From positions 1 through 62,909 of IMG/VR virus record IMGVR_UViG_3300025645_000072: a stretch of DNA of 62,909 nt. One strand, written 5' to 3'. Both the position numbers and the translations under genes were made by a program. Source of the DNA: a virus. Lineage: Duplodnaviria; Caudoviricetes. The notes beneath the pieces are model-generated. The model was not told where the DNA came from and did not search any database. It saw only the letters and a list, made by a program, of their open reading frames with translations. Of the stretch, positions 1-62,909 are shown piece after piece (the first letter of the stretch is position 1; each line of letters opens with the position of its first letter).

Positions 1-156
1 TAGTAAAGTGGGTATTGGAAATAGCGCTCCTCAATCAAAACTACATATAGAAACAGGTAGTGGAGGTACTTACATTCCAAACTCAAATCACGATGATGTG
101 ACTATTGAAGGTAGTGGAAATATTGGATTACAATTATTTAGCCCTAATACTACTTA
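1..156 (+). repeat. Terminal direct repeat, left copy
   Basis: Identical to 62754-62909 except position 127 (A) vs 62880 (G). Confidence 0.95.
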
Positions 157-910
157 CCAGTATATCGCTTTCGGCGATCCTGATAGTGTTAACGCAGGCT
201 ATATAAGGTATCACCACGGAACCAACAAAATGGTGCTTAGAACAAATGGGGGTGATCGGTTGCATATAGACTCTTCTGGTAACGTTGGTATTGGTACTAG
301 CACAACTAGTCCATCGCATAAGCTAGAAGTTAGAGATGGAACTATTAGTGGGGAAATAGCTAAATTTTCTGCAATCGGTGCCACAGTTGTTATTGAATCA
401 TCTACAGCAGGTAATGCCAAGCTGTTTTTAAAACCAAATACTACTGGTTCAAAAAGAGCTGAATTTAGGGTTACAGACGCTAATGATTATGGTTTTTTAT
501 GGACAGCTGACACTAGCACTAATGGAACTGCTTATATGGAATTAGAAGCAAGTTCTACTGGGGGTGGAGATTTAACAGTAAAAGGAGATGTAATAGCTTA
601 CGGTTCGCCTTCTGATAAAAAATATAAAGAAAACATCAAGCCAATTGAAAGCGCTTTAGATAAAGCAATGAAACTTCAAGGTGTTACATTTGATTGGAAA
701 GATAATGATAGTATATTAGAAATAAAAAAAGATATAGGTTTTATAGCTCAAGATGTTCAAGAAGTGTTACCAGAACTAGTTAGAGAAAATAAAAAAGGAA
801 ATTTATCTTTAAGGTATCAAGGAATAACACCTATACTTTTAGAAGCTATAAAAGAACTAAAAGCTGAAATAGAGGAATTAAAGTTAAATAACTGTAATTG
901 TAATAAGTAA
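8..910 (+). CDS. C-terminal part of tail fibre with intramolecular chaperone/peptidase S74 domain (continues ORF from 62113; about 516 aa if circular)
   Basis: GNVGIG repeats; SDKKYKENIKPI...IGFIAQDVQEVLPELV...LLEAIKEL is the S74 autocleavage signature; GTG at 8 corresponds to in-frame codon 62761. Confidence 0.85.
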   Translation: MGIGNSAPQSKLHIETGSGGTYIPNSNHDDVTIEGSGNIGLQLFSPNTTYQYIAFGDPDSVNAGYIRYHHGTNKMVLRTNGGDRLHIDSSGNVGIGTSTTSPSHKLEVRDGTISGEIAKFSAIGATVVIESSTAGNAKLFLKPNTTGSKRAEFRVTDANDYGFLWTADTSTNGTAYMELEASSTGGGDLTVKGDVIAYGSPSDKKYKENIKPIESALDKAMKLQGVTFDWKDNDSILEIKKDIGFIAQDVQEVLPELVRENKKGNLSLRYQGITPILLEAIKELKAEIEELKLNNCNCNK

Positions 911-1356
911 TGGCAATACCAACTTCAGGAGCATTATCTATGGAATCCATAGCGCAAGAGGCTTTATATGGTACTTGGGGATCAGGAACAATCACTGGTC
1001 CAATTTCTATGTACGATATGATAAATGGCGGAAACTCTCACGGTTCTGGTAATTCTTATCCAACTGTAAATACTGGGTGTACGCCAAATCCTGCAGATAG
1101 AGGTACATACAATTCTTTTACTATTTACGGTCCTGGAGGCAGTATTATAACATTATATACAACAGTAGCTTTAACAGCGGTAACAACAGGAACTATTATA
1201 TATAGCAGTGTAAGCGGAGCTATTTATACAGGTGGAGGTGGATTCATAGAAGGACCATCAGGAACAGTTTGGTTTGGAGGCACTTGTAATTGTCCTGCAA
1301 TATCAACAAACACAACAACAGGTGCAGTAACAGGAACTAGCTGTAGCTGCCCATAA
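910..1356 (+). CDS. Tail-fibre-associated structural protein, Gly/Thr-rich with C-terminal Cys cluster
   Basis: Start overlaps the upstream stop; MAIPTSGALSM N-terminus of the kind seen after S74 fibres; ends CNCP...CSCP. Confidence 0.55.
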   Translation: MAIPTSGALSMESIAQEALYGTWGSGTITGPISMYDMINGGNSHGSGNSYPTVNTGCTPNPADRGTYNSFTIYGPGGSIITLYTTVALTAVTTGTIIYSSVSGAIYTGGGGFIEGPSGTVWFGGTCNCPAISTNTTTGAVTGTSCSCP

Positions 1357-1367
1357 AAGTATAAATT

Positions 1368-1685
1368 ATGCCTATAGCTTATCCATATAAATTTTCAGAC
1401 TGGTACGGTTATGATAAAGACTGTACAACAACAACATCGTTTAGTTCTGGCTCAGGGCAAGCAGACGCTAAGTTTATTTGTACTCAAACAGTTAACACAA
1501 CAAAATATCACGATGGCAGCGGCACCAACCCAACTACAGGAGACACTGTTTATGATAATGCTGCGGGAACAACAACAACTGGAAACGGGTATTACACAGT
1601 TGGAAGTGGCTCTAATATATTAGGTTATTATAGAATAACAGGAGGGAGTGGAGTTGTTGCAAGTGTCGGAATATGCTCTCCTTAA
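1368..1685 (+). CDS. Small Cys-containing virion/fibre-associated protein
   Basis: FSDWYGYD motif plus GDTVYD..GT...GNGYY module. Confidence 0.55.
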   Translation: MPIAYPYKFSDWYGYDKDCTTTTSFSSGSGQADAKFICTQTVNTTKYHDGSGTNPTTGDTVYDNAAGTTTTGNGYYTVGSGSNILGYYRITGGSGVVASVGICSP

Positions 1686-1702
1686 TGTATAATTAAAATT
1701 TG

Positions 1703-1710
1703 TATATTTG
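1703..1710 (+). promoter_or_regulatory. Bacteroidota-type -7 promoter box TATATTTG
   Basis: Exact TAnnTTTG in intergenic DNA about 30 nt before ATG 1740. Confidence 0.65.
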
Positions 1711-1739
1711 TACAAATTAATTAATTTAAAAAAAAATCA

Positions 1740-2153
1740 ATGGCAATTATTTATAAATGGGATATCCCACAAATGAACGCTCACATTCAATCAGAAGGAC
1801 AAGATAATGTAATTTACACAGTGCATTACAGATATACTGGCTCTGAAGAGTCTGGAGGTAAAACGTATTCTTCAACAAACATAGGAACGCAAAGCTATAC
1901 GTATGTAGCAGGCGAGCCTTTTGTACCTTACGAAGATACAGAAGCTTTTGAGAACGTAGTTATCGGATGGTTAGAGGGATCATTGGATATTCCTGCAATT
2001 CAAGCTAATATATCTGCAAGTATAGAGTCTCAAATTACACCAGTAAATGAAGATTTGTATTTTACTTGGATGAATCCACAACCGCCTACCCCTCCTCCTG
2101 CTCCACCAGAGCCAGAAGCAGAAGAAGAAGCAGAAGTTGTTGACGATGAGTAA
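1740..2153 (+). CDS. Hypothetical phage protein, probably tail-associated; Pro-rich/acidic C-terminus
   Basis: ORF with A-rich start context next to fibre genes. Confidence 0.6.
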   Translation: MAIIYKWDIPQMNAHIQSEGQDNVIYTVHYRYTGSEESGGKTYSSTNIGTQSYTYVAGEPFVPYEDTEAFENVVIGWLEGSLDIPAIQANISASIESQITPVNEDLYFTWMNPQPPTPPPAPPEPEAEEEAEVVDDE

Positions 2154-2164
2154 ATAATATTTAT

Positions 2165-2172
2165 TATATTTG
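2165..2172 (+). promoter_or_regulatory. Bacteroidota-type -7 promoter box TATATTTG
   Basis: Exact TAnnTTTG, intergenic, about 30 nt before ATG 2202. Confidence 0.65.
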
Positions 2173-2201
2173 TATATAAATTTAATCTAAAATAATCTAA
2201 A

Positions 2202-2459
2202 ATGTCAAAAAACTTAACAAAAGAAGAGTTAGAAAATTTACAAGCTCTTAATCAAGAATTTACTCAAGTAAAATTAAAATTAGCTGATTCAGTTTATCAA
2301 CAAGTTTTGTTTACTAAAGATTTGGACTCTATAAGAGAAAAATTTTCTTCAGTAGAAAAAGAATTAGCAGACAAGTACGGAGCTAATTCAGTAATTGATT
2401 TAGCAACTGGGTTAGTAAAAGATGCTGAAGAAGTAAAAAAAGAAAACAATAAAGAGTAA
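2202..2459 (+). CDS. Small coiled-coil hypothetical protein
   Basis: Heptad-like Leu/Glu/Lys pattern. Confidence 0.65.
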   Translation: MSKNLTKEELENLQALNQEFTQVKLKLADSVYQQVLFTKDLDSIREKFSSVEKELADKYGANSVIDLATGLVKDAEEVKKENNKE

Positions 2460-2471
2460 ATAATAATATTT

Positions 2472-2984
2472 ATGGCAAGAATTAGCAACACATCATCATA
2501 TCCAATAATAGCTCCAGATGGTGCCGATTATTTTATATTGACTGATGCTGAAAATGACAACGCAACAAAAAACTGTTCTATAAGTAACCTACAATCTTAT
2601 TTAGGTGTAGATACAGTTAAAGTTAGTGTATCGGTTTCAGCAGCTAATTTGCAAGTGTTATCTACTCCATATACTATTGTAGCCTCACCTGGTGCGGGTT
2701 ATACTTATGATATTACAAATGTTTCTGTTTTTATGGATTTTAATTCGGTAGTATTTGACTTTTCGTCTGATGCTAGTTTAAAAATAGGATCTTATGTTGC
2801 TGGTACAATACCTCAATCAATATTAAATTCAGCATCAGATATAGTATATAAAATTCAGCCTGTTAGCGGTATATTAGCTGCTGACACACCGATAACCTTA
2901 TCAGGTGGAAATGCTACAACTGGAGACGGTACTCTTTACATAAATATTACTTACAGAAAATTAAAATTAGACTCTACTTTTTAA
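2472..2984 (+). CDS. Putative virion structural protein
   Basis: Beta-rich; N-terminal MARI..Y...D...D...ATKN module shared with ORF 52013. Confidence 0.5.
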   Translation: MARISNTSSYPIIAPDGADYFILTDAENDNATKNCSISNLQSYLGVDTVKVSVSVSAANLQVLSTPYTIVASPGAGYTYDITNVSVFMDFNSVVFDFSSDASLKIGSYVAGTIPQSILNSASDIVYKIQPVSGILAADTPITLSGGNATTGDGTLYINITYRKLKLDSTF

Positions 2985-2988
2985 TTAA

Positions 2989-3213
2989 ATGGACATAAGG
3001 AAAATTTCTATAGGGGCAGACTATAAGTCTAGTGCTATGCATTATATAGCTGGACAGGAAGTTCTTGGAGGAAATTATAAAATCCATTTAATACAAAAAG
3101 ATGTTAACTTAGATTCTTATAAAATCTGGATTGAAAAATCTAATGAGATTTTATTATGGAAAGAATTTAATTCTAATATTCCAATTTCAATCGAATATAA
3201 TATAAATTTCTAA
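2989..3213 (+). CDS. Conserved phage hypothetical protein
   Basis: ORF translationally coupled to the next gene (TAATG). Confidence 0.65.
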   Translation: MDIRKISIGADYKSSAMHYIAGQEVLGGNYKIHLIQKDVNLDSYKIWIEKSNEILLWKEFNSNIPISIEYNINF

Positions 3214-3776
3214 TGAAGTCACCTTTTTATTTCATTGTAGAACCACACAATGGAAGAAGGTATGATAATATTAAAAAGATAGGGGATATGAACTTAATAA
3301 TGAGTTCGTCCAAAGAAGATCATACCGTTTCCAATAGGTTTGCAAAAGTTATTAGTACCCCCATAAACTACAAGGGAGAAATTATTCCAGGAGATATTTT
3401 ACTGGTTCATCATAATGTTTTTAAATTTTATAATGATATAAAAGGTCGTCAAAAAAGCGGTAAAAGTTTTTTTAAAGACAATTTATTTTTTATAGAAGAA
3501 GATCAATTTTTTATGTTCAAACATAAAAATAAATGGAAATGTCATTCTAAATATGTAATGATTAAACCAATATTAAAAAAAGATTCTTATATTAAAGGTT
3601 CTAATACAGAAGAACCACTAACTGGTATTATAAAATATATAAATTCTGAACTATTAGAAAAAGGATTAAAAGAAGGTGACACTGTATGTTTTGAGCCTGA
3701 AAGCGAATATCCTTTTATTGTAGAAGAAGAAAAATTATACAGAATGTTTACCAACAATATAGTGATGGTTTTATAG
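3213..3776 (+). CDS. GroES-like co-chaperonin with two tandem GroES-like halves
   Basis: Two halves each with a beta-rich GroES-like pattern (FIVEP..AKVISTP..IIPGDILLV; VMIKP..TGIIKY..LKEGDTVCF..LYRM). Confidence 0.5.
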   Translation: MKSPFYFIVEPHNGRRYDNIKKIGDMNLIMSSSKEDHTVSNRFAKVISTPINYKGEIIPGDILLVHHNVFKFYNDIKGRQKSGKSFFKDNLFFIEEDQFFMFKHKNKWKCHSKYVMIKPILKKDSYIKGSNTEEPLTGIIKYINSELLEKGLKEGDTVCFEPESEYPFIVEEEKLYRMFTNNIVMVL

Positions 3777-3777
3777 T

Positions 3778-4053
3778 ATGGATGTTAAAGAAATAAAATT
3801 ACAAATAATAAAAGCAGGTGAAAAAGCTGTTATGCAACTTATAAAGGTTGCTGAAGAACATATTATTAAATACGGAGAAGATGATGAGTTAGCTGCTGAT
3901 AAATTAAAAAATGCAGCAGCCACAAAAAAGCTAGCAATATTTGATGCTTTTGAAATATTAACTAGAATAGAGGAAGAAAAAAACTTAATAGAAGGAATAA
4001 GTAAACCAAGTAATAATACATCTCAAGGATTTGCAGAAAGAAGATCAAAATAG
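3778..4053 (+). CDS. Putative terminase small subunit
   Basis: Small helical protein overlapping the start of the large terminase; assignment by position. Confidence 0.4.
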   Translation: MDVKEIKLQIIKAGEKAVMQLIKVAEEHIIKYGEDDELAADKLKNAAATKKLAIFDAFEILTRIEEEKNLIEGISKPSNNTSQGFAERRSK

Positions 4054-6277
4054 CTTATATGTAAATTTACCTAACTACATACCAAAAAGTATTGTTACAA
4101 ATAAAAACAAAGCTAAAAACTGGGAGTATGGGTACAATGAAAAATATAATGTTATTGTTATATCTAAAAATGGAAAAATAGGAGATGTTATTTCTATAAA
4201 CGGACTGGCAATTGCCTTGCCTGAAAAACCAAAGAAAATATATAAAAGGTCTGAAACTAAATCAGAACAATACTGGGAGTCTTTTAACGTTCCTTCTTTG
4301 CTAAAAAAAATACCAACAATATTTCAATGGAATCAAACCTCACCTAATTTTAAAAATCAGTGGGTAGAATATATTGAGTCGGAGTTTGATAAAAGAGATG
4401 AAGGTTTTTGGTTTATGAATAATGGTAAACCTACTTATATTACTGGCTCTCATTATATGTACTTGCAGTGGACTAAAATTGATATTGGATTACCAGATTT
4501 TAGGGAAGCAAATAGAATTTTTTATATTTATTGGGAAGCCTGTAAAGCAGACAAAAGAAGTTTTGGCATATGTTATTTAAAAATTAGACGTTCTGGATTC
4601 TCATATATGGGTAGTGAAGAATGTGCTAATATAGCTACAATATCTAAAGATTCTAGAATAGGTATTTTATCTAAAACAGGAGCTGATGCAAAAAAAATGT
4701 TTACAGATAAAGTGGTCCCTATATCTAACAATTATCCTTTCTTTTTTAAACCAGTGCAAGATGGTATGGACAAGCCTAAAACAGAATTAGCTTATCGTGT
4801 ACCAGCCTCTAAGATTACTAAAAAAAATATGTATGAAGAGGATGAAAAACAAATAGAAGGATTAGATACAACTATTGACTGGAAAAATACAGGAGATAAC
4901 TCTTATGATGGTGAAAAATTAAAACTACTTGTTCACGATGAAAGTGGTAAGTGGGAAAAACCAAGTAATATTTTAAATAACTGGAGGGTAACAAAAACTT
5001 GTTTACGATTAGGTAGCAAGATTATAGGAAAGTGTATGATGGGATCTACATCTAACGCATTAGATAAAGGTGGTAACAACTTTAAAAAACTATATAACGA
5101 TTCTTCAACAAATCAAAGAAACTCAAATGGTCAAACTAAAAGCGGGTTATATTCACTTTTTGTCCCAATGGAGTATAATATGGAGGGGTTTATAGATATA
5201 TATGGTATGCCAGTTTTAGAAAACCCAAAATTACCCAAGCTGGGTATTGATGGGGAAATGATTACTAAAGGTGCTATTACCTATTGGCAGAATGAGGTAG
5301 ACTCTTTAAAAAATGATGCAGATGCGTTAAATGAATTTTATAGACAATTTCCAAGAACAGAGTCACACGCATTTAGAGATGAAAGTAAACAGTCTTTGTT
5401 TAACTTAACAAAAATATATCAGCAAATAGATTACAATGATTCTTTAATAAAAGACAGATTTTTAACTAGAGGTAATTTTAGTTGGAAGAATGGAATTAAA
5501 GATGGAGAAGTTTTATGGAGTCCAGATACTAGAGGTAGGTTTTTAATTTCTTGGACGCCTAAAAAACAATTGCAAAATAATAGTTATATTAAGAACGGCA
5601 GAAAATACCCAGGTAATGATCATATAGGTGCATTTGGTTGTGATAGTTATGACATATCAGGAACTGTAGGTGGTGGAGGATCTAATGGCGCTCTTCACGG
5701 AGTTACTAGGTTTAATATGGATGATGCTCCTAGTAATGAGTTTTTTTTAGAATATGTGGCTCGTCCTCAAACTGCTGAAATTTTTTTTGAAGAAGTATTA
5801 ATGGCTTGTGTTTTTTATGGTATGCCTATTTTAGTTGAAAATAATAAACCTAGATTATTATATCATTTTAAAAATAGAGGTTATAGAGGCTATAGTATTA
5901 ATAGACCTGATAAAGCATATAATAAATTATCTAGAACTGAAAAAGAACTAGGAGGTATACCAAATTCAAGCGAAGATGTTAAACAATCTCACGCTGCGTC
6001 TATAGAGTCTTACATAGAAAAATATGTAGGAATTGATTTTAGTGGAGATTATAGAGACCCTGATTTAATTGGAAATATGTATTTTAGTCGTACTTTAGAG
6101 GATTGGGCAAGGTTTGATATTAACAATAGAACTAAGTTTGATGCAACTATTAGTTCTGGGTTAGCATTAATGGCTATACAAAAGCATTTGTATCAAGCCG
6201 TTAAAAAAGAGTCAAAAATAAAGTTTAACTTTGCAAGATATGACAATAAGGGAAGTTACAGCAAAATTATAAGGTAA
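4031..6277 (+). CDS. terL: Terminase large subunit
   Basis: Walker A-like KIRRSGFS, Walker B LLVHDESGKW, MGST coupling motif, RNase H-like GCDSYD and ILVENNK; TTG start is uncertain. Confidence 0.9.
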   Translation: MQKEDQNSLYVNLPNYIPKSIVTNKNKAKNWEYGYNEKYNVIVISKNGKIGDVISINGLAIALPEKPKKIYKRSETKSEQYWESFNVPSLLKKIPTIFQWNQTSPNFKNQWVEYIESEFDKRDEGFWFMNNGKPTYITGSHYMYLQWTKIDIGLPDFREANRIFYIYWEACKADKRSFGICYLKIRRSGFSYMGSEECANIATISKDSRIGILSKTGADAKKMFTDKVVPISNNYPFFFKPVQDGMDKPKTELAYRVPASKITKKNMYEEDEKQIEGLDTTIDWKNTGDNSYDGEKLKLLVHDESGKWEKPSNILNNWRVTKTCLRLGSKIIGKCMMGSTSNALDKGGNNFKKLYNDSSTNQRNSNGQTKSGLYSLFVPMEYNMEGFIDIYGMPVLENPKLPKLGIDGEMITKGAITYWQNEVDSLKNDADALNEFYRQFPRTESHAFRDESKQSLFNLTKIYQQIDYNDSLIKDRFLTRGNFSWKNGIKDGEVLWSPDTRGRFLISWTPKKQLQNNSYIKNGRKYPGNDHIGAFGCDSYDISGTVGGGGSNGALHGVTRFNMDDAPSNEFFLEYVARPQTAEIFFEEVLMACVFYGMPILVENNKPRLLYHFKNRGYRGYSINRPDKAYNKLSRTEKELGGIPNSSEDVKQSHAASIESYIEKYVGIDFSGDYRDPDLIGNMYFSRTLEDWARFDINNRTKFDATISSGLALMAIQKHLYQAVKKESKIKFNFARYDNKGSYSKIIR

Positions 6278-8713
6278 ATGCAAGATGTAAAAATAGACAT
6301 TAATCCTATGGGTTTTCCAAGTCAGTTCGTTTCTGATTCAACAAAGAAAACTCTAGAGTTTGGATTACAAATAGGGCAAGCCATACAGTACGAGTGGTTT
6401 AGAAAAGACGGAAACACAAATAGATTTTATAATCAATGGGGTGACTTTCATAGACTAAGACTTTATGCTAGAGGCGAACAGTCTGTATCTAAGTATAAAA
6501 ACGAATTAGCAGTAGATGGTGATTTAAGTTACTTAAACCTTGACTGGACTCCTGTACCTATAATACCAAAGTTTGTAGATATTGTTGTTAATGGAATGTC
6601 AGATAGGATATTTCAAGTAAAAGCATATGCACAAGATGCTATGTCTATGGATAGAAGAAATGAGTATCAGCGTATGATAGCTGCTGATATGGCTTCTAAA
6701 GAATTAATTACTCAAGTAAATAAAGATTTTGATGTTAATGCTTTTTCTAGTAATGTAGATGAGCTACCTAACGATAGTGAGGAGCTAGCTTTACATATGC
6801 AGATGAAGTATAAGCCATCAATAGAAATAGCAGAAGAAGAAGCTATAAATACTGTATTCGAAGAAAATAGGTATTTAGAAATTAAAAGACGTTTAGATTA
6901 CGATCAAACAGTTTTAGGTATATCTGTAGCTAGACATTCTTTTTTACCTGGTGATGGAATAAAGATAGATTATGTTGATCCAGCTAATTTAGTTTATAGC
7001 TATACTGAAGATCCTCATTTTAAAGATTGTTTTTATTGGGGTGAAATTAAAACACTACCAATAATTGAGTTAAAGAAAATAGATCCAACTCTTACTAAAG
7101 AGGATATGGAAGAAATTTCTAAATACAGTCAAAGCTGGTATGATTATCACAATACATCTCAGTTTTATAATAATAGCTTATTTAGTAAAGATAGTGCTAC
7201 TGTTTTGTTTTTTAATTACAAAACCACAAACACATTTACTTACAAAAAGAAAATTAATAATGTAGGTGCTGAAAAGGTTATTGAAAAAACAGATGATTTT
7301 AATCCTTCTGTTGAAATGATGGAAGAGGGGAAATTTAAAAAAGTTTCAAAAACTATTGATGTATGGTATGAGGGAGTTATGATTATGGGAACTAACATTA
7401 TGCTAAAGTGGGAGATGGCAGAAAATATGGCACGACCACAATCAGCTAGTCAAAATGTATATCCAGAATATATAGCTTGCGCTCCTAGAATGTATAAAGG
7501 TGTTGTTGAATCTTTAGTAAGACGTATGATTACGTTTGCTGATTTGATTCAGATTACACATTTAAAATTACAACAAGTATTATCTAAGGTTGTCCCTGAT
7601 GGTGTTTTTATAGATGCTGATGGATTAAACGAAGTTGACCTTGGTAATGGAGCTGCTTATAATCCAGAGGATGCATTGAGAATGTATTTTCAAACAGGTT
7701 CTGTTATAGGTAGGAGCTATACTCAAGATGGAGATTATAATCAAGCTAAAGTTCCAATTCAACAATTAACAGCTAGTTCTGGTCAATCTAAAATACAAAG
7801 TTTAATAGGTACATATAACCATTATTTAAATATGATGAGAGATGTTTCAGGATTAAATGAAGCTAGAGACGGATCCTTACCAGATGAAAACTCATTAGTA
7901 GGATTACAGAAAATGGCTGCATTAAATAGTAATACAGCTACAAGACATATTTTGCAAGCAGGTTTAAGTATTACTCAAAATTTAGCAACTGCATTATCAT
8001 CAAGAATAGCTGATGTTTTAGAATATGCTGACTTTAGAGAAGAATTCATAAATCAAATTGGTAAATACAATGTATCTGTATTAAATGAAATAACAAATTT
8101 ATATTTAAGTGATTTTGGTATTTTTATAGAGGTAACTCCTGATGAAGAAGAAAAGGCTATGTTGGAAAAAAATATTCAAATGGCATTACAAAGAGACTCT
8201 ATAAATTTAGAAGATGCAATTGATATTAGGGAAATTAAAAATTTAAAGGTTGCAAATCAAGTTCTTAAATTAAAAAGAAAAAGAAAACAAGAAGCTGAAG
8301 AAAAAGCAAAAGCAGCTGCAGCTCAACAACAAGCTCAAATAAATCAACAATCTCAGCAAATGGCAGCACAAGCAGCTATGCAAAAACTGCAAGCAGAGAC
8401 TCAAGCAAAAGTTCAGTTACAGCAAAGTGATATGCAGTTCCAAGTACAAAAAATGCAAGGAGAAGCTTCTATTAAGTCAGAGTTAATGAAATTAGAGTTT
8501 GACTTACAGATGAAACTTAAAGGAGTTGAGGTCGAAGCAATGTCTAAAAGAGAGGATCAAAGAGAAACTGCAAAAGCTGAGAGAATAAGTCAAGCAAATA
8601 CTGAACAATCAAAATTAATACAACAACGTAAAAATAATTTAGCTCCAGTTAATTTCGAATCTAAGGAAGATAGCTTAGATGGTTTTGATTTAGCGGAGTT
8701 TGAACCAAGATAA
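6278..8713 (+). CDS. Portal protein
   Basis: 811 aa directly after terminase; PIIPKFVDIVVNGM motif; Gln/Ala-rich C-terminal coiled coil. Confidence 0.85.
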   Translation: MQDVKIDINPMGFPSQFVSDSTKKTLEFGLQIGQAIQYEWFRKDGNTNRFYNQWGDFHRLRLYARGEQSVSKYKNELAVDGDLSYLNLDWTPVPIIPKFVDIVVNGMSDRIFQVKAYAQDAMSMDRRNEYQRMIAADMASKELITQVNKDFDVNAFSSNVDELPNDSEELALHMQMKYKPSIEIAEEEAINTVFEENRYLEIKRRLDYDQTVLGISVARHSFLPGDGIKIDYVDPANLVYSYTEDPHFKDCFYWGEIKTLPIIELKKIDPTLTKEDMEEISKYSQSWYDYHNTSQFYNNSLFSKDSATVLFFNYKTTNTFTYKKKINNVGAEKVIEKTDDFNPSVEMMEEGKFKKVSKTIDVWYEGVMIMGTNIMLKWEMAENMARPQSASQNVYPEYIACAPRMYKGVVESLVRRMITFADLIQITHLKLQQVLSKVVPDGVFIDADGLNEVDLGNGAAYNPEDALRMYFQTGSVIGRSYTQDGDYNQAKVPIQQLTASSGQSKIQSLIGTYNHYLNMMRDVSGLNEARDGSLPDENSLVGLQKMAALNSNTATRHILQAGLSITQNLATALSSRIADVLEYADFREEFINQIGKYNVSVLNEITNLYLSDFGIFIEVTPDEEEKAMLEKNIQMALQRDSINLEDAIDIREIKNLKVANQVLKLKRKRKQEAEEKAKAAAAQQQAQINQQSQQMAAQAAMQKLQAETQAKVQLQQSDMQFQVQKMQGEASIKSELMKLEFDLQMKLKGVEVEAMSKREDQRETAKAERISQANTEQSKLIQQRKNNLAPVNFESKEDSLDGFDLAEFEPR

Positions 8714-8764
8714 ATATTAAAAAATATATTTAAATAAATGTTAACTTTACAAAAATAAAATCAA

Positions 8765-9898
8765 ATGGAATTCAAACAAGTAAAAGAGGTTTCTCCTATA
8801 GAAGAGAAATCAACACAAGAAGTTGAACAGAATCTTTTAGATAAACACGAAGAAAGTTTAAAAGTATCTGATGTCAATGAAAATGTTTCAGAAATAAGTA
8901 ATACTGTAAAAGAAACAACAATAGAAGAAAATAAGGCAGAACAGGATATTGCTGATTTGCCAGAAATAAAAGACGAGGATGTACTTTCTTATATTAAAGA
9001 AAGATATAATAAAGATATTTCTTCAGTAGATGAATTGTTTTCTGAACAAGAAAAAAACAGTCCATTACCTGATGAGGTTTCTAAGTATCTAGATTTTAAA
9101 AAAGAAACAGGTAGAGGATTTGAAGATTTTATTAAAGCCAATAAAAGCTATGATAATTTAGAAGATGATCAAATATTAAAAGAGTATTACTCATTAACTG
9201 AATCAGATTTAGATTCTGAAGATATTCAATATCTTATGGAAGATAAGTTTGGATATGATGAAGAAGTGGATGATGATAGAGATATAAAGAAAAAAAATAT
9301 ATCTAAAAAAAGAGAACTTGCAATAGCTAAGAAATATTTAAGTAAGCTATCGGAAACATATAAAACTCCTCTTGAGTCAAGTGGGGGTTCGTATTCGGAA
9401 GAACAACTTAAAGAAATCAATGCTTACAAGGAATATGTTCAAAAGGCTCAAACTGAAGTAGAGTCCAACAAAAGAAAGTCTGAGTACTTTCAGAAAAAAA
9501 CAGATGAGGTTTTTAACTCCGAGTTCAAAGGTTTTGAGTTCAAGGTTGGAGATAAAAATGTAATTTATTCATCTGGTGATGCAAATGAGATTAAGTCAAA
9601 ACAAGTCAATGTACAGAGTTTTATAAATCAGTACATAGGTGAAGATGGTTTAGTTAATGATGCACAAGGTTGGCACAAAGCATTAAACGCAGCAATGAAC
9701 CCAGACAAACTAGCTCAGTATTTTTATGAGCAAGGCAAGGCAGATGCCATAGGTGATGTTTCGAAAAAAAGTAAAAACATCAATATGAGCTTGAGGCAAA
9801 CACCTCAATCGTCTCCACAGCAAGGGTTTCAAGCAAGAGCGGTTAATACAGACTCAGGAAGAGGTTTGCGAATAAGGAGTAAAAACAAAAATAATTAA
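8765..9898 (+). CDS. Putative capsid scaffolding protein
   Basis: Highly acidic helical protein between portal and capsid genes. Confidence 0.6.
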   Translation: MEFKQVKEVSPIEEKSTQEVEQNLLDKHEESLKVSDVNENVSEISNTVKETTIEENKAEQDIADLPEIKDEDVLSYIKERYNKDISSVDELFSEQEKNSPLPDEVSKYLDFKKETGRGFEDFIKANKSYDNLEDDQILKEYYSLTESDLDSEDIQYLMEDKFGYDEEVDDDRDIKKKNISKKRELAIAKKYLSKLSETYKTPLESSGGSYSEEQLKEINAYKEYVQKAQTEVESNKRKSEYFQKKTDEVFNSEFKGFEFKVGDKNVIYSSGDANEIKSKQVNVQSFINQYIGEDGLVNDAQGWHKALNAAMNPDKLAQYFYEQGKADAIGDVSKKSKNINMSLRQTPQSSPQQGFQARAVNTDSGRGLRIRSKNKNN

Positions 9899-9916
9899 CA
9901 ATTAAAAAATTTTAAA

Positions 9917-11344
9917 ATGGCAGGATCAATAGCAGCAAATCCTACTTTCGCACTACAGCCTAGTGCAGAGCAGGTAGTATTACAAACAAACTATATCACT
10001 AATTTTGATTTCTTAAATCAATATTTACCAGATACTTATGAAAAAGAATTTGAAAGATATGGAAACAGAACAGTAGCATCATTCTTAAGAATGGTAGGTG
10101 CTGAAATGCCTTCTAACTCTGACCTTATCAAATGGGCAGAGCAAGGAAGATTACACACTAAATATGTAGACGTAGTTTCAGCAGCAGCTGCAGGGTCTAA
10201 CACAGCAGTATTAACTATAGGTGACGTATTAGTGCCAGGAAGCGGATCAATCGCTTTAAGAGTAGGTCAAACAATTATGATCTCTGATAACACAGCAGCT
10301 TCAGTTTTAACTAACAAAGCATTAATTACTGCAGTAGATACAGCTAACGCAACTATTACTGTAGCTTATTATGAAGCGGGAGGTCAAGCAGTAGCGGCAG
10401 CAGTTGTTACTTCTTTATTTGTATATGGTTCTGAATTCCAAAAAGGAACAAACGGAATGCAAGGTCAATTAGAAGCTGATGATGATATTTACAGCAATTC
10501 ACCAATTATCATAAAAGATAAGTATGCGGTATCAGGATCTGATATGGCTCAAATTGGATGGATTGAGGTAACTACAGAAAACGGAGCAACTGGTTTCTTA
10601 TGGTACTTAAAGTCTGAACACGAAACAAGATTAAGATTTGAAGACTACTTAGAAACAGCTATGGTGGAAGCAGTTCCAGCAGCAGCAGGTGGTGGTGTTG
10701 CAGCAATTGCAGCAGGTGTAGCTTCAGGAGTTGGTAACAAAGGATCTGAAGGTTTATTCTATGTAGTAAACAACAGAGGTAATGTATGGTCTGGTGGAAA
10801 CCCAAGTACATTAGCTGAATTCGATTCTATTATCCAAAGATTAGACAAACAAGGATCTATTGAAGAAAATGTTATTTTCTTAAACAGAGAGTTTGGATTT
10901 GATATTGATGATATGTTAGCTTCTCAAAACTCTTATGGTGCAAATGGTACTTCTTATGGTCTTTTTGACAATGACAAAGATATGGCATTGAACTTAGGAT
11001 TTACAGGATTCCGTAGAGGATATGACTTTTACAAGTCTGACTGGAAATACTTAAATGACCCAACAATGAGAGGTGGTTTAGTAGGTGGAAAAATCAATGG
11101 TATTTTAGTACCAGCTGGTTCAACTACAGTTTATGACCAAGTACTTGGTAAAAACGCTAAGAGACCATTCTTACACGTTAGATACAGAGCTTCAGAAACT
11201 GAAGACAGACGTTATAAAACTTGGATTACAGGTTCTGCTGGTGGAGCGGCTACTTCTAGCTTAGATGCAATGGAAGTAAACTTCTTATCAGAAAGAGCTT
11301 TATGTACTTTAGGTGCTAATAACTTCTTCTTATTCAAAGGATAA
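9917..11344 (+). CDS. Major capsid protein
   Basis: 475 aa, position after the scaffold, strongly biased codon usage, followed by a terminator. Confidence 0.85.
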   Translation: MAGSIAANPTFALQPSAEQVVLQTNYITNFDFLNQYLPDTYEKEFERYGNRTVASFLRMVGAEMPSNSDLIKWAEQGRLHTKYVDVVSAAAAGSNTAVLTIGDVLVPGSGSIALRVGQTIMISDNTAASVLTNKALITAVDTANATITVAYYEAGGQAVAAAVVTSLFVYGSEFQKGTNGMQGQLEADDDIYSNSPIIIKDKYAVSGSDMAQIGWIEVTTENGATGFLWYLKSEHETRLRFEDYLETAMVEAVPAAAGGGVAAIAAGVASGVGNKGSEGLFYVVNNRGNVWSGGNPSTLAEFDSIIQRLDKQGSIEENVIFLNREFGFDIDDMLASQNSYGANGTSYGLFDNDKDMALNLGFTGFRRGYDFYKSDWKYLNDPTMRGGLVGGKINGILVPAGSTTVYDQVLGKNAKRPFLHVRYRASETEDRRYKTWITGSAGGAATSSLDAMEVNFLSERALCTLGANNFFLFKG

Positions 11345-11355
11345 GATAACAATTT

Positions 11356-11400
11356 GTAATTTTTACCCTCGTTATAAAGACGGGGGTAATTATTACTTTT
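11356..11400 (+). terminator. Intrinsic terminator after capsid gene
   Basis: TTACCCTCGT/ACGGGGGTAA stem with extended flanking pairs and a T tail. Confidence 0.7.
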
Positions 11401-11421
11401 ATAAACTTTAATTTAAATCAA

Positions 11422-12183
11422 ATGAAAAACACAAAAAAAATAGTTTTAGTTAATAAAACTTACAAATTAAAAGGAGATGTTGCTCCTTTAAGTTTAATGA
11501 TACCAGCTAGAAATAGCAGACGATCACCTTTAATGTATTTTGACGAAGACAAGGGAGTAAACAGAGCGCTTCGTTATGCAAGAAATCAAAAAAGTCCTTT
11601 CGAGGACGAGCAAGATGGTAACGCCATCCTAGAGCCTATCGTATTTGAAGATGGGTTTTTATTTGTTCCTAAAACAAATCCAGTATTACAACAGTTTTTA
11701 TCATTACACCCATCTAACGGACATTTATTTATGGAAGTAGATAAGGAGGTTGATGCTACTGCTGATGTTGACACTTTAGATATGGAGCTTGAAGCTCAAG
11801 TATCTGCTAAAGGATTAAGCGTAGAGCTTATGGAAACCATTGGTAGGGTTGTAATTGGATTAAATGTGGACAAACTTAGTTCGGCAGAATTAAAAAGAGA
11901 TATAAGGTTATTTGCAAAAAGATACCCTCAAGATTTTTTAGAATCTCTTAACGATCCTTTATTAATTTTACAGAATAAATGTTCTCAATTTTTGTCAAAC
12001 AATTTAATTATAATGAAAAATGAAAAAGATGTTTATTATAATTTAAAACAAAACAAGAAAAAACTACTAACTGTTCCCTACGGAGAAGATCCTTTATTTA
12101 TATTGGCATCGTTCTTTCAAAGTGATGAAGGACAGGCAGTATTTACTTTATTAAGTAATAGATTAAAAAAACTAGACGAATAA
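11422..12183 (+). CDS. Conserved head-module protein of unknown function
   Basis: 253 aa directly after the capsid gene. Confidence 0.6.
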   Translation: MKNTKKIVLVNKTYKLKGDVAPLSLMIPARNSRRSPLMYFDEDKGVNRALRYARNQKSPFEDEQDGNAILEPIVFEDGFLFVPKTNPVLQQFLSLHPSNGHLFMEVDKEVDATADVDTLDMELEAQVSAKGLSVELMETIGRVVIGLNVDKLSSAELKRDIRLFAKRYPQDFLESLNDPLLILQNKCSQFLSNNLIIMKNEKDVYYNLKQNKKKLLTVPYGEDPLFILASFFQSDEGQAVFTLLSNRLKKLDE

Positions 12184-12221
12184 GTATTGCATAATAATGC
12201 AATTAATTGTTTAAATGTTAT

Positions 12222-12256
12222 AGAGGTTTCACTAAAATGAAGCCTCTTTTTTTTTT
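12222..12256 (+). terminator. Intrinsic terminator
   Basis: AGAGGTTTCA/TGAAGCCTCT stem followed by a long T run. Confidence 0.8.
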
Positions 12257-12258
12257 CG

Positions 12259-12266
12259 TATCTTTG
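12259..12266 (+). promoter_or_regulatory. -7 promoter box TATCTTTG
   Basis: TAnnTTTG just after the terminator and before ATG 12285. Confidence 0.6.
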
Positions 12267-12284
12267 TTTAAATAACAATTTGAA

Positions 12285-13259
12285 ATGATTAACACAGTAA
12301 GAGCAACAGTATTGTCGATTGCGAATAAAAACAATTACGGATATATAACTCCTAGTGATTTTAATTTATATGCAAAGCAAGCTCAATTAGATATTTTTGA
12401 AGATTATTTTTATCAATATAATAGTTGGATTATAAAGCAAAATGCCAGAGTTTCTGGCAGTGAATATGCAGATATACTAAAAGGATTAGTAGAGGTTATC
12501 GATAGTTTTTCTGAAACAAGAGGTTTAATTAATAATGGTATCAACTTATATAATCTTCCCGAAAACTACTACTTGATAAATAAAGTAAACTACTACCCTA
12601 ACGTTATACTTTCATCTACCAGTACAGCGGCTGGATTAAATACGCTTACTGATGCTAATGCTACTTTCGTTACAACAGGAACTGTAAAACCTGGACAATT
12701 TGTATCAAACACTTCAGTAAACAGTATATACGCTGGATTTGGTGCATATGTGATTAGTGTGGATTCAGAGACTCAATTAACATTATCTGGAAATCCATTT
12801 GGTACTGCAAGTACAGTAGGTAATTCATACACTATTGTAACAACAGCAGGTATAAGAGAAATAGAAAGAGTTTCTCAAAATAAAATATTTTATTTAAATT
12901 CTTCTAGTTTAACATCACCAAGTGCTTCGTATCCTGCCTATGTTTTAGGAGGTGGTACTAGCACCGCTATTGGAAATACTATAACTGTATATCCTGAAAG
13001 CATAACTGGTGCTGGTAAAATTTTATCACAATATATAAGATACCCATTAGATCCTAACTGGACATATAGTACATTAACAGCTGGAGAGCCTGTTTTTGAT
13101 GAAGGTGCGGCAGATTATCAAGATTTTGAACTTCCTGATTCTGATGAACCTAATTTAGTAAATAAGATATTGCAATATGCAGGTGTATCAATAAGAGAGA
13201 ATGATATAGCTACATTTGGAAATATTCAAGAACAAGAAGATAATCAACAACAATCATAA
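12285..13259 (+). CDS. Putative neck/ring (head-tail adaptor) protein
   Basis: GYITPSDFNLYAKQAQ N-terminus and YIRYP..P C-terminal motif; position in the structural module. Confidence 0.55.
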   Translation: MINTVRATVLSIANKNNYGYITPSDFNLYAKQAQLDIFEDYFYQYNSWIIKQNARVSGSEYADILKGLVEVIDSFSETRGLINNGINLYNLPENYYLINKVNYYPNVILSSTSTAAGLNTLTDANATFVTTGTVKPGQFVSNTSVNSIYAGFGAYVISVDSETQLTLSGNPFGTASTVGNSYTIVTTAGIREIERVSQNKIFYLNSSSLTSPSASYPAYVLGGGTSTAIGNTITVYPESITGAGKILSQYIRYPLDPNWTYSTLTAGEPVFDEGAADYQDFELPDSDEPNLVNKILQYAGVSIRENDIATFGNIQEQEDNQQQS

Positions 13260-13262
13260 GAA

Positions 13263-14186
13263 ATGGCATATATAACAGACTATCAATATTATGAAAACGG
13301 AGGGGTTAATCCCACGAATTCAAACTGGGGGTCATACCAATTTGTATCACTAGATGATATAGTAAATAACTTTATGCTAATGTATGTTGGTAATGACAAA
13401 CTAATAAACAATGTAGAGAAATATAATATTTTATTTCACGCAAAGCGAGGTATTCAAGAATTGAATTACGATGCTATGAAAGAAATAAAGGTTTTAGAAC
13501 TAAGTGTTTGTGATCAATTAAGATATGTACTTCCTCCTGATTATGTAAATTGGGTTAGAATATCAATATATCAAAATGGTGTTCTTATGCCATTAACAGA
13601 AAATATCCAAACCAATTGGAGTAATGCTTATTTACAAGCAAACGATTGTAAAATATTATTTGATGAATATGGAAATATATTAAAGCCAGAAAATTCTACT
13701 ATAGATGTAGATAGAATGTCTGGTCAAAAGAAAAGTCTTTATTTAAATTCTAATAGCAGTCAAGATGGTAATATGGGTTATAATATAGATGGGTCTTGGT
13801 ATTTTGATTATAGTGTTGGACAACGTTATGGTCTTAATACAGAAACAGCTAACTCAAACCCTACATTTAAAATTAACAAAGCTTCAGGAGTTATAAATTT
13901 TAGTTCTGGAGCAGCAGATAAGCTAGTTATTTTAGAGTATGTTTCAGATGGTATGGAAAATGGCGTAGACTCTGAAATAAATTTAAATAAACTATTTGAA
14001 GATTTTATTTATGCGTACATAAAATATGCTATATTAACAAGTAAATACGGGGTGCAAGAATACATTATAAATAGGGCTAAAAAAGAAAAAACAGCTTTAT
14101 TAAGAAATGCAAAAATACGATTAAGTAACATACATCCAGGAAGATTGTTAATGAATCTAAGGGGTCAAGATAAATGGTTGAAATAA
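13263..14186 (+). CDS. Putative tail tubular/ring protein
   Basis: LPPDYVNWVRI motif; precedes the tail stabilisation gene. Confidence 0.55.
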   Translation: MAYITDYQYYENGGVNPTNSNWGSYQFVSLDDIVNNFMLMYVGNDKLINNVEKYNILFHAKRGIQELNYDAMKEIKVLELSVCDQLRYVLPPDYVNWVRISIYQNGVLMPLTENIQTNWSNAYLQANDCKILFDEYGNILKPENSTIDVDRMSGQKKSLYLNSNSSQDGNMGYNIDGSWYFDYSVGQRYGLNTETANSNPTFKINKASGVINFSSGAADKLVILEYVSDGMENGVDSEINLNKLFEDFIYAYIKYAILTSKYGVQEYIINRAKKEKTALLRNAKIRLSNIHPGRLLMNLRGQDKWLK

Positions 14187-14187
14187 T

Positions 14188-17100
14188 ATGCCACAGTTTA
14201 CAAGAAATTTTATAAAAGGGAGAATGAATAAGAGCGTTGATGAACGATTAGTTCCTCAAGGTGAATATATTGATGCTCAAAATTGTAGACTGGGATCTAC
14301 AGAAAACACAGAAATAGGTGCTGTAGAAAACTCTCTAGGAAACACAAGGTTAACAACTTTAACTTACGAAGGTCAGGCTTTAGGCTCTGATGCTAAATGT
14401 ATTGGCGCTTATGAAGATGGAGGTAACGAGACTATGTATTGGTTTGTTAATGATCCATCTAATGGAACTTCTAATACTGGAGTTGTAGATATGATTGTTT
14501 CATACGATACAAAAAATGATTCTTTATTTTACCACGTAATATCGACTAGTATATTAAATTTTAACAATAAAAATTTAATAACAGGTGTTAATCTTATAGA
14601 TGGTTTATTGTTTTTTACAGACAATTTAAATCCTCCTAGAAAGATAAATGTTAACAGAACATATCAATATCCTATAAATGACGTTGATCAAATTACAGAA
14701 CAAGATATAGGAGTTATTGTTGCGCCTCCATTATTTGCGCCTACATTAACACCAACTCAACAGGGTGGTGGGGAAAATTATATGAAAGAAATTATGATTT
14801 CTTTTGCATACCGATACCAATATGAAGATAATGAGTATTCGGCTATGTCGCCTTTTTCACCTATATCATTTTCACCTGGTCCGTTTCAATTAGATTATTC
14901 TACCTATGACAATATAGGTATGGAAAACGTATATAATAGTGTTATTGTAAAATTTAATACAGGAACAAAAAATGTTAAAGGAATAGATTTATTATTTAAA
15001 TCAACAAACTTTACAACGGTAAATGTAATAGAGAGATTTAACAAGCTTGATCAAGGGTGGTTAGACAATGTAGAGCAAACCTTTCAGTTTACAAATCAAA
15101 AAATATACACAGTACTTCCTGAAGCTCAAATGATTAGATTGTTTGACAATGTTCCAAGAATAGCTCAAGCACAAACACTAATGGGCAACAGGCTAATGTA
15201 TGGAAACTATGTTGATGGATATAATATAACTAATTCTGATGGTCAAGATGTTTACTTAGATTATGAATTAGATTTAGTTACAGAAAATTTATCATCTGAT
15301 CAAACATCATCTGTAAATAGTGACTTTAACTATTCTATAAATGGTTCAGTAAATGTTATAAATGGTACTGCTAGTTATGATATTTCTGGATATGATTTAA
15401 AAGCAGGCGCTCAAATAGGAATTGACTTTAATTTAGGTCATTCTCAATTTTCAGGTGCGTCAGAATATGTTGATGGAACAGAGCCTTTGAATCAATTTGA
15501 AAATACATTTTTATATAATTTACAAGAAGACTATGCAAATGCACACGACCTAGTGACTTCACCAGGTTTTATTGCTGCAATATCTGAATTTATTGCGCCC
15601 TCAGACTCAACTTGTTTTCCTCCATTTTGTACAACAGGATGTACAAGTGGAACATCTATTACAGACTTAATTAACTGTGCTGTAGTGCCAAAAACAAGCT
15701 GGTACAAAATAGGTTTTGGTTTATCAGGAACAAACCAAGGAATGTCTATAGGTTCTACGCCAGGGAGTAACACGTTTTCTTTGACAGCTCAAGCTATTAA
15801 GTATGAAAAATATGATGTGAGCGTATCTCCTGCTGTTCCTTTAGGAATATTTGCATATGAATATTTTACTGTTCTTCAATCAGAATTTTTATATAGTTTA
15901 AGTTCATCTAAAAGTAGTTTACATAGTGACAGAGATTACGAAGTAGGTATTGTATATGAAGACGATTATGGAAGAGCAAGTACAGCTTTAGTTGATACAA
16001 ACAATACTGTATATGTTCCTTGTGATAATTCTATTACAAAAAACACAATAAAAGTTACTTTAAATAGTTACCCACCTTATTGGGCTACCAAATATAAATT
16101 TGTTTTAAAACCATCTAAAGATGAATATAGAACAGTATACTCAAACATATTTTTTCAAGAAGAAGAAACGGGTAATGTATGGTTTAAGCTGGAAGGAGAT
16201 AATAAAACTAAAGTTGTTTTAAACGAAAACTTAAAAGTTAAGTCTGATACTAATGGACCTGTTTTAAGATGTGTTAATACAAAGGTTCTTGATTATGGTA
16301 GTCAAGTAGAAAATTGGTTGTGTGATAGAAATAGTGATGGAACTTTAGTTGATGACACTTGTGGTCAGCCAACAGGAGTCTATATGCAACTTAGACCAAG
16401 TAACTTTTCAGCTGCTTCTCCAGAAAATGCTTTTATAAACTACGGAGAAAAAGGATGTAAAGGTTCTTATTGTGCTGTTAGTTATGATGTTTCTATTGAA
16501 AATCCAGATACTACAGGACCTACAGATTTATATATTCCATACTCTATACCAGCGGGTAGTATTGTTCAAATAAAATTAAGAGAGCAAAGATACAAGAGAG
16601 GTAGTAGGTGTGGTAGTAGACAGTATTTATATGACAAAACGTTTACTGCTAGTCAAGATTATGATAGTATGTATGCTTTTGTTGAAGGTGATAATATTGA
16701 TTTGACAAATGGTCAGTCAGCTGGATCTGATAGCACTATAAATAATATAAATCAACCTAGTACTTTATATCCTTACTTTACTTCTTTAGCAAGTGGTGGT
16801 CAGTCTTATTACTCTTTTCAAACAGACGCTTCTAATGGTAAAATGTATCTAGTTGGACAGAACGGAACACCTCAATGTAATCCACCAGACAAAAGAAATT
16901 CTTATGGAAACATAGAGATTGTAGTTCAAAGAGCAACTACTCTTATGGTTTTTGAAACTGAAGCAAAGGATGCAAATACAGAGCTTTATTATGAAAATGA
17001 ACAGGTGTTTAATATATCTGGAGGTTATCATCAATCAGGATCTAATGATACAGATCAAGACCAAACAGTGAGCTTACCTGCTGTAGTAAATTTAACTTTT

Positions 17101-19011
17101 AGCAATTGCTTTACTTTTGGAAATGGTGTAGAATCAAATAGGGTTTTAGATGCGCTAGCAACTCCTAGTTTTACTATTGGAGAAAAAGTTACTTCAGTAT
17201 CTGAAGAACAATATAAAGAATCTTTACGATTTAGTGACATAACTTATAGTGGAAACTATAATCAAGAGTCTAATATAAATAAGCTCAATGAGTTTAATTT
17301 AGGGTTGTCTAATTTTAAAACACTAGAAAGTTCTTACGGTCCTATTAGAAAATTACATTCAAGACAAACAGACATACTTACTTTACAGGAAGATAAAATA
17401 TCTTATGTACTTGTAGGAAAAAATTTACTTTCTGATGCTGCTGCTGGTGGAGCTATAACATCTGTTCCAGAGGTTTTAGGAACTCAGTTAGCAAGAATAG
17501 AAGAGTATGGTATAAGTAATAATCCTGAGAGTTTTACATCTTATGGTTACGATGTTTATTTTACAGATTCAAAAAGAAGCTCTGTAATAAATATTAGAGG
17601 TGGTGTAGGCGCAAAGTCAGATAAGCTTCAAATAATATCTTCTTTAGGTATGCGTAGTTGGTTTAGAGATTTGTTTACAGAAAACTTTAATACACAAAAA
17701 CTAGGTGGATATGATCCTTATATGAATGAGTTTGTCTTAACAAATAACAATGAGCAAGTACCTGTTATCCCTACTGAAAGAGATTGTGGGTATGAACTTA
17801 GACAAAACAATTCAAGTGAGGTTGTGTCTTTTAATTTAGACTGTACTTCAACAATAGGTGATGTAGCTTGTGTTTATAATTTTGATTCTGGAAGCGCAAC
17901 ACTTCTTGTTAATTATAATGGGGTTAGTGTTGTTAACCAAACAATTAGCGGTTCTGGAACTGTTACCTGGAATAAAGGTCAATCTTTTCCAACAACTGCA
18001 CAGGTTACTGTGACACCAACAGCTGCAACTTATTCTTTACAAATAGGGTGTCCTCAAACAGAAAATTTAACAGTAAAAAGAATAGTAATAAATTCTTCAG
18101 GAGATGCAGCCCTGTCTTCAAGTGTAAGATACAGGTGGTCTGATGGGACTACAATAAGCCCTTATCAAAGTGACAATGTTATTTTAGAAGAGGATGGAGT
18201 TTCTTTATTTGAGTCTCAAACTGGTCCTTCTTCATTTGGTACAATACCACCTGATGGAGCAACAGTTACTATGCAAAACAGACAGTTAAGTGGAGATACA
18301 TTTCCGTTTGATCCATTATCTGATAAGTTAAAGTATTTAGTTTCTAATACAAATTATAATGAAGCTGATGTAAACACATTAATACCTTTATTAAATACTG
18401 CAACACCAATTACTAATGTAGGTGGTAACACTTATCAATCAAGCTTTACGTACACTAATGCATCAAATGATGACTATTTATATTTAGTTTGGGATTATAG
18501 AGTAGCTACACCAATTGAATTGTGTTACAATGCTACAAGCTCTGAAGGGTCTTGTTGTGATTGTGGTACTGATGCTCCTGTTTGTCCAGATAGAACTTTA
18601 GTGTTCCAGGTATGTAATAGTAATTCAGCTAAAGATGATAACTTCGATGTTTACCTGAACAATAATTACATAGGAGCGTTAGACTTAAATGCTAACTCTC
18701 AAGTTGGTTCTGTATTTATTGCGACTACAAATACTTCTGCAACAATTACAAGTTCAGATTTTGTATGTCCTTTAAACAATATGGTAACATACAGATTTGA
18801 TCCTAACTTTGTAGTAGGGGGAGCAAATACCTTAGAACTTAGAAATACTCAAAATAATAATAATGGTAATTACGGTTCTATTGGTATGAGAAATTACCTT
18901 ACAACGGGTAATAATTTATCTAGTCCTTGCGTGGTAACTGATTTAGTTTATTCAGGAGGTTCAGGTCAAAGTTTTACATTTAATTTTAGTTATGACGAAT
19001 GTTGTCCATAA
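14188..19011 (+). CDS. Tail stabilisation/nozzle protein (P22 gp10-like), N-terminal major part with Cys-rich C-terminal extension
   Basis: GRMNKSVDERLVPQGEY start, LFFTDNLNPPRKIN, GNRLMYGNY, YGISNNPESF and GGYDPY motifs of podovirus beta-propeller nozzle proteins. Confidence 0.7.
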   Translation: MPQFTRNFIKGRMNKSVDERLVPQGEYIDAQNCRLGSTENTEIGAVENSLGNTRLTTLTYEGQALGSDAKCIGAYEDGGNETMYWFVNDPSNGTSNTGVVDMIVSYDTKNDSLFYHVISTSILNFNNKNLITGVNLIDGLLFFTDNLNPPRKINVNRTYQYPINDVDQITEQDIGVIVAPPLFAPTLTPTQQGGGENYMKEIMISFAYRYQYEDNEYSAMSPFSPISFSPGPFQLDYSTYDNIGMENVYNSVIVKFNTGTKNVKGIDLLFKSTNFTTVNVIERFNKLDQGWLDNVEQTFQFTNQKIYTVLPEAQMIRLFDNVPRIAQAQTLMGNRLMYGNYVDGYNITNSDGQDVYLDYELDLVTENLSSDQTSSVNSDFNYSINGSVNVINGTASYDISGYDLKAGAQIGIDFNLGHSQFSGASEYVDGTEPLNQFENTFLYNLQEDYANAHDLVTSPGFIAAISEFIAPSDSTCFPPFCTTGCTSGTSITDLINCAVVPKTSWYKIGFGLSGTNQGMSIGSTPGSNTFSLTAQAIKYEKYDVSVSPAVPLGIFAYEYFTVLQSEFLYSLSSSKSSLHSDRDYEVGIVYEDDYGRASTALVDTNNTVYVPCDNSITKNTIKVTLNSYPPYWATKYKFVLKPSKDEYRTVYSNIFFQEEETGNVWFKLEGDNKTKVVLNENLKVKSDTNGPVLRCVNTKVLDYGSQVENWLCDRNSDGTLVDDTCGQPTGVYMQLRPSNFSAASPENAFINYGEKGCKGSYCAVSYDVSIENPDTTGPTDLYIPYSIPAGSIVQIKLREQRYKRGSRCGSRQYLYDKTFTASQDYDSMYAFVEGDNIDLTNGQSAGSDSTINNINQPSTLYPYFTSLASGGQSYYSFQTDASNGKMYLVGQNGTPQCNPPDKRNSYGNIEIVVQRATTLMVFETEAKDANTELYYENEQVFNISGGYHQSGSNDTDQDQTVSLPAVVNLTFSNCFTFGNGVESNRVLDALATPSFTIGEKVTSVSEEQYKESLRFSDITYSGNYNQESNINKLNEFNLGLSNFKTLESSYGPIRKLHSRQTDILTLQEDKISYVLVGKNLLSDAAAGGAITSVPEVLGTQLARIEEYGISNNPESFTSYGYDVYFTDSKRSSVINIRGGVGAKSDKLQIISSLGMRSWFRDLFTENFNTQKLGGYDPYMNEFVLTNNNEQVPVIPTERDCGYELRQNNSSEVVSFNLDCTSTIGDVACVYNFDSGSATLLVNYNGVSVVNQTISGSGTVTWNKGQSFPTTAQVTVTPTAATYSLQIGCPQTENLTVKRIVINSSGDAALSSSVRYRWSDGTTISPYQSDNVILEEDGVSLFESQTGPSSFGTIPPDGATVTMQNRQLSGDTFPFDPLSDKLKYLVSNTNYNEADVNTLIPLLNTATPITNVGGNTYQSSFTYTNASNDDYLYLVWDYRVATPIELCYNATSSEGSCCDCGTDAPVCPDRTLVFQVCNSNSAKDDNFDVYLNNNYIGALDLNANSQVGSVFIATTNTSATITSSDFVCPLNNMVTYRFDPNFVVGGANTLELRNTQNNNNGNYGSIGMRNYLTTGNNLSSPCVVTDLVYSGGSGQSFTFNFSYDECCP

Positions 19012-19023
19012 ATAATAAATAAT

Positions 19024-19947
19024 ATGAGTTTAGTAAATAAATATATTGATTCTGTGAGTTTTTTAACTGCAACTGCGGTTTATGATAACGTGAACTTAAC
19101 AGTAAAATCTGCTGATGGTTATTATCAATCTGGTGGTCAATACAGACAACAGGTTTCTGGAGCTTTATTAAGTTCTAGTGTATGTTCTGATTGTTTTACT
19201 TTTGATTCGTTAGATTATGCAGCTAGTAGTTCTAGTGACTTATGCTGTTTAACACAAACACCATCACAGTATTATTATCCAACTGGATCTACTTTCGCAA
19301 ATACTACAAATATTTATACGGATGTAAACTTAACAAACGTTGCTCCAGATGGATTTTATAGTGAGCCAGGTGGTAGCCAGTTTAGACAAATAAGCAGTAG
19401 CGTTTTAGGATCTTTACAATCTTGTTCAAGTTGTTATACATCTAGAACACTAGCCTTTAGCTCTATTTCAGCAGTAGACGTATGTTGTAATTTGCCTTCA
19501 AGTGGCACATATTATGTAGATTATGGTACTACGTTACTAACTACAAGTAGCATATATTCAGATACTTCAGGAACAATTGCAGCTGATGGTTTTTATAAAG
19601 ACCCAACTGGTAATACATACAGAGAAATGTCATCTAGTGTGTTAGCGGCTCAAAATCCTTGTTCTCCTTGTGGAGGTACAAACTCTTGGAAAGCTCAAGA
19701 TTGTAACAGTGGTTCTGTATACTATTATTTAGATCAACAAGACGGTTATTTAAACAACAACTTAATTGTTTTACAATATGGATATAGTGTTGGAGATGTT
19801 GTCTGGGTAAGACAGTCTCCATCGGGAGCTGTTGCTTGCGCCACAATAATAAGTATATCTTCAACTCCTCCAAACTCTAAAATAGACGAGGGAGGTAATA
19901 GTGGAAACGGACCTTATAGTAATTGTAGTTCTTGTTCAATACCTTAA
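19024..19947 (+). CDS. Cys-rich repeat virion protein (three ~75-aa repeats)
   Basis: Repeated Y.D....A.DG(F/Y)Y...R...L....CxxC units. Confidence 0.6.
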   Translation: MSLVNKYIDSVSFLTATAVYDNVNLTVKSADGYYQSGGQYRQQVSGALLSSSVCSDCFTFDSLDYAASSSSDLCCLTQTPSQYYYPTGSTFANTTNIYTDVNLTNVAPDGFYSEPGGSQFRQISSSVLGSLQSCSSCYTSRTLAFSSISAVDVCCNLPSSGTYYVDYGTTLLTTSSIYSDTSGTIAADGFYKDPTGNTYREMSSSVLAAQNPCSPCGGTNSWKAQDCNSGSVYYYLDQQDGYLNNNLIVLQYGYSVGDVVWVRQSPSGAVACATIISISSTPPNSKIDEGGNSGNGPYSNCSSCSIP

Positions 19948-19956
19948 AATAAAAAT

Positions 19957-20706
19957 ATGCCAAACTATACACTAACACATAGTCAAGACGTACAAGGATG
20001 GGCGTCATTTTATAGTTATTACCCTGATTTTATTATGGGTATGAATCAATATCTTTACACTTTTAAGGGTGGTGATATGTATAGACATAACACTAACTCT
20101 ATAAGAAACAACTATTATGGTGTTCAGTATAATTCATCTATAACAAGTGTTTTAAACGATCAGCCACTTCAAACAAAAGTTTTTAAAACTATAGAATTAG
20201 AATCTGATTCTAGCTGGGATGCAACTTTTACAACAGATTTACAGCAAGGTAGTATAGCAAGTTCTTACTTTTCTTTAAAAGAAAGCTCTTATTTTAGTTT
20301 TATAAGATACAATCAAAATCAAGAAAACTTAAATCTTAGATCAACACAAGGAATAGGTACTTGTGCAAATGTAACGGGAAGTGTTGCTGCTCCACCTTTA
20401 GCTATTGAATTTAATTTTTCTGTTGACTCCATACTTAATATAGGTGCAACAGCATATAAAATTGATTCTGGAGCTTTAGTAGAATTAGGTCCTGTAACAT
20501 CAATTTCAGAAGATAGAAGAACTGTTACAGTTCTCAATCCTGTTGCTAATGCAATAGGCGGTGATAGTATAGTGTATTTAAAAGACCCAGTGGCAGAGTC
20601 TTTTGGTATGTTAGGATATTATTTAGAGTTTACTTTAACTAATTCTAATACCACAGCAACAGAATTGTTTTCTGTCAATAGTCAGGTCTTTAAAAGTTAT
20701 CCATAG
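19957..20706 (+). CDS. Probable C-terminal segment of tail stabilisation protein encoded as a separate gene
   Basis: TLT....GWASFYSYYPD...YTFKGG..RHN...KVFKTIELES...LGYY...ELFSV resembles the usual C-terminus of such proteins. Confidence 0.55.
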   Translation: MPNYTLTHSQDVQGWASFYSYYPDFIMGMNQYLYTFKGGDMYRHNTNSIRNNYYGVQYNSSITSVLNDQPLQTKVFKTIELESDSSWDATFTTDLQQGSIASSYFSLKESSYFSFIRYNQNQENLNLRSTQGIGTCANVTGSVAAPPLAIEFNFSVDSILNIGATAYKIDSGALVELGPVTSISEDRRTVTVLNPVANAIGGDSIVYLKDPVAESFGMLGYYLEFTLTNSNTTATELFSVNSQVFKSYP

Positions 20707-20712
20707 ATTTTG

Positions 20713-20720
20713 TATCTTTG
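20713..20720 (+). promoter_or_regulatory. -7 promoter box TATCTTTG (near-leaderless transcript possible)
   Basis: TAnnTTTG ends 5 nt before ATG 20726. Confidence 0.5.
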
Positions 20721-20725
20721 CTCAA

Positions 20726-21136
20726 ATGGGATTTATAATAAAAAAATTAAGCTCAACTGATTACGATAAAATTTTAGTAAATTGGTGGGGAGATTGGAGA
20801 TGGAAAGCTCCACCTAAAGATTTTTTACCAGAAAATGGAATGGGTGGGTATATGGTTTATGATGGAGAGATTCCTGTTTGTGCGGGTTTTGTTTATGTAA
20901 CCAACTCAAAAGTAGGGTGGTGTGACTGGATTATCTCTAACTTTAATTATAAAGATAAGGTAAAAAGAAAAGAAGGTCTTAAAAAGCTTATAAGTTCTTT
21001 AACGGTGGTGTTAAAGAAAAGTAAATGTAAGTATGCTTACGCATTAATTAAGTCGGACAGTCTTATAAAAGTATATAAAGAAGAAGGTTACTTAGAGGCT
21101 GGTCAATATAACAAAGAAATGATTAAAATATTATAA
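20726..21136 (+). CDS. GNAT-fold-like protein preceding internal virion proteins
   Basis: GYMVYDGEIPVCAGFVY strands and LIKVYKEEGY motif; positional analogue of T7 gp13. Confidence 0.5.
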   Translation: MGFIIKKLSSTDYDKILVNWWGDWRWKAPPKDFLPENGMGGYMVYDGEIPVCAGFVYVTNSKVGWCDWIISNFNYKDKVKRKEGLKKLISSLTVVLKKSKCKYAYALIKSDSLIKVYKEEGYLEAGQYNKEMIKIL

Positions 21137-21137
21137 T

Positions 21138-22034
21138 ATGGCAGCAGTAACATCAGCGATTTTAGCGGTAGGGTCAATGGCTTACAAAGGTTTTTCAGCT
21201 ATTGATGCTGCAAAAAGTCAAAGTAGAGAAGCGGGTAGACTAGAGGAAGAAGCTTTGGAATTAGAAAGACAAGCTCTTGCGGATTTAGAACAAAACAGAT
21301 TAGAGGCTGTTCAAGTACCTATGCAGATATTTGACACCGCTAACGAATTACAAACATTAGACGGTTCAACAATACTAGAAGCTGCTGCTGAGGGAGACCA
21401 GAGAGGAGTAGCTGCTACAGCAGGTAAAATAAAAGCCACGCAAGATGCAGCTAGAACAGAGGCAAGAGATACTATGGCTAAAATTCAAATGGATTTAGAT
21501 TTACAAACTGCCAAAGAAGGTAACAGAAAAGGTGAGTTAGTTTCGGGAATGAAAGATGAAAGAGCTATAGAAAAATCACTTGAAGCAGATGCAATGCAGG
21601 CAAATGCAGATGCTTTATCAGCATCAGGAACACAAGATTTAGTCAGCGCTGGAGTAAGTGCTTTTAGTGCTTTAGCTCCTGCTTTCAAATCAAAAGAAGG
21701 AGGCGTTGCTAAACAGCTAATGAAAGATGATCCTACTTTAACTGAAACAGACGCTTTGTCTCAAGCTAAGATAATGATTAAGGATGGAACAGCTCCAAAA
21801 ACTGGGGTTGGAAAAGTTTTGAGTTCTTTAGGAGATGTAGGTAAAAATATAGCAAGTGGACTATCTTCTTTTACAGGTATTGGTGATGGTAAAGACTTTG
21901 ATGAGTCTGGAGCTGGTAAATTAACAAGTGATATATTTTCTGCTGAAAATATGGCAGAGTTAGAAAAACAAGCTAAGGCAGCTGGAGTATCTATTTCAGA
22001 ATTTATAAGTAATTTGTTTAAAAAGAAAAACTAA
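21138..22034 (+). CDS. Putative internal virion/ejection protein
   Basis: Ala/Gly-rich hydrophobic N-terminus and coiled coil; position after the GNAT-like gene. Confidence 0.55.
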   Translation: MAAVTSAILAVGSMAYKGFSAIDAAKSQSREAGRLEEEALELERQALADLEQNRLEAVQVPMQIFDTANELQTLDGSTILEAAAEGDQRGVAATAGKIKATQDAARTEARDTMAKIQMDLDLQTAKEGNRKGELVSGMKDERAIEKSLEADAMQANADALSASGTQDLVSAGVSAFSALAPAFKSKEGGVAKQLMKDDPTLTETDALSQAKIMIKDGTAPKTGVGKVLSSLGDVGKNIASGLSSFTGIGDGKDFDESGAGKLTSDIFSAENMAELEKQAKAAGVSISEFISNLFKKKN

Positions 22035-22038
22035 TTAT

Positions 22039-24279
22039 ATGGCGGATAGATTAGATATTGCAAAATTAAAACTAGAGAAAGGTTTATTAAGCAATAAAGG
22101 AGTGCCGAGTCAAGATTTAGCTACAGGTCTTCAAGGGCTTTTTAGTGGTATTGATGCTGATGTACAAGCTAAAAGAGAAACTCGTCAAAAATTTAAAGAA
22201 GAAAGTGCCTCAGACATAAGAGACCTTAGAGCTTTAAGAGCAGAGGCAGAAGCAGCTGGAGCTACAAAAGATAAAAGTTCTTCAGGAAAAAGTATTAAGT
22301 TAGGTGATATACCAACTAGTACTACATTAGCCAACTGGACTCTTAGTCAATTAGATGGATTTATACAAGACTCTTATGACAAGCAAGAAATAGTAACCTC
22401 TGGCTTAGGAGGGCAGTTTGCTGTAAGAGATTACAATATATTTAAAAACAATCAAAAACAAACTTGGCAAGCTGTAAAAGGAAGAGCTGATGCTGCTGGA
22501 AAAGAATTAGAAGAAACAATAAGAAGAGCAGAAGGTTATACTAATGAAAAAGGAGTTTTTATTCCTCCAGTTGCGGGAGCAGGCGAAGCTGCTTTTCAAA
22601 GATACCAAAGTATTATAGGTGACTTAAACAATACTAGAGTAAGATCTGGTGAAGATGGTATGGGTGTTGTTGAGGTTTATGAAACAGTGTTTGATAAAGA
22701 GACTGGTGTTCAAAAAAGAGTGCTAGATGCAGATGGTAATCCAGTGATAAATAAAAATATCAGTGGAACAAGTGTAATGGCTTTATTAAATAAAGAAAAT
22801 TCAAGATGGCAAAAAACAGATGTAATTAGTTCTGTAGAAAAAGCTTTTGGTAAGGACGTTATAGCTTCTTATCAAGTTTCAACAAATCATCCAGGATATA
22901 TAAAGGGAAGTAGTAAGGAGGATAATATTAGACGTAATCCTAGTTTTACTAGATACCAAGATACTTTTATAAAAAAAACATTACCTAATAACAGAGCGGT
23001 TTCAAGCGCATTGACCGATAATTATGGTGGTGAATTCTATCAATTAGACCCTAGTCAAACTGCAAGCGGAATAGTTGACGGGACAAAAATTGATATGAAT
23101 GAAACTGTATCAGTTAGTGTTCTAACTGGATATGACTCTAATGGAAAACCAATATATGAAAATATTGAAGCTCCTAAATATATAGGATCAAAAGTAGAGG
23201 GTGATGGTATTGTTGTTCAAACAACAGACAAGCACAAGGCAGCAGCATCAGGAATTGTAAGAGCCACTATTGACGGGCAGCTAGGTATTAAAGTTGTTGA
23301 TGGTGTAGCTATAAAACAGTTTGATCCTTATAGAGATAGTAAGGTAAAATCTCGAGATAGAAAAAATAAAGGTGTAGATCTGTTTAAACAAATAACTAGA
23401 AGTTATGATGGTAAATCTGATGATGTTAAAAATGCAATAGAAAACCTTATGATTAGTAGTAAGTTTAAATTTAATGAAACTGAAGCTATAAAAGACGGTG
23501 ACACTGTGGTTTCTCAAACATATAATGTAGATAAAGGAGATGGAAAATTTGCAGAATTTAAAATTACTTTACAAACTGAAAACCCTAAATGGGAAGAAGA
23601 TAAACAAGAAGGACTGAAAGAAGGTGATGCAGGTTATGTACCTAAGTATCTTCCTATATCTAAAGCAGAGTACGAAGATAAGATGTACGAATTGTTTAAA
23701 GGACGTGACGACAATAGTTCTGTTTCAGAGGCTAGAAAAAACTATAGTTCAATTAAAGCTAATAATTATTCACCAACAGGTACTTTTAATGCTGCAGGAG
23801 ACAGAAATATGGCTTTTGAGACTACAGAGAATGTAGAGGTTGCAGAGATTCCTGAAGTTACTGCAAATAGTGCAATAGGTGAAGGTAAAGATGCAGTATC
23901 TGCTGTTGAGTTTGTAATGAATTCTGAAGGATTTAGTGATCTTGAAGCAAATTGGGATTGGAATGGTGCTAATACTAGGGAAATAGATCAAATGGGAGAT
24001 TCTCTTAAAAGTGCATTTGCAGAGCTTGCAAAAGGTCAAGGTGCTAATCAAGGAGGAGATATTTCTTTTGTAACAAACGGTACAAAAATAGATGTAATGA
24101 ATGGAGACACTGTTGTTGATTCAATAGAGTTTGATTTAAACGAAAAGAGTACATTAAAACAAGCTATTACTACAGCCTTAGACGCTGCAACAAAAGCAGG
24201 TTTACCTGGAAGAGCAGCAGGAACTAGAAAGAAAAGATCTGTAGGAGGAAATGAAGTAAAACCAGGGAAATTTGACTAA
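22039..24279 (+). CDS. Putative internal virion/cargo protein
   Basis: 746 aa, between the small ejection protein and the giant protein. Confidence 0.5.
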   Translation: MADRLDIAKLKLEKGLLSNKGVPSQDLATGLQGLFSGIDADVQAKRETRQKFKEESASDIRDLRALRAEAEAAGATKDKSSSGKSIKLGDIPTSTTLANWTLSQLDGFIQDSYDKQEIVTSGLGGQFAVRDYNIFKNNQKQTWQAVKGRADAAGKELEETIRRAEGYTNEKGVFIPPVAGAGEAAFQRYQSIIGDLNNTRVRSGEDGMGVVEVYETVFDKETGVQKRVLDADGNPVINKNISGTSVMALLNKENSRWQKTDVISSVEKAFGKDVIASYQVSTNHPGYIKGSSKEDNIRRNPSFTRYQDTFIKKTLPNNRAVSSALTDNYGGEFYQLDPSQTASGIVDGTKIDMNETVSVSVLTGYDSNGKPIYENIEAPKYIGSKVEGDGIVVQTTDKHKAAASGIVRATIDGQLGIKVVDGVAIKQFDPYRDSKVKSRDRKNKGVDLFKQITRSYDGKSDDVKNAIENLMISSKFKFNETEAIKDGDTVVSQTYNVDKGDGKFAEFKITLQTENPKWEEDKQEGLKEGDAGYVPKYLPISKAEYEDKMYELFKGRDDNSSVSEARKNYSSIKANNYSPTGTFNAAGDRNMAFETTENVEVAEIPEVTANSAIGEGKDAVSAVEFVMNSEGFSDLEANWDWNGANTREIDQMGDSLKSAFAELAKGQGANQGGDISFVTNGTKIDVMNGDTVVDSIEFDLNEKSTLKQAITTALDAATKAGLPGRAAGTRKKRSVGGNEVKPGKFD

Positions 24280-27200
24280 TGGAAAAAATATATCAACTTT
24301 TATTTGAGGCTGGAGATTATACTAAGTCTTTTGAAGAATTTGTAGAGCAATATGGTAGTGTTGAAAAATCTAAACCACTATATAAAGGACTTAATGATGT
24401 TGGTGATTATACCAAGTCTTTTGAAGAATTTACATCTCAATATGGTTTTAGTGATGAGGTAAAAAAAAAAGACCAGCCTGTCGTTTCTACTGGGGAAGAG
24501 GCAAGTATGGTTGGCACTACACCAATTCAAGAAACACCAGATACCTTATTGGAATCTGGAGGTCTGTTAAATAATAACACAGAATTAAATTCTATTATGG
24601 TTGGAGAAATTCCTTTCTCACAACTATCTGCTCAAGAACAACAAACTTTTTACGAAGAGATTGAAAGACTGGAGAAAGCTGAAAAGCTAAACAAAGCTGC
24701 AGCCGATAATCCTTATGGTATAAGAGTGGATGAAAGGTTTAAACCTTTAGAAATTGAAGGTCTAAATATAGAAAAAGATCCCATTGTTATTGCTGCTCAA
24801 GAGTTGTATAGTAAAAAAAACAAGCCTACAGATTTTTCTAAACTTGTTGAAGGTGTTGAAGATACAGAAAAAATAGCATCAGCTAATAGAGTTGACTTAT
24901 TAAAAAAATTCCAAAAATCTAAAAACAATACTAACTTATCTTTTACTGAAGACGGTAAAATAGTTGGTAATAGAACAATACCAAAGGGTGTTATTGGAAC
25001 TACTCCAAAAGTTAAAGACGAGAATTTAAATTGGTTTCAAAAACTCATAATGTCTCCAGAGGAGTATAATGAAATAGAAGAAGCTAAAACTGTAAATCCA
25101 GAACTGTTATCTAAAATGGATATTGATGTTTCTGATTATCAAGCTTGGGAATCAGAAAACACAAAGGAAGATGGTTTTGTATACCAACAAGTACAAGATT
25201 TAATAAACTCAGATTCTGACAATGACTACCTAAACGATAAAAGAAATTTTAAAAAATTATCTGCATACGTTAATAGTATGGGTGATGAAATAGAGAATGA
25301 CTTATCTGTTATTGAGAATAAATTATTGTTTGAAACTAACCAGGAAACAAGAAGACAGCTACTAAATACTCAGTCTAAATTAAAAGCTCAACAAATTAAA
25401 AACATATCAAGACAGTATAATATTATAAGTTTATTTCCTGCTCTTGAAGGATCTGAAGATGCTAAGAAAAATAGAAGAGAGCAATATATAATAGACCAGA
25501 GAAACGGAGATGTTTCTGGAGGGTTTGGAGATGCAGTTTTATTACCTGCAGCAGACTCTGCAATAAAATTTATTGGTGGTATTTTTGCAGCTATACCATC
25601 TTGGGTAGAACAAGGAGGTAATTTAGCTGGTTTTGAAATGGAAGGTTTAAGAGCTTTGAATGAAAGTTTAGACTCTATGCTTTCTAATGAAGTAGGAACT
25701 GTTGATGGTGCGTTAGATACCTCTACTATTGAAAGAAGAACTGTAGAAAAATTAAAGCCCGTTACTATTAATTGGAAAGGAAAACCTTTGCAAGTAGGTG
25801 TTACTCCAGAAGGAGATATTGTAGATATAAATACAATGGTTTCAATGGGTGGTATCTTAACTAATGACGAGGTTAAAGAAGTAAATGAATTAGCAAAAAA
25901 AGTTCCTAACTACGAGTATGAGTGGTCAGCAGGATCAATTACTCAAGGTACAGTAGGTACTTTAGTTAATTTAGTAGGGCTAATAAAAGGTGGAAAATGG
26001 GCGACAAAAGCTATTCAAAAAGGACTTAAAAAAACTGGTTTAAAAACCACTGTTCCTGGAGGTATAGGTATGGGTTCTGTTTCATATATGTCTACTGTTG
26101 CTGGAGAAGTTAATGATATTAAAAGCCAGCTTATGGAAGCTGGAGTTCCTGAAGAAGAGGCTATGTCTAGAGCCATAATGTATGGTAATGGTAGAGCTAG
26201 CTTAGATGGAATATTTTCAGGACTAGCAGGTGGAAACACAAAACTACTTGAAGCTACAAAGAGCTTTCCAAAAATACTAAAAGACTTAGCTTTAAAACCT
26301 AAAACAGTTGTTAGCAGTAAAGTGTTTCAGGATAAAGTAAAAGACCTGGTTAAAGAAAACGGTAAAGAACTTTTTATAGAAGAGTTGCCAGTGCTTTTTA
26401 CAGGTAATATATTAAATGGATTAGCTAATGATTCTGTAGGTAAACAAATTTTAAATGAATCTACATCAAACAGAGATATTGTTGAGACAGCTATACTAAC
26501 TGTTCTTGCTACAACTGGTGTAGGATCTAAAAGACTTTTATCTAACAACAAAAGAAAGGACTTAATAAGAGCTGCATCATTAAGTAGTAATATAGAAAAA
26601 GATATTGCGAACTTGGTTAACTCTGGTCAAATGTCTGTAGCTGATGCTAAGTCAGTTTACCAGGAAATATACAGTATGCAAACTGCTCTAAACCAAACAC
26701 AAGGTTCGGTTGTTATGAGTGGTAATCAAGAAGAAGCTGCTGCTCTTTTAAATCAAAGAAGAAAGTTGATGGATCAACGAAGTAATTTAGAAGGTCCATT
26801 AAAAGAAGATATAGATAAAAAGATTGAAGATGTTGACAAACAAATAGAAATTTTAAAAGCAGAAGATACTGCTCAAGCTATAGAAGCTTCTGGAGGAGAA
26901 ACAACTACAGATGTTAACGTAACTAAAGATGATGCTTTAGCTTCTTTAAAAGCAGAGAATGAGGTAAGGTTAAAAGCAAACCTACCTGCTATTATAGAGT
27001 CTGAAGAGAATATTTTAAAAGAACAAGATAAACTAATAAAAGAAAAACAAGATGCCATTCAAGAGTCAAAAACAGAGGAGCAAGTGCTATCAGATGATGG
27101 CGGAAGCAAAGAAACAGGGGAAACCGATAAAGTGGAATTGCAAGGAGTGGGAAAAGGAGACACACGTCAAACTACCGTCACTGATGAGAAAACGCTAACT

Positions 27201-30200
27201 CCAGAACAACAAGTAAAATCTGATGAGTTAAATAAAAAAAGAGACGAAAAGATAGATCAAGAGTCTCGTAGGTTTGTAGTTCCTGGAACTAAGATTCAGG
27301 TTCAAATGAACGCTGATGGTACTGCTAATCCAGTGGCTTTAAAAGAAAATACAGATAAGCCAGTAAATAAATCTAGTCAGGCTAAGGCTAATAAAATGAT
27401 ATTAGAAAATGTTATTGATGTTAATGCTGGAGATAAGTTAGACCTAGAAGGTGATACCAATTTAACTGAAGAGCAATATTCTGAAGCTGTTGCTGATAAA
27501 TCTAACAATGTAAAGGAGGTTGCTGAAACACTTGACGCTGAAAGAAAAAAGAGAAAGTCTAAAACAAAAGAAGAGAAGGAAAGATTAGTAGACCCTTTAG
27601 ATATAAAAGGAAAGATAGGAAAAATTACTGAAGCAGATTATGTTAAGTATGGTGACAGAAATAACATTACTTCAGCAATGAAAAGGTTTTGGTTTAAAAA
27701 CAAAAATAAATTTGGACAAAACCCATCGTCTGATTTAGATACAAGAGTTCAAGAGTTAGATGGGTATACTACTGAAAACGAAAGTCAATACATACAGGAT
27801 GTTATAGATTTTATAACTGCTAACCCTACTGGTAAATTAGACATTGAATCAGGTGTTTCTCAGGTTGAAAAAGATTTAGAGGCTAAGTTTGAACAGTTAA
27901 CAGGTTTAAAACCAACACCAGTAAATATTAGAACTGTAAATAATATTGACCCCAACAGAGAGCCTATTAGTGAGACTCAAAAGAAAAGTAAAGATGTATT
28001 ACAGAAAGAAGCTTCTGAACCTGGTGTCTTTGGAAAGAAGAAAGGTCCTTCTCTAGATAAAATATTAGGTAAAAAGAAAACGTCTTCAGATAAAACAAAA
28101 CAAGAGGGCGAGAATGTAAACAGAAAAAAGTTTTGGAGAAGCTGGAACAAAGCATACAGAGAGTCTAAAAAAGATCAGACCACTAGAAGAAAACAACTTT
28201 CAGATGCTATCCAGGATTTACTAGAATCAAAAATTATATCAACAAAAAAAGCAAAGTCTTTAATTAAAAAGATTTCTGGTGTAAATCTCAATAATCCACG
28301 ATTAGTAAATCAAGTACTTGAATATATAACCAAGGTAAACATTGATGCTGTTAATGCTCAGAAGTTTGACGATGCTAAGAATTTTAATAAAAAAATAAAA
28401 AGGCTTTTAAAAAGCGATTCATTAGATGCAGAGGTTGCTATAGCTGCAAAGCAATTTAATAAGATAGATCCTAACTTAGTTGAGGACTTAGATTTATATT
28501 TAGAAAATGCACAGAAAGTTGTTAATGGTTTGACTAAAACCAAGACAGATAAAGAAGGTAATTTAATTTTTGCTGGAACTATAGACATAAAAGGATTAGA
28601 CAATTATACCTCTAAAGTATTAAAGAACGAGGTTGATCTTATAAGAAAGGCAGAAGCACAGGCGTTTAGTGATTTAACAGGGCTTGACTCTAGTGAGTTT
28701 ACTATTGATGAGATGAGATCTATTTTAGAAAAATCAGACTCAGAAAAGTTAACCGAAGCTAATGAGCAAATGGCTAATGATAAAGACGATGTAATAACTA
28801 AAGGTGTTAAAAGAGCATTTGAAGCATATAAGGGAGCTATTAATGATATAATAAAAAATAGAATTGATCCTATTAGTGGTGAACCTTTAGTTATAAGTAA
28901 GGCTGATCAAAAAGTTATAAAAGACTTTATGGAAGTTGATATTGACCTAATGACTACAGCTAAAGAAAAGCTAGAAGCTTTAGATGCTATGGTTAATTTT
29001 ATTGTCAATCAAGGGACTGGTGGTGTAGTAGCTACAACTAAACGTAATGAAGGGATGAAGAACGTTATTGAAGCTAATAAGAAATTAAAGCCAGCCAGAA
29101 AATTAAAACTTTTTGGTTCTGAAAAAGTTGCTGATTTTTGGTATAAAAAACTAGGTGCAACTCCTAGAATAATTGAAAATTTATTTAAAGGAACATCTAC
29201 AGCTAGAATTTTTAATAAGCTATCTGGTTTTGATGGATTTAGAAATGGAGTAGCAAAAGCTGAAAAACTATCTAACGATATTGCAGAAGCTTATGTAGAC
29301 AAGTTTATAAAGCCAACTAGTAGAAAGAATGCAATAAAAGGTACTACAAAAACACAGCCCAACGGTACAGATTTCAATACAGCAGCTAATGACACTGAAA
29401 GAGGTGTATTTGCTTTTATGAGAAGAACTGTAGATGGAACTAAAGAGGAGCAGAAAAATGAATTTAAAAGACGTAAAGATTTAATTGAAGAAACTATTAC
29501 AACTTTGAATGATTCAGGAGAAACAAAAAAATCTCAACTTATTAAAGAATCTTTTGATAAAATACTTTCAGGGTCTAATAGTATACAAGACATTGAAGAT
29601 AAAGTTGATCCTATAAATAAAGAGGCTGTTGAATGGATGACTGCTGAGTGGTCAAAAGTTAGACCTGAATTAGAAAACGTATCGTTAAATGTATATAACA
29701 AAGTTTTAGGTAAAGACATAAACTATACTCCAGACTCATTTAGTTCATTAAAGGACCAAGTAAGTAGTGTTGATCAAGAGATTGGTAGCCCACAATTCCA
29801 AGGTACTTCTCAGAAAATTTACGATAAAGAATCAGGTGTTTTAATGGATATTGTCAGACCTAAAAAATTACCAGCGGGAAGGGTTGTAAACCTTGGTTTC
29901 GACTCTTCAAATATAAGTAATTTAAAAGATGCTTTAACTGATCTTGAAACAGCAGAAAGTATACAAATAATGAAAGGTTTTTTAGGTACTTCAAAAAATA
30001 TGAATCCTGCTTTTAAAAGTTTAATTCCTGATGTAGATAATAGGAATCTTATTTTCAGTAAGTTTCAGAATTATGTAAATTCTAAAAGAGGGGCAAGCCA
30101 AAAAATTCAAGATAAAGAGACTGTAAAGTTGCTTAATCAGATAGCTGGAATTGGTGTTTCTAGAGTTTTAGGTGGACCAACACAGTTTTTAAAGCAGTTA

Positions 30201-31469
30201 ACTCCATTAGTAAACACAGCTACAAATTTAATGTTTGATCTTGGATCTGTAGGTAAGGGTATTCAGTTAATAACATCTAATCCTGATGCTCAAAAATGGC
30301 TAGCAAACTCTGGATATGAAATTGCTAATCGTGGGTTGCAGTCTATAACGAACTTAGAAGGTACTAATACAAAACTAGATAAGTCTGCTGAAGGAAGAAG
30401 AGAGAAACTTGGAAGAGCAGTAATAGAAGCTAATAAATTTTATTTAGAAAAGTTTTTAGTTAATCCAGATAGGTTTGCGGCTCAAGCTTCCTGGATAGCA
30501 TACTATATGAATGACTTAAAAAAACAAGGTATAGATCCTTCTAATATAGACTGGTCGAATCATAAGGTAAATAAACAAGCTGGTGCTTTTGCAGAGCAAC
30601 AAGTTGGAAGACAACAAAATGTTTCTGACACAGACTTGCAGGGTGATTTATTTAACAGTAAAAATGCTACATCACAGGTTGCTCGTAAAATATTTTTTCC
30701 ATTCGCCAACTTTTTATTAAATCAAAAAACAAGAATGTATACTGATTTTAATATAGCACTTAGTAAAACAGCTACAAAAGATGATAAAAGAAATGCGTAT
30801 CGTTCTTTAGCTGGTCTTGGAGTAGAGACGGCTGTGTTTAATTTATTAGGGTTGGCTGTTACTCAAGGATTGGCTGCTGTATCACAAGGATTAACAGGTG
30901 ATGATGACGAGGAGGATAAAGAAAAAGCATTTGAAAATAGAAAAAAAGGTAGAGCTGGTAATGTAGTTAAAGATATTTTATCACCTATACCCCCATTAGA
31001 TGACTTAACTTTAATGATGGTTAATAAGGTTATAAAAACTGCAAGTGACGGAGATGATCCTTTTCAATTTTTTGCAAAAGATAAAAAAACATTTATAGAG
31101 CAGGCAGGTGTTTTAGGTATACCATTTGGAACTGCTGGTGAGTTATTTGAGATGATAGGTATGGGATCTACTGGAACTTATACGGATAATTATGGTAAAG
31201 AAAGAGAAATTGATCCATCATTAAAAGGGGCAATGAATCTTAATGGTTTAGCCTACCTTCTATATAGTCTAGGTATTCTTCCTTCTGAAGCAGGTTCTAT
31301 TATTAAGTATAATGTAAAGTCCTATAAGAAAAGTGGAAAGAAAAGTAAAGGTGGTTCAGGAATTCCTATAAAAAGAAAGACAAAGCCGAAAAAGAAAACT
31401 AAGAAGAGAAGATCTAGTGGTGGACCATTATTAGGTGGTAAGAAAAAATCAGGAGGGAGTTTATTTTGA
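24279..31469 (+). CDS. Giant internal virion/cargo (DNA delivery) protein
   Basis: 2396 aa, helical, with hydrophobic Gly-rich segments, an N-terminal GDYTKSFEEF..QYG duplication and a very basic C-terminal tail. Confidence 0.6.
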   Translation: MEKIYQLLFEAGDYTKSFEEFVEQYGSVEKSKPLYKGLNDVGDYTKSFEEFTSQYGFSDEVKKKDQPVVSTGEEASMVGTTPIQETPDTLLESGGLLNNNTELNSIMVGEIPFSQLSAQEQQTFYEEIERLEKAEKLNKAAADNPYGIRVDERFKPLEIEGLNIEKDPIVIAAQELYSKKNKPTDFSKLVEGVEDTEKIASANRVDLLKKFQKSKNNTNLSFTEDGKIVGNRTIPKGVIGTTPKVKDENLNWFQKLIMSPEEYNEIEEAKTVNPELLSKMDIDVSDYQAWESENTKEDGFVYQQVQDLINSDSDNDYLNDKRNFKKLSAYVNSMGDEIENDLSVIENKLLFETNQETRRQLLNTQSKLKAQQIKNISRQYNIISLFPALEGSEDAKKNRREQYIIDQRNGDVSGGFGDAVLLPAADSAIKFIGGIFAAIPSWVEQGGNLAGFEMEGLRALNESLDSMLSNEVGTVDGALDTSTIERRTVEKLKPVTINWKGKPLQVGVTPEGDIVDINTMVSMGGILTNDEVKEVNELAKKVPNYEYEWSAGSITQGTVGTLVNLVGLIKGGKWATKAIQKGLKKTGLKTTVPGGIGMGSVSYMSTVAGEVNDIKSQLMEAGVPEEEAMSRAIMYGNGRASLDGIFSGLAGGNTKLLEATKSFPKILKDLALKPKTVVSSKVFQDKVKDLVKENGKELFIEELPVLFTGNILNGLANDSVGKQILNESTSNRDIVETAILTVLATTGVGSKRLLSNNKRKDLIRAASLSSNIEKDIANLVNSGQMSVADAKSVYQEIYSMQTALNQTQGSVVMSGNQEEAAALLNQRRKLMDQRSNLEGPLKEDIDKKIEDVDKQIEILKAEDTAQAIEASGGETTTDVNVTKDDALASLKAENEVRLKANLPAIIESEENILKEQDKLIKEKQDAIQESKTEEQVLSDDGGSKETGETDKVELQGVGKGDTRQTTVTDEKTLTPEQQVKSDELNKKRDEKIDQESRRFVVPGTKIQVQMNADGTANPVALKENTDKPVNKSSQAKANKMILENVIDVNAGDKLDLEGDTNLTEEQYSEAVADKSNNVKEVAETLDAERKKRKSKTKEEKERLVDPLDIKGKIGKITEADYVKYGDRNNITSAMKRFWFKNKNKFGQNPSSDLDTRVQELDGYTTENESQYIQDVIDFITANPTGKLDIESGVSQVEKDLEAKFEQLTGLKPTPVNIRTVNNIDPNREPISETQKKSKDVLQKEASEPGVFGKKKGPSLDKILGKKKTSSDKTKQEGENVNRKKFWRSWNKAYRESKKDQTTRRKQLSDAIQDLLESKIISTKKAKSLIKKISGVNLNNPRLVNQVLEYITKVNIDAVNAQKFDDAKNFNKKIKRLLKSDSLDAEVAIAAKQFNKIDPNLVEDLDLYLENAQKVVNGLTKTKTDKEGNLIFAGTIDIKGLDNYTSKVLKNEVDLIRKAEAQAFSDLTGLDSSEFTIDEMRSILEKSDSEKLTEANEQMANDKDDVITKGVKRAFEAYKGAINDIIKNRIDPISGEPLVISKADQKVIKDFMEVDIDLMTTAKEKLEALDAMVNFIVNQGTGGVVATTKRNEGMKNVIEANKKLKPARKLKLFGSEKVADFWYKKLGATPRIIENLFKGTSTARIFNKLSGFDGFRNGVAKAEKLSNDIAEAYVDKFIKPTSRKNAIKGTTKTQPNGTDFNTAANDTERGVFAFMRRTVDGTKEEQKNEFKRRKDLIEETITTLNDSGETKKSQLIKESFDKILSGSNSIQDIEDKVDPINKEAVEWMTAEWSKVRPELENVSLNVYNKVLGKDINYTPDSFSSLKDQVSSVDQEIGSPQFQGTSQKIYDKESGVLMDIVRPKKLPAGRVVNLGFDSSNISNLKDALTDLETAESIQIMKGFLGTSKNMNPAFKSLIPDVDNRNLIFSKFQNYVNSKRGASQKIQDKETVKLLNQIAGIGVSRVLGGPTQFLKQLTPLVNTATNLMFDLGSVGKGIQLITSNPDAQKWLANSGYEIANRGLQSITNLEGTNTKLDKSAEGRREKLGRAVIEANKFYLEKFLVNPDRFAAQASWIAYYMNDLKKQGIDPSNIDWSNHKVNKQAGAFAEQQVGRQQNVSDTDLQGDLFNSKNATSQVARKIFFPFANFLLNQKTRMYTDFNIALSKTATKDDKRNAYRSLAGLGVETAVFNLLGLAVTQGLAAVSQGLTGDDDEEDKEKAFENRKKGRAGNVVKDILSPIPPLDDLTLMMVNKVIKTASDGDDPFQFFAKDKKTFIEQAGVLGIPFGTAGELFEMIGMGSTGTYTDNYGKEREIDPSLKGAMNLNGLAYLLYSLGILPSEAGSIIKYNVKSYKKSGKKSKGGSGIPIKRKTKPKKKTKKRRSSGGPLLGGKKKSGGSLF
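27052..27198 (+). CDS. Nested +1-frame small basic protein MPFKSQKQRSKCYQMMAEAKKQGKPIKWNCKEWEKETHVKLPSLMRKR
   Basis: 48-aa ORF inside the giant gene; A-rich leader AACTAATAAAAGAAAAACAAG; resembles small phage MPFKS..QR...W..ET..KLP proteins. Confidence 0.6.
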   Translation: MPFKSQKQRSKCYQMMAEAKKQGKPIKWNCKEWEKETHVKLPSLMRKR

Positions 31470-31844
31470 TGAATGAATCTCAGCGTGACACCTGGAACAA
31501 ACAACAATACATTTTTCTATTTCTTTTTTAATAGTTTCAAGTCCTTTACCTTGAGCGATACCATTGCTGACTGAAAAACTTTTATCATTATTTTTATGGT
31601 GAAATTCTAATGCTCGGCTGCGAAAACTTTTGTTTGTTTTTTTTGAATATCCACAAACACTACAAGCAAGTTTCTCTTTGTATTCTCTTAGCCAAATTCT
31701 TTTGTTTCGCCTCCTTTGTTTTTTAACAACAAGAGTACATTTTTTACATTCAGTTCTAAAATATTTGCCGTCTTTATTAAATTCTGTTATTGCTTTAGAG
31801 ACTTTACACTGCTTGCATATTCTAACTTGTTCATTAGAACTCAT
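31461..31844 (-). CDS. HNH endonuclease with zinc-finger N-terminus
   Basis: CKQC/CKKC, CSVC, LEFHH, CIVVCSRCH motifs. Confidence 0.85.
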   Translation of the reverse strand: MSSNEQVRICKQCKVSKAITEFNKDGKYFRTECKKCTLVVKKQRRRNKRIWLREYKEKLACSVCGYSKKTNKSFRSRALEFHHKNNDKSFSVSNGIAQGKGLETIKKEIEKCIVVCSRCHAEIHSSK

Positions 31845-32022
31845 CCTCAGTTAGTTTTTGAGTGTCTCTTAGTAACGATATTAAGTTTTTTATATTTGCA
31901 TTTAAAGACTCAGTGTCTTCATCCATAAGAGATTCGTAAATTTCGTCAGTTAACTCATTAATATTTGACATCAACATATTGATGTAGTTTATAGCGTTCT
32001 GACTGTTTTTATTTACTGGCAT
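31834..32022 (-). CDS. Hypothetical protein
   Basis: ORF in the - strand operon. Confidence 0.55.
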   Translation of the reverse strand: MPVNKNSQNAINYINMLMSNINELTDEIYESLMDEDTESLNANIKNLISLLRDTQKLTEDEF

Positions 32023-32081
32023 TTTTTACAGGTTCTTTCAATCTACAAAAAAATACAGTTTTTTAAATAAAAAGTTATTAA

Positions 32082-32312
32082 CTAGTCAAGAGCAGTAATA
32101 AGGCTTTGTCCTACTTTTTTATCTATTTTAGAAATAGCTTTGTAAATTATTTTAGACTTTCTTTTTGTTTCTTCAACCTCTTTTTTTGTAGAATCTTTAC
32201 CTAAATTTGTATACATATAACAATCTATTCTGAAAAGCTCATCAATTTTTCTACTATTAGTCCAAGAACTGAACTCAATAATTTTTTCTAAATCTTTAAA
32301 TGTGTATTCCAT
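32082..32312 (-). CDS. Hypothetical protein
   Basis: ORF overlapping the upstream gene end. Confidence 0.6.
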   Translation of the reverse strand: MEYTFKDLEKIIEFSSWTNSRKIDELFRIDCYMYTNLGKDSTKKEVEETKRKSKIIYKAISKIDKKVGQSLITALD

Positions 32313-32739
32313 TTCTTTCTTTTTTTAATGTTAATAACTCTTTTTCTAAGCTATCTATTTTTTCTAATAACAATTGTTTTTCTGACTTTAAATTTAAAAC
32401 CCTATCACTCACACGATTAAATAAATTAGACACGTCTGGATCAGATTTTATTAAAAAATCAACATTTCTTAATCCGTGTAGTACTGTTGCGTGGTTTCTA
32501 TTGCCTGCTAATTTTCCTATTTTATCTAAACTTAAATAATGATAGTTTCTTAAAATGTGATAATATATTCTTCTAGCATCAACATAATTTCTTTTTCTAG
32601 TGTTTTTTAATATATTGTCTAAACCACTTTCTTCTTGTATTATGTTTTTTATATCATCAATATTTGTTTTTTTGTCTTTAGCTTCAGGAACAACATAGTG
32701 TCCTATAAAAAGATTATAGTCTAGTTTAGTATATTTCAT
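32296..32739 (-). CDS. DnaA C-terminal (domain IV)-like HTH DNA-binding protein
   Basis: RKRNYVDARRI...SLDKIGKLAGNRNHATVLHG matches the DnaA domain IV pattern. Confidence 0.8.
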   Translation of the reverse strand: MKYTKLDYNLFIGHYVVPEAKDKKTNIDDIKNIIQEESGLDNILKNTRKRNYVDARRIYYHILRNYHYLSLDKIGKLAGNRNHATVLHGLRNVDFLIKSDPDVSNLFNRVSDRVLNLKSEKQLLLEKIDSLEKELLTLKKERNGIHI

Positions 32740-32975
32740 CCTTTATATATTTCAGTTATTACTCCGTGTTTTTTTAACTCACTTAATCTATATTTTTGTA
32801 TTGCAGATAAAACCCCATTAGGTTTTTTTATTTCAGAAAACAAAACTTTACAGTCTGGTGGTATAGCTACAAGATCAGGTATACCATTTTTATTAGTTTT
32901 TATAAGCTTGATAACATAATATCCATCAGCTTCCAACTCTTTAATTCTTTTTGCCTGTATTTGTTGTTCTGTCAT
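32736..32975 (-). CDS. VRR-NUC domain nuclease
   Basis: MTEQQIQ...GIPDL...FSEIK...LSAIQ; start moved to the internal ATG at 32975. Confidence 0.8.
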   Translation of the reverse strand: MTEQQIQAKRIKELEADGYYVIKLIKTNKNGIPDLVAIPPDCKVLFSEIKKPNGVLSAIQKYRLSELKKHGVITEIYKG

Positions 32976-33159
32976 TTGTTTTTTGCTGATCATAATCATA
33001 CATAAATCCAATAGCTACGATTAAATTCATACTTAATGATGATATAATTTCTATGAAGTCGTGAAAATTATGTATTGATAAATGTATGTGTCCGACTACC
33101 CAAAATGGTATTGCTAAGTTCTGACTTATCCAAATAAATAAAAACTTTACAAACCTCAT
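32941..33159 (-). CDS. Small membrane protein
   Basis: Two hydrophobic segments. Confidence 0.5.
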   Translation of the reverse strand: MRFVKFLFIWISQNLAIPFWVVGHIHLSIHNFHDFIEIISSLSMNLIVAIGFMYDYDQQKTNDRTTNTGKKN

Positions 33160-33160
33160 A

Positions 33161-34393
33161 TTACAAACTTAACAAATCTCTTTTAAAATGTTTTAAAGTA
33201 TAATCCTTTTTTTTACTTACCGATTTATAAATATCTGGTTCGATTCCTCCTTTTGTAAAAACCCAAACCACTTTATTCTCTAGTCTATTTTTAGTTGTCA
33301 TTCTGTCTCTTGATTGCCAATAACTGGTGGCACTAAAATCTATATTGTAATATAAAAGTATGTCTGCTTTTCTCAAACTTATACCTTCTCTTCCTGACAC
33401 AATTTGCAAAGCTATAGATTTATTCGTGGTATTAAATGTTTCTAAATCAGTACATATATTTTTACCATATATTTTTTTTATAGCATTAAGCTCCTCTTTA
33501 AACTTATAAAATATTCCTATTTTTTGAGAACAGAAGTTGTCATAAATAAATTTAGCTTTAAAAGTATCTAACACCATAGACTTACCACTTTCAAACTTAA
33601 CAGTTCCACTATACATTTGGTGTAGTTTTTGCATTAGCTTTACTCCAGTGTCAGCAAGAATAACATCTTCCTTACCCTCAATAACTAAATCTTTTTTTAA
33701 TTTACTGCAAAGATTCATAATCATATCAGGAGCATTAACATAAATAATGTCTTCGTTTATCTTTGATTTAAAACCTGCTTCTCTTTGTGTATAAGAAATT
33801 GTGTATGGTTTCATTTGATCCAGGATGCTTTGTTTTCCTGTTGAGTAATCATTTACTATAAACCCACCTATTCTTTTTGTTTTAGGAACAACATAATCTT
33901 TAGCAAACTTATAAAAGTTTGTGTATTTACTAAATGGACTTTTTATTAATCCATAAACCTGATGGTACATTTGACTAAATGATTCTGGAGTAGGAGTTCC
34001 AGATAAAAATATAACATAAGGATCATTTTTTATTATTAACTCCTTTACTTGTTTTGCTCTTTTACTTGGTTTAGGGAACGCACCCATACTGTGTGACTCA
34101 TCACAAATTATTGCACTCCAACCACGTTGGTCTATCTTATGAAGGGATTCGTAGTTTATTACAAGCAGTTCGTAGTAAGGTTTTAGCATTTCAAAATCTT
34201 TGTAAATACTAGTAATTGCTTTTTTCTTTGTAATAAATAATACTTTATTTATATTTTTTATCTTATCCAGGATTCCTAATGAAGTAAGAGTTTTTCCTGT
34301 TCTAACCTCCATAGATAAGTATATAAATTTTTTTTCATTTATTATTTTTAATGCTTTATTTATAATATTAGATTGATACTTTCTAAATTCCAT
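33161..34393 (-). CDS. SF2 (SNF2-like) helicase
   Basis: MEVRTGKT Walker A, ICDESH, LSGTP, GREGISL and QSRDR motifs. Confidence 0.85.
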   Translation of the reverse strand: MEFRKYQSNIINKALKIINEKKFIYLSMEVRTGKTLTSLGILDKIKNINKVLFITKKKAITSIYKDFEMLKPYYELLVINYESLHKIDQRGWSAIICDESHSMGAFPKPSKRAKQVKELIIKNDPYVIFLSGTPTPESFSQMYHQVYGLIKSPFSKYTNFYKFAKDYVVPKTKRIGGFIVNDYSTGKQSILDQMKPYTISYTQREAGFKSKINEDIIYVNAPDMIMNLCSKLKKDLVIEGKEDVILADTGVKLMQKLHQMYSGTVKFESGKSMVLDTFKAKFIYDNFCSQKIGIFYKFKEELNAIKKIYGKNICTDLETFNTTNKSIALQIVSGREGISLRKADILLYYNIDFSATSYWQSRDRMTTKNRLENKVVWVFTKGGIEPDIYKSVSKKKDYTLKHFKRDLLSL

Positions 34394-34817
34394 AATTTAA
34401 AATTTTTACTGAGGCCCATTGTTTTGGCAATAAATAAACCTCCTTATTTATTTTTGGAGATTCAGTAAAATATGTTGTTGGAGGACAACTCATATCTTCT
34501 GTAGATAATACGTTTATGTCTATTTCGTTTAGCCAAAAAATATAAATTCCTGTTGGATCTTGTACTAAATAAAACTTATGCTCATATTTTAGAAACGAGC
34601 TTTGCATAAGCCTTTCATATTTTTTTTTCTCCAACATCATATCTTCATAATGTTTTGTTCTAAATTTCATTTCCATTATGCAACCGTTTCTTTTTTTGGT
34701 ATAACCTATGGCATCATAATGTTCATAGTCCATACCTGTATGTGATAATTCCCAACCAAATATTTCATTTAGAAAATTTATTATTGCAATTTCTTTTTTA
34801 TGAATTTCACTAATCAT
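34383..34817 (-). CDS. PD-(D/E)xK-like nuclease
   Basis: YDA...IMEMKFR...EKKKY pattern. Confidence 0.55.
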   Translation of the reverse strand: MISEIHKKEIAIINFLNEIFGWELSHTGMDYEHYDAIGYTKKRNGCIMEMKFRTKHYEDMMLEKKKYERLMQSSFLKYEHKFYLVQDPTGIYIFWLNEIDINVLSTEDMSCPPTTYFTESPKINKEVYLLPKQWASVKILNYGI

Positions 34818-35076
34818 TGAGTTGTTTTTTTATTTTTAATAATACGGCGCATCTTTCATATTCCTCTGTTTCCTCAAAATATGCTATTAAAATATCTATA
34901 GATGATCTTTTTACTTTTTTACTTATATCGTGAATAAAGAACTCTATGTCTGTAATTACTATGTCTTCAATTTTTATGTCATTTACAATAACATCGTAAG
35001 AATTTAACATAGCCCAGTGCAATTCCTCATCATCATACTCATCAAAAACACCCTCGAAAGGATCATATTTATCCAT
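34810..35076 (-). CDS. Hypothetical protein with UVR-like C-terminal motif
   Basis: YFEETEEYERCAVL.KI. Confidence 0.55.
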   Translation of the reverse strand: MDKYDPFEGVFDEYDDEELHWAMLNSYDVIVNDIKIEDIVITDIEFFIHDISKKVKRSSIDILIAYFEETEEYERCAVLLKIKKQLND

Positions 35077-35329
35077 AGTTTTCTCGCAGGTATTTGTAGA
35101 CTTCTGGCAATTTCTCCATTGCTTTTTTCTGTGATTTATATTCTATTTTACCTAAGTGTTCTTTACTATATAAAGTAATGTTTTTTTTTGAATCATAAAA
35201 TTTATCCTTTCCATTTGTTGATATTCCTCCTTTTCTAATTGCTATTTTATAGTGTATTATATCTATTGGTTTTATATAAACTTGCCAATCGTTATCAATA
35301 CACCATTTAAAATCAGAACTCCAACTCAT
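35069..35329 (-). CDS. Hypothetical protein
   Basis: ORF overlapping both neighbours. Confidence 0.6.
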   Translation of the reverse strand: MSWSSDFKWCIDNDWQVYIKPIDIIHYKIAIRKGGISTNGKDKFYDSKKNITLYSKEHLGKIEYKSQKKAMEKLPEVYKYLRENYG

Positions 35330-37739
35330 CTGTAGGTTTTACTTTTATATTTTTATCAGTATATATTATCATCCATTTTCCGTTCATATCTCTGTCTTCA
35401 ATTGGTTCTATACCTGTTATAAAAATAGCATAAGCTTTTAACCATTTATAAAACGCAGTCCTGGATATTGTCATTTTAGCTTTTGGAGCATAATCAGGAT
35501 TGTCTTGAATGAATTCTAAATATAATTCATTTTTGTAAATTTTTTGATCAAATTTCAAGGAATCGTGTTTTGCAATTCCATCAATCAACCCACACCATTC
35601 TATAAACTCGTGACAAGTTTCTGCTGATAGTTTTCTTATTGATAAGTTTTTAAACTCAGATTTTAATAATCCGTTTTTAAGATAGAACATTAAATTTTCT
35701 ACCATATAGTTATCAAATATACACCATTCTTCTTGAGACCATTCTGAGAATAAAAGTTTACCGAATTCCACTAATGGTGTAAAATCTTTTGTATAGAATT
35801 GTTTAAATTCTAACTCCCATTTTCTTCTCTCAAATGAATTACCCTTACCTTTTATTGCGTAGTTTGTTGTTATTGCAACCTTTGGAGATTTATTAAATGG
35901 TATTTTAATTGCATCTTTATTTTTCTTTTCAAGTGTTAATCCTTCCGTAACCACACTAAATAATCTTTCAAAGTCAAAATGTTTTTTCACATCATCAAAA
36001 CACAATACTTGTGTGTCAGCAGATACTAATTGATATGCAAATGATTTCTCAAAATTAAAAGCTTTACCATCAATTACAACTAATTTTTTCATTTGGTTTA
36101 TGGCATTCATAAACAAACCTTTACCCGTTCCACCTTCAGGATTCTCAGAGATAACCTCATCGTTTAAAATGACAGCAGGACAATATGAAAAATTCTTATA
36201 TGCGTGTAACAAATAACCTATAGTACTTTCCATAGATCTTACAGTTAGTTTATCGCCTCCTGCAATATTACTGATGAAAGTTTTGTAATCACATTCATAT
36301 GTATCACAAAGATCAAAGTCTCTATCTATAACCTGGTCTTTCCAAACGTAACCACCTAAATCTAAATAATCAATAGCAGTCTTGCTGTCTTTTTGAACTT
36401 TTACTGCACAGTTTCTGTAATATAAGTAGGCAGTATTTTTGTCATCTTCTATAAAATAAACATCTACTGTTCCAAGCAGAGATAAAAATTCTTCTCTAAA
36501 AAATCTTGTCTTGTCTGCAAAATAATTATATACAGACATATCATCTAATACCTCTAAATATCCCAAAACAAAATCTTTTATCTCTTCTTCGTTTGTGTGG
36601 TCTATTAAATTATTAGTTACTCTTACAAAAATAAAGTTTTTACTGCCTTCTGGAGCATACTTATAAAAACCATTATCCTCCAGGAATTGTCTAAAAAGAT
36701 AGTGTATTATATTTATTACACCTTTTTCGTTCTTAGTCCAAAATCTTTTATCAGTTTCATCTTCCTCGATTGTGTGAATCACAGAGTCAATAACCGCATC
36801 TTCAATATTTGATTCAGATAACTGAAGACGAATTTCTTTTTTTGATACTCCACGTTTGAGTTTCATTCTTACTTGATTTACCTTATCCTCATCTTCATAA
36901 TATTTAGATCCGAAGTTTTGAGTGTGTAAGTATGCAGAGTTTATTGTGGTCTTAATTTCAGAGGCTGAGAAGTCACTTGATTCAAAAGATGACATAATGT
37001 ATTCAGCTAATGATTTATTGACTCCATAGTCGTTAAAAGCGGCCGCAAGTACATAAACGTTATTGTTTCGTTCTCCACTTTTTAATCCATACTTTTTATC
37101 CCACCATTTCATAAGTATATCTACAATTTTATTTTCATCTGTGACAGGTATTGTAGGTCTTGCAGTGTATTTGTCTACAGGTTTATATTCTTGTTCCTCA
37201 ATTTTTTTCCAATACTGAGAGTTTTCATTTAAATAAAGAAGAGGGTCGTAAGACTCGTAACAAACTCGTGATATGTTTTTAGATGTTTTGTCAAAGTAAT
37301 CTGACTTAAAATATTTTTCTAGAGATAAAAAATATAGTTTATGATTTTCAGGTTCTTTAGGTATTTTCACTAATGCTTTTAAACCATTACCACTAGGTGA
37401 AACAAAAACAGAATATACATATCTATCTTTAGATAATCTTTCTTTTTCAGAAATCATATCTTTTTTTGTATTGTAACCATCAAAATCTAAGCATATAAAA
37501 CCACTATGCTCTAATATTGAATCATCTGCTCTTTTTTTAAATGTTCCTGAAAAGCAAATAGCAGGTAAGTTTTTTTTAAGCTCTTGTCTTACATTTTTAT
37601 CTTTTTCTTTTCTTATTTGCTTTATAAGTTCTTTAGATTTACCATCTTTTATCCTATCCAGGATAGAGTTCAATTCTCTATAAAAAGGAGTCGAGGTGTC
37701 CTTAATATTTCTAAATATTGTTATTTTACTTTCTTCCAT
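35313..37739 (-). CDS. Primase-helicase (VirE-N/BT4734-like prim-pol domain, PriCT, SF3-like helicase)
   Basis: KKNLPAICFSG..HSGFICLDFD..SPSGNGLK, GERNN, Walker A GGTGKG, Walker B CFDD. Confidence 0.85.
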   Translation of the reverse strand: MEESKITIFRNIKDTSTPFYRELNSILDRIKDGKSKELIKQIRKEKDKNVRQELKKNLPAICFSGTFKKRADDSILEHSGFICLDFDGYNTKKDMISEKERLSKDRYVYSVFVSPSGNGLKALVKIPKEPENHKLYFLSLEKYFKSDYFDKTSKNISRVCYESYDPLLYLNENSQYWKKIEEQEYKPVDKYTARPTIPVTDENKIVDILMKWWDKKYGLKSGERNNNVYVLAAAFNDYGVNKSLAEYIMSSFESSDFSASEIKTTINSAYLHTQNFGSKYYEDEDKVNQVRMKLKRGVSKKEIRLQLSESNIEDAVIDSVIHTIEEDETDKRFWTKNEKGVINIIHYLFRQFLEDNGFYKYAPEGSKNFIFVRVTNNLIDHTNEEEIKDFVLGYLEVLDDMSVYNYFADKTRFFREEFLSLLGTVDVYFIEDDKNTAYLYYRNCAVKVQKDSKTAIDYLDLGGYVWKDQVIDRDFDLCDTYECDYKTFISNIAGGDKLTVRSMESTIGYLLHAYKNFSYCPAVILNDEVISENPEGGTGKGLFMNAINQMKKLVVIDGKAFNFEKSFAYQLVSADTQVLCFDDVKKHFDFERLFSVVTEGLTLEKKNKDAIKIPFNKSPKVAITTNYAIKGKGNSFERRKWELEFKQFYTKDFTPLVEFGKLLFSEWSQEEWCIFDNYMVENLMFYLKNGLLKSEFKNLSIRKLSAETCHEFIEWCGLIDGIAKHDSLKFDQKIYKNELYLEFIQDNPDYAPKAKMTISRTAFYKWLKAYAIFITGIEPIEDRDMNGKWMIIYTDKNIKVKPTDELEF

Positions 37740-37838
37740 TATGTTGATTTTGTGATCCTATATATATATATATAGTTTTTTTAATTATATTTTTTTATTT
37801 GCCACATCTAAGGGAAAAAATTAACATTTCTAACATAG
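37740..37838 (-). promoter_or_regulatory. ATGTT-box/(TA)8 element, copy A (candidate origin or operator)
   Basis: Reverse complement aligns with 46781-46880. Confidence 0.5.
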
Positions 37839-37845
37839 ATAAGGC

Positions 37846-37871
37846 AAAAGAAAAGGGGAGTTGCCTCCCCT
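37846..37871 (-). terminator. Intrinsic terminator after SSB-like gene
   Basis: On the - strand AGGGGAG-GCAA-CTCCCCT followed by TTTCTTTT. Confidence 0.8.
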
Positions 37872-37893
37872 ATACTTAATAGTATACCTTAAA

Positions 37894-38157
37894 TTAAAAA
37901 GGTAAATCTGCAGTTTTCTCTTCCTTTGCAACAGGCTGATCCTCTTGTTTTTTAGGTACAAAAGTATCTAATTCAACATAAGGTTTCCCTGATTTTGCCG
38001 TAAGTACATTTAAATTTACCCAACCATTTTTATGATTAGCTTTTAAAAATGTAATAGCTTCTTCAACTTTTACGCTGATGTTACCGATTACGAACTCTGG
38101 TGCGTTTTCTCTTCTTTTGAAAAGAAATCCGTCTGCAAAAATTTTGTCTTGTGACAT
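37894..38157 (-). CDS. Putative single-stranded DNA-binding protein
   Basis: Small beta-rich protein ending DLPF, downstream of the recombinase and exonuclease. Confidence 0.6.
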   Translation of the reverse strand: MSQDKIFADGFLFKRRENAPEFVIGNISVKVEEAITFLKANHKNGWVNLNVLTAKSGKPYVELDTFVPKKQEDQPVAKEEKTADLPF

Positions 38158-38212
38158 AATATAAAGTATTAATTTTGAGTGCTTAGTAGGAGAAGCACAT
38201 CTGACTCCTTTT

Positions 38213-38950
38213 TTATAAATCCTGTATAGTTATATGTTGAGATATTTCCATCTCTGCATTTTCTGTAAAAAAGTTGTTGTAAATTTCAATAGCTTTTTGA
38301 ACTTTAGTTCTCCCACCAATTAAAAACTCTTCAGTAGGAGTAAAAATACCTAATCTTCCAGAAACCTTGCAAACTACATAGAAAATTACAGGCTTACCAA
38401 ATATCTGTTGATATATGTAGGCTTGACTATCGTAATTATAGTCACGAGAACTCCACTTAAATTTATCTATGTTTGATGTTGTTTTTATATCAATTAAAAT
38501 ATCAGGTGTTATAATATCTGCTTTGCCCTTCCATTTCAATCCAAAAAGTTCAGTAATTCCTGGTACTTCATATTTATTTAATGGATTAAATATATCAGAA
38601 TAAAACCTAAAGTTTGATTTCACTTTGTTTATTAAAAAATCCAAATGATCTTGCTCTTTTTTAAGTAATAGAATTTTACCTTCTTCAGCCGAAGCTTCTT
38701 TATATAATTTTGTAGACCTAGTTGATGAGTCTATAATATTAAACATTCCTACTTTTTCTGGCTCTAATATTGAAACGTGAAAATATCTACCTGCAACCAT
38801 TGGTACAGTTTCTTCTTTTCCTTTCCCGTATTTGTGTGGCTCTTTTAATAAAGTCCATATGTCAGAGTTTGACATATATTGTTTGCCAAACTCTCCATAA
38901 TATTCTTCATCGTTCTGTAATTTATCTAATATCTCTTTTTTAGTTAGCAT
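38213..38950 (-). CDS. Exonuclease VIII/RecE-like PD-(D/E)xK nuclease
   Basis: MSNSD, GRYFH, KGKAD..IDIKTT, YDSQAYIY motifs. Confidence 0.8.
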   Translation of the reverse strand: MLTKKEILDKLQNDEEYYGEFGKQYMSNSDIWTLLKEPHKYGKGKEETVPMVAGRYFHVSILEPEKVGMFNIIDSSTRSTKLYKEASAEEGKILLLKKEQDHLDFLINKVKSNFRFYSDIFNPLNKYEVPGITELFGLKWKGKADIITPDILIDIKTTSNIDKFKWSSRDYNYDSQAYIYQQIFGKPVIFYVVCKVSGRLGIFTPTEEFLIGGRTKVQKAIEIYNNFFTENAEMEISQHITIQDL

Positions 38951-39533
38951 AGTAAGAATTTAATTCTTTCTTATTAGATGCAGGTATCGTAAATCTATCT
39001 TCTAGATTTTTTATAAGTTGAGCAAAAGGAACTGTCTTGTTGCTTTTTATGTAAGAAACACAGTCTGCCCAATTTTTATGAGTCTTTTTTAAAGAAGGCT
39101 TTTCACTTTTCTTTACAGGTGGTTTTTCTTCAGAAACATCAACTAAGTCTTCTCCTGCCCATAATGATAAACCTAATCCGTGCATTCCTATAGCTTTTAC
39201 CATAGACCTTTGTATCGCCTTGTTTACATCAAAAGATGTTACACTTTCTACTTTTATAGACCTGTTCTGATGATTCATAATAGGCAAGTAATCAATATGT
39301 TCTACTCCTCCAATAGTTACACCAACTTTTACATAAGCAGTGTTTCCATCTGTAAAGTAGTTTAAACCTGTATGGTCTGATTCGTATACTTTTCTGTTTG
39401 CATCTGGGTACTTGTCTTTTATAATCGCCCAGGCATATGCCCAAGACAAATAATCAAATCTTCCCTTTTTTTCAATCTTATCCTTAACATTAATAGATGC
39501 TAATGCTTTGAATGTAGTCATAGTTTTTGTCAT
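38940..39533 (-). CDS. Sak-like (Rad52-type) single-strand annealing protein
   Basis: YLSWAYAW, YLPIMN, NKAIQRSMVKAIGMHGLGLSLWAGEDL. Confidence 0.85.
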   Translation of the reverse strand: MTKTMTTFKALASINVKDKIEKKGRFDYLSWAYAWAIIKDKYPDANRKVYESDHTGLNYFTDGNTAYVKVGVTIGGVEHIDYLPIMNHQNRSIKVESVTSFDVNKAIQRSMVKAIGMHGLGLSLWAGEDLVDVSEEKPPVKKSEKPSLKKTHKNWADCVSYIKSNKTVPFAQLIKNLEDRFTIPASNKKELNSYYAN

Positions 39534-39955
39534 AATTTCTCTTTTTTAATAATTTGTGTGTATTTTTTTATAATGTTATCTCTCTTTTGTTTTAGGTAAT
39601 CGTAATGTTTTTTATTATTTCTTTGATTTACCTCGTTCTGTATTTTTTTTGTAATAGTGTCAATTTGTTCTTTGTAAGTTCTTTTTAATATATGGAATAC
39701 ACCATTGATAAAACCTTTATCTAAAAAATAAATATAATCATCATAGTCTATCTCCTTATAATTTAAGCTACCTTTTTTTGTGTTGTATATTTTTATTCCA
39801 TCAGCAGAGTTAACGATCTTTATACCTTTAAATAGTATAGAGTCATTATGTTTGGTTTTTATTTTTATGCTTTTAGAATCTAAATCAGCTTCTTCCCAGA
39901 CCTTATATAAACTATCTAAAGGGTTTAACAACATTGCTCTGCTTTTTCTAAACAT
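39530..39955 (-). CDS. Hypothetical protein
   Basis: ORF in operon; exact start uncertain. Confidence 0.55.
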   Translation of the reverse strand: MFRKSRAMLLNPLDSLYKVWEEADLDSKSIKIKTKHNDSILFKGIKIVNSADGIKIYNTKKGSLNYKEIDYDDYIYFLDKGFINGVFHILKRTYKEQIDTITKKIQNEVNQRNNKKHYDYLKQKRDNIIKKYTQIIKKEKL

Positions 39956-40239
39956 TTTGAAATAAAAGATGTAACATCTCTATCTTTTTCAAAGTCAATA
40001 GTGTTTTGTACTATATGTACACCTTGTCTAACATTTTCGTAAGTTGTGCTATAACCCTTGTTGTCCATAAGTGAAACAATTTGATTTATTGTCATTGGTC
40101 TTTGGTAACATAAATTATAAAGCATCTGTCTCGCTTTTGCTAACTCTCTTTTTCTTGATGAAGAAAACAATTCGTTTTCACTTAAATCTAATCCATCACA
40201 GATGAGTTTAACATACATATTAAATATTCCTTTTTTCAT
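39925..40239 (-). CDS. Second DnaA C-terminal-like HTH protein
   Basis: LFSSSRKRELAKARQMLYNL pattern. Confidence 0.6.
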   Translation of the reverse strand: MKKGIFNMYVKLICDGLDLSENELFSSSRKRELAKARQMLYNLCYQRPMTINQIVSLMDNKGYSTTYENVRQGVHIVQNTIDFEKDRDVTSFISKCLEKAEQCC

Positions 40240-40391
40240 TATTTTTTTTTGTGTTTATAATTATATTGATATTGTGTTCCCAACATTGTAAAGTATTCCT
40301 TCCAAATAAACTCTGTTGGTGTAGGTAGCAAAGGTCTATTGTCCTGCTCTTCCTCTCTGATTTCGATAAATTTTTCGCTTGATTTTCCCAT
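40239..40391 (-). CDS. Small hypothetical protein (50 aa, MGKSSEKFIEIREE...)
   Basis: Read manually; stop overlaps the next ATG. Confidence 0.45.
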   Translation of the reverse strand: MGKSSEKFIEIREEEQDNRPLLPTPTEFIWKEYFTMLGTQYQYNYKHKKK

Positions 40392-40424
40392 TTGATTATA
40401 ATTAATTTGTGTTTGTAAAAGTAA

Positions 40425-40571
40425 TTAATTTAAAGTTAATATACAAGTAATTACTATTATAATTATCATTACAATAGATATAAACATAACCTTGTATGAC
40501 TCTTCCATTTTTTTAGGACTTCGCCCTTGATTGCTTCTGTACTGCCTAATTTTTTTCTTTATTTTTTTCAT
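40425..40571 (-). CDS. Small membrane protein (48 aa, RQYRSNQGRSP + TM helix)
   Basis: Read manually; basic N-terminus and hydrophobic C-terminus. Confidence 0.5.
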   Translation of the reverse strand: MKKIKKKIRQYRSNQGRSPKKMEESYKVMFISIVMIIIIVITCILTLN

Positions 40572-40667
40572 ATTTAAATTGATCTAATTTTTGTTGTAAT
40601 TTTCTAATTAAATTAAAGTTTGGTTTTAATTTTAATTTTTCAAATAAAATCTGTTTTATTATTTTTT

Positions 40668-41039
40668 TCATTCTACTAAACTTATTATTACGTTAGTCCA
40701 TTTCCCACCCTTTTTAGATTTGTTTACTAAAAAGTCTATTCTACTGATCCACCTCTTATTCATTCGATCTTCTATTGTCCAGATTCCATTCATTTCTTCT
40801 GCGTTTTCTACAAGAATCTTTTCACCCATCTTAAAACCTAATTGCTCTAAGTCCCTACTTACTGCCACCCACCTATGCCCCTGTGGGTTATCTTCGTTTA
40901 TTTTCTTTCCACTAGCAGTAGTTAAATAATCTGCATTACATTGTTCTGGAGTTGCGTGGTATATTGTAGCCGTTACTAAAAAACCTTGTTCTTCAAAATC
41001 GTATAAAAAAAGTGCCATAATTAATAATATTGTTTTCAT
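40668..41039 (-). CDS. 3D-domain (MltA-like) cell-wall-associated protein
   Basis: VTATIY, TASG, WVAVSRD, IEDRM, RIDF; N-terminal hydrophobic signal. Confidence 0.8.
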   Translation of the reverse strand: MKTILLIMALFLYDFEEQGFLVTATIYHATPEQCNADYLTTASGKKINEDNPQGHRWVAVSRDLEQLGFKMGEKILVENAEEMNGIWTIEDRMNKRWISRIDFLVNKSKKGGKWTNVIISLVE

Positions 41040-41398
41040 ATTTCTGCTTCAAAAGTTAATATTTCTTCATCGGGGTTATTGTCAAACCAATTTTTGATTT
41101 TCATTCCCATCTCATAATCTGCGTATTCGCTTATGTCTTTTTTAGTTACACCATATTCCTTTAAAGTGTCATCATTATAAGCTCTTACTATTTCAAACAT
41201 TGCTTCTACTTTGTCTATTTGACTTGTAGATTTAATGTGTGCTAATTCTTCCACAATTTCTTTGTAGCTCTCCCTATCGACTTCGTATTGAATAAGGTAT
41301 GGCTCAATTTCTATTGCTCCAAATCTTTCCCCTGCATTACTTGATTGTACTGCAAACCAAAATTTACCTTCTATGTCTCCGTTGTAATATCTTCCCAT
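41036..41398 (-). CDS. Conserved phage hypothetical protein (MGRYYNGDIEGKFWF)
   Basis: ORF coupled to the downstream gene. Confidence 0.65.
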   Translation of the reverse strand: MGRYYNGDIEGKFWFAVQSSNAGERFGAIEIEPYLIQYEVDRESYKEIVEELAHIKSTSQIDKVEAMFEIVRAYNDDTLKEYGVTKKDISEYADYEMGMKIKNWFDNNPDEEILTFEAEI

Positions 41399-41427
41399 AA
41401 TTTCTATTTATTTATTAATTTATTGAT

Positions 41428-41515
41428 TAGCAACTAGAAAAAGAATCGAACCTTTTTTACTATTCAGCAAGTTTCGCCTCCGTACTTAAACGTGTGGCTT
41501 TTCCAAACCTAGTTG
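41428..41515 (-). ncRNA. tRNA-like element (atypical or degenerate)
   Basis: CAACTAG/CTAGTTG acceptor-like stem and T-arm AAAGG-TTCGATT-CTTTT; D and anticodon arms are non-canonical. Confidence 0.45.
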
Positions 41516-41519
41516 TTGT

Positions 41520-41747
41520 TTAATTGTTTTTATTTTCTTGTGCGTATTCCCAGACCTGCGTATGTATGGCATCATCTACCCAATCCCAATAAAAATCTGT
41601 TATATCCATATCGTTTAAACTAACTTCCAAAATTTCCATATCGTTTTCTGGAGGGTTTTCAAAATCTCCATCGTTCCAATAATATTCGTAGTATATTTCT
41701 AATTCATAACTGTCATCAGTAACTACATAAGTTCCTTTTACTTTCAT
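41520..41747 (-). CDS. Acidic hypothetical protein
   Basis: Early-region ORF. Confidence 0.6.
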   Translation of the reverse strand: MKVKGTYVVTDDSYELEIYYEYYWNDGDFENPPENDMEILEVSLNDMDITDFYWDWVDDAIHTQVWEYAQENKNN

Positions 41748-42010
41748 AAGTGTCCACCTGTTTTTAATTCATCACATTCATATCTCCATTCTGTTTCTGA
41801 CCCAGACTCATTCATTCCTTTATAGTCATCTAATCCATTACCATAAACAAACTCAGATTCATTTAACTTATTTTCAATATCATCAATCCATAAATGTTCG
41901 TTGTCGTTGACATAATCTTGAATGTCAAACTCATCGACATCGTTAGGTATTTCTATTTCTATCTCAGCAAATTTATGATAGACTTGTCTTTGTTGTATTT
42001 TTACTTTCAT
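41744..42010 (-). CDS. Acidic hypothetical protein
   Basis: ATGA overlaps with neighbours. Confidence 0.6.
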   Translation of the reverse strand: MKVKIQQRQVYHKFAEIEIEIPNDVDEFDIQDYVNDNEHLWIDDIENKLNESEFVYGNGLDDYKGMNESGSETEWRYECDELKTGGHL

Positions 42011-42234
42011 AGTTCTTCGTTTTGAATGTTATCTGCATACCTTATCGCAAAGTCATCTGTATTTGGTTTGTTTACAGAAACACACTTTCCGTAGTTTCTC
42101 CACCATTCTAATTTAGTTTTGTGTCTTGACTCTATCTCTATATTTATTTTATAAATAAGATCGAGTGCTGAATTCCTTTCGCCTATTAATTGAGAGGTTT
42201 TTACTTTCTTTATATCCTTGTCTGATAAATACAT
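42007..42234 (-). CDS. Hypothetical protein
   Basis: Early-region ORF. Confidence 0.55.
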   Translation of the reverse strand: MYLSDKDIKKVKTSQLIGERNSALDLIYKINIEIESRHKTKLEWWRNYGKCVSVNKPNTDDFAIRYADNIQNEEL

Positions 42235-42246
42235 AGTTTATTGTAT

Positions 42247-42390
42247 TAAAATATTATTTTGGTTTTCTATTGTCCCGTGTTCTGCCTCTGTTACCCATTT
42301 CCTAGCAACATCTATACTTGGTGTATATCGTTGTTCGTTTGGCATTTCGCCCCCATAGTAAAGCGATACTTTAAAAATTTGTGGTTTCAT
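42247..42390 (-). CDS. Small hypothetical protein (47 aa, MKPQIFKVSLYYGG...)
   Basis: Read manually; fills the gap in the operon. Confidence 0.5.
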
Positions 42391-42391
42391 A

Positions 42392-42640
42392 TTATATAGT
42401 TTGTTTATTCCACACATTTAGTGTGTTGTTAATTAATGTTTCAATCTCATCAAAGGTGTCATTATAGAAGTCTTGTGCTTCTTCGGAAAACACCTGAACG
42501 CTTTTTTCTTCCCAAACTCCGTGTCCATATTCTTCCACCCAAGTGTCTGCTCCAAAATTCATTTCCGTAATTTGTGTTGCAATTTCATCTACACATTCCA
42601 GAAACTTGCTATCGCTTACTAATATTTTATTATTTTTCAT
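42392..42640 (-). CDS. Acidic hypothetical protein
   Basis: Early-region ORF. Confidence 0.6.
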   Translation of the reverse strand: MKNNKILVSDSKFLECVDEIATQITEMNFGADTWVEEYGHGVWEEKSVQVFSEEAQDFYNDTFDEIETLINNTLNVWNKQTI

Positions 42641-42651
42641 ATCTATTTTAT

Positions 42652-42849
42652 TTATTCGTTACACATTTTTTTGTATGCTTCGTGTTGCTCTATAAAATTT
42701 TCTTTATAATTTATATAGAACATTGATTTTGTTAGTTCCTCAATCCACATATCCTGTGACATTTCACAGTTTCCTAAATCTACCTCGTAATAGTGGACAA
42801 GCCTTTGTTTTAAATCATCAAATGATTCTTGTTTTAATTTTATTCCCAT
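42652..42849 (-). CDS. Hypothetical protein
   Basis: Early-region ORF. Confidence 0.55.
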   Translation of the reverse strand: MGIKLKQESFDDLKQRLVHYYEVDLGNCEMSQDMWIEELTKSMFYINYKENFIEQHEAYKKMCNE

Positions 42850-43286
42850 TGTGTTGATTTTTCATCTCCTATTGGAAGTAGTTTGTCGCCTATTAATTTA
42901 TAGTTCATAAAATCATCTTCATACCATTCCGTGTAATATAAATATCCCGTTTGATAAGCTATTAAAAGCAAGTCTTCATCTGTTTCGGTATTTGATTTTG
43001 CTCTTTTTAATGCCTCTATAAATTCATTATATTCTGATTTATCTTGTAGTTCCGTATCTTCATCAATATCATAAAGTATATTTTCTCTGTCTTTTCTACA
43101 TTCTTTTAAAGTTATTTCTAAAGTTGATGTATAAAAAGCTCCATCATACCAACACCACCCATCATTCATTCCATCTCCAGACACATTGCACTTGTGAGCA
43201 AAATATTCTGTTTCTGTTGATGGTATATTTATTACTCTGTCTCCTAATGATTCTTTCATCATTTCGTTAAATTCTTGTAGTTTCAT
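42840..43286 (-). CDS. Acidic hypothetical protein
   Basis: Early-region ORF. Confidence 0.6.
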   Translation of the reverse strand: MKLQEFNEMMKESLGDRVINIPSTETEYFAHKCNVSGDGMNDGWCWYDGAFYTSTLEITLKECRKDRENILYDIDEDTELQDKSEYNEFIEALKRAKSNTETDEDLLLIAYQTGYLYYTEWYEDDFMNYKLIGDKLLPIGDEKSTQWE

Positions 43287-43441
43287 TTTATTAAATTTTG
43301 AATTGTTGATATATCTATTGTTCCGTACTGCCTGTGTACTTTGTTTAAATGTTTTCTTGCTTTGTAAAAATCCCTCTCATTCTGTGGGTTTTTATAAGTG
43401 TAAATCATTCGCCTTAAAAATGTGATTTCGTTTACTGCCAT
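43283..43441 (-). CDS. Small hypothetical protein (52 aa, MAVNEITFLRR...)
   Basis: Read manually; ATGA overlap with the next gene. Confidence 0.5.
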   Translation of the reverse strand: MAVNEITFLRRMIYTYKNPQNERDFYKARKHLNKVHRQYGTIDISTIQNLIK

Positions 43442-43504
43442 AGTTTTTAATTTGCTACAATATAAGTTGTTTTTAATTAGTGTGCAAGTTATTTGTTGTT
43501 TATT

Positions 43505-43795
43505 TTATTTGAATTCAATAAACCTGTTGTCCATTTCTTCATATTTATCAATCAAATTTTCCATCTCCTCTTCTGTCATATGATTGTATGGTTTTGTATA
43601 TGGGTGGTGTGGAGCAATATAAGTTCCACCACCATTTCCATCGTTCCAAATCTCAACATTTTTTTTGTTGGTTTTACACTGGTAGCCCGTGCCTCTGCGT
43701 GTTTCGTAATATCTTACTGAGATAACTTTTAATTTTAAAAAATCATCTTGCGAGTTGTTCCATTCGTGGTATTCTTTGCCGTGTGTTGTTCTCAT
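43505..43795 (-). CDS. Conserved phage hypothetical protein (YYETRRG...WNDGNGGGT)
   Basis: Early-region ORF. Confidence 0.65.
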   Translation of the reverse strand: MRTTHGKEYHEWNNSQDDFLKLKVISVRYYETRRGTGYQCKTNKKNVEIWNDGNGGGTYIAPHHPYTKPYNHMTEEEMENLIDKYEEMDNRFIEFK

Positions 43796-44070
43796 AATTT
43801 ATTTTTTAGTATTTCTCCTTGTTTTATTACAGGATTATTTTTGCTTCCGTTTTTAACTATTAAATTATATTTTTTCTCTGCTTCTTCTATTGTTTTAAAT
43901 AATCCATTAGAACAAAACGGATTTGTTGTTGTTTCATAAACTGCATAACTGTCTCCGTTTGCGTATGGTTTTATTAATCTTATAAGATTTACAAATGTTT
44001 CATCTTTAAAATTTGTATATTTTATTAACGGACTATTAAAAACTCTTTTAGGTAATTGTAAGTAACTCAT
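43792..44070 (-). CDS. Hypothetical protein
   Basis: Early-region ORF. Confidence 0.6.
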   Translation of the reverse strand: MSYLQLPKRVFNSPLIKYTNFKDETFVNLIRLIKPYANGDSYAVYETTTNPFCSNGLFKTIEEAEKKYNLIVKNGSKNNPVIKQGEILKNKL

Positions 44071-44072
44071 AA

Positions 44073-44306
44073 TTATATAGTTTTATAAAATTGGTTTAAT
44101 CCTGTGTTGGTGTGGATTCCTAATTCTCTGTTAAATCTCTGTGTTTGTTCGTTCATAATATGCGAAGCACTTACATAAAAAGTTGCGTTAGGGTCAAATC
44201 CTAATCCCTGACTTGTATAATAAGTTAACTTTTCGCCTACTATTTCTTTTAACGCTGACTTCATAGCCTTTGTTAATCCTGTTTTATTGTGTTTTGAGTA
44301 TGTCAT
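44073..44306 (-). CDS. Hypothetical protein
   Basis: Early-region ORF. Confidence 0.6.
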   Translation of the reverse strand: MTYSKHNKTGLTKAMKSALKEIVGEKLTYYTSQGLGFDPNATFYVSASHIMNEQTQRFNRELGIHTNTGLNQFYKTI

Positions 44307-44308
44307 AA

Positions 44309-44542
44309 TTATATAGTTTGATAAATTCCAAAATTTGCGTTTGATGTGTCAATATTTCCCGTAATCATTCCTATTATAAAAAATAGAATTCCCGTAACTG
44401 CCATAAGAAATAACCCCGTTGTCAATACTCTTAAAAATAATGTTAGTATTTTTTCAATGACTAAAATTAACTTTTTCGCCTCTTGTTCTCTTGTCGGGAT
44501 CTTAACTTGTAATTCCTGATAAATTTCTTTTATTTGTTCCAT
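44309..44542 (-). CDS. Small membrane protein
   Basis: Long hydrophobic helix. Confidence 0.6.
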   Translation of the reverse strand: MEQIKEIYQELQVKIPTREQEAKKLILVIEKILTLFLRVLTTGLFLMAVTGILFFIIGMITGNIDTSNANFGIYQTI

Positions 44543-44544
44543 AG

Positions 44545-44760
44545 TTATATAATTTTGTAAGTTGGTTGTAAAATTTCTCTGACTTTTTCTCTGTCGTAAG
44601 AGTCAAATTCTATTTCTGTTAATGGTTTTGATTCAATATACTTCATTACTGCATCTTGAATTTCAAAATTATCAGCAATGGGATAAATTCCATTTTTTTT
44701 GTTGTAAAACTCCCAAACATAAATTTGAAAATCTTTTATTTCTTTTAAATAATTTCTCAT
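44545..44760 (-). CDS. Conserved phage hypothetical protein (FDSYDRE.VR motif)
   Basis: Early-region ORF. Confidence 0.6.
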   Translation of the reverse strand: MRNYLKEIKDFQIYVWEFYNKKNGIYPIADNFEIQDAVMKYIESKPLTEIEFDSYDREKVREILQPTYKII

Positions 44761-44764
44761 AGTT

Positions 44765-44887
44765 TTAAAGATTAAATTTGATTAATAATTTTTTAAATAT
44801 CGAAAGTTTTTTATATTCTTTCGCCGTGTAAACTTTTACGTTTCCCTTTCTAATATGGGTATAAATACCCGTTTTTAATTTTGTCAT
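44765..44887 (-). CDS. Small basic hypothetical protein (40 aa, MTKLKTGIY...)
   Basis: Read manually; TAATTATG start context. Confidence 0.45.
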   Translation of the reverse strand: MTKLKTGIYTHIRKGNVKVYTAKEYKKLSIFKKLLIKFNL

Positions 44888-44902
44888 AATTATATTTATT
44901 AG

Positions 44903-45139
44903 TTAATAAAAATCTCCCTCTTTAATTCTTTGTGCTTTGTCTTGTGCCTCAAATAATAAATCTGTTAATTCATCAAGTGCCTCAGTTTTGGAAATATAAT
45001 CACTCCCTTTGTCGCTATCTTCCCAAGCTTCAGATTTATCTCTCTGGTTGTCTGCTTGTTCTTCTCTGTTGTAAATTTCTTCTTTTATATCCTCAATATG
45101 ATTTTCTAGCTGAGATATAATTTTACTTAATTTTGCCAT
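44903..45139 (-). CDS. Acidic coiled-coil hypothetical protein
   Basis: Early-region ORF. Confidence 0.6.
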   Translation of the reverse strand: MAKLSKIISQLENHIEDIKEEIYNREEQADNQRDKSEAWEDSDKGSDYISKTEALDELTDLLFEAQDKAQRIKEGDFY

Positions 45140-45141
45140 AA

Positions 45142-45609
45142 TTATTTTATATAAAGTTTATATATTATTTCGTTATTTGTTTCTCTGATGAAATCTAATT
45201 TAAAGCCGATTTTAGCTAAAATTTGAGTCATACAACTAAAACCACAGGCACCATCTACATAAGTTTTCGTGTTCTCTGTTGCTCTTTTTAAGTATCTTCT
45301 GCTTTGACTTTTTGCTTTTGGGTTGTAGTGTGTCAAGCCATAAAAACCCTGTCTAATATGGAAAGCTTTCCCACCATTATCGGCAGTTAGTTTTGTTAAT
45401 TCATTATTAAAATAAGTGTTAATAAATGCACCTAGAACAGACCCTTTTTTGTCATATCCTCCACCACCTGCAACAAATTCGGTTTTATTGTTTCGCTTGT
45501 CATAGATGCGACAAACTCCAGACCTTGACCATTTAAAAGTTAACGTTTCAAATTTCCAATTCTCATTTAAAAAATCTTGCTTTTGCTTTTTGTTTAAAAT
45601 TGTTCTCAT
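45142..45609 (-). CDS. Conserved phage hypothetical protein (GGGGYDK..DGACG motifs)
   Basis: Early-region ORF. Confidence 0.65.
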   Translation of the reverse strand: MRTILNKKQKQDFLNENWKFETLTFKWSRSGVCRIYDKRNNKTEFVAGGGGYDKKGSVLGAFINTYFNNELTKLTADNGGKAFHIRQGFYGLTHYNPKAKSQSRRYLKRATENTKTYVDGACGFSCMTQILAKIGFKLDFIRETNNEIIYKLYIK

Positions 45610-45611
45610 AA

Positions 45612-45854
45612 TTATTTTTTATTTACTGTTTTTATAAATTGTTTTGCTTTTTTTATTGTAGTGAAAGAAGTTCCACCTAAATAGGTTTTAAATTCATCTT
45701 CTTTATTGTAAAAATAACTTGACGGACATTTAAAATATTTATATTCTATTTCGTGGTTTCCGTGTTCACTATAAATTATTTTCGCCTCGTGTACTTTTAT
45801 ACCCGTGAAATTGGGTAGGTATTTTTTTTGTTGATTTAGGTTTAAAAAATTCAT
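45612..45854 (-). CDS. Hypothetical protein, first gene of the leftward arm
   Basis: Follows the leftward promoter. Confidence 0.6.
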   Translation of the reverse strand: MNFLNLNQQKKYLPNFTGIKVHEAKIIYSEHGNHEIEYKYFKCPSSYFYNKEDEFKTYLGGTSFTTIKKAKQFIKTVNKK

Positions 45855-45890
45855 AATAATAAATTAAAATTTTGTGCCTTATTGACATTA

Positions 45891-45898
45891 CAAATATA
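45891..45898 (-). promoter_or_regulatory. Leftward -7 promoter box TATATTTG
   Basis: CAAATATA on +, about 35 nt before ATG 45854. Confidence 0.65.
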
Positions 45899-45953
45899 AA
45901 GTAAAATAAAAGTATTATCCTAATTATTTTTAAAGTTTTTTAAAAGTATTTTA

Positions 45954-45978
45954 TAAGTTACTGTAAATCAATGACTTA
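45954..45978. promoter_or_regulatory. Imperfect palindrome containing an IHF-type site
   Basis: TAAGTTACTGTAAATCAATGACTTA; AATCAATGACTTA fits WATCAANNNNTTR. Confidence 0.5.
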
Positions 45979-46185
45979 CAAGGGTATTTTTTTTGTTTGT
46001 AGTGATGGCACACGGGCAAATTTTATGTTTTCTTTTGTTTGTCAGCTGGTTAGCTCCAGCCTAAAAGATATTATTTATTAATTCCTTTTTGTTTTTGGGG
46101 AATGGTTAACCCTTTTGTTTTGTGTCTGTGACAAAATAAAAAAGGGGAAAGAATAAAGAACGAAGAAACAAGAACAACGGGAAAC

Positions 46186-46243
46186 GGGGCGAGGTGGTCG
46201 GGTGGTGTGGTGGTGTGGTCGGGTGTGGTGGTGGTGGTGGTGT
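46186..46243 (+). repeat. G/T-rich GGT/GGTGT tandem tract
   Basis: GGTGGTCGGGTGGTGTGGTGGTGTGGTCGGGTGTGGTGGTGGTGGTGGTG in otherwise AT-rich DNA. Confidence 0.85.
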
Positions 46244-46411
46244 CCCTATGGAAAAGCTAAAAAAATCTGAGGCAAATTTTTGAAATGAAGAGGGGGGGTT
46301 GTTTTTAAAAATCGTTTTCCTTTTGGTGTCGTGTTGCGTATATCATATATTACCTAACACCTCTAAGCGTCTAATATTTTTTTATTATCTTAGCAGTCTA
46401 AACGTAACATT

Positions 46412-46639
46412 ATGAAAATCAAAGGAGCAAAGAAAATACCTAACAGACCTGTGATGCAGGAATACTTATCAAATAGAAACAGACACGAGTTGTCTGGAGA
46501 TTTTAATTATTATGAGACAGGACTTAGTAAAATGGTTTCTTTAAAGAACTCACAATATAGATCTAAAAAAGTAGGAATGATGGCAGACGCAATTGAGTTA
46601 GCAGAGCAAAGAAAGAATTTTTTTAATACATACAGATAA
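46412..46639 (+). CDS. Hypothetical protein, first gene of the rightward arm
   Basis: ORF followed by a terminator. Confidence 0.55.
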   Translation: MKIKGAKKIPNRPVMQEYLSNRNRHELSGDFNYYETGLSKMVSLKNSQYRSKKVGMMADAIELAEQRKNFFNTYR

Positions 46640-46664
46640 CTTTCTTCCCATAGTTAATTTGTGT

Positions 46665-46702
46665 AAAAAGAGGTTAGGCAATTAGTCAAGCCTCTTTTTT
46701 TT
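46665..46702 (+). terminator. Intrinsic (possibly bidirectional) terminator
   Basis: AAAAAGAGGTT/AGCCTCTTTTT stem with a T run. Confidence 0.75.
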
Positions 46703-46719
46703 ATTCAATTTTGTCTATT

Positions 46720-46880
46720 TATGTTGATTATCAACATAACTATGTTAACGATATGTTGTCTAAAGTACTGGTAATCAGCTTTATGTCGATTATGTTGATT
46801 TTTTCTCTTCTTTTTCACGGAAAGAAAAATATAAATAAGTATTTACTCTATATATATATAGGGAAACTTAAAACCAACAT
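46720..46880 (+). promoter_or_regulatory. ATGTT-box/(TA)6 element, copy B (candidate origin or operator)
   Basis: Palindrome TATGTTGAT-T-ATCAACATA, further TATGT(T/C) boxes, a (TA)6 tract and an inverted CAACAT. Confidence 0.5.
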
Positions 46881-46960
46881 TTTTAAAATTACCTCAACTT
46901 AGTTTATTATAATAAATTTTTCATACTTTTGACTTATAATTTAATTAAATAAAATACATT

Positions 46961-48544
46961 ATGAGTTACAGTCCAAAGGATCTTGTGTTTGACCAAGAGG
47001 GTCGAGATAAATTAAAAAAAGGAATTAATGCAATTACTAATGCTGTTAAAAGTACTTTAGGTCCATTAGGTAAAACTGTTTTAATTGAGTCTCCAGAACA
47101 CACTCACGGAATAACCGTTACCAAAGACGGTGTGACTGTAGCTAAATCTATTTTCTTAGAAGACGCTGTAGAAAACTTAGCTGTAAAAATGATGAAAGAA
47201 GCAGCTGATCGTACGGCTAGTTCTGCTGGGGATGGAACAACAACTGCAATTGTACTTACTGAGGCTATTATTCGAAACGGAATGAAAGCAATAGAGGAAG
47301 GCGAAAACATAAACACTACTGAACTTATACGAGATATTAATGAAACTGTTAAGGGCATTATAAAAAACTTAAACAAAGTTTCTAAAAAAGTTAGTTCAAA
47401 AACACTTCGTGATGTTGCTACGGTATCGGCTAATAATTCAGCTGAACTAGGTAGGTTAATTTCTAATGCTTACAAAGAGCTTGGTAAAGATGGTGTATTG
47501 ACAGTAGAAAATTCACAGACTGAAGAAACTTACTATGATATTACTAAAGGTATAAAAATAGAAAGAGGATATACCACACAGCTTTTCGCTAACAACGAAA
47601 GAAATGATGAGTGTGTTTTAGATAATGTTCATATTCTTGTTACTGACACAGAGATTCAGAGCTTGATGGAGATTGAGAATATACTAAGACCGATTATTAA
47701 AGAAAAGAAAAAACTTTTGATTATAGGAAACTGTACTCAAAACGTAGTTAATACACTAGGCGCAAACAAAGTTCAGAATAATTTATCTATATGTAATATT
47801 ATACCACCATCGTTTGGATATAAGACAAATGAGTTATTAGGTGATATTTCGTTATCGATAGGTGCAAAGTATTTTAGTGAGTCTCAAGGTGATGACTTGA
47901 GTTTGCTTACAATGGATAGTTTAGGGTTTGCTGAGAAAATTATTGTTGGGAAAGATAGTACTGTTATAGTTACGGCTAGTGAAAAACAAAATGAAGAGAT
48001 AGGCGAAAGAATTAATCAACTCAAAGATCAGCACAAAAAAACTTCTTTAAACAAGTATGAGAAAGATTTTATATTAGAACGTATAGCGAACTTGACTGGA
48101 TCTGTTGGCGTTATTTATGTAGGAGCAAACTCAGACATTGAGCAAAAAGAAAAATTTGACCGCATCGATGATGCGGTGTGTGCTGTTCGTTCGGCATTGG
48201 AAGAAGGGATATTACCAGGAGGAGGATTAGCTTTATTAAGAGAAGCAGAAAATTTAGGTGATGGAATATCAAATGATATACTATATAATTCTTTAACTGC
48301 TCCATTAGAACAAATACTTACTAATGCAGGTGATGATGTAAAAAAAGTACGTGATACAATATGCTCGTGTGCATCAGCTCCAGTAAATTATGGGTTTAAT
48401 GTTAAAACCAAAGAGTATGGAGATATGTATAAAATGGGAATTATTGATCCAACTAAAGTAACAAAGAACGCACTTATAAATGCAGCGAGTGTTGCAACAA
48501 CTATACTTAGTACAAACGCAATAGTAACAATGAAACGAGCATAA
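46961..48544 (+). CDS. groEL: Phage-encoded chaperonin GroEL
   Basis: VKSTLGP.G, VTKDGVTVAK, AGDGTTTA, GILPGGG, GIIDPTKV. Confidence 0.97.
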   Translation: MSYSPKDLVFDQEGRDKLKKGINAITNAVKSTLGPLGKTVLIESPEHTHGITVTKDGVTVAKSIFLEDAVENLAVKMMKEAADRTASSAGDGTTTAIVLTEAIIRNGMKAIEEGENINTTELIRDINETVKGIIKNLNKVSKKVSSKTLRDVATVSANNSAELGRLISNAYKELGKDGVLTVENSQTEETYYDITKGIKIERGYTTQLFANNERNDECVLDNVHILVTDTEIQSLMEIENILRPIIKEKKKLLIIGNCTQNVVNTLGANKVQNNLSICNIIPPSFGYKTNELLGDISLSIGAKYFSESQGDDLSLLTMDSLGFAEKIIVGKDSTVIVTASEKQNEEIGERINQLKDQHKKTSLNKYEKDFILERIANLTGSVGVIYVGANSDIEQKEKFDRIDDAVCAVRSALEEGILPGGGLALLREAENLGDGISNDILYNSLTAPLEQILTNAGDDVKKVRDTICSCASAPVNYGFNVKTKEYGDMYKMGIIDPTKVTKNALINAASVATTILSTNAIVTMKRA

Positions 48545-48561
48545 ATTTAAAATTATATATT

Positions 48562-48696
48562 ATGGGCCATAGACCACACGCATTTGAAAATCAAATTTTT
48601 GAATCTTTTAGAATAGAGGAGAAAAAAGTTAAATCTGCTATTAGTCTTTTGAAACAACACGGATATGTTGTTTATAAGAAAGATTCGCAAGAGTGA
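48562..48696 (+). CDS. Microprotein (44 aa) with AISLLKQHGYVV motif
   Basis: Read manually; TATATTATG start context. Confidence 0.55.
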   Translation: MGHRPHAFENQIFESFRIEEKKVKSAISLLKQHGYVVYKKDSQE

Positions 48697-48866
48697 ATTT
48701 TTTTAAAACTTATACTATTCCAGAAAGAGTTAAAGAACAGTTAGAAGCAATAAATCTTTTGATTGCACAAGGATATACTGTTTTAGATTTAGAAGGCGAA
48801 ATAATAGATAAAAATATTTTAAAAGATAAATTAAATGAAAGCAATAGGGAAAACCATAGTAATTGA
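48693..48866 (+). CDS. Microprotein (57 aa, GTG start) with AINLLIAQGYTV motif
   Basis: GTGA overlap with the upstream ORF; paralogous motif. Confidence 0.5.
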   Translation: MNFFKTYTIPERVKEQLEAINLLIAQGYTVLDLEGEIIDKNILKDKLNESNRENHSN

Positions 48867-49092
48867 AACCATAAAAGAAAAAGAAACTACTGAGTCAGGA
48901 ATATTACTTACTTCATCAGACAGTAATCAGTTTAGATACAAGAAAGGAAAAGTAATTCTTCCAGGACACGAATGCTCTGTTATCAATAAAGGAGATATTA
49001 TTTTTTATGATAAAGCAGCTGGACACACTATGATGTTAAACGAAGAGGTAGTTACAATTATATCTGAAAGAGATATTGTAGTAGTTATTTAA
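48835..49092 (+). CDS. groES: Co-chaperonin GroES
   Basis: TTESGILL mobile loop, KGKVI, KGDIIFY, ISERDIVVV. Confidence 0.9.
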   Translation: MKAIGKTIVIETIKEKETTESGILLTSSDSNQFRYKKGKVILPGHECSVINKGDIIFYDKAAGHTMMLNEEVVTIISERDIVVVI

Positions 49093-49139
49093 TATTTTAT
49101 ACATACACTAATTAATCTGTAAAGAAAATCGAAAAATCT

Positions 49140-49607
49140 TTACAGATTTTTTTTTATCTCTTGATTCATTTTTTTAATTATTTTTCTATATATCTTGTTG
49201 CTGTATTTAGTATTGTTTTTAAAAATTGGATTTCTGTATGGACTTTCTGATATAGTCTCTTTCATATTTAATTTTTTATATATAGAAGATACCACACGCT
49301 TACCTTTAAAACCTAGCTCATAAAGTTTTGATTCGTTTCCAACCCTTTCGCGCCAGATAATTATCCACTTGTCTTTCAGTAGTTTTTGAAATCTCATTTT
49401 GTCCCAGGACATAATCTCATTGAACTCTTCAAATTGTTTTCTAGTAAACAATCCTTCGCTATATAAAAACAACATCATTTCTATATCAGCTGTTTTTAAA
49501 TTATAATAAGCTCTAGCCCAATGCTTTACAACTTTCCAGTATTTTAGATAGTCGTTAGAAGGCTCTTTACGATCATAATTAGCTCGTAGTTTTTTACTAA
49601 AATTCAT
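49140..49607 (-). CDS. Winged-helix (MarR-like) DNA-binding protein
   Basis: L..ADIEMMLFL...FQKLLKDKWI...LYELGFKGKR; start moved to ATG 49607. Confidence 0.55.
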   Translation of the reverse strand: MNFSKKLRANYDRKEPSNDYLKYWKVVKHWARAYYNLKTADIEMMLFLYSEGLFTRKQFEEFNEIMSWDKMRFQKLLKDKWIIIWRERVGNESKLYELGFKGKRVVSSIYKKLNMKETISESPYRNPIFKNNTKYSNKIYRKIIKKMNQEIKKNL

Positions 49608-49622
49608 TATATTTAATTTAAT

Positions 49623-49638
49623 TATATTTGTAAATATA
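49623..49638. promoter_or_regulatory. Back-to-back promoter boxes TATATTTG (+) and TATATTTA (-)
   Basis: Near-palindrome TATATTTGTAAATATA between divergent genes. Confidence 0.5.
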
Positions 49639-49651
49639 AACAAAACAAATA

Positions 49652-49762
49652 ATGGCACGTAAAAAGAAAATGAAAAACCCTTGTTGGAAAGGTTTTGTTG
49701 CATATGGATTAAAAACTAAAAACGGAAAGAAAGTTCCTAATTGTGTGCGTAAAAAAAAATAA
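49652..49762 (+). CDS. Small basic protein (36 aa) with CWKG...KVPNCV motif
   Basis: Read manually. Confidence 0.6.
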   Translation: MARKKKMKNPCWKGFVAYGLKTKNGKKVPNCVRKKK

Positions 49763-49772
49763 ATAAATAATT

Positions 49773-49904
49773 ATGGAAAAACAACTAAAACCTTATTTTA
49801 CAGCAGCTATAAAAAGTGGAGTAAAACCTGAAAGAAATGGATTACCATCAGAACAATCTATTAAAAAAAGTGTTTACGCTAGCTGCGGTAAAGGGAAAAA
49901 ATAA
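49773..49904 (+). CDS. Small basic protein (43 aa)
   Basis: Read manually; TAATG coupling to the next gene. Confidence 0.5.
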   Translation: MEKQLKPYFTAAIKSGVKPERNGLPSEQSIKKSVYASCGKGKK

Positions 49905-50158
49905 TGGCAAAACCAAGAAAGGGAAAGGCTAAAGTTAAAGTAACCTCAACTGGTAAAAAAGTAAGTTATGGTCAAGCGGGAAAAGCCAAAGGTGGTGGGC
50001 CTAGAGTAAGACCAGGTACATCTAAAGGTGATAGCTATTGCGCTAGAAGCTTAGGAATTAAAAAAAGACTGTCTAAAAAAAAACAAAGAGATCCAAATAC
50101 TCCAAATAATTTGTCTAGAAAAAGATGGAAGTGTTCAGGAGCAAAGTCTCGAAAATAA
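49904..50158 (+). CDS. Small highly basic phage protein (KVSYGQ..YCARS..RWKC)
   Basis: Lys/Arg-rich ORF with a recognisable phage small-protein motif. Confidence 0.7.
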   Translation: MAKPRKGKAKVKVTSTGKKVSYGQAGKAKGGGPRVRPGTSKGDSYCARSLGIKKRLSKKKQRDPNTPNNLSRKRWKCSGAKSRK

Positions 50159-50174
50159 GTATTTAAATTATTAC

Positions 50175-50182
50175 TATATTTG
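50175..50182 (+). promoter_or_regulatory. -7 promoter box TATATTTG
   Basis: Intergenic, 20 nt before ATG 50203. Confidence 0.6.
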
Positions 50183-50202
50183 TAAAATAATAAATTAAGG
50201 TT

Positions 50203-50343
50203 ATGGGTAAATTATTTGTAAAGATCGGATTGTGGATGCAAGAAGTTTGGTGTAAGTTTCAATGTGGTTGGAATTTTGTTATATCAAAGTTAATGTTTTC
50301 GGTTTCTTCTTGTCCTAATAAATTATGTACTTGTAAGAAATAA
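50203..50343 (+). CDS. Small Cys/Trp-rich protein (46 aa, ends CPNKLCTCKK)
   Basis: Read manually. Confidence 0.55.
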   Translation: MGKLFVKIGLWMQEVWCKFQCGWNFVISKLMFSVSSCPNKLCTCKK

Positions 50344-50349
50344 AATCAA

Positions 50350-50508
50350 ATGAAACAAAGATCACTAGGATTAGGAGACGACTTAGAAAAGGTATTTGAA
50401 AAAACAGGAATAAAAGCTGTTGTTGAAAAAGTAACTAAAGGAGGATGTGGATGTAAAGAAAGAAAAGATAGCCTAAACAGGATGTTTCCCTATAAAAACA
50501 GTAAATAA
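50350..50508 (+). CDS. Small protein (52 aa) with GLGD..TGIK..CGC..R...LN motif
   Basis: Read manually. Confidence 0.6.
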   Translation: MKQRSLGLGDDLEKVFEKTGIKAVVEKVTKGGCGCKERKDSLNRMFPYKNSK

Positions 50509-50539
50509 AAGAGAATTTTTAACACTCTAAAATATAAAT

Positions 50540-50851
50540 ATGTCATACCCAAAAATAAATGTAAATACACTAACTGGAGTACAAGTTACTAATAGTGACA
50601 CTGTAGATATTCCAACTACTTCAAACGAAGGATTTTTAATTTATGTTGGAAGCACAATTCCTATTCTTCAAGATATAACTTCTGGAGCTGGAACGCCTGA
50701 TCCAAGATATGTAAATGTAAAAGTATTAACAGTAAATAATCAAGACATTACCTTTCATAATTTTAAGGTAGGCGAGTATTTACCTGTACAATGCAAAAGA
50801 ATATTTGCAACAGGTACCACAGCTGGTGTTGATTGTATAGCAATGTCTTAA
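50540..50851 (+). CDS. Small beta-rich virion (spike-base/decoration-like) protein
   Basis: IYVG...VKVLT..G.YLPVQCKRIFATGTTA pattern. Confidence 0.5.
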   Translation: MSYPKINVNTLTGVQVTNSDTVDIPTTSNEGFLIYVGSTIPILQDITSGAGTPDPRYVNVKVLTVNNQDITFHNFKVGEYLPVQCKRIFATGTTAGVDCIAMS

Positions 50852-50923
50852 TAGTATGAACTACACTCAATCAAATTCTTGGAACTCTGAATTATTTTTT
50901 GTGTATAATATAACCAAAAAAAA

Positions 50924-51079
50924 ATGATGCAAGATTATAAGATATTAATGATTAATGCTGGTAGTTTTGGAATTTCAATGACAAATATAGATGTAACGCT
51001 TAAAATAGTTTTATTACTTGTAACTATAGGATATACAATACAAAAATGGTATTTACTAAACAAGAACAAAAAAAAATAA
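50924..51079 (+). CDS. Putative small holin (51 aa)
   Basis: Hydrophobic helix LKIVLLLVTIGYTI and basic tail, just before the endolysin. Confidence 0.5.
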   Translation: MMQDYKILMINAGSFGISMTNIDVTLKIVLLLVTIGYTIQKWYLLNKNKKK

Positions 51080-51103
51080 TATTAATTAAAATATAAAAAA
51101 AAT

Positions 51104-51134
51104 AGAGGCGCATATCAATTGCGTCTTTTTTTTT
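51104..51134 (+). terminator. Intrinsic terminator-like hairpin
   Basis: AGAGGCGCA/TGCGTCTTT stem plus T run. Confidence 0.65.
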
Positions 51135-51159
51135 GATATTACTTAAACAGTATATTATT

Positions 51160-51573
51160 ATGAGAGAAATTAAAGAGATAATTATACATTGCTCTGCTAC
51201 TCCATTGGGAAAAGATTTTAGTGCAGAGGTTATAAGAGACTGGCACGTAAAAGGAAATGGATGGGATGATATTGGGTATCACTTTGTTATAAGATTAGAT
51301 GGATCTATTGAGTATGGTAGAATGGTTGATAGACAAGGAGCGCATTGTAAAGGTCATAATAAATATTCGATAGGAATTTGTTATATTGGTGGTATGGATA
51401 GAGAGATGAAAGAATGGAGCGATACAAGAACAGATCAGCAAAAAATTTCACTGTTGCTATTAATAAAAACATTAAAGAAAACCAATCCTAATATTAAAGT
51501 TTTTGGTCATAGAGATTTTTCAAGCAAGCAATGTCCAAGCTTTGATGCAAAAACAGAATACGAGAATATATGA
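51160..51573 (+). CDS. N-acetylmuramoyl-L-alanine amidase (T7 lysozyme-like endolysin)
   Basis: IIIHCSAT, GWDDIGYH, GAHC, SIGICYIGG, GHRDF..K.CPSF; start at ATG 51160. Confidence 0.92.
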   Translation: MREIKEIIIHCSATPLGKDFSAEVIRDWHVKGNGWDDIGYHFVIRLDGSIEYGRMVDRQGAHCKGHNKYSIGICYIGGMDREMKEWSDTRTDQQKISLLLLIKTLKKTNPNIKVFGHRDFSSKQCPSFDAKTEYENI

Positions 51574-51965
51574 AAAAAGTAATAGAGTGGTTCGGAGGCG
51601 GACTAGTAAAAGATTTGTTGGGCGGCTTAGATAAGCTGTTTACATCAAAAGAAGAAAAAATTAAAGCAGAAAATGTTATAAAACAAATTCTAATTGAAAA
51701 GCAATTAGAACTTCAGAAAATGCAAACAGAAATTATTGTGACTGAAGCAAAAGGCAACTGGTTACAAAGAAGCTGGCGACCAATATTAATGTTGGCGTTT
51801 GGTTTTATAGTTATTTATGTAAAGTTTATAGCGCCTTTATTTGATCTTAAAATACCTGAATTAGAAAATGAATTTTGGAATTTATTACAATTAGGTATTG
51901 GTGGATATGTTATTGGTAGAAGTGCAGAGAAAATATCAAAAAATGTCACATTTAATAAAAAGTAA
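51570..51965 (+). CDS. Holin, 3TM/GTA-type
   Basis: WLQRSWRP followed by TM helices and GGYVIGRS.EK. Confidence 0.75.
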   Translation: MKKVIEWFGGGLVKDLLGGLDKLFTSKEEKIKAENVIKQILIEKQLELQKMQTEIIVTEAKGNWLQRSWRPILMLAFGFIVIYVKFIAPLFDLKIPELENEFWNLLQLGIGGYVIGRSAEKISKNVTFNKK

Positions 51966-51983
51966 CGCTAGATTTTTTTTTAT

Positions 51984-51991
51984 TAACTTTG
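51984..51991 (+). promoter_or_regulatory. -7 promoter box TAACTTTG
   Basis: Intergenic, about 20 nt before ATG 52013. Confidence 0.6.
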
Positions 51992-52012
51992 TAATATATA
52001 AAAAAATAGATA

Positions 52013-52717
52013 ATGGCTAGAATAAAAACTTATTCGAACGACCTATCGGTCGTTGCAAAAGATAAGTGGATCGGATCAGATTCTCAAGCAAGTTGGGCTA
52101 CAAAAAACTTTACAGCTCAATCTGTTGCTGACTTTATAAATGAAAGGGGAAATGATCTTCAGTCATTAAGGTTTAGGTATAAAAATACCCCGCCTAGAAG
52201 CCCAGGGACAATTTCTTTTGATCCTCAAAAAGCTAATAATGTTCCGTTTTCTAGTATTGATTCTTGGATTTTAAGTAACTCACAATTAAAATCTCCAGAA
52301 GATATTTCTAGTTTTTATTCTGCACCATTAGTAGGATCTGATGTTTTGTTAACTCAATGTGATGACGTGGCTCAATGGGCTATATACGAGTGGGATTCTG
52401 TAACAGCAATTCCTAATGAAAAAACATTTTCAAATATAGGATTATCTTATAAGGTAGGTAATGGAGGCTTAATTAATGATGAAGATTATTTCATATCTTT
52501 GCTTAGTTACGCAGGGACAGGTGATTTACACTTTACTTATGTACAAGGAGTGCCTTCTACAAGTTGGAGTATACAGCATAATTTAGGAAAGTTTCCTTCT
52601 ATAACAGTAATTGATAGTGCAGGAACAGTTGTAACTGGACAATATACATATAACGACATAAACAACGTGACATTAACATTTTCAGCACCGTTTGCTGGAA
52701 CAGCATATTTAAATTAA
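52013..52717 (+). CDS. Virion structural protein
   Basis: MARI..ATKNFT N-terminal module; C-terminal WSIQHNLGKFPSITVID..G.AYLN module. Confidence 0.6.
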   Translation: MARIKTYSNDLSVVAKDKWIGSDSQASWATKNFTAQSVADFINERGNDLQSLRFRYKNTPPRSPGTISFDPQKANNVPFSSIDSWILSNSQLKSPEDISSFYSAPLVGSDVLLTQCDDVAQWAIYEWDSVTAIPNEKTFSNIGLSYKVGNGGLINDEDYFISLLSYAGTGDLHFTYVQGVPSTSWSIQHNLGKFPSITVIDSAGTVVTGQYTYNDINNVTLTFSAPFAGTAYLN

Positions 52718-52723
52718 AAAACT

Positions 52724-54367
52724 ATGGCAATACAATATTTAAACACAGTTGATCTTAATCAGAATCAATTAAACCAGGCGGTTATACAGAATGTCGCTAC
52801 AGATCCAGCATCAGGTGTAGTTGGGCAGGTTATATTTAATACAACTGCAGATACCTTAAAGCAATATGTAGCAGATGATGGTAGTGGTAGTGCAGGATGG
52901 ACTGAAGTAGGTTCTACTACTGTAAAAGCTGGTACTGGTATTGGTGTTACATTTACTGGAGGCGAGGCTGTTGTAAGAAACACAGGGCTTGTAACCGTAT
53001 TAGATGGTACATACATAGATTTAACAAAACAAGGTGGTGGTGATAATACACAGTTGACTGCAGATTTATCTGCGGTAGACGGAACTGCCGTTCTTGCAAC
53101 AAGGTTTTTAAGTAAAGACAATACTTGGGATGTGCCTGCGTTTGATAATTACTCAGGTTGGACTTTGGATGGTGACTCTGGAACTGGTGAGGTTATTTCT
53201 AGTGGAGATACCGCTACATTTGCAGGTGGATTAAAAATAACTACTGATGTAGCATCAACAGACACATTAAACATAGTTCACGACTTACAAGCACAAACAG
53301 ATACAACATCAACAGATTCACCTTCAGCAGGGGGAACATTTACAGTAATTGATAGTGTTACAGTAGATACAACAGGTCACGTAGGTGGGGTTAATGTAAA
53401 AACCATTACACTTCCAAGAGATGATTATAGTATTGTTTCAAAAGCAAATGCTACGTCAGGAGCTGATGTAGATTTAGTAGACTCAGGAGGTACTGTAGAT
53501 TCAACAGTAAACTTTATAGGCACAGCTGGAGAAATAGTTGTAGCTCAATCTGCTACTGCAAATAAAATAGTAATAAGTCAGCCTTCTGATGTTACAATTG
53601 GAAATGATTTACAGGTTGATAACGATGCTACGGTAGACGGAGCTTTGACAGTTATTGGACAAGTAACAGTTCCAACGGCAACAGCATCTACAAGCGCACC
53701 TAATTTAGGTCAGGTAGAACAACTTGTTGCGGGAATTGGATTGTTTAAAGGAGGCTATGACGCTACTAATGATCCAGGTTCACCTGTTATTAGTGGTTCA
53801 GGTAATATTGCTTTAGACTTAGGTGATTACTTCGTAGTTACTAATGATGGTGACATAACATTTAGTGATCCTGTAACAATTTCAGTAGAAGTTGGTGATA
53901 TGATATTTGCTAACGCAGCAATTAGCGCAGGATCTGATCCAGCATCAACAGAATATACATTTGTTATTCAAGATGCTAATATAGCAGGAGCAGGAGCAAC
54001 AGACGGAGCTACTGAAAAAGGGGTAGCTGGTTTTGATTCAGCAAGCTTTACAGTATCGGCAGCTGGTTGGGTACAATTAAAACCTCAATCAAATCCTTAC
54101 GGAGCAAAACAAGATTTAAATAATACAGCTCCTTGTTCAAGAGTAGAGTCAGGTGGATTAACAACATTTACAATTGATTTAACAGATTCAAGTCTTTTTG
54201 GAACAAGCGCTTTAGCCGCAAATGTAAAAGCTGAAATAACTCAAATAGCCGCACCTTATGAAACAGTATATGCTGATGTAGCAAGAAGTGGAACGGGAAC
54301 AATATCTTTTGCTTTCACAGGAAGTGTAGCAAGCGATGTTTACGCTGCTCTACTTGTATATGTATAA
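52724..54367 (+). CDS. Tail fibre-like structural protein
   Basis: Thr/Gly/Asp-rich beta repeats. Confidence 0.65.
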   Translation: MAIQYLNTVDLNQNQLNQAVIQNVATDPASGVVGQVIFNTTADTLKQYVADDGSGSAGWTEVGSTTVKAGTGIGVTFTGGEAVVRNTGLVTVLDGTYIDLTKQGGGDNTQLTADLSAVDGTAVLATRFLSKDNTWDVPAFDNYSGWTLDGDSGTGEVISSGDTATFAGGLKITTDVASTDTLNIVHDLQAQTDTTSTDSPSAGGTFTVIDSVTVDTTGHVGGVNVKTITLPRDDYSIVSKANATSGADVDLVDSGGTVDSTVNFIGTAGEIVVAQSATANKIVISQPSDVTIGNDLQVDNDATVDGALTVIGQVTVPTATASTSAPNLGQVEQLVAGIGLFKGGYDATNDPGSPVISGSGNIALDLGDYFVVTNDGDITFSDPVTISVEVGDMIFANAAISAGSDPASTEYTFVIQDANIAGAGATDGATEKGVAGFDSASFTVSAAGWVQLKPQSNPYGAKQDLNNTAPCSRVESGGLTTFTIDLTDSSLFGTSALAANVKAEITQIAAPYETVYADVARSGTGTISFAFTGSVASDVYAALLVYV

Positions 54368-54389
54368 ACTAATTAATCCAATATAATAA

Positions 54390-57300
54390 ATGGCATTAAG
54401 ATTTCTTAATAGCGGGTATTTCGCAGGGAAGGTAGGTATTGGAGTAGAAGTACCATTAACAACTCTTCATTTAAATGATCCAGATGGGTCTGTAATAAGA
54501 CTGTCTGCTGATGCGCACTCTGATAATAACAAAATAGAATTTGATGCGCTTAACAACGGCAATATATACCATAGTATTGTATCTAATACAAATACTGGAA
54601 ATTTACAGTTAAGAGCTGGAGATGGAGGAACTGGACACGAAGTAAATATTTATACAGACGGTTCTTTTGCAGCTACTTTTGATATGAATCAAAGACTTGG
54701 GGTAGGATTATCTGCACCTCAAGGTAAATTACACGTAGCCACAGGATCTATTCATCCAAGCTCCTCTGTCGCATCTTCTTCTAATTCAGTTATTTTTTCT
54801 GGTCAAGATGGACTAATGGATTTACTTAGTTATGATGATAACTCCACCGTAGCTACGGCTATCGGTATGGGTAGATATGACCAAACATATGGAAATTTAA
54901 TTGACAAATGGGGATTAGTTACTTGGTATGATTCAGGTAACGAAGGCTCTAATTTAAGTGACAGATTAGGTATTCATTATGGTACTAATAAAGCTCCTTG
55001 GAGTAATAGCGAAAAATTATCCATAACCAGAGAAGGTAACGTAGGTATAGGATCAAATGATCCTTCAGAAAAACTTGTTGTTAATGGTAATGTTAAAGGT
55101 GATAGTTTTGGTACTGATGAAGGTACTACAGCAAGAATATTTTCTCCCGAAGGCGCAGTTTATAATGGTAGCGGTAATCAAACAGGATATTTAATAGTAA
55201 AACTACCAGATTTAGCAGGCGCAGGAATAAATAATATGATGAGTGGCGTTATACGAGTTTTTGATTATGCTCCAGGGGGATCTTTTGATATACATTTTGC
55301 GGGGTATTGGTATAGCGGTTATGCCTGGACAAATTGTACAGCTTGGATAGATAGTGAATCCAGTATAGATAGAAACTTTTCTGTAAGATTTGGAAAAATG
55401 AATGGTTCAAGCGGTAGTTTAGATAGAGCCGTTATAACTATTGGAGAAAGCACAAGTGCTTGGAGTTATTGTAAATTTTCAGTAATTGAATATACCTCTG
55501 GGCATTCTAATGCAGCATTAGAAAAATGGAATAGCGGATGGGAAACAGGAATTAGTGCAACCTATCCAGGTACGAGTCTGCAACATTTAACTAACACTCA
55601 AATAAACAACTGGAAAAGAAATGGGCAGGATGTTTATTATGGATCAGGTACAGGAGATGTCGGTATAGGAACGACTAATCCTGCAGTTAAGTTAGATGTT
55701 TTTGACCCAAGTACAACAGCTGCAAATACTATAGTTGCTCAAGCAATAAAAAATTATGTTGGTGGATCAGCTATGTTTAGAGTGGGTATGAACGCTGGTT
55801 CTACAACAGCCGATATAGAGATGAACTCAGGTGGAGCAGGTCCATTTAGATATGGCTCTTACGGTGAGATGAATATTGTAAACAATAGACCAAGTTCAAA
55901 AATAAACCTTGTAAACAACTCAAGTATAGCTGTTACAATAAATGATGACGGTTATGTGGGTATTGGAGATACTACTCCTACAGTACCTTTGGAAGTATCA
56001 AATACTTCCTCAACTTCTTTTACTTACCAAAGAACAGGAGTTAGCGCTAAAAAATGGGGGTTTCATTCAGATAATGACGCTACTTATTGGCAAAATGTAA
56101 CTTCAGGTAATTTACTTTTTACTTTACAAAACGGGGGCAACGTAGGTATTAATACAACTCAACCGTCAGAAAAATTAGATGTTGATGGCAATGCAAGGGT
56201 AAGAAATTTAACAGCAGGTATAGTAACGTCAAGCGCTACAGGTGTATTATCTACAGGTGGTCCAACTCCAATGAATATGTCATTAGGGGAAAGCTATGCT
56301 GCTAACATTCGAGAAAAATACTATAGAACCAATAGAACAGTATATCCAAGTACAATAGGTTCTCAATTTGCTCAGTTAATTCAACAAGACTTACTTAATA
56401 GTATGTCTCTTATAATGTCTCCTGTAGCAACTCAGACGTCAGAAGTTTCTTCTGTAAGACCTGAAAATAACTCAGGGGATTTTTCTTTTACAAGAGCAAC
56501 AAAAGCTTCAAGGGTTGCTTCAAGTGGTTACATAGTAAGACAAACTGAAAACTATATAAGATATAGTAATGAATTTAATAATTCATCTTATTGGACATTA
56601 GGAGATGCCACAGTTACTTGGGGTCAAGCTGATTACTTCGGTAAAAGTACAGCTTGGAAGTTACAAGACACTGCTTCAACAGCACAACATTTTGTTAGAC
56701 AAACAACTGGCATAGGTGGTGTCGTTACGGTTTCAGTATATGCAAAAGCTGGTACAAAAAGTTTTTTATACCTTAGAGGTGTAGAGGGAACTACAAGTAA
56801 AGAAACATTTTTTAATTTATCCGCAGGAACTGTAGGTACTGTAGAAGGTATAACAGCTTCTATGGAAGTTATAGGTAATGGTTGGTATAGATGTTCTGCA
56901 AGTTTTGATCATAATCCTCCTTATGAATATTACTTTGGAGTTGCCGATGCAGATAATGTACCATCATACACAGGGGATGGAACAGGTAATATATATATTG
57001 TTAATGCTCAGATAGAAAGTGGGATAGGGGTAAGAGAATACAATGCAACTACCTCCTCTATGTTTTACGGAGGTGAAACAACAAATGTTCCAAGAATAGA
57101 TTATAAAAATGGAGTACCTGAATTACTATTAGAAAAAACATCTACAAATGTAGTTTATTGTAGCGCTAAAATGGCTGGGCTTACTAACGTAACTCAATCA
57201 TTTACTTTAAGTCCTGAAGGAATATTAAATGGAATAAAAATAAATGAGACTGCAACAAGTAATCAGCATTACGGTCACGTAAACTGTTCTGTAGTTTCAG

Positions 57301-58097
57301 GAACACAATATTTTCTTTCTTTTTATATTAAAAAAGGAACATCATCTTCTGTTACTATATATACGCAGAGCAACACTATAGGAAGTAACGTAACAGTTAA
57401 TCTTAACAACGGAACAATTAGTGCAAATACAGATGCTTTTATAGAAGACGTAGGCGGTGGTTGGTATAGAGCAGGTTTTAAAACACCTGCCGCTACACAA
57501 ACAGCAACGAGTATGGATATTTACTTACCCGTTTCAGATTTAAGTTCTTATGCTGGAGATGTAAATAATTATACTGAATACTACGGAATTCAATTAGAAA
57601 CTGCACCTATTGTAACAAGTCACATCCCTACCTATGATGGGGCTGTCACAAGAAATAATGAAATAATATCTTTGAGTCATATGGCTACAAATACCATAGC
57701 TTCTAATGCAACTGCTGGAACACTTATGGTAGAATTTAGTAATAACTATACAAATGCAGGAGATACGCTACAATGGCACCAATCTCCAACTATAATAGGT
57801 AGAGGTTATTTCTATGTAAGACAAATAGGTTTTGCAGATACTTGGGGAGCGTCAGGTTTTTCAACGACAGATGGTGTTAATACAAAAGTAATATGGAGAT
57901 TAAATAGTTTAACAAGTGGTAGTTTTTTTAAAGATGGAGTAAAAAGCGGTCAAACAGTTACAGGTACAGCTTGGGCGGATATAAATAAACTTGTTATAAG
58001 ATCAGATTTTGGAACTATGAGAATTAGGAATATATTTATGTCTCCTACCGCTTTGACAGATGATCAATGTGTTAAGCTAACTACAATAAACGAATAG
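54390..58097 (+). CDS. Large tail fibre/spike protein: VGIG repeats plus a distinct C-terminal beta-sandwich region
   Basis: Multiple G.VGIG...P...L.V repeats, then FSFTRAT...PRIDY...LLLE..TN and two GWYR modules. Confidence 0.7.
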   Translation: MALRFLNSGYFAGKVGIGVEVPLTTLHLNDPDGSVIRLSADAHSDNNKIEFDALNNGNIYHSIVSNTNTGNLQLRAGDGGTGHEVNIYTDGSFAATFDMNQRLGVGLSAPQGKLHVATGSIHPSSSVASSSNSVIFSGQDGLMDLLSYDDNSTVATAIGMGRYDQTYGNLIDKWGLVTWYDSGNEGSNLSDRLGIHYGTNKAPWSNSEKLSITREGNVGIGSNDPSEKLVVNGNVKGDSFGTDEGTTARIFSPEGAVYNGSGNQTGYLIVKLPDLAGAGINNMMSGVIRVFDYAPGGSFDIHFAGYWYSGYAWTNCTAWIDSESSIDRNFSVRFGKMNGSSGSLDRAVITIGESTSAWSYCKFSVIEYTSGHSNAALEKWNSGWETGISATYPGTSLQHLTNTQINNWKRNGQDVYYGSGTGDVGIGTTNPAVKLDVFDPSTTAANTIVAQAIKNYVGGSAMFRVGMNAGSTTADIEMNSGGAGPFRYGSYGEMNIVNNRPSSKINLVNNSSIAVTINDDGYVGIGDTTPTVPLEVSNTSSTSFTYQRTGVSAKKWGFHSDNDATYWQNVTSGNLLFTLQNGGNVGINTTQPSEKLDVDGNARVRNLTAGIVTSSATGVLSTGGPTPMNMSLGESYAANIREKYYRTNRTVYPSTIGSQFAQLIQQDLLNSMSLIMSPVATQTSEVSSVRPENNSGDFSFTRATKASRVASSGYIVRQTENYIRYSNEFNNSSYWTLGDATVTWGQADYFGKSTAWKLQDTASTAQHFVRQTTGIGGVVTVSVYAKAGTKSFLYLRGVEGTTSKETFFNLSAGTVGTVEGITASMEVIGNGWYRCSASFDHNPPYEYYFGVADADNVPSYTGDGTGNIYIVNAQIESGIGVREYNATTSSMFYGGETTNVPRIDYKNGVPELLLEKTSTNVVYCSAKMAGLTNVTQSFTLSPEGILNGIKINETATSNQHYGHVNCSVVSGTQYFLSFYIKKGTSSSVTIYTQSNTIGSNVTVNLNNGTISANTDAFIEDVGGGWYRAGFKTPAATQTATSMDIYLPVSDLSSYAGDVNNYTEYYGIQLETAPIVTSHIPTYDGAVTRNNEIISLSHMATNTIASNATAGTLMVEFSNNYTNAGDTLQWHQSPTIIGRGYFYVRQIGFADTWGASGFSTTDGVNTKVIWRLNSLTSGSFFKDGVKSGQTVTGTAWADINKLVIRSDFGTMRIRNIFMSPTALTDDQCVKLTTINE

Positions 58098-59846
58098 ATG
58101 GAATATAAAAGCAATATATTAGAAAATCTACAGCCAGATTATATACAGCTAAACTCTAACGTTTATGCAGATGAATTAACTGGCAATGTAAGTATAGGCG
58201 AGGTACAATCCGCAACTTTTACTGATAAATTTATGGTAAAAGCTAAGGCTGGTAATGGTGTGAACCAGATAGTATTACAGCATTCAGGTAATGGAGTTCC
58301 TATTGTAGGTATAGGTCAAGAAAGTAGTCACGGTAGCTTACAGTTAAGATTGAATAGTGGATCTACTCAGGTAAGGCTTAGTGCTACTAATAGTAATTAT
58401 ATAATACCCAGTCTTGGTGTTGGTGGAGTTACTTCACCTAATGCAAAACTTCATATAGCAGGTGGATCTTCGGGTATGTTTTTATCTAATTTAGGAGATA
58501 ATTCAGCTTACGATTCTATTAAAATGTCTTATACTGGGTACAACTCAGGAACTCCTGAATTTATATTTACCCAAACAAGTACACCTGGATCAGGAATTGC
58601 AAACACCTGGTATAGATTTAAAAACACAAATGGTGTAGATGGAACTAATCCTAATAATGTTGCAAATGTTACAATAGGTGGTAGATTAGGAATCGGAACA
58701 GATAATCCAAGTGGTAAAATAAATGTAATAGGCTCACACAATGGAGTTGGTATAAGAATATCAGGTGATGGTTCAGCAGGCACATATTATTATGGTTTTA
58801 TGCACGATGGTACAAACCTTCAAGGTACTACTCAAACAAATTTAATATACACAGAAGGAACTGTTTTAGCGAATACTACAATTTCTGAATGGGCGAGTTT
58901 AAGGATAGCTAACCCAAATGTTACGGCTACAGGTGCTGTAATTACTAATAATTATGGTATATATCAAGCTAGTACTGCGCAAAAAAACTTTTTCGCCGGT
59001 AACGTAAATATTGGTGCGATAGGTACCGGTAAATTAAATGTGGCCGGTACTGTTATAGTTGGTAACTCAGGGACATCAAGATTTACAGATACAAGCGCTT
59101 TTCCTTTACAATTAAATAGAGGTTTAGATGTAGATGTATTTGGCGCTAATGGATGTCTTCTTGGACTTGGAAGTTTAAAAGGATCTACATATATAGACGG
59201 ATCAAGAGTTTCTGGTGGATTAGCAGTTAATGGAACAGACGGTTTTTTTTCAATACAAACATTAGGAAGTGGTGTTTATAGTACCTCTATAAGCGTTAAT
59301 TCTGTTCAAGCAGTAAAATTTGACGCTTATGACGGCGCAAATAAAACAGGCACTCCAACTTATTTATTAGGAACAGACGCCTCTGGAAATGTAGTTAAAA
59401 CAAATTCTACGCCTGCGCCAATAACTTCACAAGCAGATTCATTGTATGACTTAATACCAAATGGAGCATTTACAACTACTTACGCATTTACCTCTACAGC
59501 AGGAACGTATTCTGAAGTTATGAAAGGAGATGATGTTATAACAGATACTGGAACTTACACAGTGCAAGCAGTTGTTAATGATTTTGCCGTTGGAGGAACA
59601 CAATATGATGTAAAATATTCTGGAATTATGAGCTGGCACGCTGGTAGTACAAACGACACTGGACAAGGTACTGAATCTGAAATAGTGTTGCATCGAAACG
59701 GTCACGCTTCTAACCAAGGTATTATATACTTAAGAACAAGAGAAACAGCAAGTGCTGAAGGTAATGAATTAAAGCTTGAAATTATGTGTAACAGAACGTA
59801 TAGCGCAGCTAGTAACGTAGTATTTAAATTTGTAAGATTAATATAA
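58098..59846 (+). CDS. Tail fibre-like protein
   Basis: LGVGG/LGIG repeats, LGTDASGNVV shaft motif. Confidence 0.65.
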   Translation: MEYKSNILENLQPDYIQLNSNVYADELTGNVSIGEVQSATFTDKFMVKAKAGNGVNQIVLQHSGNGVPIVGIGQESSHGSLQLRLNSGSTQVRLSATNSNYIIPSLGVGGVTSPNAKLHIAGGSSGMFLSNLGDNSAYDSIKMSYTGYNSGTPEFIFTQTSTPGSGIANTWYRFKNTNGVDGTNPNNVANVTIGGRLGIGTDNPSGKINVIGSHNGVGIRISGDGSAGTYYYGFMHDGTNLQGTTQTNLIYTEGTVLANTTISEWASLRIANPNVTATGAVITNNYGIYQASTAQKNFFAGNVNIGAIGTGKLNVAGTVIVGNSGTSRFTDTSAFPLQLNRGLDVDVFGANGCLLGLGSLKGSTYIDGSRVSGGLAVNGTDGFFSIQTLGSGVYSTSISVNSVQAVKFDAYDGANKTGTPTYLLGTDASGNVVKTNSTPAPITSQADSLYDLIPNGAFTTTYAFTSTAGTYSEVMKGDDVITDTGTYTVQAVVNDFAVGGTQYDVKYSGIMSWHAGSTNDTGQGTESEIVLHRNGHASNQGIIYLRTRETASAEGNELKLEIMCNRTYSAASNVVFKFVRLI

Positions 59847-59847
59847 T

Positions 59848-62109
59848 ATGGCATCAAGAATAGATTATTCACAGAATAGAAAATTATATGTAGGCACTAC
59901 ATCTGAGTTGTCAGTTGCAGATGGCGGTGTTGTAGTAGACAACCAATTAATTCTTGGGGGTACAAGTTCTAGTTATATGTTAGATGTATTGTCAAGCGCT
60001 TCAATCGGAAGTAGAAACGTAGGGACTAACACTACTAATTTTGAAAACAAGTTAGTGGTTGCGGGTAAAAATAATTATTCTGACGGTACTACTTGGTATG
60101 GTGATTATGGACAAATATTATTAAGCTCTACTTCTAATATGACAGGTAGTGCGAGACAGTTTTTAATAACCAATGCCTTAGATAATAATAAGTTTGCAAT
60201 TATCAGATCTGTTGATGCAACTACAAATCCAGTTACAAATTCAACAGGCACAGGGGTTAATAGTGGTACTGCTGATTTAGTTATAGATAATACAGGTAAG
60301 GTGGGTATTGGAGCAACATCTCCTTTAAGAAATCTTCACGTTGTAGGTAACTTTGCTGTTAATGCTGCAACTGATGAATACTATGGCGTTAATATAATGG
60401 GAGGCGAACAAGCTGATCCAAAAATAACAATAGGGGATTGGCATAATGCAGGATCTACACTTATGTGGGATAGCTCAGCAAGAACTTTAAGTATAGATAC
60501 TCAATATAGCACAGGAGCAGGTACGTTTAAAGTTACTGGTAATGATGGAGCTTCTACATTTTTAAATATTTCAACTATAGGTAACGTTGGTATTAGTGAC
60601 GGAACTAATAACGCTAAGTTAGGGGTAAGCGGGGGAGCTGTAAAAATTAAAAACATAGTAAGCAGTTCGCCAGATTCACAGTTAAGAAGAAATATAAACA
60701 TTGCTTCATTTGCTAAAGGAGGAGCTACAGGCACTGGTAAATTAGTAATTGAGACTCCAGCAATGACCCAAGGAGCTATGGGTAAATTTAAAATTTCAGG
60801 ATGGCAATATGATGAGTCTTGGGATTTAACAGTATCAGGTTACCTTAGAATTGGTATTAATAGAGGATGGCAACAAATAGGCGGGGCTATACTTACAGGT
60901 AATCCACCGTTTGATGTAGATGAAGTTAGGCTGTGTTATAATAGTACTACAAATATTTTTTACATAATATTAGGTACTGATACTACTTTTTGGGATTACT
61001 ACACAAGTGTTGTTATAGACGCAGATAGTATTTATTTAGATACTATACCTACAACTGGGTGGGATATGGAAATAACAACTTCTGACCCATCGGGATTAAC
61101 CGACGATGTTACTTTAACAGGCATAGCAGAATATGGAAGTTCTAACGCTATAATTCCTGGATCAGTAGCTATTGGATCTTATAGTACAAACGGTAGACTT
61201 AATGTTACAGATGGTGATGCTGAAATGATTTTTGGCTCTGCATCAAGTGCAAGACCTTGGTTAAGACTAAAACATAACATTGCTCCTGCTGATGGGGAAG
61301 AGGTTGGTCTTCAAGATTTTAACGCATTCAATGATGCAGATCAAGACACAAGATATGCTATTTGGACAGCTAAAGCAGAAGATGTAACAGACGGAAGTGA
61401 AGACGGTTCACTTACTTTAATGACAATGGAGGACGGTACGTTAACAAATACTTTAACTGGACGTAGTGGAAAAGTTGGTATTAATACCACTAATCCTGCA
61501 AACGCATTAACCGTTAATGGAGATATAGGATATGTTGGTGTTATTGGTCAAGGAAATATCTATGGTAACACAGGCAATTCTTCTTATGCTAATATGCAGT
61601 TATACAATCCTTCAACTGGTTTTTCTACTTTTAACAATCAGTCTTATGGTTATTACTTTTTAACAGGTGGAGGTACTAAAGTAACTATTCTTAATAACGG
61701 TAATTTAGGAATTAATACGACTAACCCAATTTACAAACTAAGTGTATCAGGTGGTATAGAAGCTGGTGGCTTAGTTACATATTCAAAAGCAGCAGGAAGT
61801 TTAAGTACAACAGGATACGCTGTCGCTGGGTTAACAACTGGATTTAATGGTGCTTCTGCAGGATTTGAATTTAAATGTTATGGAAGTACGGGTAAATATC
61901 AAAGAATAGTATATAGTTGTTTTGGTGATGGAACAACTTGGCGACCTAGAAAAGTTATAGATGAGGGTACTAATGATTTAGATGTAAGTGCTTCAGCTGA
62001 TGGCACTACAATTACATTTACATTTAAAGCAAGATCTTCAACTCAAAGTTATAGTCCAAGAGTTGTAGTACAAGCAACTGGTCACTCAATTAATTCAACT
62101 TACGCATAA
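59848..62109 (+). CDS. Tail fibre-like protein
   Basis: Several G.VGIG/GIN.TNP repeats with inserted globular modules. Confidence 0.65.
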   Translation: MASRIDYSQNRKLYVGTTSELSVADGGVVVDNQLILGGTSSSYMLDVLSSASIGSRNVGTNTTNFENKLVVAGKNNYSDGTTWYGDYGQILLSSTSNMTGSARQFLITNALDNNKFAIIRSVDATTNPVTNSTGTGVNSGTADLVIDNTGKVGIGATSPLRNLHVVGNFAVNAATDEYYGVNIMGGEQADPKITIGDWHNAGSTLMWDSSARTLSIDTQYSTGAGTFKVTGNDGASTFLNISTIGNVGISDGTNNAKLGVSGGAVKIKNIVSSSPDSQLRRNINIASFAKGGATGTGKLVIETPAMTQGAMGKFKISGWQYDESWDLTVSGYLRIGINRGWQQIGGAILTGNPPFDVDEVRLCYNSTTNIFYIILGTDTTFWDYYTSVVIDADSIYLDTIPTTGWDMEITTSDPSGLTDDVTLTGIAEYGSSNAIIPGSVAIGSYSTNGRLNVTDGDAEMIFGSASSARPWLRLKHNIAPADGEEVGLQDFNAFNDADQDTRYAIWTAKAEDVTDGSEDGSLTLMTMEDGTLTNTLTGRSGKVGINTTNPANALTVNGDIGYVGVIGQGNIYGNTGNSSYANMQLYNPSTGFSTFNNQSYGYYFLTGGGTKVTILNNGNLGINTTNPIYKLSVSGGIEAGGLVTYSKAAGSLSTTGYAVAGLTTGFNGASAGFEFKCYGSTGKYQRIVYSCFGDGTTWRPRKVIDEGTNDLDVSASADGTTITFTFKARSSTQSYSPRVVVQATGHSINSTYA

Positions 62110-62112
62110 AAT

Positions 62113-62909
62113 ATGGCACAAATAAAAAAAATAAGCACAGAGCTTCAAATATTAGATAAATTTTTAGATACAAGTGGAGATGCGGGTTTGTCAGGACAAG
62201 TTTTAAGTTCGACAGGCACTGGTGTAAATTGGTTTTCAGGTTTTAGTTCAGTATATTCTGTAGGAGCAGTAGGAAGTGGTGCTGCTTGGAGAAATATGGG
62301 GACGTTTACGGCAGCTCAAGGCGGTCAAAGTATTTTTATAAAAATTGTATCTAACAATGGCTATAACGCAAGTATAAGTCAAAACTATGAGGTATATCTA
62401 AGATTTAAAACATCTAATGGTGGTAGTACTGATGCAAATGGTTTTGCTGCTGATAGTAGTTTTTATACTACTGGTCCAAGTGGTTCTTTAGGTGGTGGTA
62501 ACATAAAATGGGTAGGAAATGCAGCAGGCACTTCTGCAACAGCTTATACTTTATATGTACTTTTTCCTCAATTTACTGGAAATGGTAGTTTTTATGTTGT
62601 TGAAAATTCAGCTGGTACTTGGACTAACAGCGGAGCAACAGCTACAGATCCTGGGGCTGCCAGTTCTACTGTATTAATACCACCAGAACAATTTAGAGTT
62701 GGATCAACTGATTTTGTTGTAAATGGCGGCGGAGGTGATGCTTACTTTGCAAATAGTAAAGTGGGTATTGGAAATAGCGCTCCTCAATCAAAACTACATA
62801 TAGAAACAGGTAGTGGAGGTACTTACATTCCAAACTCAAATCACGATGATGTGACTATTGAAGGTAGTGGAAATATTGGGTTACAATTATTTAGCCCTAA
62901 TACTACTTA
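62113..62909 (+). CDS. N-terminal part of the S74-chaperone tail fibre (runs off the window end, continues at 8-910)
   Basis: ATG 62113 (MAQIKKISTELQILDKFLDTSGDAG..GQVLSSTGTGVNW), open to the end and in frame with the terminal repeat. Confidence 0.8.
   Translation, partial: MAQIKKISTELQILDKFLDTSGDAGLSGQVLSSTGTGVNWFSGFSSVYSVGAVGSGAAWRNMGTFTAAQGGQSIFIKIVSNNGYNASISQNYEVYLRFKTSNGGSTDANGFAADSSFYTTGPSGSLGGGNIKWVGNAAGTSATAYTLYVLFPQFTGNGSFYVVENSAGTWTNSGATATDPGAASSTVLIPPEQFRVGSTDFVVNGGGGDAYFANSKVGIGNSAPQSKLHIETGSGGTYIPNSNHDDVTIEGSGNIGLQLFSPNTT
62754..62909 (+). repeat. Terminal direct repeat, right copy
   Basis: Matches 1-156 with one mismatch. Confidence 0.95.

Follow-up and report, generated by a model that had tools for sequence, protein, structure and literature searches.

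In dnaX, one gene encodes a full-length protein (tau) and a truncated, N-terminally identical one (gamma), with the slip site made of lysine codons. The locus analyzed here would share this arrangement and, as for dnaX, its homologous set mixes members having a slippery heptamer plus hairpin with members having homopolymer runs of at least nine bases; passages of PMC5009743 describe A_AAA_AAG frameshifting in the E. coli gene and run slippage in Thermus thermophilus. However, dnaX is a replicase gene, whereas we deal with a phage virion-protein gene in which the shift would lie about 60 codons from the start and the short form would have about 4% of the length of the long one. The trans-frame tail of E. 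coli gamma is a single residue; here, in contrast, the tails comprise 18–43 codons and are conserved.

Potyvirus P3N-PIPO arises when transcription slips at GA6, which gives access to a conserved short ORF in an overlapping frame, as passages of PMC4552492 and PMC5027478 describe. The likeness lies in a short overlapping ORF within a very long one, recognized by conservation and suppressed variation, and in one A added at an A-run to give an N-coincident protein; the P3N-PIPO trans-frame tail is functional, according to the same passages. In potyviruses, however, the viral RdRp of an RNA virus slips at a run of 6–7 bases, whereas the present run has 10 bases, in a dsDNA phage transcribed by a DNA-dependent RNA polymerase of either bacterial or phage origin.

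In lambda G/GT, a slip in a gene of the phage structural module sets the ratio of two proteins with a common N-terminal part (outlined in passages of PMC5009743). In G/GT, frameshifting gives the longer product, from a gene located before the tape-measure gene of long-tailed phages. Here, in contrast, the shifted product would be short and would stem from the giant last gene of the structural block in a podovirus group, with Elemovirus, Pervagoviridae and Pachyviridae as relatives of the phage. A G/GT layout, i.e., two overlapping small ORFs before a tape-measure gene, is absent, and the site lies in the 5' end of a 2396-aa ORF. IS-element orfA/orfAB genes, too, recode at A_AAA_AAG or A-run sites, by ribosomal slippage in some cases and transcriptional slippage in others, and four Cellulophaga Pachyviridae records resemble their arrangement; the present gene is, however, not a transposase gene, and the long product of the phage analyzed here is in frame 0. 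Literature searches on frameshifts in crAss-like cargo genes and on frameshifting in Cellulophaga phages found no paper describing the site, and in the 300,000 characters covered of a 2016 recoding review, Flavobacter, Bacteroidetes and Cellulophaga are not mentioned.

We analyzed a stretch of 62,909 nucleotides from the viral record IMGVR_UViG_3300025645_000072 (the window) and propose that its A10 run is a programmed recoding site common to a large family of ~60–75 kb Flavobacteriia podophages. Standard decoding would yield a virion protein of 2396 aa, while a fixed fraction of expression would shift to the -1 frame at the run and stop 34 codons later. The ~98-aa product would then consist of a 60-residue module with two repeats, the lysines and a tail of basic, aromatic/glycine character (…YGW…LIGIW…), with a motif conserved throughout the family. 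A previous sequence-only reading of the window had suggested such a product, sharing the N-terminal repeats and made by frameshifting or transcriptional slippage, and comparison with relatives supports the suggestion well. We consider it quite probable that a programmed -1 product is made, whichever of the two routes is used.

The giant gene and its A10 run

The features of the locus are as follows.

24279..31469, + strand: giant ORF, 2396 aa, last gene of the + strand structural block
24279..24458, + strand: N-terminal module, 60 residues, with two GDYTKSFEEF..QYG copies at 24312-24356 and 24402-24446
24452..24457, + strand: two -1-frame stops, TGA TGA, directly upstream of the run
24461..24470, + strand: A10 slip site, GTA AAA AAA AAA GAC, with in-frame A_AAA_AAA heptamers inside
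24470..24574, + strand: -1 frame ORF, 34 sense codons (24470-24571) plus TAA, with the motifs Y-G-W (24506-24514) and L-I-G-I-W (24545-24559)
24472..24570, + strand: +1 frame, 32 open codons to the TAA at 24568-24570, no conserved motif found
24476..24502, + strand: proposed hairpin GCCT...AGGC, in the predicted MFE fold but unsupported as a signal

Judging by gene position, the giant ORF presumably encodes a virion protein of the 'cargo' or polyvalent type, either internal or ejected. In Cellulophaga phi18:3 and Elemovirus, the positional counterparts carry a structural annotation, and the 55 giant homologues have lengths of 1909–3436 aa. With regard to the effector or enzymatic domains found along polyvalent proteins, the giant protein of the window (P0001) had no Pfam or PHROG match; one homologue, P0032, contains ART-PolyVal (PF18760, E = 7.7e-9), and a DUF3293 match in P0056 stayed below threshold. 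With blastn and tblastn against the phage collection, no match was obtained for the giant gene, its first 500 aa or the first 300 aa of the L036 homologue; cultured relatives were found via the terminase. BLASTP of P0001 gave a single weak C-terminal match (E = 2e-4) with the Elemovirus giant protein and nothing significant with phi18:3 gp123, so that across genera only the 5' architecture is demonstrably common, and not homology of the giant body. The window contains no tRNA genes, and an Rfam search over 24200-24800 returned only one sRNA match, at chance level (E = 0.76).

The repeat copies correspond to residues 12-26 and 42-56 of the giant protein. The module that they form is exchangeable among related phages, since other modules join at exactly this point in relatives, and it would be common to all products if recoding occurs. 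The run lies 61 codons into the ORF. Both its location and the duplicated motif upstream, as first noted from the letters alone, were confirmed on the sequence. It is a homopolymer of at least nine A or T in the coding strand and holds an in-frame slippery heptamer of the type X_XXY_YYZ, GT[A AAA AAA] AAA GAC. After the run, the -1 frame translates to RPACRFYWGRGKYGWHYTNSRNTRYLIGIWRSVK and ends with the TAA at 24572-24574, i.e., reading the frame reproduced the 34 open codons described earlier. The -1 stop-to-stop segment (24458-24574) has 38 codons and contains no ATG, GTG or TTG. Given the two stops directly upstream, the frame can be entered only at or after 24458. The +1 frame could possibly encode a third product if one A were lost.

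In the window alone, the A10 run and the open -1 frame exceed chance only weakly. Two A10 runs occur, compared with 5.5 ± 3.7 expected from dinucleotide shuffles. The -1 openness had been called notable, and in the giant gene, where at least 34 open -1 codons lie ahead of 0.8% of the codons, the segment at A10 is indeed the second longest of 343; synonymous reshuffling of the 0-frame, however, reaches 34 open codons in 12% of trials (P = 0.12), which weakens the claim. As the +1 frame, too, has 32 open codons, part of the openness stems from local composition and reflects a hydrophilic, locally GC-richer linker; +1 openness, too, tends to exceed synonymous reshuffles. Elsewhere in its ORFs the window avoids long A-runs. 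Besides the A10 described here, the ORFs contain no other A10 and no longer A-run on the sense strand, and KKK tripeptides are coded AAA AAA AAA in 2 cases out of 13 versus 51% expected, with AAA making up 80% of Lys codons.

Conservation of the slip site in relatives

We compared 56 viral loci found by their N-terminal domain; these are related, so the counts do not represent independent events. A lysine-codon slip site is located at the same place in 51 of them (A10 in 28, A9 in 2, A7 in 3 and N_NNA_AAG in 18), and the remaining 5 are cut short or have no site. All 51 sites are followed by a -1 ORF of 18–43 codons, and -1 stops lie just upstream of slip sites. A10 is kept in 6/6 close relatives and in 28/56 distant loci, there in two codon registers. 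The check that the sequence-only reading had called for showed both a slip-prone site and the open -1 frame to be conserved far beyond close relatives.

Three registers are used in the 31 unique long-run contexts, namely NNA AAA AAA AAA (V/L/I/S/A-KKK), GAA AAA AAA AAN (EKKN or EKKK) and AAA AAA AAA, each with an A_AAA_AAA, A_AAA_AAG or A_AAA_AAN in frame. Run length remains within A9–A11 in these contexts and in MW202828.1 (A11), whatever peptide is encoded. The use of three registers indicates that the nucleotides are kept rather than a particular peptide. In loci without a long run, a -1 ORF of at least 34 codons is still present in 18/21 unique loci and its Y/F-G..G core in 18/18, although a stricter two-part motif pattern was matched in only 10/21 unique loci.

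Among the close relatives (L002-L008), DNA after the run is nearly identical. We considered this as suppressed synonymous change and rejected it, because blocks of ~100% nucleotide identity occur gene-wide, at residues 62-215, 312-412, 900-980 and others. Such scattered blocks point to recent mosaic recombination, and the six closest relatives are thus uninformative on selection.

Long runs without and short sites with a hairpin

A stimulatory hairpin shortly after the A10 had also been proposed. This part of the earlier reading is not supported, as the 75 nt after the run (MFE -15.8 kcal/mol) fold no better than shuffles (z = 0.07), and a search for a common hairpin among the long-run loci found none. 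Averaged fold z values were about -0.2 for long-run and about -1.5 for short-site loci. The short-site relatives have a hairpin of 9 bp, separated from A_AAG by 6 nt, with 99.3% of cells paired and compensatory changes in 4/9 pairs; its covariation score was reached by 0/500 shuffles, and RNAalifold predicts the identical 9-bp helix. Short-site relatives thus carry a canonical -1 frameshift cassette. With the hairpin confined to short-site loci, sites have either at least nine A's without structure or at most seven with structure.

Signs of coding selection on the -1 frame

The -1 peptides share a Y-G…F-F-G pattern with two invariant glycines. In 19/28 unique long-run loci, -1 openness exceeded that of synonymous reshuffles at P<0.05. 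The peptide motif, which was defined post hoc after viewing the data, is found in 23/28 of these loci, and at most 0.7% of reshuffle trials retain it. Alignment of 24 -1 peptides showed neither glycine to vary, with all four GGN codons in use, and the 0-frame residue above them varies (V, E, D, A, G). The 0-frame codon preceding each glycine is always ATG/ACG/TCG or TTG/TCG. Likewise, the codon giving the first base of the -1 Tyr codon ends with T in 24/24 cases, across 8 amino acids; in one of the 24 peptides, the Tyr position holds Phe (TTC). The motif is thus maintained via changes that are synonymous in the -1 frame yet alter the 0-frame residue, and via rare 0-frame codons. These are enriched in the overlapped stretch compared with elsewhere: ACG 22/128 versus 59/1066, TCG 25/166 versus 31/1222 and TTG 26/50 versus 142/1453, with the usage of five control codons unchanged. 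Taken as a pattern of substitutions and codon use, this is a signature of protein-coding selection on the -1 frame.

Neither the -1 tail nor the trans-frame products matched Pfam or PHROG, and AlphaFold2 models of three trans-frame gene calls were unusable (pLDDT 48.6). A profile search with the -1 peptides gave 8 matches at E <= 0.001, 7 of which are small ORFs composed of N-module, KKK and tail. The top match, P0074, has 861 aa and was matched in 8 short stretches.

Run-length variants in cultured phages and contigs

The layout of the window recurs in cultured phages of Flavobacterium and Cellulophaga. In Elemovirus MT497065.1, GAA AAA AAA AAT is followed by a 46-codon -1 ORF, and Cellulophaga phi38:1 gp101 has an A10 and a tail of the form …FGIEF…FGWF; MW202828.1, with its A11, likewise belongs to the cultured examples. 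Four Cellulophaga Pachyviridae records, those of phi18:3, phi19:3, phi46:3 and phi13:2, all have A9 (4/4), and here the giant ORF is one frame off its N-module: at TTA AAA AAA AAG, frame 0 holds the small ORF and frame -1 the giant one. In these records, the small ORF occupies in the genome what is the +1 frame of the window. They are ~99% identical around the run and come from a single study, which we take to be of the 454 era; the A9 might hence be a homopolymer undercall.

Run-length variants were also seen among gene calls of public assemblies. Some ORFs equal the -1 trans-frame product, with one A more (P0058, P0060, P0062, P0075-P0081), and others are in the +1 frame, with one A fewer (P0057, P0061, P0064, P0069). 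Since 9/10 of the trans-frame calls are singletons, with 8 on contigs of at most 1.6 kb and one on a 7 kb contig, assembly or sequencing variation may account for them. The P0080 cluster, drawn from two sources, has 6 members. Wherever an IMG/VR locus is long enough to judge, its giant ORF continues unbroken across the run, and DNA contigs of two other runs span the A10 without gaps. In contigs of 24 sequencing runs, no indels at A10 were listed, although contigs mask minor variants. The RNA-library contigs, from two runs of a single study, span 24460-24975, stopping at 24460. We rejected this break as a sign of slippage or transcription, because contigs of DNA runs branch at 24459/24460 as well, into other N-terminal modules, and it is thus explained by strain branching.

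Polymerase slippage, ribosomal frameshifting and other explanations

From these comparisons we infer that the shift occurs, and likewise its level and the step, polymerase or ribosome, that is responsible. At run-type sites we favor polymerase slippage as the main route, whereby some of the mRNAs would gain an A (A10 to A11), and ribosomal -1 slippage of tRNA-Lys on A_AAA_AAA might contribute. Relatives without the long run would make the same product by -1 ribosomal frameshifting, with N_NNA_AAG or A7, a spacer of 5–6 nt and a hairpin. Efficient slippage of bacterial RNA polymerase at runs of 9 A or T is described in passages of PMC5009743, and we give transcriptional slippage about an even chance of being the main route at A10. 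Sequence does not separate it from a ribosomal route, since A_AAA_AAA is in frame within any A10 and sliding of ribosomes on poly-A has been reported (PMC4363877). A purely ribosomal -1 shift, by tRNA-Lys slippage on the heptamer or by poly-A sliding, would yield the same ~98-aa product from a faithful mRNA. In its favor, the slippery heptamer is in frame in every long-run register, and short-site relatives use G_GGA_AAG, A_GCA_AAG or A7 with a covarying hairpin for the same -1 ORF, which suggests that host ribosomes can be made to shift here. Yet seven A's would then suffice, whereas the run is held at 9–11 in the 31 unique contexts. Moreover, long runs lack the conserved downstream stimulator that short sites keep, and the predicted hairpin of the window is no better than shuffles. 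We regard a ribosomal route without polymerase slippage as possible, but on the unlikely side.

Two further explanations do without any recoding at the A10. KKK could be a lysine patch at a domain boundary of an AT-rich genome, and -1 conservation could follow incidentally from constraints acting on the 0-frame linker or on RNA or DNA structure. An A10 is not unexpected from composition, AAA is the codon of 80% of lysines, both alternative frames are open as for a hydrophilic linker, and a recurring G-S-L-D-S-S-like 0-frame motif covers the same bases. This reading does not, however, explain -1 glycines that are invariant with free third positions over variable 0-frame residues, the ACG/TCG/TTG enrichment, a run kept in three registers, -1 stops placed just upstream of the sites, a covarying hairpin at frameshift spacing in short-site relatives or the scarcity of all-AAA KKK in the rest of the window, and we judge it improbable. 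Alternatively, run length could vary in the DNA itself, by replication slippage or phase variation, so that genome sub-populations with A9, A10 and A11 coexist and neither RNA nor ribosome recodes. The gene calls with one A more or fewer, the P0080 cluster and the four A9 records with the giant ORF out of frame would fit. On the other hand, the judged IMG/VR loci all keep the giant ORF intact at the run, the contigs of two further runs read A10 gap-free, the variant calls are mostly singletons on short contigs and the A9 could be undercalled; in addition, the hairpin cassette of short-site relatives would be left unexplained. This origin thus seems highly improbable.

Beyond the polymerase slippage that we propose for run-type sites, the run might be a three-frame decoding hub where a swappable N-terminal module meets the giant ejected protein. 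A9, A10 and A11 messages, made by polymerase slippage, would then lead to the giant protein, the Y-G…F-F-G -1 tail and a +1 tail family-wide, and which one is genome-encoded would differ by genus. The giant virion protein of Cellulophaga Pachyviridae (A9), detected by MS/MS, would itself depend on slippage, and the run would also be the recombination joint of the N-module. We put this forward tentatively and consider it unlikely.

Implications for Flavobacteriia phages

Following the logic of lambda G/GT or dnaX tau/gamma, we may speculate that the short form takes the partner site used by the N-module of the giant protein, inside the capsid or portal or at the host envelope, in a ratio set by slip frequency. 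The proposal is directly testable, as cultured phage–host pairs carry the A10 in-frame and the A9 out-of-frame layouts; a virion MS/MS study of Cellulophaga phages reportedly dates from 2013. Gene callers split or truncate the gene at the run, as in gp122/gp123 of phi18:3 and in short 'hypothetical proteins' in assemblies.

If real, the -1 product would be a widespread, previously unannotated small protein in abundant marine and freshwater Flavobacteriia phages, i.e., Elemovirus, Callevirus, Baltivirus and many uncultured genomes of ~62 kb. The loci would then also be a rare natural series: within a single gene family, the same overlapping ORF is reached either by run slippage or by heptamer plus hairpin. 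Such a series would be useful for asking why a lineage picks either route. In models of packaging and ejection of giant internal proteins, the short isoform may be a part that has so far been missing.

The A10 run at the start of the giant gene

Comparison with relatives strongly supports the presence of a conserved recoding site near the 5′ end of a giant phage virion gene; the −1 ORF that overlaps this gene is conserved as well. The 62,909-base record is complete, and its plus strand carries the terminase, portal and virion genes. Two copies of GDYTKSFEEF..QYG lie within the first 60 residues of the giant ORF, which sets the 0 frame. The sequence-only reading had described a run of ten A's (A10) there, opening a −1 frame of 34 codons, and re-reading of the window bears this out.

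Features of the window, from sequence and frame reading
24279-31469, plus strand: giant ORF, 2396 aa, final gene of the structural block
24452-24457, plus strand: two −1-frame TGA codons directly 5′ of A10
24461-24470, plus strand: A10 slip site, codons 61-65, GTA AAA AAA AAA GAC
from 24470 to TAA 24572-24574, plus strand: −1 frame, 34 codons, RPACRFYWGRGKYGWHYTNSRNTRYLIGIWRSVK

The 38-codon −1 segment between stops is without ATG, GTG or TTG, so that it would be entered only by a frame shift. The +1 frame at A10 is open too, for 32 codons. At its far end, the giant gene meets a convergent HNH endonuclease ORF (31461-31844, minus strand; phrog_2255, E = 4e-26), which covers its last 9 bases.

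For the window taken alone, A10 and an open −1 frame are hardly above chance: A10 occurs twice against 5.5 expected from shuffles, and 12% of synonymous reshuffles of the 0 frame also leave the −1 frame open for 34 codons or more. The run at 24461-24470 is the sole A10 inside window ORFs. Lysine codons are 80% AAA, yet AAA AAA AAA is used in just 2 of 13 KKK tripeptides; elsewhere in this genome, lysine runs are broken up by codon choice. Other sense-strand A9 runs within ORFs are limited to 34620-34628 (E-KKK-Y as GAG AAA AAA AAA TAT) and 35181-35189, in the minus-strand genes 34383-34817 and 35069-35329, respectively. The sole further 10-base homopolymer, T10 at 12247-12256 between ORFs 11422-12183 and 12285-13259, is possibly a terminator component.

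Conservation of the slip site in distant relatives

Residues 1-500, used as a protein query, matched 55 giant proteins, most of them with a similar two-repeat module followed by VKKKD, LKKKD, EKKN, QKKN or EKKK. Eight N-termini were aligned and 56 viral loci fetched. At the homologous position, exact A10 is present in 28 loci, A9 in two, A7 (GT A_AAA_AAA G) in three and N_NNA_AAG in 18 (four with G_GGA_AAG, a perfect heptamer, and the others with A_GCA_AAG or A_GTA_AAG); five loci have no site or end early. Three codon registers are found among the long runs (NNA AAA AAA AAA; GAA AAA AAA AAN; AAA AAA AAA), and hence it is the A's themselves that are conserved, not one peptide. The check proposed in the sequence-only reading, an A-run and open −1 frame kept in relatives, came out in its favor: 51 of 56 loci have a site, each with a −1 ORF of 18-43 codons downstream.

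Coding signature of the −1 frame

Of 28 unique long-run loci, all related by descent, 19 have a −1 frame longer than in synonymous reshuffles of the 0 frame (P<0.05), with simulated medians of 1-18 codons versus the 18-43 observed. Alignment of 24 −1 peptides gave the consensus Y-G-I-x-x-G-x-W-F-F-G with two invariant glycines and a near-invariant tyrosine, replaced by Phe (TTC) in one peptide. Each of the two glycine positions uses all four GGN codons, and the 0-frame residue over the free base is V, E, D, A or G. The preceding 0-frame codon is ATG (11), ACG (12) or TCG (1) at the first glycine and TTG (12) or TCG (12) at the second. At the tyrosine position, the 0-frame codon giving the first base ends in T in 24/24, over eight amino acids. 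ACG, TCG and TTG are three- to five-fold commoner in the overlap than elsewhere in those ORFs (p = 1e-5 to 3e-13), and five control codons showed no enrichment. Among 21 unique loci without a long run, 18 have the −1 ORF, all 18 with the Y/F-G..G core; a stricter two-part motif pattern, defined post hoc with the peptides already seen, is matched by 10 of the 21.

The −1 frame thus looks like translated sequence. Over the same bases, the 0 frame has a recurring G-S-L-D-S-S-like motif, and the overlapped stretch may hence be dual-coding. In the short-site clade (L026-L045 type), the −1 peptide opens with a Cys-rich C-x-C-G-x-x-C-G about 10-45 nt after A_AAG; these bases also encode the frameshift hairpin, so that its conservation may stem from the RNA and not the peptide.

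RNA structure and mechanism

In a gap-free alignment of 15 short-site loci (A7 or N_NNA_AAG), a 9-bp helix begins 6 nt 3′ of A_AAG, with 99.3% of cells paired versus 25-44% in slid controls. It shows compensatory changes in four of nine pairs and a covariation score matched by no shuffle, and was recovered also by RNAalifold; four more short-site loci have helices of their own at equal spacing. The short-site loci thus carry a textbook −1 ribosomal frameshift cassette. The stimulatory hairpin that had been proposed for the window is present in its predicted fold, but its z of 0.07 does not set it apart. Long-run loci including the window have neither a common nor an unusually stable structure (mean z about −0.2, versus about −1.5 for short-site loci), and a common or proximal helix was looked for and not found in the cultured long-run phages. 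Sites hence have either at least nine A's without structure or at most seven with structure.

The same split is known from dnaX: according to PMC5009743, E. coli frameshifts at A_AAA_AAG, whereas in Thermus thermophilus the polymerase slips at a run, and runs of 9 A/T cause efficient slippage of bacterial RNA polymerase. Because of this likeness and this slippage threshold, we favor transcriptional slippage at the window A10, giving it about an even chance of being the main route. Sequence alone would also fit ribosomal slippage or sliding on the run; as the only mechanism, this seems less likely to us, since long-run loci, unlike short-site loci, show no common or unusually stable downstream structure.

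Module exchange and cultured relatives

A10, the 34-codon −1 ORF and its stop are kept in six of six IMG/VR contigs with giant proteins 71-99% identical. Constraint was rejected as the cause of post-run identity here: in the relative that is 71% identical overall (L004), many blocks of ~100% nucleotide identity (e.g., residues 62-215, 312-412, 900-980) alternate with 40-70% blocks over the whole gene, pointing to recent recombination. The giant gene is thus a mosaic, and these relatives are uninformative on selection. They carry a wholly different N-module (93-95 aa, also two repeats) joined exactly at the run. At least three unrelated N-modules occur on nearly identical giant genes: GDYTKSFEEF, FETPNGS…/YISPNGS…, and a third ending …FGSYDDFVSL, known from a contig branch alone. 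phi13:2 and phi18:3 likewise differ in N-module. Breakpoints coincide with the initial A of the run (window 24459-24470; contigs L002-L008; phi13:2 versus phi18:3; sequencing contigs), which makes the run a junction for N-module exchange.

Terminase similarity places the window with Flavobacterium Elemovirus (47%), Cellulophaga phages (Pachyviridae, Pervagoviridae; 36-38%) and Tenacibaculum phage Gundel_1. In Elemovirus, the giant structural gene carries GAA AAA AAA AAT at nt 170, together with a 46-codon −1 ORF that contains the motif; in phi38:1 gp101, TTA AAA AAA AAA GAA lies at nt 99 and the −1 tail, …FGIEF…FGWF, has 24 codons. In MW202828.1, a complete uncultured genome, the 3859-aa gene at the homologous position (741-12320, minus strand) has the same two-repeat N-module and then an in-frame A11; its label "reticulocyte binding/rhoptry protein" is almost certainly spurious. 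The records of phi18:3, phi19:3, phi46:3 and phi13:2 have A9 (TTA AAA AAA AAG ACG) and annotate the N-module as its own ORF of 87-103 aa, split from the giant gene at the run.

L069 (phi18:3) 20710-21021 / 21033-26840: gp122/gp123, N-module and giant gene split at A9

For phi18:3, the annotation calls the giant ORF a structural protein on MS/MS evidence. In these records, the giant frame is open upstream through the run; one extra A or a −1 shift leads into it, and two extra A's lead into the motif tail. The TTG given as the start of gp123 is apparently a gene-calling artefact. A9 is either a homopolymer undercall in old entries or a true need for slippage. In BLASTP, giant bodies of these genera gave one weak match at most to the window protein; what they share with it is the 5′ architecture.

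Assemblies and contigs

A short-protein search with residues 1-64 gave 17 matches; among the 14 examined, P0058, P0060 and P0062 correspond to the −1 product and P0057, P0061, P0064 and P0069 to the +1 product. A profile built from the 24 −1 peptides was run against 1.84 billion representatives and yielded eight matches, seven of them 80-127-aa ORFs running in frame from varied N-modules through KKK to the tail. Of the ten −1-type calls, nine are singletons, most of them on contigs no longer than 1.6 kb, and one belongs to a cluster of six. Assemblies do contain run-length variants; DNA, RNA or error as source are alike compatible. At contig level, for a list of 24 sequencing runs, two DNA runs cross the site as gap-free A10 with no indel listed, and RNA-library contigs start at 24460, the point at which DNA runs diverge into other N-modules. 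The contigs confirm the run and the module junction, nothing beyond. Contigs of two metatranscriptome libraries from one study cover 24460-25300 at 95-99% identity, which is not evidence of transcription since DNA carry-over is possible.

Meaning of the site

The relatives strongly support the earlier proposal of slippage into the −1 frame. This type of mechanism is already known; within the literature searched, the gene family and its product are new. Most economically, the short protein would partner the giant protein at a fixed ratio, the two being N-coincident.
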